Source: a virus (lineage: Duplodnaviria; Caudoviricetes). Taken from it: a stretch of DNA of 40,590 nt. This document shows, in pieces, positions 1-40,590 of this stretch (positions within the stretch are counted from its first letter, which is position 1; each line of letters begins with the position of its first letter). The notes beneath the pieces were generated by a model. It saw only the letters and a program-made list of their open reading frames with translations. It was not told the origin of the DNA and did no database searches. The position numbers were made by a program, and so were the translations under genes. The stretch lies in the IMG/VR virus record IMGVR_UViG_3300024999_000209, positions 1 through 40,590 of that record, one strand, 5' to 3'.

Positions 1-702
1 TGTCCCCGGCGCACCCAGTTGTCCTTTTATTTTACCTTTCTCTTTTTCACTTTCTATTATTGCGGCTGTTGGTATAGTTCCCATGCCTTTACCTGATGCG
101 GTGGCATAAGATTGACCATATAATGCCTCTGGATTTTTAGCCTGATTTTGTAGCCATAAACCTAAAGTTACTTGTAATTCAGGACTTAAGGCGTTATATT
201 TTTCTGGCGTATTTGCAAGCTCAAGGGCTGACAAGAATGGATTTTTAGAGCCTCCAAACATTTCAGAACCTTCCGGCTGTTTGTTTTGCAAATAGTCAAT
301 ATAAGCATTCTTGTATTCTTGATTAGATTTTGCCGATTGTAGGTCAATAACATTTTTCATCACATCAGGCGTTAAAAGCTGATTCCCCGGCATATTTAAA
401 TTAAGCCCAGACCCCTGCAACAACTGTTTATAAAGGTCGCTCTGCTGCTGCTGCTGTCCATAAGTAAACCCTGACTTGGCAGCGCCGCCAAGGCCTCTGC
501 TTATAGCTTGCCCCATTGTGCCTGTGCCTCCCACAGCCTCGCTTGCACCTAAAAGCATTTGAGTTAGCATATCACGGTTAAATTTAGGCCTTGGCATTGC
601 AGGTGCGGCCATAGGTTGCATATTTACAGCCGGGACGGTGTTTTGTTCCTGCATTAATAAATCAACTAAATTATTTTGTTGTGGGATTGGTGGATATGCC
701 AT
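1..702 (-). CDS. N-terminal part of a putative internal virion/DNA ejection protein; continues across the origin into 40580..39954 (~400 aa joined)
   Basis: ATG at 702 with AAGGAG RBS (MAYPPIPQQNN...). The frame is open through the overlap and in frame with ALYGQSYATASG; Gly/Ala/Gln-rich; lies among ejection-type genes. Confidence 0.75.
   Translation of the reverse strand, partial: MAYPPIPQQNNLVDLLMQEQNTVPAVNMQPMAAPAMPRPKFNRDMLTQMLLGASEAVGGTGTMGQAISRGLGGAAKSGFTYGQQQQQSDLYKQLLQGSGLNLNMPGNQLLTPDVMKNVIDLQSAKSNQEYKNAYIDYLQNKQPEGSEMFGGSKNPFLSALELANTPEKYNALSPELQVTLGLWLQNQAKNPEALYGQSYATASGKGMGTIPTAAIIESEKEKGKIKGQLGAPGT
2..127. repeat. Terminal direct repeat, left copy (assembly circularisation overlap)
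   Basis: 126 bp identical to 40456-40581. Confidence 0.95.
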
Positions 703-714
703 TTATTATTCTCC

Positions 715-1641
715 TTAATAAGAGGTCTGTACTTTTGGACGCATTTGGCTTACTAACTGGCTGCCCTGACTTGCTGCTCCCAATGCCGGAGCAATAGCCT
801 GCCCGCCAGGTATAAACATTGAAGCAAGTGCGGCTGCACTTAATAATCCTTGCAGTTGTGAGTTTTTGCCCTGCTGTGTAAGCTGGTCATTATATAGGTT
901 TAACTGAGCCATCTGGTTAGATAGTCCAGCCGCATTCAATGCCTGAGTATTACCAAGCTGCGAACCGCTAAATGCCTGAGATAGATAATTATTCATCAAG
1001 CTATCTTCATAATTCTGTCCACCTTGTAGAAATTGAGCAAGCTGCATTAACCTGTCGTCTTCCTGCTGTCCTAAAGCTTCGATGTTGTAATCGTAGTCAG
1101 AAGCAAGCTGCTGTTTGTATTTATTCCTGGATTTATCAATTTCGTTGAATCCAAGAGCAGCTTGAGTATTATTTAATCCTCCAAATTTGTCATAAGAATT
1201 AGTAATAAACTTTTCATAAGTTGGTGTATTGGCTTCGTCATAAGCGTCTAAAGCTCTGTCTTTTCTGTAATTGGCAATATCTGACCAGCGTTTCATTTGT
1301 TCAGGATAAGGGTTCCCAACTGTTTTTTCAGAATTATAAATACTGTTTTGTCTGAAAAATCTTTGGTTCTTTTGTTCCGGTGTTTCGTTATAAGTTACAT
1401 CAATGTTATTGCCGGACTTCTGAACATCTGCCAGTTTTTCACCGCTACGGTAAAAGGAACCGCCTATAAATGGAGGGGGTTCGTAAAAAGGCATACCGTT
1501 ATTCCCCTTTCTTGCCGCTAATGCTTGCTCTGGAGATTTACCATCCCACATAGACCGCCCTTCGCTTCCGCCAGGCATCCATATACTGTCGTGAAAAAAA
1601 CCAAAGGGGTCAAATGTATCTGCTGCCCATTTGTAAGCCAT
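715..1641 (-). CDS. Putative DNA ejection/pilot protein (P22 gp7-like position)
   Basis: Gln/Ala/Gly-rich with a C-terminal hydrophobic segment; follows the tail nozzle gene. Confidence 0.55.
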   Translation of the reverse strand: MAYKWAADTFDPFGFFHDSIWMPGGSEGRSMWDGKSPEQALAARKGNNGMPFYEPPPFIGGSFYRSGEKLADVQKSGNNIDVTYNETPEQKNQRFFRQNSIYNSEKTVGNPYPEQMKRWSDIANYRKDRALDAYDEANTPTYEKFITNSYDKFGGLNNTQAALGFNEIDKSRNKYKQQLASDYDYNIEALGQQEDDRLMQLAQFLQGGQNYEDSLMNNYLSQAFSGSQLGNTQALNAAGLSNQMAQLNLYNDQLTQQGKNSQLQGLLSAAALASMFIPGGQAIAPALGAASQGSQLVSQMRPKVQTSY

Positions 1642-1651
1642 ATTATTATCC

Positions 1652-3133
1652 TTATATTGCCGCTACTATATCCTTTATTAACAGGCTTCTGACCATAAAC
1701 TTGTCAGCTACACCGTTGCTGTATAATCCTATTTGAATGGTTTCAAATCTTTTATTTGGCCTAAATATTGCTTTTGCAACACCAGAAGCCGCCCAGTTTT
1801 TCTCTCCCCAGTTGCCTTCTCCCCAGATAAGATCATCGGCTCCGGTTATGCTAAATTCTTTTTCAGTGTAGGCTCCGTCTGATTCATTGTTATACCTGAC
1901 CCTAAACGTAAAGTTTGTTGTATTGAGCCTGTCTAGTCCTAGTAAAATTTCGGACACTTCTTTTTCCCAGTTAAGATAGCCAAAATGAAGAAAGGGCAGC
2001 AACATTAAATTTTCTATAGCCGTACCATTAAAAGTGTTTCCGTCGTCATCCTTGAGGACTTCCCCAGCAGTAGTTCCAATGTAAATATCGCCATCATATA
2101 AAAAAACAGTGGTTATATTGTGTGGGTATTTTTTTAAAAACCAACGTTTTTTTGTAAAACAATATATCCAGCAATATTTAATATAATCATCACCGGAATA
2201 CGTTACATAACATCTTAATTGATCTCTTTTGTGATACGGGATAAGCTTTACATTTTCAGGCAATACAAGATTTTCAAAGTCTTCATTTATATCGTCTGAA
2301 TATTCAGAATTAAGTTTTATTTCTCCTTCTTTTCCAAATGAACCTATGGCAAGTAAGTCATTGTCAAACATCCAATGCTCTGTTAAATAGTTAGCTGTTC
2401 CATTGGGCGAAGGCGAACCTACAGAGGCCGAAAACTGCCCCAATATCCATTCGTTTTGATCAGTGCCGCCCTGGATGTAATAAATTTTATCCTTCTTATA
2501 AATTAACAAAAGATCGTTCCACTCTATTAATGCTGTTATCGGAGTAGAATCGTTAAAGAAATTACTATTAGACCCGGCCCCATTAGCTCCTGTAGTCACC
2601 CAGTCTGTATTGTCCCCAAGGGTTGACCAGTAAAGAGTTGCACTTGTTGATGAACCCATAAAAAGCCTATTTTTCCATACAGTCATAGCCAAACCTCTTT
2701 GAGATGTTGTTCCCAAACTGGCTACTGACCACGTACTTCCGTTATATGTTAGTTTTTTGGGGTCGTTTGTACCGTCGTTTACTATTAAAGAGCCGCCCAT
2801 TTCGGCATAAGTAGTCTTAGCCGTAGTTGTAAGCCCTGTAGTTATTTCTGTAAAAGTCCCTGTGCCTACGTTAAAATGATAGGCTTTCCCATCGCTGGCA
2901 TTAACAACGCACACCTTTGCGCTTGCTGAATAATTGTACTCGGCTCCGCCCCTAATGATATAAGCGCCCACATCCCCCAAAAGTGTGGTACCTTTAGAAG
3001 TTCCAGTGCCTAATCCCCGATAAAATTCCACATTATAGCCGTCATAAAGACAGACTTCCTTTTTCGACTGCGGAAGACTATCGTCATTATCTGTATAAAT
3101 AATGCCGGTTATATTAGTGGTTTGAAAGTCCAT
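1652..3133 (-). CDS. Podovirus tail nozzle/stabilisation protein (P22 gp10 / T7 tubular B-like beta-propeller)
   Basis: 493 aa, beta-rich, WKNRLF..LYWS.LGD..DW motif; synteny after the adaptor. Confidence 0.7.
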   Translation of the reverse strand: MDFQTTNITGIIYTDNDDSLPQSKKEVCLYDGYNVEFYRGLGTGTSKGTTLLGDVGAYIIRGGAEYNYSASAKVCVVNASDGKAYHFNVGTGTFTEITTGLTTTAKTTYAEMGGSLIVNDGTNDPKKLTYNGSTWSVASLGTTSQRGLAMTVWKNRLFMGSSTSATLYWSTLGDNTDWVTTGANGAGSNSNFFNDSTPITALIEWNDLLLIYKKDKIYYIQGGTDQNEWILGQFSASVGSPSPNGTANYLTEHWMFDNDLLAIGSFGKEGEIKLNSEYSDDINEDFENLVLPENVKLIPYHKRDQLRCYVTYSGDDYIKYCWIYCFTKKRWFLKKYPHNITTVFLYDGDIYIGTTAGEVLKDDDGNTFNGTAIENLMLLPFLHFGYLNWEKEVSEILLGLDRLNTTNFTFRVRYNNESDGAYTEKEFSITGADDLIWGEGNWGEKNWAASGVAKAIFRPNKRFETIQIGLYSNGVADKFMVRSLLIKDIVAAI

Positions 3134-3145
3134 TTATTGTAATCC

Positions 3146-3177
3146 TGTGGTATAATTATTGGATGGGAGGATGGTTT
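3146..3177 (+). promoter_or_regulatory. Extended -10 promoter plus RBS block, copy 1
   Basis: TGTGGTATAATTATTGGATGGGAGGATGGTTT; 31/32 identical to 7640-7671. Confidence 0.8.
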
Positions 3178-3178
3178 G

Positions 3179-3418
3179 ATGAATATTATAAATCCTGAAA
3201 ATGTTTATAGTTTTTTAACTAAAACAGTTGAAAAAATAAGGGAAGACAAACAAAAATTTCAAGAATTAAATAAGGCTATGAATGCAGAAGGCTATCAGGC
3301 TTGGATTACCCCTAAGGGTACTTATTGGGCAAAGAAAGACGAAAAAGGCTTGGTTTTACATCCTATGTATGATGAAAAAACAGAGCAATTACTTAAACAG
3401 TTAACCGAGGTGCGGTGA
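3179..3418 (+). CDS. Antisense cassette protein 1 (ends LTEVR), unknown function
   Basis: ATG after GGGAGG; ends in the shared 20-bp junction. Confidence 0.75.
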   Translation: MNIINPENVYSFLTKTVEKIREDKQKFQELNKAMNAEGYQAWITPKGTYWAKKDEKGLVLHPMYDEKTEQLLKQLTEVR

Positions 3419-3420
3419 TG
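3401..3420 (+). repeat. Cassette junction TTAACCGAGGTGCGGTGATG, copy 1
   Basis: Identical to 7883-7902; variant at 8041-8058; contains SD GAGGTG and a TGATG stop/start. Confidence 0.9.
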
Positions 3421-3861
3421 GATCTTAATAGTCATTTTAATATTCTAGACAATACTTCCAAAGCAAAGGTTTTAATTTATAAATTAGATAGGATTTTGGG
3501 CAAAAAAGGATTTTGGCACTGGGAGGGACTAATTTTAAACAAAGGTGATTCTTGCCGTATTAATGATAATGGTGAAATAAAAACCCTAATTCTCAATCAG
3601 GAAAAAATTATTAAAGTTAAATTTGGAGATAGAGACTTTATTTCTTTAATTGATTCCATAATTTCCTTGGCTGATTTTGAATTTATAAACAAAAACATTG
3701 TGTTTAAAATAACAGAAATACAGGTTATAGAAAAAAAAATAATAATTAAAATTGTTTATGAGAACATTATAAATGCGATATGTGGTGAAGCTTATTTTAA
3801 AAAGGGCATAAAAGGGAGATCTCTAGAATTATCTGCCCGCCTGCCTGAAACTATCGATTAA
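3418..3861 (+). CDS. Antisense cassette protein 2, unknown function
   Basis: Coupled through TGATG; very AT-rich; 3' end overlaps the convergent adaptor gene by 33 nt. Confidence 0.65.
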   Translation: MDLNSHFNILDNTSKAKVLIYKLDRILGKKGFWHWEGLILNKGDSCRINDNGEIKTLILNQEKIIKVKFGDRDFISLIDSIISLADFEFINKNIVFKITEIQVIEKKIIIKIVYENIINAICGEAYFKKGIKGRSLELSARLPETID

Positions 3862-4755
3862 CATCCTGTTTGCGCTCTTGTTATTTCTTCCCACTACTAA
3901 AGAGGGGTAGGCGTCATCCCCGAACCCGTCAGAAGCTCGTAGGTCTTTTAGATAATCCTGGTATTTTCTCTCTAAAATTGCATATTTTTCATCCGGTCTA
4001 AAATTGCCACGATACGCCGCCGCTGCTCCGTACTCTATGGCCTTTATAAATCTATCAGGGATTAGTGTTATATCTGTTGAATCTGATAACGTATCCCTAG
4101 AAATATAAACAGGGTCGGCCTGTGCTAAAGTGTGGGTATAGGCTAAATTGCTGGACAAGGTTAAATAATTGCTTGCATTAAAAGAACTTATGCGGCCTTC
4201 TTCCCGACGGGCGGTGCCGCTGCCTATTAACACATACCCATTGGCTTCTGCTCCCGTTGTGGCAGCAATGTTTAATTGCGCCTGCGCGCTTGCGGAATCT
4301 GCATCTACAGAAGTAACTGCATAGGCGTAATAATTTGTCCTATATTTTATAGTAATGGTATAAGCAGCGTCGGGTGTGGGGTCAAGGATTAACTGATTGT
4401 TAAATACTGAATACCTGATAGGCGCGCCTGAGGTTAATACAGTCTGATCTAAAATACTATCCTGCACATAATAGAGTGGAGGCGTCCAGCTTGCACGCCT
4501 CACTCCATCAGCTAAGATATTTTTCAATTCTAAATCGCCAGGCAAGGAATACTCCCGTGTACCGCTGACTGTTGAAAGATCATAAGATCTTTCTAAAAAT
4601 GTCCAGTCATGGGTCTGGCAGATATCCCCTAATACATCAACAATGTATTTTTTTAACTCAGGATATGGCTCGGCCGTTGATGCAAATGTGCTGGGCTGGG
4701 TTTCCTTTGATAAAATACATACATTGTTTAATATTGTACTGTAATTAGTTGCCAT
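3829..4755 (-). CDS. Head-tail adaptor / tail tubular A-like protein with an inserted beta domain
   Basis: DWTFL..., GTREYSLP.D, G.P..Y.....L.PTPD..YTI.I.Y motifs of phage adaptor proteins. Confidence 0.7.
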   Translation of the reverse strand: MATNYSTILNNVCILSKETQPSTFASTAEPYPELKKYIVDVLGDICQTHDWTFLERSYDLSTVSGTREYSLPGDLELKNILADGVRRASWTPPLYYVQDSILDQTVLTSGAPIRYSVFNNQLILDPTPDAAYTITIKYRTNYYAYAVTSVDADSASAQAQLNIAATTGAEANGYVLIGSGTARREEGRISSFNASNYLTLSSNLAYTHTLAQADPVYISRDTLSDSTDITLIPDRFIKAIEYGAAAAYRGNFRPDEKYAILERKYQDYLKDLRASDGFGDDAYPSLVVGRNNKSANRMLIDSFRQAGR

Positions 4756-5132
4756 TATTCAGCATAATCCTCGTAATATAAGAATTTAATTCTGTAAGTA
4801 GTATCAGCGTTTATATTCTGAATACTGCATGACGATATTTCGCCCTTCCAAAACTGCTTTCTTATGTCATCTCTATTGGACAATTTGGCGTCGACCCCTA
4901 GCCCATTCATAAAAGATAGTTTTTTATTCCCTACATGAAAAACTTTCCACGCTGTTTTTTCCGAGAAAAGCTCTCCATCAGGGCACTTGTCTCCACGGGG
5001 AACTTTTTTAATATCTTTTATAGTAATCGTTTCCGGCATTTCGGATTCCGACTCTACAAGCTCGTCAAAGCCCTGCTCCTCCTTTTCGATGTCATCAATA
5101 AATCTGTCTTGTTCTTTTTTTAAAGTTGTCAT
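4755..5132 (-). CDS. Hypothetical protein downstream of the capsid gene
   Basis: 125 aa ORF with AAGGAGG RBS. Confidence 0.7.
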   Translation of the reverse strand: MTTLKKEQDRFIDDIEKEEQGFDELVESESEMPETITIKDIKKVPRGDKCPDGELFSEKTAWKVFHVGNKKLSFMNGLGVDAKLSNRDDIRKQFWKGEISSCSIQNINADTTYRIKFLYYEDYAE

Positions 5133-5144
5133 TTTTCCTCCTTT

Positions 5145-5171
5145 TAAAAGAGGGAGGGCTTAAGCCCTCCC
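5145..5171 (-). terminator. Intrinsic terminator after the major capsid gene
   Basis: GGGAGGGCT-TA-AGCCCTCCC hairpin followed by TCTTTT on the - strand. Confidence 0.7.
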
Positions 5172-5179
5172 ATTTACTA

Positions 5180-6043
5180 TTACGCAGCAAATATAATTTG
5201 CCCTAGTCTTGATGTATTAATTACCTTGGAGCCAAAACCATCAAGAAGCCTGATAGCTGTATCGAAGCTCCCTTCAAGTCTGATAGTCTCCATCTTTTTA
5301 ATCTGATGCGCGAATGTAATAGATTTTTTAGTTCCTGCCAGGCAGTAGTATTTTGAGTTTACTGCTACAAGGTTATTCAATTCATAAATTTCAAACCCTG
5401 ACACCATTCCGACCATTCCTTTTTCTACTGCTTTTTCTCCTAATTTTTCAAGGTTTAAAAACTCAGGCATTTGCACAAGTTTTTCCGTAACCTCTGGAGG
5501 TACTACAATCCAAGGAGTGCCTGCGGCTTTATGAAAAGCTTTTGATCTTGCCATTTTCCTTTTCAGGATGGGGAAAGCCTCGTACATTGTGTCTTTATCA
5601 AGTACAATACCATCACCATCTGAACCGCCGCCGCCTACGTCCTGTAGGTCAACTTGGTTTGCTGTTGGGACGTCAGCATAATGAGTCTGTAAATGAGTAT
5701 CAACGGTTAGTCTTCTTGTTTCCCTTACTTCTTCAATATGAGATTCAAGAACTTTAACATCAGATTGAGCCTCGGTAATATCGTCACATTTGAATGCGGC
5801 GTATTTAAACTGGTCAATAAGTAATGATGTTTTTGTTGGGGATAGGTTTTCATAAGTAATAGACCCTGCATAAGTTCCTTGTGCCACAGTGCCAGGTGTT
5901 CTTATAAACACTGTATCGGTTTTCTTGGCATCACCTTCATAGTCAGTATTTACAAGTTTCAACATTGTGGAATCGTTATAAAGGTTAAAGTCAAGTTTTG
6001 TACTCCATTTTTCCGGTATAAAATTATAAGTTGTGCTTGCCAT
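5180..6043 (-). CDS. Major capsid protein (HK97 fold, P22 coat-like)
   Basis: FIPEKWS..L, NTDYEGD...DTV.I, L.IDQ.KY..F..DD, G.V.GF.IY motifs. Confidence 0.85.
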   Translation of the reverse strand: MASTTYNFIPEKWSTKLDFNLYNDSTMLKLVNTDYEGDAKKTDTVFIRTPGTVAQGTYAGSITYENLSPTKTSLLIDQFKYAAFKCDDITEAQSDVKVLESHIEEVRETRRLTVDTHLQTHYADVPTANQVDLQDVGGGGSDGDGIVLDKDTMYEAFPILKRKMARSKAFHKAAGTPWIVVPPEVTEKLVQMPEFLNLEKLGEKAVEKGMVGMVSGFEIYELNNLVAVNSKYYCLAGTKKSITFAHQIKKMETIRLEGSFDTAIRLLDGFGSKVINTSRLGQIIFAA

Positions 6044-6075
6044 TTTTGTTTTTCCTTTCGTAAATTTTGCATACT

Positions 6076-6104
6076 AAATAAGCCCCTGTCGTTAGGGGCA
6101 TTTT
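6076..6104. terminator. Terminator-like hairpin directly upstream of the capsid gene
   Basis: GCCCCT-6nt-AGGGGC with T-rich tails on both strands. Confidence 0.6.
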
Positions 6105-6121
6105 GTTTATAAATTACTTAA

Positions 6122-6550
6122 TTAGTCTCTTTGACCTGTCTTAACTACGTTAATATAGAAACTGCCACCTGTTAGAGCTGCGCCAGCTATTGTAAGTGTC
6201 AAATCAAGAGCTGTTGTTCCGGTGTTTTTAACAAAGCTTGCTGCTGTATCAACAGGAGTACACGCCCCAAAGGTCCCAGTAAATACTGCGTTATCGTAGG
6301 CAGTTGCTGTTAAAACATCATTTGCCTGTGAAACATGTAAGGCTATTGTTGCGGAACCACCCGAAGTCGGGTTATCTCCAACTACTTCTTCAACATATGC
6401 CTGTTTAATATATTCCCCAGGCAGCAAGAAGCCGTCTGCTATTTCAATAGCTCCTATAGCTCCACCGTGAAGGTCAAAATCATATAAGAATCTATGAGTT
6501 GTTACCGGGATGGCAACGTTCATTTGTGTGGTTTGTGATTGTGTTGACAT
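6122..6550 (-). CDS. Putative capsid decoration/cement protein
   Basis: 142 aa, beta-rich (TSGGSATIAL, LTIAGAALTGG); between scaffold and capsid. Confidence 0.55.
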   Translation of the reverse strand: MSTQSQTTQMNVAIPVTTHRFLYDFDLHGGAIGAIEIADGFLLPGEYIKQAYVEEVVGDNPTSGGSATIALHVSQANDVLTATAYDNAVFTGTFGACTPVDTAASFVKNTGTTALDLTLTIAGAALTGGSFYINVVKTGQRD

Positions 6551-6563
6551 TGCGTTTTCTCCT

Positions 6564-7586
6564 TTATTTTAATAATCCTTTTGCGTCCATTTCGTCGATT
6601 GTTTTTTGGTTTTTTGCATACCATGCGCGATCTTTAGATGCTTTTACTTGGATTTCTTTCCAAGTACGAGGGATTCCGGCATAAGCACTGGTTGTTTTGG
6701 CTCCCGTTGTTATTTGTGGAAGTTTATTAACATCCTCATTATGCGCGGCGGCTGCTTCTTCGGTGTCAGCTTCCCTTTTCTTTCTTGCATGATAGTATGC
6801 ATCGTATGATTTAAGGATGTTCTTTGTCAGTTCTGGTTCATACGGCATAACGTTTTTGTAAAACTCGATCACTTGCTTATTTTCGGGGACACTAGCGGAT
6901 TCAGTCATAAATGATTCATAACCTTTATTGCTTTTTTCCCGTTCTCTTTTAGCTTTTTCAGAAGCAATTTTCTTAGCAGCTTCTGGATAATTTCTATCCA
7001 CGGTTAAGGACTTTGCAGCATATTCCTGTATGAAATAATCTTTTAACTGCTCTGCATTTTCTTGCGTAGGACTTACAGTATATTGATTGCCTTGAGCGTC
7101 AGTGTATGTAAATGACTGCCCCTGTCTTATAAATTCCATTATTTGGGCTTTTTCAGATACAAACTGTTGCTTAAGTCCTTGATATACTGTTTTTAATTCT
7201 GTGTCCTGTGACTCTAATACAGTATCCTTTTGCTTTTCTTCTGCTTCTTTCTCTTTCGCTTCTTTTTCAGCAAGTCGTTGAGCTTTTTCATGAGCCATTT
7301 TCTCAGAGTTATAGCTTGATTTAATCAAGCGTTTTTCTGCGTCACTTAAGCTATCAGGCATTCCTTCGGGGTAGTATTTTTTAATATGTTCCTCAGTTAC
7401 GCCTAATTCTTTAACTACTGGATTTGGCTCCGGTTTTGTTTCTGCTGTTGATTCTGTACTTTCTGCCGGTTCGGCTTTAGCGGGCTCTGCACTTTGTGAG
7501 TTGTCTGCTTCCGCAGGCTCCAATGCTGAGTTGTCCGCTGGTGTAGCGTCCACGGTTGTAGGCGGTACGTTTAGTTCGTCTGACAT
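6564..7586 (-). CDS. Putative capsid scaffolding protein
   Basis: Acidic disordered N-terminus, helical/coiled-coil body, between portal and capsid. Confidence 0.7.
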   Translation of the reverse strand: MSDELNVPPTTVDATPADNSALEPAEADNSQSAEPAKAEPAESTESTAETKPEPNPVVKELGVTEEHIKKYYPEGMPDSLSDAEKRLIKSSYNSEKMAHEKAQRLAEKEAKEKEAEEKQKDTVLESQDTELKTVYQGLKQQFVSEKAQIMEFIRQGQSFTYTDAQGNQYTVSPTQENAEQLKDYFIQEYAAKSLTVDRNYPEAAKKIASEKAKREREKSNKGYESFMTESASVPENKQVIEFYKNVMPYEPELTKNILKSYDAYYHARKKREADTEEAAAAHNEDVNKLPQITTGAKTTSAYAGIPRTWKEIQVKASKDRAWYAKNQKTIDEMDAKGLLK

Positions 7587-7639
7587 GGTTACTCCTTATT
7601 TATTTTTATGCTTAATATTCCCTATTTTTTCAGGGCGAT

Positions 7640-7671
7640 TGTGGTATAATTATTGAATGGGAGGATGGTTT
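7640..7671 (+). promoter_or_regulatory. Extended -10 promoter plus RBS block, copy 2
   Basis: TGTGGTATAATTATTGAATGGGAGGATGGTTT. Confidence 0.8.
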
Positions 7672-7672
7672 T

Positions 7673-7900
7673 ATGATTGAAGATATAAATAAAGCTTTGA
7701 GTAAAATAAAAGTTGAGTTTGGTTTACAAAATATAGAATGTTTTATTCCCGATCATTCTTTTTCTTATCACTTTAAAATAGGCGATAAGATTATTGATAC
7801 AGAAATAGTAAGTGCTTTTTGGCTCTTACATTTTTTAAATTGTCAAAGATGTAAGACAAATTTTCTAACCAGCATAAAAATTTTAACCGAGGTGCGGTGA
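7673..7900 (+). CDS. Antisense cassette protein 3 (ends LTEVR), unknown function
   Basis: ATG 33 nt after the block start, the same offset as 3179. Confidence 0.75.
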   Translation: MIEDINKALSKIKVEFGLQNIECFIPDHSFSYHFKIGDKIIDTEIVSAFWLLHFLNCQRCKTNFLTSIKILTEVR

Positions 7901-7902
7901 TG
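7883..7902 (+). repeat. Cassette junction, copy 2
   Basis: TTAACCGAGGTGCGGTGATG, 20/20 with 3401-3420. Confidence 0.9.
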
Positions 7903-8058
7903 AAGTTTAAAAGATATTTTGATATTAACTTACCCTTAACAGACCCAAGAAAAAGTAAATACTGGGATTATTGCTCATTAGATTATAAAATGTTTGCATT
8001 GGACTATTTCAAAATTCCAAGCATAAAAAGAATTAGCAAGTTAACTGAGGTGCGGTAA
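7900..8058 (+). CDS. Antisense cassette protein 4, 52 aa (ends LTEVR; not in the ORF track)
   Basis: MKFKRYFDINLPLTDPRKSKYWDYCSLDYKMFALDYFKIPSIKRISKLTEVR, translated by hand. Confidence 0.7.
   Translation: MKFKRYFDINLPLTDPRKSKYWDYCSLDYKMFALDYFKIPSIKRISKLTEVR
8041..8058 (+). repeat. Cassette junction, copy 3 (terminal variant)
   Basis: TTAACTGAGGTGCGGTAA, 16/18 match; TAA replaces TGATG. Confidence 0.85.
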
Positions 8059-8059
8059 A

Positions 8060-8173
8060 CTATTTACCCATGTTCTTTTTTATTTGTTTTTGCTTCATCA
8101 TCATTTTCTCTTTAGGCATCATCGGCGTTTTGTCATTTGATTTTTGAGCTTTTTTAGCTGCTTTCTTTTTCAT
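8060..8173 (-). CDS. 37-aa Lys/Met-rich basic peptide
   Basis: MKKKAAKKAQKSNDKTPMMPKEKMMMKQKQIKKNMGK with G-rich RBS. Confidence 0.6.
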   Translation of the reverse strand: MKKKAAKKAQKSNDKTPMMPKEKMMMKQKQIKKNMGK

Positions 8174-8184
8174 AATATTCCCCT

Positions 8185-8385
8185 TTATTTGTTTTTAAAT
8201 TTTTCAATTTCATCATCAATAATATTAAATACCTTGTTCATGCCTGCTAAATAGTCCATAGCATCAGAATCCTTGCGGATATGATCCAGCTGGTATTTCT
8301 GGCATTGCTCCCGGAGGAACTTCCATCCCTCCAACTGGATTAATTCTTGGTATCGGAGCGCCCTGTACCTGCCCTGGCTGTCCAT
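8185..8385 (-). CDS. Small post-portal protein (Bbp19-like position)
   Basis: GGAGG RBS inside the portal gene; EGWKFL..Y..G motif. Confidence 0.6.
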   Translation of the reverse strand: MDSQGRYRALRYQELIQLEGWKFLREQCQKYQLDHIRKDSDAMDYLAGMNKVFNIIDDEIEKFKNK

Positions 8386-10129
8386 TTATCATACCTCCCA
8401 TTTTATTTTGTGTTTCCTGTTTCATTGTTTCAATTAATTGGTCTGCATTATCCATTCCCATTTGCTCAAGCAACCATTTAAGAAGTTCCAACATACCCCC
8501 GCCAAGCTCCGCTTGTATAGGCGGAAGCATCAAGAACTCTTTAAGAATAGACATGTTTTCATTGAGTTTTTGCTTTCTGTCTAGCGTGCTGAGAGCATCG
8601 CCGTATGAATACGAATAATTGCCCAGCCAGTCTTCTTCTTTAATCATATCGAAGCCAAACCCGCCAGTCTTTGCAGTTCTTACAGGCACAGGCTCAATGC
8701 GATACCCTGCGTTTAATTCAGCTATATCTTCAATATCTTTTATAATAAGCTCGCGGGTGAAGTCTTTAACCTCGTTAAGCATTCTTTTCTCTTGTCCGGA
8801 GCCTACCATTGACATTTCAGTTGCAGTCCTACCGCCACTTACGTCTTGCCCTAGCATATTATCAAATATACCTGTTGCGGATTCTATTTCTTGGTTGCTT
8901 ATAGGCATAAGATTTACTATGGCTGCTAATCCTGGAGCATAATCCATGAATTCAATATCGCCGTCAGTTAGGGAATCTTTTTTTAGGCCAATATACATGC
9001 CCCGCTTTATTTCAATTTGTTTTTCTGACAGTAATCCCTCTGGCCCAAAGCTTGGCCTGTCTACCACAAGCCCAGCGCAGCGCTGCGCATCCTGAAAAAG
9101 TTCAGAATTGTATTGATTAAGGGGAACTGCGCAATCAAACATACTTATTGACCGGCCTGTCTTTGGGTTGTCGAGAAATGACGACCTTCTAATAGGGCAG
9201 AATGGGTACGGGTTAGGCTCAAACCGTATAATCTTTTTGTTTCCAGCAAGTACAATATAATAGTCAGTCAACACGGTGCCATCATCAAGTTTTAGGCTTC
9301 CCCAAAAATGCAAAAGAACTATTTTGCCATCTTGTGTGCTGATATTCTCATCAGCAACAGGGGTAGAGTTTTCAGTTTCTTTCTCATGCCCGGATTGATT
9401 TTCTAAGGACTCTAATTCTTCATAATTACTATATGCCTGATTTTGTTTTATCTCTTCAAAAGTAGCTAGCGTAGGGTATATTTTAGGACAGTTTACCCAA
9501 TCATGCTTTTGGTTTTTGTCAAATACAAATTTGTGCGGGTCTATTACCGTTATTTTGCAACCCTCATACGCCGGAACCTCAACAATTTTAAATTTTTCTT
9601 TGTTTGACTCCATTCCAACCAAAGAAGCTATTTTATTGTACTGCTTTTCTAAGAAGCTTAATTTTCTGCGGACTTTCTTGGTTTTCTTTTCCCAGGTAAT
9701 ATACCTGACTACTTCACCTTTTAGTGCTCGATAAAAAAGGTATTGCGCTATTATCTGGTAGTAATCCATATTTTTAAGTTCTTTTGTAAGTAAAGATTTT
9801 TGTTTACTTACAGACTTTGAGCTTAAAAAATCCTCGCCCTGTACATCAAAAGATGCTTCCGGACTTGGATAAACATTTGATACCATGTGAGCTATATAAG
9901 TCATAAACCGTTTATAGATGCCGGGCATAATATACGCTTTATCATCTTTTACTTCGTCAGTGGCGGTATCAATAAATATGTGCTTAAATAACTCGTCAAA
10001 CTTATTAACGTGAGGCTGTAAGTCTTCCATCCATTGAGTATAATGAGTGGTAATCCAAGGCACTAGCTTGCTTTCCAACTCGTTATTAAGTTCTATTATA
10101 TTTTGCTCTTGTATCAGCTCGTTAGGCAT
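8264..10129 (-). CDS. Portal protein (podovirus type)
   Basis: 621 aa, I.VIDP..F.FD, IESATG, RTATE motifs; Gln/Pro/Met-rich tail. Confidence 0.85.
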   Translation of the reverse strand: MPNELIQEQNIIELNNELESKLVPWITTHYTQWMEDLQPHVNKFDELFKHIFIDTATDEVKDDKAYIMPGIYKRFMTYIAHMVSNVYPSPEASFDVQGEDFLSSKSVSKQKSLLTKELKNMDYYQIIAQYLFYRALKGEVVRYITWEKKTKKVRRKLSFLEKQYNKIASLVGMESNKEKFKIVEVPAYEGCKITVIDPHKFVFDKNQKHDWVNCPKIYPTLATFEEIKQNQAYSNYEELESLENQSGHEKETENSTPVADENISTQDGKIVLLHFWGSLKLDDGTVLTDYYIVLAGNKKIIRFEPNPYPFCPIRRSSFLDNPKTGRSISMFDCAVPLNQYNSELFQDAQRCAGLVVDRPSFGPEGLLSEKQIEIKRGMYIGLKKDSLTDGDIEFMDYAPGLAAIVNLMPISNQEIESATGIFDNMLGQDVSGGRTATEMSMVGSGQEKRMLNEVKDFTRELIIKDIEDIAELNAGYRIEPVPVRTAKTGGFGFDMIKEEDWLGNYSYSYGDALSTLDRKQKLNENMSILKEFLMLPPIQAELGGGMLELLKWLLEQMGMDNADQLIETMKQETQNKMGGMINGQPGQVQGAPIPRINPVGGMEVPPGAMPEIPAGSYPQGF

Positions 10130-10149
10130 TTGTTTTTCCTATTAACCCA

Positions 10150-10176
10150 AAAGGATAGGGGCAGATTCCGCCCCTA
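10150..10176 (-). terminator. Hairpin between the fibre-like gene and portal
   Basis: TAGGGGC-7nt-GCCCCTA followed by TCCTTTT on the - strand. Confidence 0.5.
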
Positions 10177-10186
10177 AATTTTTAAG

Positions 10187-11737
10187 TTAGTCTATTCTGA
10201 TAAACTCAATAAATATAATACAATCCAGAACGCCGCCACCGTCTGGGACTATAGACAAAGAGCCATTGGCCGCAATGTCTGCCTCTGCGTATGTTATATC
10301 AGATGGAGTATCAATATCATCTGCACTTGCTGCCACTGTTACAGCATTTGTAACATCAGTTCCTGCACCGCCTGCTCCGTTGTTTAATTTCCAAGTTCCG
10401 CCGTCTGCACTGGTTGAAATAGAATGAACGTTGGTTATAAGGAATTTAAAAGGAGCATTTGAACTGTAAATGTTTACCGCTGCTGCCTGATTGGTAAGAT
10501 TGTATGTTAATACGCCCTTAACTCCATAATTACCAATTGCTATCGGGTCAAGCTCATCTGCATTGATATTTGATATTGTATTAGAGTCCGCATCTATTGT
10601 TTTAAGAGTTATTGTTGCTGCCGTATTATCCATTACAAAATTATCAGCTGCATCCCCAATATCGGGAATTGTAGCTACGGCTGCTGCATTAGTCTGGTTA
10701 GCAGCTGTAATAGTTGTGTCATTTGCGCCACCCTCTAACTTGGGGGTTGTAAAGGTTTTTACTCCAGTTATTGCCTCAATACCACCGAGGGTTGCTAGTG
10801 TTCCAGTTGTAGGAAGTGTTACATCAGTAGCACCACCAGTAGTAAAGGTAAGCGAATCATCACCCACTGTTATTAAATCACCCGTTGTAGTTATTGCGCC
10901 ACCCAGAGTAATTGTTCTAGCTGCATCACCGGTAGTAATTGTTAAGTTCCTGTCTGCTGTTAAATCAGACCCAGGAACTATAACGAGATCATGAGAAGCG
11001 TTAGTATCAAGTAAATGTAATCCAGTATTTGGAAGCGTTTGAGCTGCCGTGAATGTTTGAGTTTCATTTATAAATGCAAATGTTCTAGCTCCACCTACCG
11101 CCGGAACTGTTAAAGTGTAAGCTCCACCAGCTGTCCCAAAATCTAAAGTATAGTCACTAGCCCCAGCTTCGGCGGTAATTGTATTATTAAAATTAGAAGT
11201 TGTTGCTAATGTAGGTATTCCCCATGACGGGTTCTGTCCTGCGCCATTTGTCAATAATGAATAACCGGCAGTACCAACATTTAAAGAAACCCAATTTGAG
11301 CCATCATTGTAAAGTATTTCGCCTTGTGCTTCGCCTGATATAGTTAAATCAGTTACGGACAAAGCGCCGGCATTACTTAAAGTACCATCTCCAGATAAAG
11401 CAACCGATGTTGCCACGTTGCCGGCGCTACCCACAAGTAAATTACCTGAAGATAAAGCTGCAAATTTGCTGAAATCAATTGCTGCTGAAGCGTTAATGTC
11501 TGCGTTAAGTATTGCGCCGTTAACTATTTTAGCAGATGTTACTGTGTCGTTTCCTGGAGTTGTTGATACGGTAAGAGCTGTTATTGCATCATCAACCGCC
11601 GAAAAAGTCCTGGACACATCAGGCCGCCCGCTGGTGTAATCACTAAAATTTGTTAATGCTTTTTTTGCCGCAATAGCTGGAAGCGCAAGTAATGACGCCA
11701 ATAACGCTATTGTTAATAATTTTTTTCTAAGTTTCAT
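10187..11737 (-). CDS. Thr/Ala/Gly-rich fibre-like protein with an N-terminal Sec-like signal peptide
   Basis: MKLRKKLLTIALLASLLALPAIAA; VTSAKIVNGAILNADI, GEILY..G..W..L..GT.G..L, TLPTTGTLATL fibre motifs. Confidence 0.65.
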   Translation of the reverse strand: MKLRKKLLTIALLASLLALPAIAAKKALTNFSDYTSGRPDVSRTFSAVDDAITALTVSTTPGNDTVTSAKIVNGAILNADINASAAIDFSKFAALSSGNLLVGSAGNVATSVALSGDGTLSNAGALSVTDLTISGEAQGEILYNDGSNWVSLNVGTAGYSLLTNGAGQNPSWGIPTLATTSNFNNTITAEAGASDYTLDFGTAGGAYTLTVPAVGGARTFAFINETQTFTAAQTLPNTGLHLLDTNASHDLVIVPGSDLTADRNLTITTGDAARTITLGGAITTTGDLITVGDDSLTFTTGGATDVTLPTTGTLATLGGIEAITGVKTFTTPKLEGGANDTTITAANQTNAAAVATIPDIGDAADNFVMDNTAATITLKTIDADSNTISNINADELDPIAIGNYGVKGVLTYNLTNQAAAVNIYSSNAPFKFLITNVHSISTSADGGTWKLNNGAGGAGTDVTNAVTVAASADDIDTPSDITYAEADIAANGSLSIVPDGGGVLDCIIFIEFIRID

Positions 11738-11933
11738 TTAATATCCTTTCTGGCTCTCTGCCACTTTTTAAGTTATAAACGTAAAATAATAAATCTTTTA
11801 AATCTTGTCCTTTTAGTTCTGTTACTTCTTTTTCCCCTAGTGTTGCAATTATTTTTCTATAAGATTGATTATCGGTTACAAGCTCGACAATGAGTGGGTC
11901 AAAATGCATTGATAAAAGGATTTCTAAATTCAT
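11727..11933 (-). CDS. Hypothetical protein
   Basis: 68 aa ORF coupled to terL, GGGAGG RBS. Confidence 0.6.
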   Translation of the reverse strand: MNLEILLSMHFDPLIVELVTDNQSYRKIIATLGEKEVTELKGQDLKDLLFYVYNLKSGREPERILNET

Positions 11934-11935
11934 GA

Positions 11936-13330
11936 TTACCTCCCGCTTTTGCTAAATTGTTCTTGTATACTTAGTTCTTCTTGTGATTCTGGAAACTTTC
12001 TTGTATCTCTAACTGGCCAGTAGTATTCTATTGGATAACTAGCCGCATCAAAGATGTGTTCTAAAAATTTACTATTCGGGTCGTTGCTTAATATGGTTTG
12101 TGTTGGCTTATCAACTACCGACGTCCCCGGTTTAAAGCACAGTTTTTGATAGTTGTATATAAGCCATTTGCACTTAGGAGAGGTATAAACTTGTATCTCG
12201 CCGGCATCAGTCAGCATTTTGTTATTAAATGCATCAAACCGTGCTACCTTGCGGGGGTTACCCTCTTTTATATCAACTCTTATATTTGTATATCCATAAT
12301 CAAAAAGAATATTTCTTAACTGGACAAACTTGGTTTTGTCACTGCCTGCGTCCCTATTATCTCCGGAAGCATCCCCGTTTATTATTATTTCGCCCTTATG
12401 AAATCCGTAACGTTCAAGAAACTCTCTTGCCGTGTCCCTAACGTTGGTATTCTCTACCACTATTTCATCAATAAAGTATATCTTTGTAGCAGGATTCCTA
12501 ATATCCCCTGTCATGCTAGCGTTTGTATGAGCTAACACCCAGCACATAGGGTCAACGTTAAAATCACAGGATATATGCAGCGGCTCGGAAGGATAGTAAT
12601 TAACTGCTTTGATGTGCTTGGTTTTGTTAAAATATTTTACTACTGTGTTAAGGTTTCCGCCTTTAGGCTTATTAAGATAATCCCGTTCATATTTGTCTGG
12701 CTTATGTTGCCTCAGTAATTCAGCTCTTTGGATAAATTGAGAACTCAGTAAACCTAAATGCTGTATTTCGGGATAATTTACCTCTATAAAATAAGTGCCT
12801 TCTGGAGCCTTCATTGCTTCATAGTCCAGAAACAGCGAATCCTCAACCGGAAGAGAGTCATCTATTCTGTTGTATATCACAAGCAGAACACAGCCGGCTT
12901 TCCTTAATGTCGGGATAAGTACATCCCAAACTGCTTGTGATACCGATTGTGCCTCGTCAATTATAAAAAAGTCTGTTGTTGTAGCTATGCCCTTAAGATT
13001 TTCTATGGCTGCTGTGTTTATTTCTTTCAAGCCCTTAAAAAACATATAAGAGCCATTAATGTGGCGAATTGCGTCATTAGTAGAAGAAAACCCCCTATTG
13101 GGGAATTCGGTTTCTATTATCCCGTCTAATTCAGCTTTCAGTGAATCGCTTAATGTCTCCTTGGTTTCCCTGAAAAAACAAGTTTTCTTTTTTGCCTGAG
13201 TAGAACATAACAACACGCCCCTCAATGCGTGGCCTGTTTTCATCGAGCCACGGCCGCCAGTCAGAGCTATTACATTAAATTTTGAATTATTTAATTCAAG
13301 TAATGGTTTATATTTTTTATAAAATTTCAT
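11936..13330 (-). CDS. terL: Terminase large subunit (PBSX-type)
   Basis: GGRGSMKT Walker A, FIIDEAQ Walker B, DFNVDP / DASG / H..DA..Y nuclease motifs. Confidence 0.92.
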   Translation of the reverse strand: MKFYKKYKPLLELNNSKFNVIALTGGRGSMKTGHALRGVLLCSTQAKKKTCFFRETKETLSDSLKAELDGIIETEFPNRGFSSTNDAIRHINGSYMFFKGLKEINTAAIENLKGIATTTDFFIIDEAQSVSQAVWDVLIPTLRKAGCVLLVIYNRIDDSLPVEDSLFLDYEAMKAPEGTYFIEVNYPEIQHLGLLSSQFIQRAELLRQHKPDKYERDYLNKPKGGNLNTVVKYFNKTKHIKAVNYYPSEPLHISCDFNVDPMCWVLAHTNASMTGDIRNPATKIYFIDEIVVENTNVRDTAREFLERYGFHKGEIIINGDASGDNRDAGSDKTKFVQLRNILFDYGYTNIRVDIKEGNPRKVARFDAFNNKMLTDAGEIQVYTSPKCKWLIYNYQKLCFKPGTSVVDKPTQTILSNDPNSKFLEHIFDAASYPIEYYWPVRDTRKFPESQEELSIQEQFSKSGR

Positions 13331-13716
13331 ACAATTTCAACAGCAAATGATGCTGTATTTATAGTGCCACTTAATTCTTTTTTCTCGCTCTTTAACCCTG
13401 ATATATCCAGCACAGCTTTAATTGCATTTATTTTGTCTGCTGTTTTTACAGTTGTTATTGCCCCTTCTTGGGTTATTGACAGCGTATCCATTTCAATTAT
13501 TTTTTTTAACTCAGGCAGAGAAATACTTACAAGCTCATCTATCTCTGTCTTGTAATTATTTGCTATTTCTTCTTGTATTTTACTTTTTTCTACTTTCCAG
13601 TCTTCTTCGTAAGCTTTATTGGAAATAGTTTGAGCTTTCACTTTGTATTTTTTAGCAAGCTCAATGGGCTTTTTGCCTTCCAAATATCCTATTTTAATCT
13701 TTGCCCAGTTTGCCAT
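13327..13716 (-). CDS. terS: Terminase small subunit (probable start MANWAKIK)
   Basis: N-terminal HTH (W..IK..Y..G....ELAKKY.V...TI), GAGGTG RBS, overlaps the terL start. Confidence 0.75.
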   Translation of the reverse strand: MANWAKIKIGYLEGKKPIELAKKYKVKAQTISNKAYEEDWKVEKSKIQEEIANNYKTEIDELVSISLPELKKIIEMDTLSITQEGAITTVKTADKINAIKAVLDISGLKSEKKELSGTINTASFAVEIV

Positions 13717-13886
13717 CCTATCACCTCGCCCCGCGCGCCGGCGGGTTATATTGTATAGGGAGTCTATTAAGGCAAGCTCTCCCAAAAAACCGATTGTTAG
13801 TGTTTTTACACCTACCACAAACTTATCCTAAATCTCGGTAAGAAACCTGTCGTTTATGGCCAATATTAAAACAGGAATTTCTTTTA

Positions 13887-14225
13887 TTACAACCCGCTCC
13901 CTTCGTGCTTCCGCTGGCTCTGTAGCTCGATTATTTTGCTTTTATATACTTCGGCAAAATCCCGGTAATTTTTCCAGAGTGCTTCGTCCTGGTAATAACT
14001 GTCAGATAAACTTTTTATAGTTTCCTCGGTTTCTGTGCCTTCAAATTTTTTTAAAAGCAATTGGATTTTATTTTCAAAACTGGCTGTACTTTTATCTATA
14101 TGCCGGGCCATTAGAACAGCTAATCTTGCACAGGCTGTGGCGTGCTGCTCTCGGTGTTCTGCTTTTTTAGTTATACAATCGGCCTGTTTTTCGAGGTATT
14201 CGTGTATTTGTTCAGATATTCCCAT
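13887..14225 (-). CDS. Hypothetical helical protein, first gene after the late leader
   Basis: 112 aa, GGAGGAG RBS. Confidence 0.7.
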   Translation of the reverse strand: MGISEQIHEYLEKQADCITKKAEHREQHATACARLAVLMARHIDKSTASFENKIQLLLKKFEGTETEETIKSLSDSYYQDEALWKNYRDFAEVYKSKIIELQSQRKHEGSGL

Positions 14226-14239
14226 GCTCCTCCGATTTA

Positions 14240-14563
14240 ATGCAGTTAGTTCAAGAGGTCTTATAGCTTGCTTGCGTTGACCGGTCGCTACAAGTACCTT
14301 TCGATTGTCCTAATCAGATTCTTATAGCCTCAAGAACCTCACTGCTAGGATAATTCTTTTAAAAAAAACACAGGCGGGGTTCATAATCAGGGTACAACTG
14401 CCCGCCTACTAGGCTAGATCCTATTTGTGAAGTGGAAATAGTACAAGGGAAGCCTGCGCCTCCCTGATGGCTTGCGCCGTGATTCCTGCCCCGCCGATTT
14501 TCGCATTATGTTTACGTTATCGGAAATCCGATAACGGTAATTTTCTTGAGGCGTGGCGGGTGC
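14240..14563 (-). ncRNA. Structured noncoding leader of the late operon with an internal terminator
   Basis: GC-rich and ORF-free; several hairpins (CGTTATCGGA/TCCGATAACG, GGC-GCAA-GCC), terminator at 14361-14407. Confidence 0.5.
14361..14407 (-). terminator. Intrinsic terminator in the late leader
   Basis: AGGCGGG...CCCGCCT followed by GTG and T8 on the - strand. Confidence 0.6.
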
Positions 14564-14598
14564 TATAAATATTTTTTAAAATCTTAATGTTTTATATA

Positions 14599-14627
14599 TT
14601 GACAAAAAACTAATAGTGTTATATATT
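14599..14627 (+). promoter_or_regulatory. Sigma70-type promoter of a moron cassette
   Basis: TTGACA-17-TATATT. Confidence 0.75.
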
Positions 14628-14658
14628 TATATTGTTAGGTTAATTAAGGAGATCGAAA

Positions 14659-14802
14659 ATGAATATTAAACAACTTGATTTACTAATCCAATCCTGCATA
14701 GACAAAGGTGATAATGATTTAGTTAAATATTATTTAAAAAAAAGGAAACAACTTGTTAAAGAAATCACAAAAAATATTAATGAAGCTCTAGCCGTTCAAT
14801 AA
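14659..14802 (+). CDS. 47-aa moron protein
   Basis: AAGGAG RBS; MNIKQLDLLIQSCIDKGDNDLVKYYLKKRKQ... Confidence 0.65.
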   Translation: MNIKQLDLLIQSCIDKGDNDLVKYYLKKRKQLVKEITKNINEALAVQ

Positions 14803-14864
14803 CGGCTTCTTCCTTCAATCCAGCGAGTGACTGGCTTGAAATTAGAAGCAGAAAGGACGGAATT

Positions 14865-15053
14865 ATGCAAAAATTTGTTTTTGAAGTAAGAAAAAGTAAT
14901 TCAAATGACTGGAAGGATACAGCCTATTATTATCCCGGAATTATGGCTGATAACTTTAATGACGCTTATTGTAAATTATTAAAAGAATACCCTAGAGATA
15001 AAGGCTATCACGGCCATTATGACATAACATCAAGATCACAGGAGGCACAATGA
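14865..15053 (+). CDS. 62-aa moron protein
   Basis: AAAGGA RBS after a long hairpin. Confidence 0.65.
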   Translation: MQKFVFEVRKSNSNDWKDTAYYYPGIMADNFNDAYCKLLKEYPRDKGYHGHYDITSRSQEAQ

Positions 15054-15187
15054 CCCGTGGCGGATGGCGGGGCGGTGGTCGCCCCAAAGGTACAAACTAT
15101 AAAATGAAGTCTTACCGAGTAACCGATCAGGAAGATGAAATTATAAAACGCTGGTTGAAAAAAAGACATTCAAAACCCCGGGATTAA
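15050..15187 (+). CDS. 45-aa AT-hook / RHH-like small DNA-binding protein
   Basis: MTRGGWRGGGRPKG...SYRVTDQEDEIIKRWL; GGAGG RBS. Confidence 0.65.
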   Translation: MTRGGWRGGGRPKGTNYKMKSYRVTDQEDEIIKRWLKKRHSKPRD

Positions 15188-15203
15188 TCGGGGTTATTTT
15201 TTT
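15174..15203 (+). terminator. Moron terminator
   Basis: AACCCCG...CGGGGTT followed by a T-run. Confidence 0.7.
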
Positions 15204-15353
15204 ACTAAATTTCTGATTTTCGAAAGTTTCACTAATCTCACACGCCCCGTTAAGGTGGCTTAAAATTTTTCCCGGGGTGTGGGGTACTTGCTTTCTTGGT
15301 TATCTTTTAAAAACACATAATTTTTATTATCGGTCTATATCGACTAGAAAGAG

Positions 15354-15494
15354 TTACCCTTTAATATCTATCTTCTTATCCCGCAGCGGCTGGCACTCCA
15401 GCGGCTTCAACTTCGGTATGTACGGCCGGGGGCTGACGTAGGCGCCCGCCTGCTTAATTGCTCTTTGTATCGGTTGTGAGTTCTGTATGTTCAT
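15354..15494 (-). CDS. 46-aa hypothetical protein
   Basis: MNIQNSQPIQRAIKQAGAYVSPRPYIPKLKP..., translated by hand. Confidence 0.45.
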   Translation of the reverse strand: MNIQNSQPIQRAIKQAGAYVSPRPYIPKLKPLECQPLRDKKIDIKG

Positions 15495-15903
15495 TTTTAA
15501 TTTTTCCTATTTCTTTATCCAGGTATCCGTTTGCTAAATCCAAAACTTTGTTTGGAATTGCCTGCACTTTTTCACTGGTCACGCCTGCTTTTATATACGG
15601 ATATGCCCATATAATAGCTATGTCTTGTTTGGAAGGAATAAGAGCCGTCAATAACCCTGAAAAAACAACAACTACAACAATTAAGTAAAATTTAGATTGG
15701 ATAATTAAACTTACATTTTTAGCATATAAATAATCTTTGTCGTCTTCTCCAAATCTTCTGTTAGAAAATTCTTCACCTTTAAAAACTAAGTAAAAAATAC
15801 CTGCCAACGCAAACAATATAATAGAAATTATATTTAAGGTAATTATAACTTCCCTTATTGATTCACTTATACTCCATAAATAAATTGCAAATTGTTCTGA
15901 CAT
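15454..15903 (-). CDS. Two-TM membrane protein
   Basis: Two hydrophobic segments, IPSK.D motif, AAGGAGG RBS. Confidence 0.7.
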   Translation of the reverse strand: MSEQFAIYLWSISESIREVIITLNIISIILFALAGIFYLVFKGEEFSNRRFGEDDKDYLYAKNVSLIIQSKFYLIVVVVVFSGLLTALIPSKQDIAIIWAYPYIKAGVTSEKVQAIPNKVLDLANGYLDKEIGKIKNEHTELTTDTKSN

Positions 15904-15980
15904 TTCCGCTCCTCCTTATATCCCCACCAAAATTGTATGCTCTGTTACTGGCTCTTTTATTCTGCCTTCTCCCCGATATT

Positions 15981-16742
15981 TCATTGCCCTGCTCTGTTCT
16001 GTTCTGGATAAAGACTATTTTTTAATTTGTGCTCGACTTCATATTCTTCAATATCATATTTTCTTCCGGCACTTACGCCACTACAAAGTCCACCCTGTAA
16101 AATAGTGTATTTTTCTGTATATTTTAATCTTTTATATTTTTCTTTATCTAACTGTTTATTTATTTGCGATTCTGCCTTTTTGCCAGTGTATATTTTTACA
16201 TTTTCTAAAGTTAATATAACCAATTTTGGGTTTTTGCAATGGCTGCATTCTGGCAAATAGTAAAGAAGTGTGTTTTGTTTTTCGTTTATAAATTTTAATG
16301 GCTGCTGCGTTCTATGACAGCATTCTATTTCTCTTAAATTTTTCCCTTCTTTACCTTTCTTGCAGCCTGAATTTAAATAATAGGACGTATGAGTTAATAC
16401 TTTTACTCCATCCTTGTAAATCTTTTCTGTAGTTTTACCAAAAGCCCAATTATCAAAATCATTATTAACTTTTTCGGCAAGGTCTTTTGGTAAACAAGAT
16501 ACCTCTTCCGACCATTCCAATAATTCAGGAATAGCTTTTCTTACAAACCTTGTAAACTGATCTCTATACAGGTTATAAACTATTAATACGCCTTTTTTCT
16601 TAATATTTCTATTATTGTCTGTGTATTCCTTTATCGCTAAATAGATATTACCCGCATAGAGTTCTTTTTTTTGTTCAGAACTTAAATATTTTAAAACTTC
16701 CTTAACCCCTGAAACCTTATAATAGCTATCAAATTTAGACAA
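15981..16742 (-). CDS. Basic hypothetical protein with CxxC; possible late regulator
   Basis: 253 aa, CSHC; sits at the end of the early region with its own leader; function is positional inference. Confidence 0.6.
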   Translation of the reverse strand: MSKFDSYYKVSGVKEVLKYLSSEQKKELYAGNIYLAIKEYTDNNRNIKKKGVLIVYNLYRDQFTRFVRKAIPELLEWSEEVSCLPKDLAEKVNNDFDNWAFGKTTEKIYKDGVKVLTHTSYYLNSGCKKGKEGKNLREIECCHRTQQPLKFINEKQNTLLYYLPECSHCKNPKLVILTLENVKIYTGKKAESQINKQLDKEKYKRLKYTEKYTILQGGLCSGVSAGRKYDIEEYEVEHKLKNSLYPEQNRAGQ

Positions 16743-16829
16743 CGGCTCCCCCTTCTCGGTTTAAGCATTTTACCTGATCGTGACCCTAACAGATTAGCTC
16801 CGCAATACTGCGACTAGTAAACCTACTTT

Positions 16830-16877
16830 CCTCCCCCGCTGCTGACTTGAACAGCACAATCCCATTAACAGGGTGGT
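16830..16877 (-). pseudogene. tRNA-like fragment (T-arm plus 3' acceptor strand, Asn-like anticodon loop)
   Basis: TGCTG-TTCAAGT-CAGCA-GCGGGGGA preceded by CTGTTAA; no D-arm. Confidence 0.45.
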
Positions 16878-16927
16878 ATTTTATTATTTTAACAGACTTT
16901 ATAAACAATAATAATCAATTATAGACA

Positions 16928-17179
16928 TTATTCGCTTAAAAAATCCTCTATAGTTATGTATTGCAGTTTCAAGGCTTTTTTAATAAGCCTTATAAGTACA
17001 ACTCTTGGAGAGGTTTTATCGTTATTCGTATTAGAAACCTGTAACTTCTCATAAATTTTATTCAGAGTAGGATAAACAGTACCTTCCGCTACAAATAATT
17101 TCTTTTGTATATCTTTATTACTATAGCCTTTTAGTAAACATAAAAGATAATCTTTTTCTCTGTTTGTAAGTATTCCCAC
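16928..17179 (-). CDS. LuxR-type HTH protein
   Basis: LTNREK..L..L.KGYSNKDI..KLFVAEGTV...L.KIYEKL.V. Confidence 0.85.
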   Translation of the reverse strand: MGILTNREKDYLLCLLKGYSNKDIQKKLFVAEGTVYPTLNKIYEKLQVSNTNNDKTSPRVVLIRLIKKALKLQYITIEDFLSE

Positions 17180-17328
17180 TTCTTAACCCTCCGTTTCTCG
17201 CTAAATTCTTTATCAAATTCACATACTCCGTGTGCCATGCGCCTAATAAGGTCGTATATTGCCTGCTCCGCCGCACCGCTGGGCTTGTCCTTGTGCTGGT
17301 TGTTTTTAAAGTTTGTCCGGTCACGCAC
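17131..17328 (-). CDS. Hypothetical protein
   Basis: GTG start after GGAGG; frame choice uncertain. Confidence 0.45.
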   Translation of the reverse strand: MRDRTNFKNNQHKDKPSGAAEQAIYDLIRRMAHGVCEFDKEFSEKRRVKKWEYLQTEKKIIFYVY

Positions 17329-17330
17329 GG

Positions 17331-17888
17331 TTAGCCTCCAAACTTAAAATGGACTACTCCGGGAATCGGGTTTTCATAAGCCCACTGGATCGCCTTTTCT
17401 TTAGCATCCTTGCCGAAATAGACAAGGCATAGCGGCGTTGCAAACTGCCCCATGAATTGCTTAGTTTCAGGGTGGATAAATCCTAAGTTTTTATTTTTAG
17501 TCAGGCTCACCCAAAAGCAATCAGGGTTATTAAAAATGTAATCCCTGAAATATACCGTTTCGGGACGTAGTGGGAGGATGGAATATATCCCGCCACAAAT
17601 AGATTTTTCTTTAACTTCTTTTACCGCTTTTTTTATGAATTTATATGCAATATTAAAAGGTGGATTAAAAAAGTTAATTTCATCTCCGGAAACAAACCAA
17701 GGGCGTTTTAAACTACACCCAATATATTTTTTATAATGCTTTTTTGCTGGAATATTTTCCTCGTCACAGCATAAATCAATATCAAAATATCTGATTTTCT
17801 CAAACCCCAGAATCGGTTTATAAATAAACTCCGGCGTCTGGTAGTCGTTGCGCTCGCTTTTTTGTGTTATGTCGTATGTTTTAACCAT
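17331..17888 (-). CDS. Phage N6-adenine DNA methyltransferase (phage Dam family)
   Basis: DYQTP, FDIDLC, FFNPPF, LPLRPETVYF motifs. Confidence 0.85.
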   Translation of the reverse strand: MVKTYDITQKSERNDYQTPEFIYKPILGFEKIRYFDIDLCCDEENIPAKKHYKKYIGCSLKRPWFVSGDEINFFNPPFNIAYKFIKKAVKEVKEKSICGGIYSILPLRPETVYFRDYIFNNPDCFWVSLTKNKNLGFIHPETKQFMGQFATPLCLVYFGKDAKEKAIQWAYENPIPGVVHFKFGG

Positions 17889-18134
17889 TTTCCTTCATCT
17901 CCTTCGCTATCCACGTAAACAACCTTTTAAAGTCCCCAGCGTAGTATTTTATTGAGTACCACGCCAGCCACAGCCGGTGGCGCATTATTTAAAAACCAAG
18001 GCAAGTCCGGCAAGTAGAAGGAATCCCCCTGCTAAAAACTTTTTATCCTCAGCCATAAAAATAGCAAATAAAATCATATTGAATTGAAATTCTGTCATAT
18101 CTCTTTTCCTTCCTGCCCGCGCGGGGCGGTTAAT

Positions 18135-18827
18135 CTACTTACTAACAGGGTACTCCGCCCATTCACTGCCGAAAATTTTCGGCATTTTAACCAGTTTGCC
18201 GTTAATATGCGCCTGCTTCACAAATACAGGCACTTTTGCGGCTGTTGCCTGCAATACTATGTTTTCAATCCATTCGATTTTACATTCACGCATTCCGGGC
18301 CCTGATTCTGCCCCGACTATTACCCAATCAATGCCGGATAAATCCAGCTCTCCAAGATCACCCAGTAACGGCTCACAGGAGAGAAATTTTGTTTTTGCAT
18401 TCGTGGCCCGCAGGTCATCAATTCTGTTTTTATATTTTGCCAGCTCAACAGATACGCCCAGCCAAATATTTAACGGAAATGTCCAAAATTTTAAATTACT
18501 AGACCTTTTAGTTAAAATCTGAAAAATATGCTCTGGATGAGCTTCAATTTTATGAAATAATTTGTCTGTAAATTCTACCGGTACATTGTCATGAAATAAA
18601 TCTGACATTGAATTAACAAATATCATTTTTGGTTTTTTACCAAAATCTTTGTTTAATTCATTAGTGCAAGGCCAAACTTCCCTGAAAGGTCTTTCATACT
18701 TATATTGCCCCATTGCCTGCAGCCGCTTGTGCATTTTTTCAGCGTAGCAGTTCTGGCAGCCCTCGCTTACCTTTGTGCATCCTGTTACTGGATTCCATGT
18801 TACTTGTGTCCATTCTATTTTACTCAT
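18135..18827 (-). CDS. DUF5131 / phage Gp37-Gp68 family radical-SAM-like protein
   Basis: SKIEWT..TWNPVTGCTKVSEGCQNCYA, FVNSMSDLFH, FLSCEPLLG, DWVIVGAESG. Confidence 0.92.
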   Translation of the reverse strand: MSKIEWTQVTWNPVTGCTKVSEGCQNCYAEKMHKRLQAMGQYKYERPFREVWPCTNELNKDFGKKPKMIFVNSMSDLFHDNVPVEFTDKLFHKIEAHPEHIFQILTKRSSNLKFWTFPLNIWLGVSVELAKYKNRIDDLRATNAKTKFLSCEPLLGDLGELDLSGIDWVIVGAESGPGMRECKIEWIENIVLQATAAKVPVFVKQAHINGKLVKMPKIFGSEWAEYPVSK

Positions 18828-19082
18828 TGTGCGCCGTGCCTCCTATACTTTGTACTTCTCTAACGTGTTTATCTTTGCCTGCAACGCCTCACATTTACAT
18901 TTAAGCTGTGTTATTATGGCGTTTAATTCTTCTATACTTTGATTTTCTACCTTCTTTTCGTTTTGATAAGGGTTAAATGTATACTGCATTGCGTATTTCC
19001 TCCACTCTTTTTAGTAGAAATTCCCTCATGTCTGGCAGTTCATGCAGTAACATATTATAAAATGCTAGTAGTAGTGTCTTTC

Positions 19083-20333
19083 TCATTTGCTTGATTTCCA
19101 AAATTGCTTATTTACATCTAAAATTTGCTGATATTCTTTAACAAAATTAAGCTCAAAATTTCCTGTCATAGTGTCCCTTGCCTTTGCAACTGCGGCCTCA
19201 AGAATGCCTTTTTTATCTGATTCCGAGTTATAATAATCATCCCTGTATAAGAAAATTACAAAGTCGGAATCCTGCTCTATAGATGAACTTTCCTTTAAAT
19301 CGCTTAATATTGGTCTTTTGTTTGATCTTGCCTCGGGCGCACGGCTCAACTGTGCTAAACAGAACACCGGAACATCTAAGGTTCTGGCTAAAAGCTTCAA
19401 TCCTCTTGTTAAATAACAAACTTCCTCTCTTTTATCCCTAAAGCGGTCACTGGTTTGTAAAAGAGTTAAATAGTCTATTATTATTACGTCTAAGTTGCCC
19501 TGTCTTTTTAAAAGCCTGGCATAGCTTTCTATTTTGTTAAGAGTTATATTATATTCGTCATTTATCCACACTGGGAGTTTATTTATAGAGCTATTAAGGT
19601 TATTAAAGTAATCGGCCTGCTTATCTCCAAGCTCGTGACCTCTAACTAATAAAGAGTTTATATGTAATTCCGCACAGTTTAAACGTTTTCTTATTTCCCT
19701 TTTTGACATTTCCAAGGATATAAATAAAACATTTTTTTTCTGATCTACTATTCTACGGCATAAATTAAGAGCAAAGGCGGTTTTCCCGGCACCCGTGGCA
19801 GCTGCTATTGTGATATACTCCCCGCCATAAAAGCCCTTGGTTATGTAATCTAACTCCTTAAAGCCTGACTTTATAACCTTGTCATAGGTATTACAATAGT
19901 GTTCAAGGTCGGAATCCTCATCTTTGCCTATATGGGAAAATATTTCCTTGCTTGTGTTTTCCTCAATAAAACTTTGAAGTTCTTTTATGAGGCTTATATC
20001 TTCAATAGTTTCAGCGTTTTTTATACTGTCTTTTAGCTGTCCTTCAAGAAGTCTTTTACAAATAGAGGAATAATTAGCCGATGTTATGTAATTCATACAG
20101 GCTTGCGCTATTATATCTCCTATTTTTACATTGTATTGTTTGTTATTTTCAAGGTAATCAATAACAGCGCCGCCATCAATATACTCAAGGCTTTTAACTG
20201 CGTTGATTATTTTTTGACAATTACTATCAAAACGGTACAGCTTAAGAAATTCGAGAATGTTTTTCCTATTAATAGGACAATTTAAAAGCATTCCTATTAT
20301 TTCTATCTCGTAATCTATCCGTGCAGTTGCCAT
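19083..20333 (-). CDS. dnaB: Replicative helicase DnaB-like
   Basis: AATGAGKT, SLEM, IIDYL, LAQLSR..E.R..KRP.LSDLKESSSIEQDSD. Confidence 0.92.
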   Translation of the reverse strand: MATARIDYEIEIIGMLLNCPINRKNILEFLKLYRFDSNCQKIINAVKSLEYIDGGAVIDYLENNKQYNVKIGDIIAQACMNYITSANYSSICKRLLEGQLKDSIKNAETIEDISLIKELQSFIEENTSKEIFSHIGKDEDSDLEHYCNTYDKVIKSGFKELDYITKGFYGGEYITIAAATGAGKTAFALNLCRRIVDQKKNVLFISLEMSKREIRKRLNCAELHINSLLVRGHELGDKQADYFNNLNSSINKLPVWINDEYNITLNKIESYARLLKRQGNLDVIIIDYLTLLQTSDRFRDKREEVCYLTRGLKLLARTLDVPVFCLAQLSRAPEARSNKRPILSDLKESSSIEQDSDFVIFLYRDDYYNSESDKKGILEAAVAKARDTMTGNFELNFVKEYQQILDVNKQFWKSSK

Positions 20334-21019
20334 TTCCCATTATCCTTTACTATTTCTTTTGCCTGAGAATTACTTGCAATTTTTAAAATATAATTATCGT
20401 TGTTACAGTTGGGCGGCACATTCGCATGCTTGAATTTTGTAGCAATCTCAACCAAATTGACATTTTTGTACGTTTTTTTAATACTACCCAAAAGGACTTT
20501 TATGGCTTTTTCTCTATTTTCAAAAGTATGGTAATTTGATTCGAAAATTATTTTAAAAAATTCATCTTCGTCGGATAATTCTATTCTATTCTGTTCTGTT
20601 CTATTCTGTTGTTCAAAATTCGTCGAATGATCGTCGAATGATCTTCGAATGATCTTCGAATTACTTAAAGTTTTATAGCCATATTTACCTAATAACTCGC
20701 CCGATGGGAGTGGATAAGTAAAATTAGGCCTATCTACCCTCTGATGTTCAGAGAATGTAATAATCCAGATATACTCCTGCCCGCTGGATTCGTATATCGT
20801 AACAAGGTTATTTTTAATTAACTCATCAAGAAATTTTTCTACGTCAACATTGTCCGCCGGGAAAACATTCATTTTATTTTTTTTAGGACTATTCTTCAAA
20901 AGACCGTTGTCATCAGCAAAGTTAAGCATTCCGATGAATAATAACCTTGCCCCAAAAGAACATTCAGCTAATTGCTCGTTTCCCCACAATTGATGTTTTA
21001 TTATTCTATTTCTTGCCAT
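20315..21019 (-). CDS. Phage replication initiator (O-like, wHTH)
   Basis: MARNR.IK...W..E.L.....ARLLFIG..NFADD.G family; upstream of DnaB; internal iterons. Confidence 0.8.
   Translation of the reverse strand: MARNRIIKHQLWGNEQLAECSFGARLLFIGMLNFADDNGLLKNSPKKNKMNVFPADNVDVEKFLDELIKNNLVTIYESSGQEYIWIITFSEHQRVDRPNFTYPLPSGELLGKYGYKTLSNSKIIRRSFDDHSTNFEQQNRTEQNRIELSDEDEFFKIIFESNYHTFENREKAIKVLLGSIKKTYKNVNLVEIATKFKHANVPPNCNNDNYILKIASNSQAKEIVKDNGKWQLHG
20581..20663. repeat. Putative lytic origin: four tandem 11-bp iterons plus a pentamer tract
   Basis: TCGTCGAATGA x2, TCTTCGAATGA, TCTTCGAATTA (20620-20663); CT(A/G)TT x6 (20581-20610). Confidence 0.75.
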
Positions 21020-21060
21020 ATATTCTCCTCTCGCACACCCCGCCGCGCGGCTAGGGCTGT

Positions 21061-21183
21061 TTATTCTTCTTCGTATTCGTCATCAGGGTCAATGCCGTTT
21101 AATTCGTTGTAACAATCCTCGCAAAGATCCCCAGCTTCCATTAATTCCCATTGCCCGCAATTCCGGCATAAATCATAACTCAT
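21061..21183 (-). CDS. 40-aa acidic zinc-finger peptide
   Basis: MSYDLCRNCG...LCEDCYNELNGIDPDDEYEEE. Confidence 0.6.
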   Translation of the reverse strand: MSYDLCRNCGQWELMEAGDLCEDCYNELNGIDPDDEYEEE

Positions 21184-21859
21184 GCCACCGCCCCCGCACC
21201 TCTGCCTCGGTCAATAAATTTTTATTTACCTTTCTTGTAAATGCCATATTTTCTTTTTGAGTGCATATTAATAAATTTTCTTTTCTGTTGTCCTGAGGGC
21301 TTCCATTGATATGATGAACAACTTTGTCTTTGGGTGGGTTCATTATTAGTCTATGTATACTAAAACTTGGGTTTTTATAGCTTTCATTTGCTCTTGCATA
21401 GTAATTTTTGCCCTTGCCGCGGTGAGCTTGCCAAACATATTTACTTACTTTTTCTATATCTTCAGAGTCTATTAAGAACTCAAGAATAAGGTCATTTCTT
21501 TTTATTAATACTTTTGAATATTTATCATTTATTTTTATAATCTTATTTTTCTTTATCTTACTCCTAAAGGAATTATGACAATCATAAGAACAAAAAAACT
21601 TACTAGTTTTACTGGCTTTTATTTTATGTTGCTGTCTTTCGATTTCCTGTCCACAGAAAGCACAATTAAATTTTTCACGACTAATGACCATGCCTTTGTA
21701 GTGTTTATTTTGGCAATCTCTATTGCAGTAAAGATTTTTTGCTGTTTTTACATAGCAAGGAGCTTTCCATATTTCTTTATTGCAATAAGCGCAATTAACT
21801 TTTATTTTTTTCGATAAGGCCTTGCTTATTTTTTGTTTTGTTTCTTCTAAATGTGCCAT
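21173..21859 (-). CDS. HNH endonuclease with two N-terminal Zn-binding repeats
   Basis: C..C.K.....YC...C x2; HRLIM.....VVHHINGSPQDNRKENL. Confidence 0.88.
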   Translation of the reverse strand: MAHLEETKQKISKALSKKIKVNCAYCNKEIWKAPCYVKTAKNLYCNRDCQNKHYKGMVISREKFNCAFCGQEIERQQHKIKASKTSKFFCSYDCHNSFRSKIKKNKIIKINDKYSKVLIKRNDLILEFLIDSEDIEKVSKYVWQAHRGKGKNYYARANESYKNPSFSIHRLIMNPPKDKVVHHINGSPQDNRKENLLICTQKENMAFTRKVNKNLLTEAEVRGRWHEL

Positions 21860-21895
21860 TATTCTTGCTCCACGCCGATCCGCTGCCAGAATTCT

Positions 21896-22231
21896 CTAGT
21901 TGTTTCCATGGTGTGCCTCCTGTGCTTCTGTCTTTGGTACTAATCCAATAAGTTTTAAATCGCTTGAATTGTTTGTAATTTTTGCACCTGGAATTATTCG
22001 CATAAAATTAGCTATCATTGCCGAAGATAAGCCCTTAAACTCTAATTCGCTTATTGGGCTAGTATTTCTATGTAATTTTATTATTTTTGGTCTAGATATA
22101 TACTTACTCAAGCGTATGCCAGAATAGCAACGCTCATGCTCAACGGCCACAGCCTCGCAAGGTGTTAATATTGCAAAAACGCCATCACTATTCTTGCCAT
22201 AATAAGGGTAATTTATTTTATATCCACTCAC
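21896..22231 (-). CDS. Hypothetical protein
   Basis: Coupled ORF in the early operon. Confidence 0.6.
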   Translation of the reverse strand: MSGYKINYPYYGKNSDGVFAILTPCEAVAVEHERCYSGIRLSKYISRPKIIKLHRNTSPISELEFKGLSSAMIANFMRIIPGAKITNNSSDLKLIGLVPKTEAQEAHHGNN

Positions 22232-22235
22232 CGGC

Positions 22236-22667
22236 CTACCCCTCCCCCTGCGGTTCTTGGCTTATCCCGCACTTGTCGCTAAAATACTCAAAATCCTTAT
22301 TATTTAGCACTATAGCAGCGTCTTTTGCTTCCTGCGGTGCGGCGGTCAGGGCTGCGTCTACTTTTATTAAGTATCTGCTAGCTATGCCTGATGTATCTTT
22401 GGATATTTCAAGCTCGCAAGTAAAGGGTAAAATATCAGTATGTAATTTTCTTATATCCTTAAATCCTCTTCTTGCTTCTTCCAACACATCCAGAAGCCGC
22501 TGGTTTTCTGCAATAACTTCTTTAGCTTTTAAATAGCTGATAGCAAAAGAATCCTCTTCACTAAAAAGCCCGCAAATCCGGCTAAGGTTTTCTAAAGTTA
22601 GCTCCACCTCCGCCGCCTGCGCTTGAAGCTGGGCTTCTTTGTTTGCACAATGTGGACATATAGTCAT
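22236..22667 (-). CDS. Hypothetical protein (CxxC plus coiled coil)
   Basis: 143 aa, coupled. Confidence 0.6.
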   Translation of the reverse strand: MTICPHCANKEAQLQAQAAEVELTLENLSRICGLFSEEDSFAISYLKAKEVIAENQRLLDVLEEARRGFKDIRKLHTDILPFTCELEISKDTSGIASRYLIKVDAALTAAPQEAKDAAIVLNNKDFEYFSDKCGISQEPQGEG

Positions 22668-22816
22668 TATGATTCTCCCTTCCTGATTATCTCAAACCCC
22701 ACGCCACGGGCTATGTCGTTCTTGCAAGCCTGACACTGTAAATAAACACATTCAGGCGGACATTTTACATCTGTACTGCCGCAGTTTCGGCATTTATATT
22801 TGTTTAATGCTGTCAT
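22667..22816 (-). CDS. Small zinc-ribbon protein (start MTALNKYKC)
   Basis: AAGGAGG RBS; CRNC...CQAC. Confidence 0.6.
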   Translation of the reverse strand: MTALNKYKCRNCGSTDVKCPPECVYLQCQACKNDIARGVGFEIIRKGES

Positions 22817-23069
22817 GATTGCCTCCTTTATGCTTATTCTCAAATTCCCATCCAGTACAAATATGATTTCCGTCTTTATCAAGACGGGGAGTTGTTGAGC
22901 CAAACCATCCAGATTTTGTATAGTGACATCCTGTAGCGTTATCTATATACAAACCTAAACCACTTCTTGCAAACCGGCTTTTGTCGGTGCTATCAGTAGG
23001 GGTAAACAAATTAAAGATAAAGCTCAAAATCAAAAAAATAACGATAAAAGTAATAATTTTATCAAGCAT
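22794..23069 (-). CDS. Membrane-anchored DUF6440-like protein
   Basis: N-terminal TM; D..TGC.Y......TPRLD.DG motif. Confidence 0.6.
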   Translation of the reverse strand: MLDKIITFIVIFLILSFIFNLFTPTDSTDKSRFARSGLGLYIDNATGCHYTKSGWFGSTTPRLDKDGNHICTGWEFENKHKGGNHDSIKQI

Positions 23070-23512
23070 TACATTTTCCTCCGTGCATATTCTGCTATTA
23101 ATAAAGCCTCTGCCCTGCCGTCCTGCGCGTTTCTTATTTCCTCTTTAGGAAATAGCTGCCGGGCGGTCTGCACAGATAGCCCTTTTGTGCTGTTTAGATT
23201 AAATTCTTTTTTCCAGACCTGAGGGCGAATTTCCTGGAAAGGGATTTTTAAAGCTGTTAAAATTCCTTTATATGCCCCATAGCCAGTACCATAATTAAAC
23301 ATTGAGGTTACACCCTGTTTCGGCATTGCCTGAGCTTTTTCTATCAAGCAAAATGCGCTATCTTTGAATGCTTCAAGCTCCTCGCTTATTGCCTGTAAAT
23401 CAATTTCTTTTTCGCACAGCGGGCAATCAAAAACTAATACAATTCCTTTTTTGTCCAGTATGGCTATTGCACCCTTTTTCCCCGGGTCAATTCCTATAAA
23501 ATACTTGCTCAC
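23069..23512 (-). CDS. RuvC-like Holliday junction resolvase
   Basis: IGIDPGKKGAIA, IE, QGVTSMFNYG, PQVWKK, DGRAEALLIA; GTG start after AGGAGG. Confidence 0.85.
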   Translation of the reverse strand: MSKYFIGIDPGKKGAIAILDKKGIVLVFDCPLCEKEIDLQAISEELEAFKDSAFCLIEKAQAMPKQGVTSMFNYGTGYGAYKGILTALKIPFQEIRPQVWKKEFNLNSTKGLSVQTARQLFPKEEIRNAQDGRAEALLIAEYARRKM

Positions 23513-23784
23513 GACTCCCCCGCCTCCTGCACTAACTCTAAAAGGCAATACTCTTCATGGGTAAGCTTGCCTGTTTTCCGGCGTGGCCTGCTCGGCAAGC
23601 AAACACAAAAATCCTTATGTCGCCCGCAGTTCTGGCAATATACAACCTCTGCCGCTTGCATTAATGGTGTTGGCTCCTCGCCATAGGCTTGTTCCAAGTC
23701 TTTTTCATAAAGAAAATTACTTTTATGTATAGCTAAAGCTAAATCCTTTATAGTTTTAATCAGCTCTGATAAATCTTGACACAT
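23509..23784 (-). CDS. Hypothetical Cys-containing protein
   Basis: 91 aa ORF with RBS. Confidence 0.55.
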   Translation of the reverse strand: MCQDLSELIKTIKDLALAIHKSNFLYEKDLEQAYGEEPTPLMQAAEVVYCQNCGRHKDFCVCLPSRPRRKTGKLTHEEYCLLELVQEAGES

Positions 23785-23908
23785 ATTCGGCTATTTCCTT
23801 CTCACTCATCCAAAATATATTTTTTAAAGGTGGCAGTTTGCTTCCGAGGCCTGCCAACTCGTGCCTGTTTATTTGCGTGGCCCCCACGCCGGCCGGCGAG
23901 GTTACTTC

Positions 23909-24535
23909 TTAAAACGGGATTTCATCTATATCCTCTCCGGTCAAGTCGCTGTCCACTTGTGATCCATCAGTGCTATCTATCATTTTTTGAAAAGTCATTG
24001 AATTAGTTATTTTTTCCTGTAGCCATTCAGGGAAATCGGCAATTTTCTTTAAATCGTCAACATCAAAATCAAAAGATTTTAATTCATTTTCTACGGCTAT
24101 AGGTGTGTGTGTTTTACCTACAGGAAGAACATTGATAATATTCCAGGTTTTATCGTTTTTTGTTTCGTGGATTATCTGTATATTGCAGTCTTTCCCTAAA
24201 ATATTCTTTAAATTAAAAGCCTTTAATTCTTCCTCGGTGAAAGCTTTTCCCCTCCAAGAGTTTAAATCTTTTCTCAGGTTGGATTTTTCGCCCAAATTGG
24301 CAGTATAAGTTTTTCTTACTATTTGATTAAATTTCTTTTTTTCGCCGTCTTTTTCATATTCGATAACTATTTCGGGGATTTCCCATTCAAGTAAAACTTG
24401 ATTTTTGTACTTGGTAACGCCCTGATATTCTGTTTCCTGCTCTCCAAGGTCAACAACAGAAATACACTTAGCCTCATACAATCCCTCAGGGATTAATTTG
24501 TATTCCTTTTTTTCTTCTTTAATTGTAAGCGACAT
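23909..24535 (-). CDS. Phage ssDNA-binding-like protein (NGO0469-like family) with an acidic DEIPF tail
   Basis: PEG.Y.A.C..VVDLG.Q, SNLRKDL.SWRG..FT; C-terminal DIDEIPF. Confidence 0.7.
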   Translation of the reverse strand: MSLTIKEEKKEYKLIPEGLYEAKCISVVDLGEQETEYQGVTKYKNQVLLEWEIPEIVIEYEKDGEKKKFNQIVRKTYTANLGEKSNLRKDLNSWRGKAFTEEELKAFNLKNILGKDCNIQIIHETKNDKTWNIINVLPVGKTHTPIAVENELKSFDFDVDDLKKIADFPEWLQEKITNSMTFQKMIDSTDGSQVDSDLTGEDIDEIPF

Positions 24536-24875
24536 GTTTTTCTCCTTTTCCGCCCACTACGGGGCATTTAATTATCTCTAAAGTATTCTTCTAATTCTTT
24601 TTTGTCTTCCAGGTCAGACAGCCAGCCCGTCACCGGGTCTTTAATAAAGAATCCGGCTATCAGACATAATAAGCACGCTATAAATTCCATTTATTTCCCT
24701 CTTTAATTGTTGCTGTGGTCGTTGTTCTCAAATAATTTGGCTGATTCTTTTTCCATATGTTGTTCTATTATTTCTACGCCGATTTCCTTTGTTAGTATTT
24801 CAATATTTCTTTCAGCAATGGCCTTGATCGCGTAACAATCAGCTAGTAGTGATAAATTTAATACGTGGTCTGTCA

Positions 24876-25241
24876 TTATTCGATTTCCTCCAGCCAGTTT
24901 TTAAGCCCTAACACGGCAAGGTGTAAATCTTCACTGAATAAATCATCTATGGCATCAACAGCAAAGGGAAATTCATCAAGGACTTCATACAGGTCATCAG
25001 CCCTTAGTTTTACAGTTAGGTTGCCGTAGTAATGGTTGCAAATATAGATACACAACAAAACTCGCTCGTTCCAGCTTGATTGCTTATAAAACCTATTCCA
25101 GAAGTTAATCAGCTTCGGCATCCATTTTTCAAGCTCATTTTCCTGCTTTGCTTGGTTTTCTTCTATGTATCTTTTTTCTGCTTTTTCCTGATAATCGCAG
25201 TGCTTATTCCATTCTGCGGCAGGGTCATAGTTTACATTCAT
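24876..25241 (-). CDS. Hypothetical protein
   Basis: 121 aa, AAGGA RBS. Confidence 0.65.
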   Translation of the reverse strand: MNVNYDPAAEWNKHCDYQEKAEKRYIEENQAKQENELEKWMPKLINFWNRFYKQSSWNERVLLCIYICNHYYGNLTVKLRADDLYEVLDEFPFAVDAIDDLFSEDLHLAVLGLKNWLEEIE

Positions 25242-25582
25242 TGTGCTATCCTTTAATTAAATCCCTATAACCTGTCAGAGATTTAGGAAAAGGGCCGCAC
25301 GGGGGCGGCATGAGGATCATCTGCCTTGCTGTAAATTCAATGCCTGCTTTACTGGCTGGCCGCATACGCAGGTCTTTAAGTGTGTGCAATGTGTTTTGCT
25401 TCCAGTGTTTAACCAATATTGACGGCATGTTTCTTTGTGCTTGCAGTCCATTTTTATAATCCCTTCATTTCTACTAATACCTGGTAATCGTTAATGCTTG
25501 TTTGATGTGGCGGGTTATACCCGGTTGCGATCATAGCCAGTAAGATTATTATCAAAGTTATTCTCAAAGTGCGCCTCCTTTT

Positions 25583-25999
25583 TTAATCACAAACTAAACT
25601 CTGAATATTAACCCCATCAAGCTTTTCCTGTTCAGTCAAATTGCATTCTGAACAATTGCCACTTAATCCTGAACAATCGCCCCTTAATCCTGAACAATCG
25701 CCCCATAATCTTGAACAATTGCCCCATAATTCTGAACAATCGCCCCATAATCTTGAACAATCGCCACTTAATTCTGAACAATTGCCACTTAATCCTGAAC
25801 AATTGCCACTTAATCTTGAACAATTGCCCCATAATCCTGAACAATTGCCACTTAATTCTGAACAATCGCCCCATAATCTTGAACAATCGCCACTTAATTC
25901 TGAACAATTGCCTAAATTTCCATTATCAACAATAGTTTTACTGCCATCAGTATTAATAATAAATAATTCTTTTTTGACTCTTTTTAGCGCCTTTTCCAT
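25583..25999 (-). CDS. Cys-ladder heptapeptide-repeat protein
   Basis: G[N/D]CS[E/R/G]L[S/W/R] x12 plus a partial unit; AAAGGA RBS. Confidence 0.8.
   Translation of the reverse strand: MEKALKRVKKELFIINTDGSKTIVDNGNLGNCSELSGDCSRLWGDCSELSGNCSGLWGNCSRLSGNCSGLSGNCSELSGDCSRLWGDCSELWGNCSRLWGDCSGLRGDCSGLSGNCSECNLTEQEKLDGVNIQSLVCD
25646..25912. repeat. 21-bp tandem repeat, about 12.7 units
   Basis: - strand consensus GGC RAT TGT TCA RRA TTA (AGT/TGG/AGG). Confidence 0.95.
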
Positions 26000-26147
26000 T
26001 TTATTTTTCCTTTCGTGTTTGTAATAAAAGCGGGGCTAACTGTGATCGTGTCGTTGAGCGTGCTAGCCCCGGAGTAAAGAGTGTTTGGGTCTTAGTATGA
26101 TATTGTGCGCTGTTGATCGCCCCGACAGCGTGCGGGTTTTGTTTGAT

Positions 26148-26176
26148 TTGACTTGGAAATATCTTTGGTATATAAA
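26148..26176 (+). promoter_or_regulatory. PRE-like promoter antisense to cro, pointing at cI
   Basis: TTGACT-17-TATAAA just past the cro stop. Confidence 0.55.
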
Positions 26177-26181
26177 ATAGA

Positions 26182-26361
26182 TTAAACAGATAACCTATAA
26201 GTTTGAAAGATAAAATCGATTAGTGGCTTGCTGGTAGAAGTGCCAGCTAGCACCTGGTGGACAAAAACCCTTGAACATCCGTATGCTCTGGCAATACCTG
26301 ACAGGGTAATACCGAGGTCTTTAAGTTCTTGTCTAATGTTAAGTAATTGTTTTTTAGTCAT
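26182..26361 (-). CDS. Cro/Ner-like HTH regulator, 59 aa (not in the ORF track)
   Basis: MTKKQLLNIRQELKDLGITLSGIARAYGCSRVFVHQVLAG...; divergent from the repressor. Confidence 0.8.
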   Translation of the reverse strand: MTKKQLLNIRQELKDLGITLSGIARAYGCSRVFVHQVLAGTSTSKPLIDFIFQTYRLSV

Positions 26362-26396
26362 GATTGATTTAATCTTTACTTTATTAACTTGATATA

Positions 26397-26426
26397 ATAG
26401 TAAACCAAACTTGACTTTCTGTCAAG
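26397..26426 (-). promoter_or_regulatory. Early lytic promoter overlapping a palindromic operator
   Basis: TTGACA-17-TACTAT on the - strand; CTTGAC-TTTCT-GTCAAG at 26410-26426. Confidence 0.75.
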
Positions 26427-26453
26427 CATTAAATTTACAATTCGTAAAGTACC

Positions 26454-26810
26454 ATGAAAATCCAACAAGCACACGAAAAATTAATAGAAATAAAATGTGT
26501 AAAAATCCCAGAGGGGGCGTTTACTGAGCCGCTGGGTATTACAAAACAAGCAGTAAGCCAAAGATTTAGAAAAAATAGCGAATTGACTGAAGGTCAACTT
26601 AAACAACTTGAAGAATATTTTCAGGTAAATTTATCCGAACCCACGCCCACCATCCATGATAAAAACGATATCCCTGATGAGCTGGGAATAACCGAAAACG
26701 ACTGGAATATGATAACTGATTTAGTTCTTGACCAGAGAGAGGTTTTCTTGCTTATGTGCAAGAAGCTTAAGTCTGACCCGCAGGCGGTCATTAAGTTTCT
26801 TTTTGGCTAA
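26454..26810 (+). CDS. CI-like HTH repressor without an S24 peptidase domain
   Basis: LGITKQAVSQR HTH; divergent from cro. Confidence 0.7.
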   Translation: MKIQQAHEKLIEIKCVKIPEGAFTEPLGITKQAVSQRFRKNSELTEGQLKQLEEYFQVNLSEPTPTIHDKNDIPDELGITENDWNMITDLVLDQREVFLLMCKKLKSDPQAVIKFLFG

Positions 26811-27013
26811 TAATTTAATTTTATTTTTAACGTAATTTTTCGCAACAAAAACACCGCCAGCAGTAACCATTCCCAACACTCCTGTATAACATATAAAGCA
26901 GGGTTACAGCTTACTATACACATTGTAATTACACAATAGATATTTACAAAAGTTATTGTTTTGTGTATACTCAATAAGTATAAAAAGAAAATTCTATTTT
27001 AAAAGGATTTTTA

Positions 27014-27196
27014 ATGTTATTGTATAAAATATTTAGAACCCAAAAAGATTTTGTTTTAAAATATTATAAAAACAAATTTGGTAAAATTATAGTAAAAATA
27101 CAACCAAAGAAAAATTTTTGGCCTGGGGTGTTGGGCAATTTCAGGACAATAAGTTTTGACAATACGGATAGCCAAAGGGAAAAGAATCCTTATTAA
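27014..27196 (+). CDS. Basic hypothetical protein
   Basis: AAGGA RBS; promoter-like TGTGTATACT upstream. Confidence 0.5.
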   Translation: MLLYKIFRTQKDFVLKYYKNKFGKIIVKIQPKKNFWPGVLGNFRTISFDNTDSQREKNPY

Positions 27197-27274
27197 GCAA
27201 ACTTGTTTTGCGCCGCTGGTGATCGAGCCGATTTTAGAGGATTTGTATAATTATAAGCGGGCGGTGGAGGATTT

Positions 27275-28066
27275 TTAATTCTTGTTTATTATTGCGGCAA
27301 TAAGTTTGCTTAAATCGCACTTATAGGTGCCGCTGGTAGTTATACAGTTAATTTCTACTACTTTGGGATAATAATTTCCCTTTATTAAGCATAAATCAAG
27401 GGTAAAATCTTTTAAATGCTTAACTTGTGTTGCAATCATTTTTGCATGGTTAATTATGTAATCTTCCGGTTCCTTTTCTTCCTGTTCTTCCCAAGAATAT
27501 GAGCTATAAGTTACAACCTCGTTATCAAACACCCAGAAGCGCCACTCATGAAGTATTTCTTTATGAGAGGACACCAAAACCAAACAATCTTCATTAGCAG
27601 GACTTAAGAATGATATTTCTTTATCCCATTCTTTTTTACTTACTGAAAACCCTGTAAACGTCTTAAATCCATTATCAGGCTTGATAAATAACTTATCTGA
27701 ATAATAAAGGTGTTTAAATATCTGGTTTTTAAACAAGGCTATCTTTAGAGCCCAAAAAGGCATAAATAAACAATCTTGGTTTAAATAATATTCAGGGAAA
27801 TACTTCATATAATGTGTAACATAAAAATCTAAAGGATTTGCGCCCATTCCAATTAAGCCTGAATGTCTTGCCCAGTTTAAAGGAACGAGTCCTCTTATAT
27901 TTTTTCTACCTATAAGCTGTTTTATGAGGCTTTCGTTTTTAGGCTCAAAATAGTGCCCCCTTATAATTTTAGGGTTCCAGCTTAGGCTTTGTATGATTTT
28001 ACTTGCTTCAAGCAAACTATCTTCACTATCAAAAATCCTACCATGTATTAAAAAATCACCGTTCAT
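27275..28066 (-). CDS. ATP-grasp protein (DUF4343 / R2K-like)
   Basis: LFIKPD..KTFTG, EWRFWV, FTLD, VVEIN...TSG.Y. Confidence 0.8.
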   Translation of the reverse strand: MNGDFLIHGRIFDSEDSLLEASKIIQSLSWNPKIIRGHYFEPKNESLIKQLIGRKNIRGLVPLNWARHSGLIGMGANPLDFYVTHYMKYFPEYYLNQDCLFMPFWALKIALFKNQIFKHLYYSDKLFIKPDNGFKTFTGFSVSKKEWDKEISFLSPANEDCLVLVSSHKEILHEWRFWVFDNEVVTYSSYSWEEQEEKEPEDYIINHAKMIATQVKHLKDFTLDLCLIKGNYYPKVVEINCITTSGTYKCDLSKLIAAIINKN

Positions 28067-28123
28067 AACAATCCTTTCTTTTATTAAATCTCAGGCGGCT
28101 GGCTGGCGTTTCTAGGAGCGTTT

Positions 28124-28327
28124 TTAGTGACGTGCTAGTATTCTAACCTTAGCTTTATTTTTGCAGGCAGGGCATTCTAAAATTAGTCCTTTAAGAGTTT
28201 CATTTGCTATGTGGTACACCGCAATCCATGAATGAAAACACTTGCGGCACTTAACCTCTGCCACAGACCAAACCGGCTTGCCTGCCTCAATGTCTATTAC
28301 GTTGTCACCCAACTCTGGATTTTGCAT
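28124..28327 (-). CDS. Small zinc-ribbon protein
   Basis: CRKC.H.W.AV...LECPAC. Confidence 0.65.
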   Translation of the reverse strand: MQNPELGDNVIDIEAGKPVWSVAEVKCRKCFHSWIAVYHIANETLKGLILECPACKNKAKVRILARH

Positions 28328-28461
28328 AGTATTTCAATTCTCCACAATTTTTACATTTTAAAAGTAAATGTTCCTGTTCAGAATCAATCTCTTTGAGCCT
28401 TATTAACTCACAAGGATTTAAGCCAAATATATGTAAAATTTTATCCATTATTCCCCGCCCT

Positions 28462-28740
28462 CTATACTTCCCAATCTTTATTATATTCTGAGTCGTCAGA
28501 TAATATATTTTTAATACTGCTAACCCATCGGTAAATTATTTTTTTAGCAATTAATGGCAATTTATTAAACTCTTCTAATCTTAAATGTAATAATAATAAC
28601 TCTCCATAAAAACCTTCTATAGACCAACGCTGCTCCCAAGGAGTTTTAATATTTTCAGCTATTATTAAAAGTTTTCTAAAATCATTTTCTACAATATTAA
28701 AATGTTCTTTTTCAAATTTTATCCTTTTAAATAGAGTCAT
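28462..28740 (-). CDS. Hypothetical protein flanked by 13-bp direct repeats
   Basis: ATTCCCCGCCCTC at 28450-28462 and 28739-28751. Confidence 0.65.
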   Translation of the reverse strand: MTLFKRIKFEKEHFNIVENDFRKLLIIAENIKTPWEQRWSIEGFYGELLLLHLRLEEFNKLPLIAKKIIYRWVSSIKNILSDDSEYNKDWEV

Positions 28741-28871
28741 TCCCCGCCCTCCCGCAGTTCCTTGTCAAATATTAGTGGTCTTTTTAAAGCCTCTGCCAGC
28801 TTCTCATTATACTTAGGTGGCTTGCTAAGCTCGTTCAACAACCATTCAAAATCTTCTTTTTCAAGTTCCAT
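28737..28871 (-). CDS. 44-aa peptide resembling the DUF1778 antitoxin C-terminus
   Basis: MELEKEDFEWLLNELSKPPKYNEKLAEALKRPLIFDKELREGGE. Confidence 0.6.
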   Translation of the reverse strand: MELEKEDFEWLLNELSKPPKYNEKLAEALKRPLIFDKELREGGE

Positions 28872-29013
28872 TTCGCAGTTCCTTCAAAATTTCCTGCCTG
28901 AACCCCCGGCGCCGGTAGCGCACGAGCTGGCGCTTGCCGTAGGGAGATTTGTCCTGCTGGCACCAACAATATTTATATGATACTTTTGCTTCATTTGCGT
29001 TTTTTGGGCGCAT
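28861..29013 (-). CDS. 50-aa basic hypothetical protein
   Basis: MRPKNANEAKVSYKYCWCQQDKSPYGKRQLVRYRRRGF... Confidence 0.5.
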   Translation of the reverse strand: MRPKNANEAKVSYKYCWCQQDKSPYGKRQLVRYRRRGFRQEILKELRNGT

Positions 29014-29524
29014 GGCCTTTCCCCTTATTGTATTCAAATGTCCAACCTTTTGTATGCTTGCGTTTTCCTATTAAGCAACTTAAGATGTTTCCCCTGTTTA
29101 AGTTGCGTAAGCGTGCAAATTCTCTTTGATTATTGACAATAAAAACTTCACCAGAAGGCGATATCGCCTTTATTGAATATGATTTTGATTTATTAATCTG
29201 TTGTTCTCTACATGTTGCCCATCTACAATTATTGGGTTCATAATTGCCATTAATATCAATTCTTTCTAAAGTTGTTTGTTTTTCTCCAAACTCTTCTACA
29301 TGTTTTAAATAAGATTCATACATATCTTCTTTAAAATTTTCAAATTTCAACCATCTATCACAAATTTTAATACCCCTGCCTCCATAATTCTTATAATTGC
29401 TAGCCGTGGGAGCAAGGCAGCGAAATTTCATACCTGCCAATATTACATAAAATCTTGTTCTAGATAAACCATGCTTATAGCTGTAATTATATCCTTTTGC
29501 AAATTGTCCATTAGGTTTTTTCAT
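28991..29524 (-). CDS. HNH homing-type endonuclease with a C-terminal NUMOD1-like HTH
   Basis: YGGRGIKICDRW..FENF, TLERIDINGNYEPNNCRWAT, I..CL.GKRK.TKGW.F.Y. Confidence 0.85.
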   Translation of the reverse strand: MKKPNGQFAKGYNYSYKHGLSRTRFYVILAGMKFRCLAPTASNYKNYGGRGIKICDRWLKFENFKEDMYESYLKHVEEFGEKQTTLERIDINGNYEPNNCRWATCREQQINKSKSYSIKAISPSGEVFIVNNQREFARLRNLNRGNILSCLIGKRKHTKGWTFEYNKGKGHAPKKRK

Positions 29525-29709
29525 TGCGCCTGCCTCCGGTTAGTCTACTTAACCCTAATAAGTGTTTTATTCTTAGCCTGCCTATTTAATTCAATGATAT
29601 ATTTTTTTAGCTCGCAAACCTGCTCGGCGGTTAAAGTTATTTTAGAACCTGGTTTAAAGTCACTGAATAAAAATAATAAAATTGAGTTAATCATCACGCC
29701 CTCCGCTGG

Positions 29710-29877
29710 CTAAAATCCTAAAAATGAAAGCTTGCAAACTGCTATAAGCTTTTTCTTTTCTTTTTGTTCTTCACATTCAAGGTTTAAACAGTAATCGCTA
29801 TGTTTCATGCAATACCCTGTATGACAAAAATTTAAGCATTCTTTTATTTCATTATATTCATTTTTCGTTTTAGTCAT
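29710..29877 (-). CDS. 55-aa Cys-rich hypothetical protein
   Basis: AGGAGG RBS; translated by hand. Confidence 0.5.
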   Translation of the reverse strand: MTKTKNEYNEIKECLNFCHTGYCMKHSDYCLNLECEEQKEKKKLIAVCKLSFLGF

Positions 29878-29900
29878 ATTTCCCTCCTATGGCTGTTAAT

Positions 29901-30077
29901 TTAATCAAAAATAGTTGCTTTTATATCACTTAAAACAATATGGCGGCCTTGTTTTTCATAAACCTGCATGCATTGCGGGCAAACCATTCTGTCTATGTCA
30001 AATAAATAATCGCATTTTTTGCATTTTAAAGATTTTCCGTCATTTAAAATACGCCAGCTCGGTACACCAACGCTCAT
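29901..30077 (-). CDS. 58-aa zinc-ribbon protein
   Basis: CKKC...CPQC; ATGA coupling. Confidence 0.55.
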   Translation of the reverse strand: MSVGVPSWRILNDGKSLKCKKCDYLFDIDRMVCPQCMQVYEKQGRHIVLSDIKATIFD

Positions 30078-30262
30078 GCTAATTCATCCTCCTTGTAATG
30101 ATATGCTTGCGATCTACCCTTTAAAACCCGTAAAGCATTTTTTAATCTATTTTTAAAACACATAACCCCAAAAAAAGGGTAAGGTTTAGCTATGTAATAA
30201 CAGCCGTTTACCTCGACCTTGTTTTCATAGAATTTAATCATATCGTCAATTAATTTACTCAA
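30074..30262 (-). CDS. Hypothetical protein (probable TTG start, MSKLIDD)
   Basis: AAGGAGG 7-8 nt upstream of TTG at 30262. Confidence 0.65.
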   Translation of the reverse strand: MSKLIDDMIKFYENKVEVNGCYYIAKPYPFFGVMCFKNRLKNALRVLKGRSQAYHYKEDELA

Positions 30263-30284
30263 AATAATTTCCTCCTTTTTTAAA

Positions 30285-30326
30285 ATTATATCAGCAATTG
30301 ACACTCAACGCAATACTGTGTAAAAT
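30285..30326. promoter_or_regulatory. Overlapping divergent sigma70 promoters
   Basis: + TTGACA(30298)-17-TAAAAT; - TTGCGT(30313)-17-TATAAT. Confidence 0.75.
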
Positions 30327-30332
30327 ATTATT

Positions 30333-30638
30333 ATGATTAAATTTGGAACTAAATTAAAGCAGTTAAGAATAGTGGCAGGCGTGAGCCAGCGTAAACTTGC
30401 AGAAGCGGCAGGCATAGATTTTACCTATGTTTCAAAGATTGAAAATAACGTATATGCCTCGCCATCAGAGGAAACATTAATCAAAATGGCAGAGCTTTTG
30501 CAGGTCGAAAAGGATTATTTAATCCTGCTGGCTGGTAAAATACCCAGCGATTTAAAAGAGGATTTGCTAGCCCTGCCATACGAGCAGTTCCGGCGGGTGC
30601 TGGCGTTGGTGCGGAAGGTAAAGGAGGAACGGGAATGA
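30333..30638 (+). CDS. XRE-family HTH regulator, probably leaderless
   Basis: FG..LK.LR...G.SQR.LA...GI...Y.SKIE; ATG 6 nt after the -10 box. Confidence 0.88.
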   Translation: MIKFGTKLKQLRIVAGVSQRKLAEAAGIDFTYVSKIENNVYASPSEETLIKMAELLQVEKDYLILLAGKIPSDLKEDLLALPYEQFRRVLALVRKVKEERE

Positions 30639-30793
30639 GAAGCGAACAGGAAATAAAAGAACGTATTGCAAAAGGCAAAAAATATATGGATGAAACTAAA
30701 AACAATCAATACGCTTTATATGAGCGAAGAATGGTCGCAGGAGAGCTTATTGCTCTTGAGTGGGTTTTAAATTTGCCAAAATTTAATTATTAA
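30635..30793 (+). CDS. 52-aa LEWVLN-motif protein, paralogue 1
   Basis: MRSEQEIKER...LIALEWVLN. Confidence 0.7.
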   Translation: MRSEQEIKERIAKGKKYMDETKNNQYALYERRMVAGELIALEWVLNLPKFNY

Positions 30794-30805
30794 AAAGAGG
30801 AATAA

Positions 30806-30958
30806 ATGAAAACAGAAAAAGAAATAAAAAATAAATTAACAAAATTAAAAAAGAGTAATAACAAGAGGCTATGCCCTTTATATACAGAGTTAGGAATGAT
30901 TGAAATTCTTGAATGGGTGTTAAATAAAGAAGCCCGCTCGCTGGGCGTGGCGGAATGA
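30806..30958 (+). CDS. 50-aa LEWVLN-motif protein, paralogue 2
   Basis: MKTEKEIKNK...IEILEWVLN. Confidence 0.7.
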   Translation: MKTEKEIKNKLTKLKKSNNKRLCPLYTELGMIEILEWVLNKEARSLGVAE

Positions 30959-31101
30959 GTGATAAAATAATATGTAAAACCTGTACACACAAAGACGAAA
31001 AAAGCAAAGAAAATGTTTGCTGGATGGACTTAACTCAGGACAAGAAAGAATGCCTGTTCTATTTAAAGGATGGTAAAAATATTCTTGAAGGTGTGGTATA
31101 A
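30955..31101 (+). CDS. 48-aa Cys-rich protein
   Basis: CKTC.H...C...C..Y; ATGA coupling. Confidence 0.55.
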   Translation: MSDKIICKTCTHKDEKSKENVCWMDLTQDKKECLFYLKDGKNILEGVV

Positions 31102-31152
31102 TAATTAAAGTTGACGGCCCAACGTTCTATAAAAACCACGATAGGTCCTAAG

Positions 31153-31215
31153 ATAAAACCGCCCTCTTTAAACCGGATGAATTCCTTCAGTGTTTAAATG
31201 GCGGTTTTTGCTTTT
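31153..31215. terminator. Long bidirectional terminator-like hairpin
   Basis: AAAACCGCC...TTAAAC...GTTTAA...GGCGGTTTTT. Confidence 0.65.
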
Positions 31216-31268
31216 GTGTGCTATAATAATATTACTAAGCGGCCAGTTGCAACTGCGCCGCATTTTTG

Positions 31269-31649
31269 TTAGCTGGCCTGCTGCTGTGCCTGTAAATTGC
31301 GAAGCACTCCACGAAAAAACTTTTTAGGCGTGGTGCGGATTTCTCTCAGGCTACTTAACGTGATATCAACCGCCTGCTTGACTAAAAAAGGGTTTTCCCG
31401 GGCAACCACGGCGCCGCTGTTTGGAACCCCCCAACGGTCAAGCTGGCTAACAATTCGCTTGTAATCGTCTTTGCTTATCCTGTGTATACACGGTGTTATA
31501 CTTTGTTTATACTCTGTTTTTTTATAACCTTGTATAATACCAGGTTTATACTCCGTATTCTGTTCAAAAGGGGGTGAAGTCTTTTGGTAACGCTGGCGAA
31601 GCTGTTCGGCAAGTAACACCTGGTTTAACGATTCGAGATCTTGTGACAT
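31269..31649 (-). CDS. Putative plasmid-mode mini replication initiator
   Basis: Central 11-bp DNA repeats, C-terminal helical PKKFFRGVLRN motif, long regulated leader, divergent par-like gene. Confidence 0.5.
   Translation of the reverse strand: MSQDLESLNQVLLAEQLRQRYQKTSPPFEQNTEYKPGIIQGYKKTEYKQSITPCIHRISKDDYKRIVSQLDRWGVPNSGAVVARENPFLVKQAVDITLSSLREIRTTPKKFFRGVLRNLQAQQQAS
31484..31556. repeat. 11-bp iteron-like repeats inside the putative rep
   Basis: TTATACTTTGT (31496), TTATACTCTGT (31507), TTATACTCCGT (31546), variant GTATACACGGT (31484). Confidence 0.65.
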
Positions 31650-31683
31650 AAATATCCTCCTGGCTAATTTTTCGCATAACCTA

Positions 31684-31756
31684 TTGACGCCCTGGAGGAA
31701 TTTTGTTAATATTAATCTTGAAAGAAATCTTTGCCCTCCGGGGCATTTTTTATTTA
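31684..31756 (+). ncRNA. Candidate antisense countertranscript (promoter, ~37 nt RNA, terminator)
   Basis: TTGACG-17-(TG)TAATAT, then TGCCC-TCCG-GGGCA-TTTTTT; lies within the rep leader. Confidence 0.5.
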
Positions 31757-31773
31757 TATGAAGTTTTTGCCAA

Positions 31774-31814
31774 TTGACTTAAAATAGTATACGATTTTAT
31801 GGTGTACGGGTCAA
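31774..31814. promoter_or_regulatory. Overlapping divergent rep and par promoters
   Basis: - TTGACC-17-TATACT (31814-31786); + TTGACT-18-TATGGT (31774-31803). Confidence 0.65.
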
Positions 31815-31845
31815 GGCATTTTAGAACAGTTTGGGAAAGTTTAGT

Positions 31846-32352
31846 ATGGAAAAATTAAAACTAACTGCCAAAGAATTACAGGACAGGCTTAATTGGAAGA
31901 AGTCAAAAGTATACTATTGGATTAATACGAAAAAGTTTGAAACTGTTGACGCTGAACTCGGATTAAAAATACTCATAACCGAGGCCAAGCTTGAAGAATT
32001 AAAAAATGATAATTCTTCTGAACAGTTTGAAGTAGAGTTTGAAAAAGTTGAGGAAAATTCTAAACCAGTTCAAAACAGTTCTAAAATTTCTGATAATGAA
32101 GTAATTTTGGCCATGCTCAGCATGCTCAAAGATCAACTAAATAACAATAATAATCAAATAAATCTACTTGAAACTTCCGAGAAAAGTACTAAAGATACTT
32201 ACTATGAAGTAAAAGCAAAGTACGAACATTTGCAGGAAATTTACAAACAATTGCAAACTGAACATTCTGAACTAATTAAAAAGTTTGAAGCCCTGCAAAA
32301 AGTTCTTGAAAAAGAACGTAAAAAACCTTTCTGGAAAAGAAATATAATGTAA
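31846..32352 (+). CDS. HTH + coiled-coil protein, plasmid partition-like (pSK1 Par / DUF536-like architecture)
   Basis: LTAKEL...LNWKKSKVYYWI HTH, acidic linker, coiled coil, KKPFWKR tail. Confidence 0.6.
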   Translation: MEKLKLTAKELQDRLNWKKSKVYYWINTKKFETVDAELGLKILITEAKLEELKNDNSSEQFEVEFEKVEENSKPVQNSSKISDNEVILAMLSMLKDQLNNNNNQINLLETSEKSTKDTYYEVKAKYEHLQEIYKQLQTEHSELIKKFEALQKVLEKERKKPFWKRNIM

Positions 32353-32379
32353 TTTACAATCTTACAAAAGGAGGATTTT

Positions 32380-32565
32380 ATGGGATTCTTTGAAAAACAC
32401 GGCATTAGTGATCCAATGGAATTTGTAAAAGATGAAATTAAATTTAATGAATTTTATGAAAGTCTTACAAATGAAGATATCAAGGAGCTTTTAAAAGAAT
32501 ATTCAGACAATTATATAGAAAACATTAGGCTTAAAAAGGAACAACTAAACAAAAGAAAACGATAA
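32380..32565 (+). CDS. Hypothetical protein
   Basis: AAGGAGGA RBS. Confidence 0.65.
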   Translation: MGFFEKHGISDPMEFVKDEIKFNEFYESLTNEDIKELLKEYSDNYIENIRLKKEQLNKRKR

Positions 32566-32605
32566 AAAAGCCCAGCAAGTTCAGAGGATTGCCGGGCTGG
32601 GTTTT
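32564..32605. terminator. Terminator between convergent operons
   Basis: A-run then AGCCC.GCAA...TTGC.GGGCT. Confidence 0.6.
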
Positions 32606-32625
32606 ACTATATTGGGAGGAGGTTT

Positions 32626-33117
32626 TTAGTATTTCCATTTATTTTTGCGCATAGCAAATTTGACTGCCTGGTATTTCATCCAGGCACCATCGCCGAATAG
32701 TTTTGTAAATTTACCCCATTTTTTAACGCCATTGTCTAGCATTGCATGGTAAAACATATCTTGAGCATCATCCCAGCTGCACACAGGCGCACCGCTTAAT
32801 CCTCTTTCGCAAACATAATCGTGCAAAATTCCACCTACTAGCGGGCAGCCCCAAGAATTAGTCTCAACAATGGCCGCTTTGGTTTCCCCATTTTCAATTA
32901 GTTCTTTTACGGCAAAGTAGTTGTCGCCTGTTAAATGTTCCAGGACATCTGGATTGCTGTGACCATTGGTCAAAAAGTCTATTGGTATAGTAATCTTTTT
33001 GCCTTTGTATTCATAGATATACGGTTTTGTTATACGTAAAAGGAATTTTTCTTTGTCCCAGATAGGACCATTTTTGCCCCAGATTGCTTCAAATTCTCCT
33101 TTTTGTATCCAGCTCAT
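32626..33117 (-). CDS. DUF1353-like protein
   Basis: ITIP.DF.TNG.S.P, ILHDY, D.F..AM...GV motifs; in the lysis region. Confidence 0.7.
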   Translation of the reverse strand: MSWIQKGEFEAIWGKNGPIWDKEKFLLRITKPYIYEYKGKKITIPIDFLTNGHSNPDVLEHLTGDNYFAVKELIENGETKAAIVETNSWGCPLVGGILHDYVCERGLSGAPVCSWDDAQDMFYHAMLDNGVKKWGKFTKLFGDGAWMKYQAVKFAMRKNKWKY

Positions 33118-33129
33118 AATTTGACTCCT

Positions 33130-33522
33130 TTACTTATCGACTTCTCCAAAGTAAACGCCCGGTTTGTCCGGGAATGTGGCAACGTGAATGAAATTAGATT
33201 TTTTATACCAGATCACTTCTTTGAAAAGACCGATATTTTTAGCAACGTGAAACAAAGCTGGAAGATCATTACAAGTTAAATCTGTTGCATCGGCTTCTTT
33301 TGTGCTTGCTTGATGCCTGCTACTAGGAACACCTCCAACGCTGGCATTGTGCTTCATACACCTACACCCAGAAGTTACTGTCAGTTTTAATCCATATCTG
33401 TACCGTAATGCCTGCAGGTTAACTAAATGCTGATTACTCATATTAAAAAGCTTGCAGCCGCACTTGCAGCGTAATTCCAGCTCTGTAAAGTTTTTAATCT
33501 CTGCTTTCAGCGTCATTGTCAA
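33130..33522 (-). CDS. Peptidase M15-family endolysin
   Basis: NF...EL.CKCGC, VTSGCRC.KHN..VGG..SSRH, ATD, FIHV. Confidence 0.85.
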   Translation of the reverse strand: MTMTLKAEIKNFTELELRCKCGCKLFNMSNQHLVNLQALRYRYGLKLTVTSGCRCMKHNASVGGVPSSRHQASTKEADATDLTCNDLPALFHVAKNIGLFKEVIWYKKSNFIHVATFPDKPGVYFGEVDK

Positions 33523-33664
33523 ACCCTCCGGTCATTGTATCCAGCTCGCCGAATAACATCTCGGCATACTCGTAAAGCTTAGCCTCCCGGCTCGAGAAAT
33601 CCGGGTCCAGGTAATCCTTTAATTTTTTAAACTTAGCTTTGAATAGGTGTAGCGTGGTGGTCAT
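33494..33664 (-). CDS. Hypothetical protein (start MTTTLH)
   Basis: ATGA coupling to the upstream gene. Confidence 0.5.
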   Translation of the reverse strand: MTTTLHLFKAKFKKLKDYLDPDFSSREAKLYEYAEMLFGELDTMTGGFDNDAESRD

Positions 33665-33873
33665 TTTAACACCTGAAACAATCCCCATAGGAAAGCACCT
33701 ACTCCACCAAGGGAATAAACTATTTTGCTGAAAAGCTTATTGTCTGATTCAAGGGTATCAACACGCTGGGAAAGCCCTTTTGTGCCATTTCCGCAAATGC
33801 AAACATACATAGCGGATATTTTTTTCTCCATTTCAATTACTCTGTCTTCGTACTTGCAGCTATGCTCTTTCAT
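33661..33873 (-). CDS. XhlA-like / holin-like protein
   Basis: NG..GL..RV..LE motif and a C-terminal TM. Confidence 0.6.
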   Translation of the reverse strand: MKEHSCKYEDRVIEMEKKISAMYVCICGNGTKGLSQRVDTLESDNKLFSKIVYSLGGVGAFLWGLFQVLK

Positions 33874-33893
33874 TGCGCTATATCCTCAACAAA

Positions 33894-34172
33894 CTATATC
33901 TCTTGCAGTGCGGTAAAAAACCCTTCATTAATTAAGTCCTGTGCGGTTACAATTGTTATTTGATAACCAGTTATAAATTGTTGCTGTTGTTCTAAAGTCA
34001 GCTCGTTTTTTCTTTCGTCTACTCGCCTAAATATAGCGGTACCGTCAGATAATTCAATAATGTTATTATCCCAACAAATGGTTCCATCTTTAGGTAAGCC
34101 GCCAAGCTCCCTGATTTTTTGCTCTGCTGCTATTGCTATGTTTATATTTGGAAATCTATAAAATTCAAGCAT
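33894..34172 (-). CDS. Putative tail fibre chaperone/accessory protein (start MLEFYRF)
   Basis: GAGG RBS; follows the receptor-binding-like gene. Confidence 0.5.
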   Translation of the reverse strand: MLEFYRFPNINIAIAAEQKIRELGGLPKDGTICWDNNIIELSDGTAIFRRVDERKNELTLEQQQQFITGYQITIVTAQDLINEGFFTALQEI

Positions 34173-34180
34173 TATTACCT

Positions 34181-34942
34181 CTATACCGTAGGCGGACTTG
34201 CTATATAAGGATGCTCTGCTGGTAATTGAGCAGTATAACCAAAAGTATGGGCCGTCCATCCTTCAAGTTTTTCTTTCTCTGTAGATGTTAAAGAATCACC
34301 CAATAATAAAAGATAGTACATATCGCCACCGTAGCCGAAGTTATTTTCTCCACCCCTACGACCAATATATACAATATTCTGGTTGTTAACCCATTCAAAA
34401 AGACCAAAATTGTTTGAATGGTAATCTGATGTAGTATGGTTTTCAGCATTACTTGACCATGCATCACCAGCAATAGCATATTTACCCTGCGCAGTCCCTG
34501 CATTATCAAAAGATATAGAATTTGCGCCTATTCCAGAAGAGCCACCTAAAAATAATTCGCCTATTAAATTGGTGGCTCCTGAGGCCACAGAGTTAACTTT
34601 ATCAGCTCCACTGATATTTGCGTAGACAAGTGCAATCGTTTTAACAGAAGAAGTGCCTATATCAAAATAGTCACCATAACTGACCAGACTACCGCCTGTA
34701 AAAGTAACTTTTTCATTCACGCTATCCCAATTTGCCTGATAAGTACCTGAACTTTGCGTTATATGGTTTGTTCCGTAAATATCATTCCACTGGGAAATAT
34801 TTCCGCTGCTCTCAATACCTTGGAAGCTTCCGCCGCTTGCTACCGAAATATATCCGCCGATAATATTATCTAGCTGTGCAGGTGTCCAGAGGGTGCTGGC
34901 AGGCTTAATAAACCCCTGAAAACTTGGTATTACAAAGCTCAT
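34181..34942 (-). CDS. Lectin/LamG-like tail receptor-binding protein
   Basis: WTP.QL, ISQW.D..G.NH.TQ, IG.R, L...E..KLEG..AH......LP..HPY...PP. Confidence 0.65.
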   Translation of the reverse strand: MSFVIPSFQGFIKPASTLWTPAQLDNIIGGYISVASGGSFQGIESSGNISQWNDIYGTNHITQSSGTYQANWDSVNEKVTFTGGSLVSYGDYFDIGTSSVKTIALVYANISGADKVNSVASGATNLIGELFLGGSSGIGANSISFDNAGTAQGKYAIAGDAWSSNAENHTTSDYHSNNFGLFEWVNNQNIVYIGRRGGENNFGYGGDMYYLLLLGDSLTSTEKEKLEGWTAHTFGYTAQLPAEHPYIASPPTV

Positions 34943-35391
34943 GCCGCCGTATCCCCGCCTAATAATACATTGTTAGTTGCATAAACATACAGAGAGGCCG
35001 CCGCATACTGCCCCGCTGTTTTCGTATGGGTTTGCCTATTCCTTAAAGTCATTGAACCCGACCCCGCAAATGTCACCTGGCCGGCTCCGATCTGAATTAC
35101 AGTGCAGGAGAATTCAGCGGCTAATGTATCAGGAATAGTTATAGTAATTGCGCTGGCATTGCTTGCCGTGATTACTTTGCCGTTGTCTATGGCTTGTATA
35201 GTGTATGTGGTGCCTGTTTGGGCGTTGGCGTCGCCCCACTCAATATTAGCAACGTTATTAAGATTTAAACCGGCCTTTAAATCAATTAGTAATATTTTTT
35301 TATCAGCGGTGGGCTGGCCTATATGGATATAATCAGCGTTTATATCAAGAGATGCCGCTGCGCTTAATGCAGTTATTCTTATATCAGCCAT
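34939..35391 (-). CDS. Tail fibre component
   Basis: MAD.RITAL, N.QTGTTYT....D.GK, IQ.GAGQVT, L.GD.A motifs. Confidence 0.7.
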   Translation of the reverse strand: MADIRITALSAAASLDINADYIHIGQPTADKKILLIDLKAGLNLNNVANIEWGDANAQTGTTYTIQAIDNGKVITASNASAITITIPDTLAAEFSCTVIQIGAGQVTFAGSGSMTLRNRQTHTKTAGQYAAASLYVYATNNVLLGGDTAA

Positions 35392-35686
35392 TTATTTCCC
35401 TCACTGACTCCTCAAGTAAATTATTTAACAATTGCTTGAACTTTCTATAATCCTCCGGCTTTGGCGAACGTGCGAGCCTGTCAAGCTCGACGGGCAGCTC
35501 TTTTAATTCATCAATCTTGCGCAGTACGAAGTTCTTTTTTAATGATCCCTGCCCTTTTCCATAGAACAGATACTCTGCATTGACACAGTGCCGCTTAATC
35601 AGTTCTCTGGTGTCTTTGTGAGGCTTTAGTTTATTATTCAGCCATAAAACCCCACGGATGAACGTGGGGAAGTGTTTTTTAAGCAT
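35384..35686 (-). CDS. LL-H-holin-like soluble domain
   Basis: AE.LF.G.G.G..KK..V and LEESV.E.N motifs; no clear TM. Confidence 0.5.
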   Translation of the reverse strand: MLKKHFPTFIRGVLWLNNKLKPHKDTRELIKRHCVNAEYLFYGKGQGSLKKNFVLRKIDELKELPVELDRLARSPKPEDYRKFKQLLNNLLEESVREING

Positions 35687-35689
35687 AAT

Positions 35690-35809
35690 TTACTCCAATA
35701 AAAGTATTAGTTTATTGTTCTCGTGGTCAACAATATAGTTGCCGCTATGGTCGACCATGAAATAATTTGAGACTACGTTATGATATATTCTCCGCCATAA
35801 AAACAGCAT
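35690..35809 (-). CDS. 39-aa tail peptide
   Basis: ...FMVDHSGNYIVDHENNKLILLLE. Confidence 0.5.
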   Translation of the reverse strand: MLFLWRRIYHNVVSNYFMVDHSGNYIVDHENNKLILLLE

Positions 35810-35810
35810 T

Positions 35811-36125
35811 CTAGCCGCCTATAAATGATATAGCGGCGTTGCTTGCAAGCGCACGGCCTAGAATATCAGCTAAGTTATCACAAGGTATAAATATAGGCGC
35901 ATCTGTGGAGGCAAGTGCATAGCCGTCAGTATCATCAACACCCACGCCGCCAAGATATACCGTTCCTGTTGTTGTTTTTACGTTAACGCCCTGCTTTAAT
36001 ACCGTGCTATCTCCTATGGACACAGCGGTCCCAGGGGCTAAAAATGTTTTTCTACCATGTACTACTGAATCAGGGGTTATGCCCTCCTGTACGGCGTTTT
36101 TCATTGAGTCAAATCCCATTACCAT
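35811..36125 (-). CDS. Small beta-rich virion protein
   Basis: VYLGG..V....GY.L motif. Confidence 0.6.
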   Translation of the reverse strand: MVMGFDSMKNAVQEGITPDSVVHGRKTFLAPGTAVSIGDSTVLKQGVNVKTTTGTVYLGGVGVDDTDGYALASTDAPIFIPCDNLADILGRALASNAAISFIGG

Positions 36126-36128
36126 AAT

Positions 36129-36497
36129 TTATACTCCTTGTAATAAACTAATAAACTTTGTTCTAATGTCTTTTAATTTTGTTGTTGTAAGTTCTGCGGT
36201 CTGCATTGTTTCTAATGCTCCTGCAATATCGCCACTATTAAGGCAGGCCTCCACCTCTTCCTTAATAGGTTTAAATTGAGCTTTCAGCCCCCTATCAATT
36301 TTTTCCCACTCAAGTAATAGTATTGCCTTTTGGGATTCTAAAGCCTGTTTCGCCTCATATTCTGCCTTCAATGTAGCATTCTCTTTCCATCCTAATTTCC
36401 AAATGTCACCTATTAAAACAGGCACGCCAACGTGATAAAACGGCTCCGGTTTATTTAAATAATCTTTTTCCTGTATATACCCTTTGTCAGTGTGCAT
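36129..36497 (-). CDS. Hypothetical protein, possible fibre chaperone
   Basis: Coupled to the tail fibre gene. Confidence 0.55.
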   Translation of the reverse strand: MHTDKGYIQEKDYLNKPEPFYHVGVPVLIGDIWKLGWKENATLKAEYEAKQALESQKAILLLEWEKIDRGLKAQFKPIKEEVEACLNSGDIAGALETMQTAELTTTKLKDIRTKFISLLQGV

Positions 36498-37612
36498 TAT
36501 GGCCTCCGTGATAATTGATAACCTCTAATAAAAATTTGCAAGCTTGGGCCTGCTGTTATTGCGTTACTTACTCTGTATCTGATTTGACTACTTGCGTCAC
36601 ATTGGAGCAACATTTGGCCTTGTGCGTGGTTAGAGTCTGATTCCGCGGTATATACACTTGCTGACGCCGCGGTATCAGTTTGACTGGTTTCTGTTATAAG
36701 AATAAATCTAGTGTCTGTCTTTGCATCGTAATTAAAATTTATTAATACTTTAGAATTTGCAGGTGCTGTTAATGTTGCTAATTGGGCCGATGTACTGTTT
36801 GATGTTGTATCATTAACGTCCCTAATAGGAACATTGTAAATAACCTCAACCCCGCCCCCTTCTATTTCATAAGTTTTATGTCCAATAATATTACTTGAAG
36901 CATCAAGGGGGGGAAGATAGTGTATCGGCACAGCCGATATTTCATCGAATCCAGCGGCTACTACTGCGGCATCAGTTAATAAACTTGCACCTGTTACATC
37001 ATCAGTAAAACCAAAATCCACGCTGTCATCAGTAGACTTACAGAGCATAAAACCATATAAGCATTGCCCAGAAGCCAGAGTGTCATTGTCATCGAGTCCG
37101 CCTGCATCGTTGCCCGCCGCCCATGTTGCATCAATGCGTTTTGTTATTTCCGCAGTGCCAGCTTTTGAAATTATTCTTACGTTATAAGAGGCATCACGAA
37201 CCAATACATGACTCTGATAATTTGTATTAGGACTGTAAAAATTAATATCGTGGTCGGTATCGGTGTCAAGCTTGCCAATAAGGTTTTGGACGTAATTAAT
37301 ACCTGCTATAATATTTAAGTCAGCCCACTCTGGCGCTGTTGCCCCTGAGTTCATCCTATAATACTGTAAAGCAGTGCCCTTTGCTAATTTAGCAAGCGTA
37401 GTAGTGGCGGAAGCATATATTGTGTCTCCGGCAGTGTATGAGGCCAAACCAGTACCACCTTCATTAACTGGGCGGGTTTCCGTTTCCAGTGTATCCAGTC
37501 GTGTATCGTGGGCATTATGTCCCTGTCTTAATGTTTCTAAATTTGTATTTATGTCAGGAGCCTGCGCCGAAGTCCCATTAGTGAACTGCGTTAATGAACT
37601 TATTTGTGCCAA
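36497..37612 (-). CDS. Tail fibre/spike protein
   Basis: F..GT.A.A..IN.N, V..GGTG..SYT.GD..YAS....LAKL..GT, KR.DA.WAAG...GG.D. Confidence 0.75.
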   Translation of the reverse strand: MAQISSLTQFTNGTSAQAPDINTNLETLRQGHNAHDTRLDTLETETRPVNEGGTGLASYTAGDTIYASATTTLAKLAKGTALQYYRMNSGATAPEWADLNIIAGINYVQNLIGKLDTDTDHDINFYSPNTNYQSHVLVRDASYNVRIISKAGTAEITKRIDATWAAGNDAGGLDDNDTLASGQCLYGFMLCKSTDDSVDFGFTDDVTGASLLTDAAVVAAGFDEISAVPIHYLPPLDASSNIIGHKTYEIEGGGVEVIYNVPIRDVNDTTSNSTSAQLATLTAPANSKVLINFNYDAKTDTRFILITETSQTDTAASASVYTAESDSNHAQGQMLLQCDASSQIRYRVSNAITAGPSLQIFIRGYQLSRRP

Positions 37613-37624
37613 TTTTATTCTCCT

Positions 37625-37882
37625 TTATGAATCGGTATGACCTGTGTATAATCCGTTTTTAAAATGTAGAGTCCTAGTGCCTCCTCCAACTTTAACCACT
37701 GCAACGTCAGCGGTAGCCCCGGCGGTGCCGTCGGTAGCTTTGAGATCGTCCCACTCAATGCCGGACTCGTCCGTTTTGACAAATGCGGTCTTTCCGGCGT
37801 TGGCCCGGTAATCGTCCACGTCGGGGAGGTGGTATATTTTGCTATATACCGTGTTTAGGTTTTTGCGGTCGAAACTTGTCAT
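37625..37882 (-). CDS. Small virion protein
   Basis: C-terminal TL.F.NGL.TG motif. Confidence 0.6.
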   Translation of the reverse strand: MTSFDRKNLNTVYSKIYHLPDVDDYRANAGKTAFVKTDESGIEWDDLKATDGTAGATADVAVVKVGGGTRTLHFKNGLYTGHTDS

Positions 37883-37934
37883 TTATTTATCTTTTTTGTG
37901 GTAAAGTGATTTATATTAAAATTTGAGGTGTGCT

Positions 37935-38057
37935 GTGGAATGGCATTATATTTTGTTTATATTTGCTGCTATTGCTTTTAACCAAAGCTTGTTTAAAGTA
38001 TTGGATAGCATAAACACTAAGTTATCTTTGATTTACAAAAAACTTGATGAGCAGTAA
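37935..38057 (+). CDS. 40-aa antisense cassette membrane peptide
   Basis: GTG after GAGGTG; upstream TGTGGTAAAGT extended -10; hydrophobic N-terminus. Confidence 0.5.
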   Translation: MEWHYILFIFAAIAFNQSLFKVLDSINTKLSLIYKKLDEQ

Positions 38058-38077
38058 GAATAAAGGAGTGTACGCCG

Positions 38078-38329
38078 ATGGAAGAAAAAGAGGGAAAAGG
38101 TTTATCAAAATACATTAATCCGCCTGATGAGTGGTTTCATTACCCGCAATTTGAAAGCGTAAACGGGTTCATGACTCATTTATTTTTTATAGGCTTTATG
38201 GTTTCAAATTTTAGCTACCCGGACTATAAATGGTATTGGCTTTGGGGTGGGTTTGCTTGGATTATTGGTTATTCTATATATGAAAAATTAAAAAATCAGG
38301 GTGATGCCGGGGCAGTCAATAAAGATTGA
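38078..38329 (+). CDS. Antisense cassette two-TM membrane protein
   Basis: AAGGAG RBS; two hydrophobic aromatic-rich segments. Confidence 0.65.
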   Translation: MEEKEGKGLSKYINPPDEWFHYPQFESVNGFMTHLFFIGFMVSNFSYPDYKWYWLWGGFAWIIGYSIYEKLKNQGDAGAVNKD

Positions 38330-39954
38330 ACAAGGGCTTTCCTTGCATATTCCTGTCCTTGAGGTGATTGTAATAGTTGATTAATTGCACCCGGAAGCTG
38401 TACACCTAATGCGCCTTGTACTTTTGGTGAAGTTAAAGGCAGCAAAAGCGGGTTAACTGCACCTACTCCAAAAAGCCTTAAAACATTACCGTAACCCTGG
38501 TCACTACCAGAACCACCGCCACGGCCGGGAAAGATTTTTTCAAAAGCTCGTCTTGCTATTAAGTCCTCAGTTTCATCCATGAATTTAAGATTATCAGGTG
38601 AAATTGCGTCTAATTCGCGGAATAAATCATTATAACCATCTCTAATATTAGCGTCGCTGTCTATATTTTGAAGCGTTCTGTTTATACTTGTGTCTTTTAA
38701 TTTAGTTTTTAATCTACCCTGTAAGTCTTTAGCCTGCTTATAGCCCGCCTTGGCTGTTTTAAAATTCTCAGGAAGCATTTTTTGTATTTCATCACCTATT
38801 TTTCCCAAAACATAATCGCCTGAGTCAGAAGTCGTCTTAACCCGGTTTATATCATTTTTTGTTAACCCTTGTATTTTGGTTAAAATATTATCCAAGTCAT
38901 CAACATAAGCACTACTAGAAAGCAGTTCTTTTATTTCGTTAATTTCTTTAACATCAGATTTATCAAGTCTTGATATACCTGATCTCGAAGTGTTTTCTGT
39001 TATTAATTCATCAATTTTGTTAATTACAGGAGCAACATCCACATTATCAGGAATGCTTTTTAATGCTCGTCTTTGTTGCCCTGTAGCCTGTCCTGTTATT
39101 CTTTTTAAGTTATTCATAGCATCCTGCGCTCTTATGCCAAGCTCGTCAACCTTGCCCATTGGGTCAAATTTTCCTTTAAAAATAGATTGCCCAGCCATTT
39201 CTTTTTGCAATGCCCGTTCGGTATATTCTCTTGGAACGCCTGACAACAACTCATTTGCAAAAGAATAAGTTTTACCAACAGGTTTCCCGATTAAATTTGC
39301 AATAGCCGGAGCGGCTGCAAAACCTCCGGCAACTCCACCGCCAAGTAATGCACCTTCTTTTACCCCTTTTATTAGATCTTCGCCTTTAAAAGCGTTTTCA
39401 GCACCGCCCACAAGTCCGCCTTGATATACTCCTGACAATAAATTATTTACTAATTGCGCACCTTTGAACCCACGTGCTAAATTTGCGCCCGGTAGGGCAA
39501 AATAGGCCACTTGTCTTGACATTTCCGCTGCTGGCTTTGTTATTTCTGGATTAGTTGCAGTATTTACTATTTTTTGAACGGGATTCTTGCTCCCAGCGGT
39601 TCCCATATTTAACAGCTTAAATAACAAAGGGCTGCCAAATTCAGGTTTTACATTCTTCTCAACTCCACCCACAAGCGGCGCATACTCTTTGTTAAGCTCG
39701 TCTATTTGCGCTAATTGCCTGTTTGCTTCATCGATATTGCCCTGAGCGTATGCAATAGGTTCATACGGCATTTCTTCTGACTTTTGATTGATATAATTTT
39801 CCATGTCAGCCGGCGGCTCGGGGAGCCTCTCGGGTGCTTGACTTTCAGGTATATCATAACCTTTAGTGCGCAGCGTTGCAAAAGCTTCTTCTTTGGTTAT
39901 ACCTTCTTCTTTTGCTCTTTTTAAAAAAGATATTGCCTTTTCGTCAAATTCCAT
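38296..39954 (-). CDS. Large internal virion/DNA ejection protein
   Basis: 552 aa, Gly/Ala-rich hydrophobic stretches, helical; synteny. Confidence 0.65.
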   Translation of the reverse strand: MEFDEKAISFLKRAKEEGITKEEAFATLRTKGYDIPESQAPERLPEPPADMENYINQKSEEMPYEPIAYAQGNIDEANRQLAQIDELNKEYAPLVGGVEKNVKPEFGSPLLFKLLNMGTAGSKNPVQKIVNTATNPEITKPAAEMSRQVAYFALPGANLARGFKGAQLVNNLLSGVYQGGLVGGAENAFKGEDLIKGVKEGALLGGGVAGGFAAAPAIANLIGKPVGKTYSFANELLSGVPREYTERALQKEMAGQSIFKGKFDPMGKVDELGIRAQDAMNNLKRITGQATGQQRRALKSIPDNVDVAPVINKIDELITENTSRSGISRLDKSDVKEINEIKELLSSSAYVDDLDNILTKIQGLTKNDINRVKTTSDSGDYVLGKIGDEIQKMLPENFKTAKAGYKQAKDLQGRLKTKLKDTSINRTLQNIDSDANIRDGYNDLFRELDAISPDNLKFMDETEDLIARRAFEKIFPGRGGGSGSDQGYGNVLRLFGVGAVNPLLLPLTSPKVQGALGVQLPGAINQLLQSPQGQEYARKALVQSLLTAPASP

Positions 39955-40580
39955 TATAAACTATCCCATAATTCATCTGCTGACATTCTCTTTTTAGGTT
40001 GTACTGCTGGCCGTGCTGGGGCATTATACTTTTGTTGTATTTTGGACTGCTGTGATTTAATGTTATTTATTTTCTGATTAATAAACGCATCTAATACTGC
40101 ATTTTTTTCTTCAGGGGATTTGTTTAAATCGCCCAATGTTCTTTTGAGGGATTCGCCCTCTTGAAGCGTAAATTGCGCTCCGAACGTATCCCTTAACAAA
40201 GGCAGTATCTGGTTGTTTATAATGGCTTCATATTCTGTTCTGGCGACTGCACCCTCTCCAACTGGCATTCCAAGCTGTCTTTTTGCTTCATCAGATAGTT
40301 GCCCTATTTTTGTATAAGTTGCTTTGCCTGATAATTGTTTTAATTTATTAATAGTAGAAAGAAGTTCAGGCATTTTAGAGGTCATACTGGTGTATTCGTC
40401 TACATCTTTAACTTTTTCGCCTGCAAATTTCTTTGCTTCCTCGACATCGGAAATAGTCCCCGGCGCACCCAGTTGTCCTTTTATTTTACCTTTCTCTTTT
40501 TCACTTTCTATTATTGCGGCTGTTGGTATAGTTCCCATGCCTTTACCTGATGCGGTGGCATAAGATTGACCATATAATGC
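39954..40580 (-). CDS. C-terminal part of the origin-spanning ejection protein
   Basis: In frame with 702..124; LR.TFGAQFT..EG..L...L motif. Confidence 0.75.
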   Translation of the reverse strand, partial: ALYGQSYATASGKGMGTIPTAAIIESEKEKGKIKGQLGAPGTISDVEEAKKFAGEKVKDVDEYTSMTSKMPELLSTINKLKQLSGKATYTKIGQLSDEAKRQLGMPVGEGAVARTEYEAIINNQILPLLRDTFGAQFTLQEGESLKRTLGDLNKSPEEKNAVLDAFINQKINNIKSQQSKIQQKYNAPARPAVQPKKRMSADELWDSL

Positions 40581-40581
40581 C
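40456..40581. repeat. Terminal direct repeat, right copy
   Basis: Identical to 2-127. Confidence 0.95.
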
Positions 40582-40590
40582 ACCGCATCA

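Follow-up and report, generated by a model that had tools for sequence, protein, structure and literature searches.

An uncultured groundwater phage carries two antisense slots for small genes (sites A and B) within its virion operon, and at both loci the cargo differs between close relatives while a promoter-like block (P) and a stop/start junction (J), both reused within the genome, persist. We read sites A and B as moron-like slots: between P and J one small ORF gives way to another, unrelated one, and the shared signals are likely short crossover points for general rather than site-specific recombination; this reading we place just on the probable side. The window, i.e. the whole stretch of DNA analysed, has 40,590 nucleotides and is the 40.6-kb genome of a podophage-like virus. 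We infer the crossover itself from the alleles of two full genomes (the window and G001) and one partly read contig (from run X3).

The relative used for comparison, L003/G001, is 97-98% identical to the window over the virion genes. Additionally, 6 sequencing runs were compared as assembled contigs, which drop rare forms. Capsid-based searches gave L003, one 63% fragment without site A or B, and 7 loci at 26-37% identity, none of these 7 having comparable islands. The portal had only one, weak, match to an annotated phage.

Shared signals of the two islands

The site A island (3134..3828) lies between the stop of a minus-strand gene for a 308-aa tail/adaptor protein (3829..4755, phrog_6013) and the overlapping start of a minus-strand gene for a 493-aa virion protein (1652..3133, with PHROG matches). 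Site B is flanked by a minus-strand 340-aa gene (6564..7586), which gave no family match and by its position is a candidate scaffolding protein gene.

Each island opens with a plus-strand copy of block P, at 3146..3177 in site A and at 7640..7671 in site B. The first-pass annotation had described the two blocks as 31/32 identical, each with an ATG 33 nt after its start, and both statements hold. Block P combines a perfect extended -10 (TG-n-TATAAT) with a GGAGG ribosome-binding site (RBS) and is, by its sequence, a putative promoter; no -35 match was found. A 25-nt promoter pattern gave 2 matches at up to 3 mismatches in the window, where 0.00 were expected (100 shuffles). In scans of the viral collection P was matched only in the window phage and in L003, whose block at the same place in site B agrees with that of the window in ~21/32 positions. 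That the P blocks of the window are closer to each other than the site-B blocks are between relatives suggests either that one island arose as a copy of the other or that P was later subject to conversion between the two.

Junction J occurs on the plus strand at 3401..3420 (J1), 7883..7902 (J2) and 8041..8058 (J3). The same junction indeed closes three ORFs, its 16-nt form matching exactly 3 times with 0 mismatches; at 3 mismatches shuffles give 0.34 matches. J1 and J2 are identical in 20/20 nt, the shared J sequence being 16-20 bp overall, and their common 20-mer is the longest exact repeat of the genome when the terminal overlap and a 21-bp tandem array are excluded (third-order Markov control, 30 runs: 0.03 per genome). 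J holds a stop in two of three frames, a GAGGTG Shine-Dalgarno (SD) and a TGATG stop/start overlap. It suits the capture of ORFs, because it stops an incoming ORF in two of the three frames and hands the next ORF an SD and a start. J3 ends in TAA without a plus-strand gene after it; what comes next is a minus-strand ORF of 37 codons (8060-8173), 3' end first.

Outside the lineage the J scans of the viral collection gave 5 further loci in unrelated contexts. The SD/start word of J also precedes an ATG in the unrelated, GC-rich viral contig L007, so part of J is a generic signal. A 15-base J pattern had ~470 estimated matches in 596 Gb of the genome collection, taxonomically scattered and at chance level; at least 120 loci were retrieved, for inspection of context at most. 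No terminator matched P or J in a consensus scan, Rfam gave 2 sub-threshold matches over 2900-8400, neither on P or the core of J, and none of 7 plus-strand segments, the J hairpin included, folded better than shuffles (z -0.7 to +1.3).

J contains a small dyad (ACCG-5 nt-CGGT, 4 bp) which is broken in the terminal copy of L003. Together with a divergent HTH gene pair at 26182-26810 of the window, this dyad could suggest that J is an operator for a phage repressor. However, J sits at ORF ends, and no further copy within 3 mismatches was found anywhere in the genome, the interval between the HTH genes included, which leaves an operator exceedingly improbable.

Six unrelated ORFs are found upstream of J and four unrelated ORFs downstream. 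As described in the first pass, A1, B1 and B2 (the ORFs ahead of J1, J2 and J3) all end in LTEVR, which had been put forward as a possible functional C-terminal tag, e.g. a degradation or targeting signal. Four of the six upstream ORFs read into the LTEVR frame and a fifth has the ending MTEMR; moreover, the base that varies in J falls on a silent Thr position. All this would fit a peptide under selection. Against it, a 47-aa ORF of L003 stops at a TAA within J, before LTEVR, the only homologue of A1 lacks this ending, and the codons are identical in all J copies, though CGG makes up only 16/180 Arg codons in 12 long genes; from the codon use of the genome the chance of this fixed choice is ~0.002 per copy. 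J is therefore kept as DNA, and the tag, largely refuted, was rejected.

Cargo ORFs

All four cargo ORFs of the window are on the plus strand. A1 (79 aa, 3179..3418) has a single 67% homologue, P0005, the one without the LTEVR tail. A2 (147 aa, 3418..3861) is likely a fusion: its final 28 codons (3775-3861) are part of the gene for P0007, an 84-aa zinc-ribbon protein, and this gene and A2 have their last 87 nt in common. B1 (75 aa, 7673..7900) and B2 (52 aa, 7900..8058) belong to no family; in L003 the first is replaced by the unrelated 47-aa ORF and the second by an ORF of 68 aa, also unrelated, whose C-terminal part has a hydrophobic stretch. The GC content of the cargo is 17-33%, versus 39-43% for five virion genes, and the cargo ORFs form singleton clusters.

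Searches of the cargo against PHROGs, Pfam, NCBIfam, PADLOC and PDB sequences gave nothing above curated cut-offs; the best match below cut-off was that of P0007 to the anti-sigma-F factor Fin (E 0.002-0.007). No further loci with A1 or P0007 were found in the viral collection. A1 is predicted, at low confidence (pLDDT 67.5), to fold as helix-3 strands-helix, and a fold search with this model gave no match at E<=0.001 (best Z 4.5) and no usable match in the Atlas. HicA toxins have a dsRBD-like fold with a catalytic His. A1 was considered as a toxin of this type: HicA chains came up only at E ~1, Pfam gave no match, and A1 has no His at the matching turn.

The cargo had been called apparently unrelated, which agrees with a comparison in an 8-protein database, where A1, B1 and B2 resembled one another in no more than their last 8 residues (best E 0.6-1.8). 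The alternative that the ORFs are diverged paralogues from one duplication draws on the starts of A2 and B2, 84% alike over 44 nt with J included, and on ~10 nt common to B1 and B2 shortly upstream of J. These common stretches are AT-rich, however, the ORF lengths range from 47 to 147 aa, and among A1, A2, B1, B2 and the two ORFs of L003 no pair scored better than E 0.09 (8-protein database). Paralogy is thus highly improbable.

Alleles and crossover traces

Three alleles of site A are known, one of them empty: the island is absent from L003/G001 and from contigs of runs X4 and X5, and in these contigs position 3131 is joined to 3828. The third was found in a minor 814-nt contig of run X3, where the same promoter block and junction enclose other cargo. 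This contig consists of a P match (3 differences over 3132-3182), 244 other letters in place of 199, a match to 3382-3420, and 311 other letters in place of 354; translated by hand, the loose ends of the contig look like unrelated coding sequence on either side of J. The X3 allele and A1 have 19 nt upstream of J in common. Site A has no closing junction, and A2 overlaps the end of the adaptor gene on the minus strand by 33 nt.

Two alleles of site B are known, and no empty one was found. The sequences flanking the site are 98.1% and 97.4% identical between the window and L003/G001, and in L003 the two unrelated ORFs are preceded by a related P block and accompanied by a J copy and, at the same place as J3, a terminal J that has decayed. 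J3 had been likened to an empty slot; this does not fit, as both site-B alleles finish in a gene-less J copy, decayed in the relative. The central claim, swapping of cargo, is borne out. The outcomes named as counting against it were constant cargo among relatives and paralogues from one duplication; the comparison gave instead a relative with site A empty and other ORFs at site B, and no sign of paralogy. The claimed fixed boundaries fared worse, since crossover traces lie 0-19 nt upstream of J and, at the 3' end of site A, inside coding sequence.

Run X3 contains two site-A alleles and run X5 both site-B alleles; exchange partners thus co-occur, as different alleles are found within one run. 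Among the 3 + 2 alleles no cargo was found in two slots, and the contigs of the 6 runs, from which rare forms are dropped, showed neither a B2 deletion between J2 and J3 nor a circle.

Swapping of this kind extends across the genome. A comparison of ORF pairs between the window and G001 gave 48 with at least 16/20 identical upstream bases. Of these, 18 were scored unrelated, 9 of the 18 being syntenic replacements that start at a shared RBS; the other 9 comprised the two J pairs, three matches out of synteny, and four cases that were artefacts or concerned dubious ORFs. One further island, site C (37897..38329, plus strand), is antisense among the tail genes and has no J. In G001 it has the same promoter, RBS and start, followed by an unrelated first ORF. 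At site C and eight other places the swap occurs at a unique RBS without an internal repeat.

Proposed routes of exchange

New ORF bodies would enter the slots through rare recombination events in P and J or close to them; the survivors would be those arrangements of ORFs that retain expression signals. Once formed, an allele may pass between co-occurring relatives through homologous recombination in the virion genes on either side, which are 97-98% identical. Transcription of the slots would be by host RNA polymerase and would not depend on late transcription, and translation of the two ORFs would be coupled.

The strongest rival, which we regard as possible but rather unlikely, gives the repeats no part at all: an ancestral two-gene island was duplicated, its bodies were replaced by illegitimate recombination at arbitrary points while selection kept promoter, SD and stop (moron accretion plus selection), and alleles travel via the flanking virion genes alone. 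Crossover traces that lie outside the repeats (within the P0007 gene, and 19 nt upstream of J) agree with this, as do the swaps at unique RBSs, the partly generic nature of J and the decay of the terminal J where its SD is useless. Efficient pairing takes at least 23-27 bp with Red-beta and 31-34 bp with RecA (PMC3945230). With 20 exact bp at best, J falls short of both, which counts against it as a crossover linker. The variable boundaries (19 nt in X3; 87 nt in A2/P0007), the decayed terminal J in L003 and the lack, in contigs, of a B2 deletion, a circle or cargo in two slots likewise count against the linker reading. The rival leaves the gene-less J copy that closes site B in both alleles to explain, and the agreement of P in 31/32 positions between sites, against ~21/32 between site-B alleles, points to traffic between repeats.

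The other extreme is a site-specific system, integron- or pdif-like, with J as its core, ORF plus J as the mobile cassette, and the enzyme provided by the host or by an unrecognised gene of the phage. Like attC in integron cassettes, J comes after each ORF; it has the small dyad, it occurs after six unrelated ORFs, and two copies flank B2. However, the dyad is only 4 bp and broken in one copy, no fold exceeds shuffles, breakpoints vary, and in the viral collection P is unmatched outside the lineage and J is found only in unrelated contexts. Tyrosine recombinases (PF00589) were found in 0/2 phage genomes with a control of 14/14, and serine recombinases in 0/2, though a host enzyme might act in trans. 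We consider such a system very unlikely. The integrase-free label of the first-pass annotation is supported, no integrase or resolvase being found in either genome. A bolder version, in which J is a dedicated minimal gene-capture joint and fixed crossover site of a host or unrecognised recombinase, with which the phage builds and edits coupled anti-competitor mini-gene arrays without its own integrase, is also unlikely, though somewhat less so.

As for general recombination, RecT, ERF and Rad52 gave no match in either genome, which also counts against the linker reading. The AAA_24 match is the DnaB helicase. The window gene in the usual slot for such proteins models as an OB-fold protein, and searches with the 267-aa gene in that slot of G001 gave no assignment.

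Relation to known systems

Integrons consist of an integrase (IntI), an attI site and attC cassettes, attC being ~55-140 bp with a folded bottom strand. The slots resemble them in having one upstream promoter, a repeat after each ORF and unrelated cargo. They differ in the lack of an integrase, and in a repeat far shorter than attC and without a hairpin. No evidence of reordering or of circular cassettes was found, nor cargo in two slots among the 3 + 2 alleles, and the label integron-like is not supported.

Closer in working are the PeSL (promoter-early stem-loop) cassettes of the T4-type phages RB49 and phi1, as described by Arbiol et al. 2010 (PMC2839356) and Comeau et al. 2014 (PMC4122927); the former cites the T-even IP-locus elements as a related case, and its authors already liken the design to integrons. 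Both have a repeated promoter, SD and start before unrelated ORFans, with replacement, insertion and deletion between close relatives and no integrase. A PeSL is ~100 bp long and includes a stable terminator stem-loop; there are ~50 copies per genome, in hyperplastic regions, oriented like the early genes of a large lytic phage, and they form mini-circles. The 40-kb podophage described here has only 2 promoter blocks and 3 junctions. These elements are 16-32 bp long, lack a stem-loop and run antisense to the virion operon, and the most reused unit is a stop/SD/start joint without a promoter. Our best reading is that the slots work like PeSLs or boundary sequences and belong neither to PeSLs nor to integrons. 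Lambdoid phages show linker mosaicism (Botstein's model, for which see PMC2839356; PMC3029335 speaks of 'short conserved boundary sequences'), which is alike in that unrelated genes are swapped between short conserved blocks at the same map position, as at 9 further places between the window and G001. In contrast, one boundary is here reused at several places within a single genome.

Compared with morons, as defined in PMC3594210 and PMC3029335, the islands share extra genes between genes adjacent in a relative (site A), a lower GC content, and an opposite strand as in Tab of Pseudomonas phage JBD26, which lies inside the late operon (PMC10884400). Morons have a promoter of their own, for which block P is the candidate here. 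They differ in having two or three coupled ORFs per island and sequence shared between islands. No terminator-like site was found directly behind either island in a simple consensus scan (after 3861, none before 5152; after 8058, none up to 8400). Morons of temperate phages are also expressed from a repressed prophage, to the benefit of the host; in the phage described here no integrase was found.

No prior description of a stop/SD/start junction array was found in mostly non-subscription literature, only papers on PeSLs, morons and hotspots. The locus is likely a clear new example of known phage gene shuffling and not an integron; as its mechanism resembles described linker and PeSL shuffling, a specialist may find it neat rather than very surprising. 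At least 9 unrelated orphan ORFs come from the slots, whose position is one that known phage-exclusion genes occupy. By analogy with morons in late operons, the most likely role of the cargo would be to condition the host or exclude competing phages, a view in which confidence and doubt are about evenly balanced. Whether orphan genes are acquired at gene boundaries by short linker homology or by random joining plus selection is an old question. Here real allelic swaps around very short shared signals are found in co-occurring relatives, with clean as well as off-boundary breakpoints, and deeper sequencing of one site could separate the linker model from the random-joining model.

Shared signals and cargo of the two islands

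The window represents a complete phage genome (40.6 kb, 133-nt terminal overlap, GC 37.9%) with the terminase, portal, major capsid and short-tail type genes on the minus strand and a divergent HTH gene pair resembling cI/cro at 26182-26810. Six runs contain the stretch, all of them groundwater metagenomes, and three of these may be where it came from. An R2K-clade ATP-grasp gene (27275-28066; Pfam PF14243, PF18299) is 97% conserved in the record of a relative, G001, and a 138-aa ORF of about 12 tandem 21-bp repeats encoding a 7-residue Cys-containing repeat (25583-25999) is missing there (gap 26018-25587 in the alignment).

Two plus-strand islands lie antisense to virion genes: site A (3134-3828) with the ORFs A1 (3179-3418) and A2 (3418-3861), and site B with B1 (7673-7900) and B2 (7900-8058). 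As described in the first-pass annotation, both start with a promoter-like/RBS block, P (3146-3177 and 7640-7671), identical at 31/32 positions and followed by ATG 33 nt on. By sequence, P holds a perfect extended -10 and SD, with no -35 match. The junction J, a stop/SD/start joint of 16-20 bp, occurs in exactly three copies (3401, 7883, 8041); no other dispersed exact repeat in the genome is as long as its 20-nt form. One frame of J reads LTEVR-stop, the second stops immediately and the third reads through into the next ATG. The LTEVR end is common to A1 (79 aa), B1 (75 aa) and B2 (52 aa), which are otherwise unrelated. Site A is without a closing J. A scan found no terminator-like site behind either island, and putative transcripts would therefore run antisense into virion genes. 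The insertion at site A splits a stop/start overlap and, within 3134-3145 on the minus strand, gives the downstream virion gene a new SD-like AGGA, so that the stretch next to P has a role on each strand.

The cargo consists of AT-rich singleton clusters, and family searches with these ORFs gave nothing above cut-off. Compared with the features of HicA, the structure model of A1 has a similar order of elements, at low confidence and with no significant match. Our best guess, from position and a design like that of Tab, is that the cargo may condition the host or exclude phages; in JBD26, Tab is described as flanked by the terminase genes (PMC10884400).

Alleles and breakpoints at sites A and B

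One close relative was found (locus L003 of G001); the stretches flanking its site B are 98.1% and 97.4% identical to the window. It has no island at site A, where the stop of the adaptor gene overlaps the next start directly. At site B a related P block (about 21/32, as read off an alignment) precedes two different ORFs, of 47 and 68 aa, with a J copy between them and a decayed J behind the second. Contigs of four runs were compared with window positions 2500-9000. This confirmed the empty site A (runs X4 and X5) and the L003-type site-B allele (X4); X5 has both site-B alleles. A third site-A allele is present in one run, X3, as an 814-nt contig of depth 7 alongside the window allele at depth 79. 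This contig matches 3132-3182, has 244 other letters in place of 199, matches 3382-3420, has 311 other letters in place of 354 and then matches 3775-3943; from these lengths, its first ORF has 94 codons in the A1 frame. Hand translation, confined to the 30 letters on either side of J, gave open reading, and these letters are dissimilar to the A1 end and to the starts of A2, B2 and the L003 ORF. Unrelated ORFs thus replace each other as alleles around conserved P and J, and the alleles co-occur.

J is kept at the DNA level and not at the peptide level, which argues against the earlier alternative of LTEVR as a C-terminal tag. The A1 homologue P0005 (67% to A1) is without the LTEVR tail; among the L003 ORFs the 47-aa one stops before LTEVR, at a TAA within J, and therefore does not make it, and another ends MTEMR. 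A single codon set is used in all J copies, expected about 0.2% of the time from genome codon use.

With A2 as query, 1.84 billion representatives yielded only A2 itself and P0007. The latter is an 84-aa zinc-ribbon protein; it contains two CxxC pairs and has only the last 30 residues of A2 in common with it. The X3 allele very likely ends with the P0007 ORF, since the residues of P0007 require at least eight changes within 3775-3858, which with one L003-type base and four downstream L003-type changes make the 13 listed for that X3 piece. Length arithmetic leaves space for a middle ORF of 48 codons that would be coupled to P0007, so the X3 allele may carry three ORFs. Because the first Cys of the second CxxC pair of P0007 is missing in A2, A2 looks like the product of a fusion whose breakpoint fell within a gene. 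The first X3 ORF and A1 share 19 nt upstream of J, resembling the natural end of P0005. The breakpoints are thus within the signals or close to them, without being tied to particular bases.

Replacement elsewhere in the genome

The window and G001 are mosaic throughout the early region, with many shared blocks of 30-160 nt. Between them, 48 ORF pairs agree in 16/20 or more of the bases upstream; of these pairs 18 scored as unrelated, and 9 of the 18 are syntenic replacements starting at a shared RBS. RBS-boundary replacement is only in part special to A and B; peculiar to them is that the same signals are reused at different places in one genome. When the window was compared with itself (4,656 ORF pairs), P (19/20) and J (17/20) were the top matches once an overlapping-frame artefact and a further 17/20 pair were set aside. 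Scans of the viral collection gave no match to P beyond this lineage, and for J only unrelated ones.

One of the nine replacements is a third antisense island, among the tail genes and without J (window 37897-38329; 547-1344 in L141 coordinates of G001). Promoter, RBS and GTG start are common to both genomes. The ORF behind them has 40 aa in the window and 180 aa in G001, the two being unrelated, and is followed by a homologous hydrophobic ORF of 76-83 aa. Two unrelated Holliday-junction resolvase families swap behind the same RBS (window 23069-23548; L141 16258-16575). The RBS region at L141 10029 looks like a hybrid of the neighbouring window RBS regions 29694 and 29877, a hint that RBS linkers of the early region may recombine. 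A 250-aa antisense ORF unique to G001 (L141 11819-12571) has no PHROG match; by eye it resembles a polysaccharide pyruvyl transferase, and is a possible host-surface-modifying moron. Two further extended -10 sites on the plus strand, at 31092-31102 and 31217-31227, have no obvious ORF directly 3'. The second is a possible promoter of a small or antisense RNA; the block around it is 99% conserved between the window and G001.

Mechanism and known systems

We give about an even chance to P and J serving as short linkers in rare general recombination, where selection would favour products that retain expression signals and finished alleles would spread through near-identical flanking sequence. A close rival, possible though less probable, is selection alone after illegitimate joining. 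For this rival speak two breakpoints off the repeats, searches that found no annealing recombinase, and the length of J, shorter than the 23-34 bp given in PMC3945230 for efficient pairing by Red-beta and RecA. For the product of 23909-24535 the structure model is an OB fold, with a match to NF046043 (NGO0469-family); the corresponding G001 slot (L141 14788-15591) holds an unrelated protein of 267 aa (phrog_10048). Each of the two is a candidate for an annealing or ssDNA-binding protein that has escaped recognition.

A site-specific recombination system is improbable: no recombinase was found, with no integrase or resolvase match in either complete genome, the dyad of J is only 4 bp with no significant fold, and no reordering was seen. 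No excision product is listed in the assembled contigs, which drop rare forms. With variable breakpoints added, the integron-like system with fixed boundaries proposed at first is not supported, and by the general features of integrons A and B are not one.

A and B shuffle in a manner similar to PeSL as presented in PMC2839356 and PMC4122927, but are not members, with no stem-loop and few copies. They work like the boundary-sequence mosaicism outlined in PMC3029335, and the slots are moron-like: with their putative promoter they would agree with the definition quoted from PMC3594210 except for the terminator. Our literature search found no description of such a stop/SD/start joint. Variable defence hotspots at fixed positions are reported in PMC9122126, where a recombination route is proposed, unproven. 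At A and B the observation is real and swapping is demonstrated, which exceeds what many similar cases show.

Follow-up and report, generated by a model that had tools for sequence, protein, structure and literature searches.

The window, the whole stretch of 40,590 nucleotides analysed here, is the entire 40.6-kb record of a tailed phage that is 100% complete by the tool's estimate and labelled linear; its first and last ~125 bases repeat each other, and a PHROG scan revealed genes for capsid, portal, terminase and endolysin. Near its right-hand side lies a divergent gene pair (Table 1), which consists of orf126 and a gene for a Par-like protein whose start was set at the ATG at 31846 from homologues. 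The sigma70-like sites at 31767–31814 bear out the overlapping promoters claimed for this pair in a preliminary description of the DNA, but orf61 (32380–32565), which that description had included, is missing from the closest relative and does not belong to the module. The sequence is present in groundwater metagenomes of one study, which is possibly its source and in which contigs of two samples cover rep and par with zero differing letters.

Table 1. Features of the rep–par cassette and of the lytic replication module (positions in the window).
Feature	Position	Strand	Remarks
orf126, predicted winged-helix-less Rep (mini-Rep), 126 aa	31269..31649	-	N-terminal helix, repeat-coded linker, basic four-helix domain at residues ~57–125
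orf126 ribosome-binding site AGGAGG	31655..31660	-	Before the ATG; from sequence
Candidate origin inside orf126	31480..31556	-	ACRRAGTATAA at 31496, 31507 and 31546; degenerate copy at 31485; GTATAC-type palindromes
A+T stretch (76%) within the candidate origin	31500–31549		
rep promoter-like site, TTGACC-17-TATACT	31786..31814	-	10 of 12 positions
par promoter-like sites	31767..31803	+	Overlap the rep promoter
Antisense promoter-like site, TTGACG-17-TAATAT	31684..31712	+	Extended -10
Candidate counter-transcribed RNA, ~40 nt	31718..31757	+	Ends in hairpin TGCCCTCCGGGGCA and U-tract; complementary to rep leader
Par-like protein, 168 aa	31846..32352	+	HTH_17-type HTH, linker, coiled coil, C-terminal KKPFWKR tail
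AMAGTTY(GAA) repeats, candidate Par-binding (centromere-like) sites	31826..32226	+	par leader and coding linker; motif post hoc and partly coding
Lambda-O-like lytic initiator	20315..21019	-	PHROG replication initiation protein, E 7e-29
DnaB, after the O-like initiator	19083–20333		Outside the cassette

The AlphaFold model of orf126 shows a helix at residues 3–23, a low-confidence linker and four helices at 60–125 (pLDDT >90), and prediction for the conserved domain also gave four helices (pLDDT 96). A profile search of 1.84 billion representatives yielded 14 homologues, every one of 62–152 aa, in which the N-terminus is variable, the linker is of low complexity and a domain of ~65 residues is conserved. 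Mini-Reps, given as 109–186 aa for the class, have intact frames across many phages, and their domain is conserved down to 20–29% identity and is basic in all 19 aligned rows (net +2 to +9). No Pfam or PHROG family was found for orf126, none of the 19 members is assigned to a Rep or DnaD family by Pfam, and the PDB gave no useful sequence match.

Structural comparison was equally sparing. Foldseek returned nothing at E<=0.001 in PDB or BFVD, and the best VIA-align matches were unrelated helical bundles, below which the DnaD C-domains rank at Z 4.2–4.6 (2zc2: Z 4.5, with 60 residues aligned at rmsd 3.4; 2i5u: Z 4.2, with 59 residues at rmsd 3.2; unrelated rows score no lower). Among the named ESM Atlas clusters, RepB_C, RepA_C, DUF6017 and DnaB_2 lie closest, at 0.81–0.87, and are leads only. 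The C-terminal helical domain proposed earlier is therefore borne out by the model, while its kinship to DnaD and RepA-C stays at the level of a lead. Like the DDBH2 domains (DnaB_2; RepA_C, RepB_C, DUF6017), orf126 has a small basic helical bundle after a linker, and its last helix, P-x-x-Y-F-x-x-V/I/T-x-x-x-L, resembles the DDBH2 motif YxxxIxxxW: Tyr is common at the first position (Phe in the window) and the middle one is aliphatic, but the final Trp occurs in none of the 19 rows, being replaced by Leu or another residue. It further differs from DDBH2 in the absence of a Pfam or PDB sequence match and of the DDBH1 winged helix, and in the modest fold scores given above. The search of plasmids for the gene pair also came back empty, since tblastn of orf126 and Par against PLSDB gave no match for either protein; nor did P0007 match INPHARED by tblastn, or alignment A4 match viral_contigs or genome_contigs. 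Using a full-length relative as the tblastn query revealed only weak matches to Bacillus HTH/DnaD-domain genes.

The origin of orf126 became clearer from full-length relatives. A domain profile built from mini-Reps alone, searched against 4044 ORFs, found two proteins of genome G006 at E 2.9e-8 and 2e-6, with the next best at 0.11. These proteins, of 334 and 354 aa, carry an N-terminal HTH_36 winged helix, are scored by PHROG as O-like or replication initiators, and are each divergent from an HTH/coiled-coil gene. The mini-Rep domain corresponds to the post-linker domain of such full-length Reps, thus indicating that orf126 is a Rep minus the winged helix. The earlier proposal of a Rep lacking the usual N-terminal winged helix is upheld by this homology and by the shared rep–par layout. 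A RepA_N-type winged helix was likewise not found in orf126, where no Pfam family matches and a single N-terminal helix leads into the low-confidence linker; the gap to the divergent gene is only 196 bp. Full-length rep–par cassettes with the antisense unit described below lie amid housekeeping genes at L020/L045 and L021/L046 (G006) and at L024, L029 and L030 (G013), two or three per genome, and it is possible that the host class has secondary chromosomes or megaplasmids bearing such cassettes.

The central 11-bp repeats reported for orf126 are readily reproduced. ACRRAGTATAA (TTATACTYYGT on the other strand) has three exact copies in the window, all in orf126, and 11 matches at up to one mismatch; TRF detects a period of 11 with 3.5 copies at 31480–31519, and the five-copy repeat family in the 5′ part of the gene was matched by none of 60 shuffles. 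About 31 residues, not ~25 as first estimated, precede the first exact repeat. As in RepA_N replicons, the repeats of this candidate origin lie inside the rep gene. Repeats beat all 60 shuffles in each of the six mini-Rep genes tested, and chosen linker windows of three full-length Reps showed no excess (34–51 of 60 shuffles as good). TCATG occurs 10–14 times, counting both strands, in the first 114–180 bases of rep at L008–L010, L014 and L048–L051, whose domains form one subtype, and is absent from the rep start in the window and L001, where AGTATAA and CGTWATATA repeats are found instead. Motif counts across loci thus indicate that the rep repeats go with the Rep domain, which they track across three Par types, and the par repeats with the Par HTH. 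The motifs were picked after inspection, conserved codons make up some of the copies, and the co-variation of repeats and domain, which share one gene, may be mere linkage. Two further ideas failed: that Rep regulates itself by way of a promoter copy of the iteron (263 and 243 of 300 shuffles as good in the window; CATG elements are also present in the spacers of full-length-Rep loci) and an enrichment of DnaA boxes (51 matches against 51.8 expected). No exact TTATNCACA box is present in the module.

Comparison of the window with L001 revealed a replaced block, which runs from codon ~37 of orf126 up to its last ~10 codons, and an inserted HNH gene; both lie between flanks that are 97–99% identical. 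Such a replaced repeat-and-domain block between near-identical flanks is as expected of an exchanged specificity block, and the difference could reflect a homing-assisted swap of replicon specificity. The inserted endonuclease has 212 aa (L001 7474–8740 against window 31174–31661). The identity of the 5′ part with L001 is not a sign of strong constraint, because a second 99% block (31174–31298) lies on the far side of the HNH gene, which points to recent exchange. At window position 31525, a contig in run X4 has the 5′ part of orf126 in common with the window but continues differently, perhaps as a third cassette variant. Beyond the rep stop, the non-coding stretch 31080–31270 contains two TGnTATAAT elements and inverted repeats, with no Rfam match.

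Alignment of the rep–par spacers revealed a further element: past the rep ribosome site they share, on the par strand, a promoter of the TTGAC-17-TGnTAnAAT type, a stretch of 40–55 nt, and a hairpin with a U-tract, a unit that spans 31684–31757 in the window. In all six mini-Rep loci the folding z-score of the hairpin stretch lies between -2.2 and -3.3, and double-sided changes occur in four of eight pairs across ten loci. An RNA model built from these ten loci matched the held-out mini-Rep spacers L048–L050 (3/3, E 2.7e-7 to 6.4e-6), and its best match in each of seven held-out full-length rep–par loci lay in the spacer on the par strand, every one of them weak (E 0.07–2.7), so that the unit was recovered in 10 of 10 held-out spacers. 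It gave no match in L005, L006 or L028, and only E 0.98 elsewhere than the spacer in L023; Rfam has no match in the module. The unit is a candidate antisense RNA against the rep leader, like RNAI of pSK41, and adds to the preliminary description a third element of the pSK1/pSK41 analogy.

The right-hand ORF has the HTH–linker–coiled coil–KKPFWKR order that had been read from it: its HTH scores as HTH_17 at E 1.8e-5, just below the Pfam cut-off, a coiled coil follows, and the protein ends in KKPFWKRNIM. It thus shares with pSK1 Par, RocS and RacA an N-terminal HTH, a coiled coil, a membrane-type tail and the lack of an NTPase partner, as PMC11500499 describes them. Unlike those proteins, however, neither the window Par nor eight Par-like relatives match DUF536, and the C-terminus of many relatives is a hydrophobic, transmembrane-like segment instead of an amphipathic helix; in L002, L003, L011, L013, L014 and L048–L050 and in P0019–P0026 this segment stands in place of a short basic-aromatic tail. 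The tail of the window Par is modestly amphipathic (hydrophobic moment 0.38, 76th percentile). Around the par start, the five tested loci with a KSK[VA]YYW-type Par have 6–9 copies of AMAGTTY, and L001 and L048–L050 have none; at one mismatch, AMAGTTYGAA has 4–7 copies in nine of nine loci with such a Par, against 0, 0, 0, 0 and 2 in five others, so that these repeats follow the Par type.

Pars of the window's family face mini-Reps in L008, L009, L010, L012 and L014 (L012 being near-identical to L010) and full-length winged-helix Reps in L002, L003, L011 and L013. In L001 and L048–L050, the gene opposite the mini-Rep is of another HTH/coiled-coil type. A divergent HTH/coiled-coil gene is present at 10 of the 13 distinct mini-Rep loci with DNA context; the other three are L005, which is frameshifted, L006, which is a 62-aa fragment, and L051, whose contig ends 210 bp upstream. 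In L005 (1–575), repeats lie upstream of the mini-Rep gene, the frame is broken and a hydrogenase-like gene follows directly. In phages the pair mostly adjoins lysis genes, which is a usual place for a lysogeny module.

The phage has a second initiator, on which the preliminary description was silent: a lambda-O-like gene followed by DnaB, with an 11-bp repeat of its own (TCGTCGAATGA, 3.8 copies, 20620–20661). The O-like protein of G004 is 100% identical to that of the window, yet G004 has a different Rep domain, different repeats and a different Par. Conversely, G005 encodes PolA, a primase–helicase and SSB and keeps the cassette, with no O-like match among the 22 of its 36 ORFs scanned. The cassette is therefore independent of the lytic module. 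Temperate phages such as P1 and N15 also have separate plasmid and lytic replication modules, but the window phage is unlike them in that no ParA/ParB NTPase system and no protelomerase were found among the window ORFs scanned.

The view of the phage as integrase-less held up well. Six-frame searches of the window revealed no tyrosine integrase (PF00589) and no resolvase (PF00239), and PF00589 did not exceed the cut-off in any of 11 virus records (7 complete); the sole weak match (13 bits) falls in a 150-aa ORF of G004 whose counterpart in the window scores as a virion or tail protein. PF00239 was absent from the six records tested and PF07508 from the five tested. No attachment-site joint is apparent among the contig matches listed for 24000–40590, which, being contigs, cannot show absence, and the GC skew of the window merely tracks the coding strand. 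The window thus combines virion and lysis genes with a predicted plasmid maintenance module and no integrase, as a phage-plasmid would, and the homologues of the pair occur in integrase-less phages with repeats of their own rather than mainly in integrating phages or in chromosomes without repeats. Host clues are indirect and mixed: L014 is labelled Gastranaerophilaceae and L012 lies in a bin labelled Elusimicrobia. Genome G001, which carries L014, presumably belongs to the class Vampirovibrionia, which is the likely host of these phages.

Together, these data suggest that the cassette is a replicon by which an integrase-less temperate phage persists in the form of a low-copy plasmid prophage and for which orf126 is the predicted initiator, a reading to which we assign a probability of roughly 65%. 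The following mechanism is proposed. The rep mRNA would start near 31779, and its ~130-nt leader would be throttled by the ~40-nt antisense RNA, which would set the copy number as RNAI does in pSK41. The mini-Rep would use its basic four-helix domain to bind the repeats that its gene contains, multimerise, perhaps through the N-terminal helix, open the A+T-rich stretch among the repeats and recruit the host replisome. In the manner of RocS and pSK1 Par, and without an NTPase, the Par-like protein would bind the AMAGTT repeats around its own start, oligomerise by its coiled coil and use its C-terminal tail to anchor the plasmid at the membrane. On induction, the O/DnaB module (the PolA/primase module in relatives) would take over, and exchange of the repeat-and-domain block would produce replicons that share a phage backbone and are compatible.

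The closest known systems are the RepA_N replicons pSK41 and pSK1. In pSK1 a single par gene is divergent from rep, and the cassette shares this arrangement and the rep-internal repeats in the linker-coding region, so that the pSK1-type logic first proposed is supported. The Rep of pSK41 binds the origin by its winged helix and primase by its C-terminal domain, an antisense RNA acts on the pSK41 rep leader, and the repeats lie in the linker-coding part of rep (PMC5703833), while in pSK1 one protein, Par, makes up the partition system (PMC11500499). The cassette differs in that it has neither a RepA_N nor any other winged-helix domain, its Reps are of 109–186 aa as opposed to 319, and its carrier is a tailed phage that has a lytic origin of its own and a likely Vampirovibrionia host. 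The candidate antisense RNA is also shorter (~40–55 nt with one conserved hairpin, compared with ~83 nt and two in the pSK41/pSK1 type). The cassette is thus best read as pSK1/pSK41-like in logic and not as a RepA_N member. Also close to it are full-length HTH_36 Rep–par cassettes of the same host class (L002, L003, L011, L013, L020, L021, L024–L026, L029 and L030), which have the same layout and antisense unit; those of L020 and L021 share the helical domain with mini-Reps, but the full-length proteins, unlike mini-Reps, keep the N-terminal winged helix. These full-length cassettes were found here and not in the literature searched, and our searches of open-licence literature did not find the mini-Rep cassette described.

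A bolder version of this reading, for which we would give somewhat less than even odds, is that mini-Reps are a new minimal class of theta initiator (109–186 aa) that would recognise their own iterons sequence-specifically by a lone DnaD-C-like four-helix domain, without a winged helix. With a single Par anchored in the membrane and the ~40-nt antisense RNA, such an initiator would make up a complete ~1.1-kb replicon of a Vampirovibrionia phage-plasmid family, in which swaps of iterons and domain would create incompatibility groups and whose full-length ancestors would reside on secondary replicons of the host. In the main reading, too, binding by the four-helix domain is favoured, because the cassette has no winged-helix gene, none of the O type was found among the 22 ORFs scanned in G005 and the repeats change with the domain. 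It would reverse the known division of labour, since in pSK41 the winged helix binds the origin. In DnaD, the C-terminal domain binds DNA and the N-terminal domain oligomerises (PMC2978336).

The main rival to binding by the four-helix domain is an adaptor role: the cassette would still be a plasmid replicon, but orf126 would only recruit primase or helicase while host DnaA, or a full-length winged-helix Rep from a secondary replicon of the host, reads the repeats in trans. The division of labour in pSK41 Rep (PMC5703833) speaks for such a role, as do the full-length Reps with this domain amid housekeeping genes in G006. We nevertheless consider it unlikely, given that the repeats differ completely between domain subtypes, even in two phages with 100% identical O-like initiators, that, of the 401 genomes searched from G001's class, only 2 have a match to the domain, and that the module lacks the exact box named above.

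Somewhat less probable still is that orf126 is a degenerate or dominant-negative Rep remnant serving incompatibility or superinfection exclusion, with the prophage replicating from the O-like or a cis origin. The missing winged helix, the broken copies in L005 and L006 and the presence of another initiator in the phage would fit a remnant, but the intact frames and a domain conserved to 20–29% identity in many phages would not; moreover, orf126 is kept in G005, where the 22 ORFs scanned include no O-like match, and occupies the same slot, with the same antisense layout, as full-length Reps.

We regard as quite improbable that the pair consists of lytic accessories or regulators, with orf126 assisting O/DnaB and the HTH protein acting as an excisionase or transcriptional regulator. 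The PHROG match of the Par HTH to 'excisionase and transcriptional regulator' (E 2.5e-5) and the lack of a Pfam or PHROG family for orf126 could be taken this way; however, no integrase turned up on which an excisionase could act, the pair is kept alongside unrelated lytic modules and among housekeeping genes, and the HTH proteins have a long coiled coil with membrane-type tails. A type I toxin–antitoxin addiction pair of orf126 and the antisense RNA, suggested by the small size of the protein and the cis-antisense RNA in the leader, is the least credible alternative, since orf126 encodes a soluble helical domain with homologues among Reps, and full-length Reps have this RNA unit in front of them too.

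Should the plasmid replicon with a mini-Rep initiator prove correct, origin recognition by initiators of the O/RepA/DnaD type would be possible without a winged helix, and a 70-residue domain with natural repeat variants would provide a test case. NTPase-free, membrane-tethered partition of the pSK1 Par and RocS kind would extend to phages of a distant lineage, and the natural transmembrane Par versions make the tethering model directly testable; the mechanism of partition by pSK1 Par and RocS is described as still open in PMC11500499. A Rep without Pfam or PHROG match would also flag phage-plasmids missed by marker-based screens, and the cassette would be a candidate vector backbone for non-photosynthetic cyanobacteria.

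Several observations concern the surroundings of the cassette. In L023, L025 and L026, from three genome bins, a rep–par cassette lies beside a terminase-like gene, and these are probably further plasmid prophages. Directly beyond par, a reverse transcriptase gene is present in L008 (6117–7640, PHROG E 3e-83), L009, L010, L012, L048 and L049, and is DGR-like by its position near tail genes. Elsewhere in the window, a stretch after the capsid gene (5107–5178) gave an Rfam Termite-leu score of 29.9 bits, below the gathering score of 51, and is probably a terminator hairpin, and an R2K-clade ATP-grasp gene at 27275–28066 (E 2e-13) is nearly identical in L001. An ORF at 25583–25999 consists of a 21-bp tandem repeat in 12.6 copies that codes for GxCSxLx heptads.
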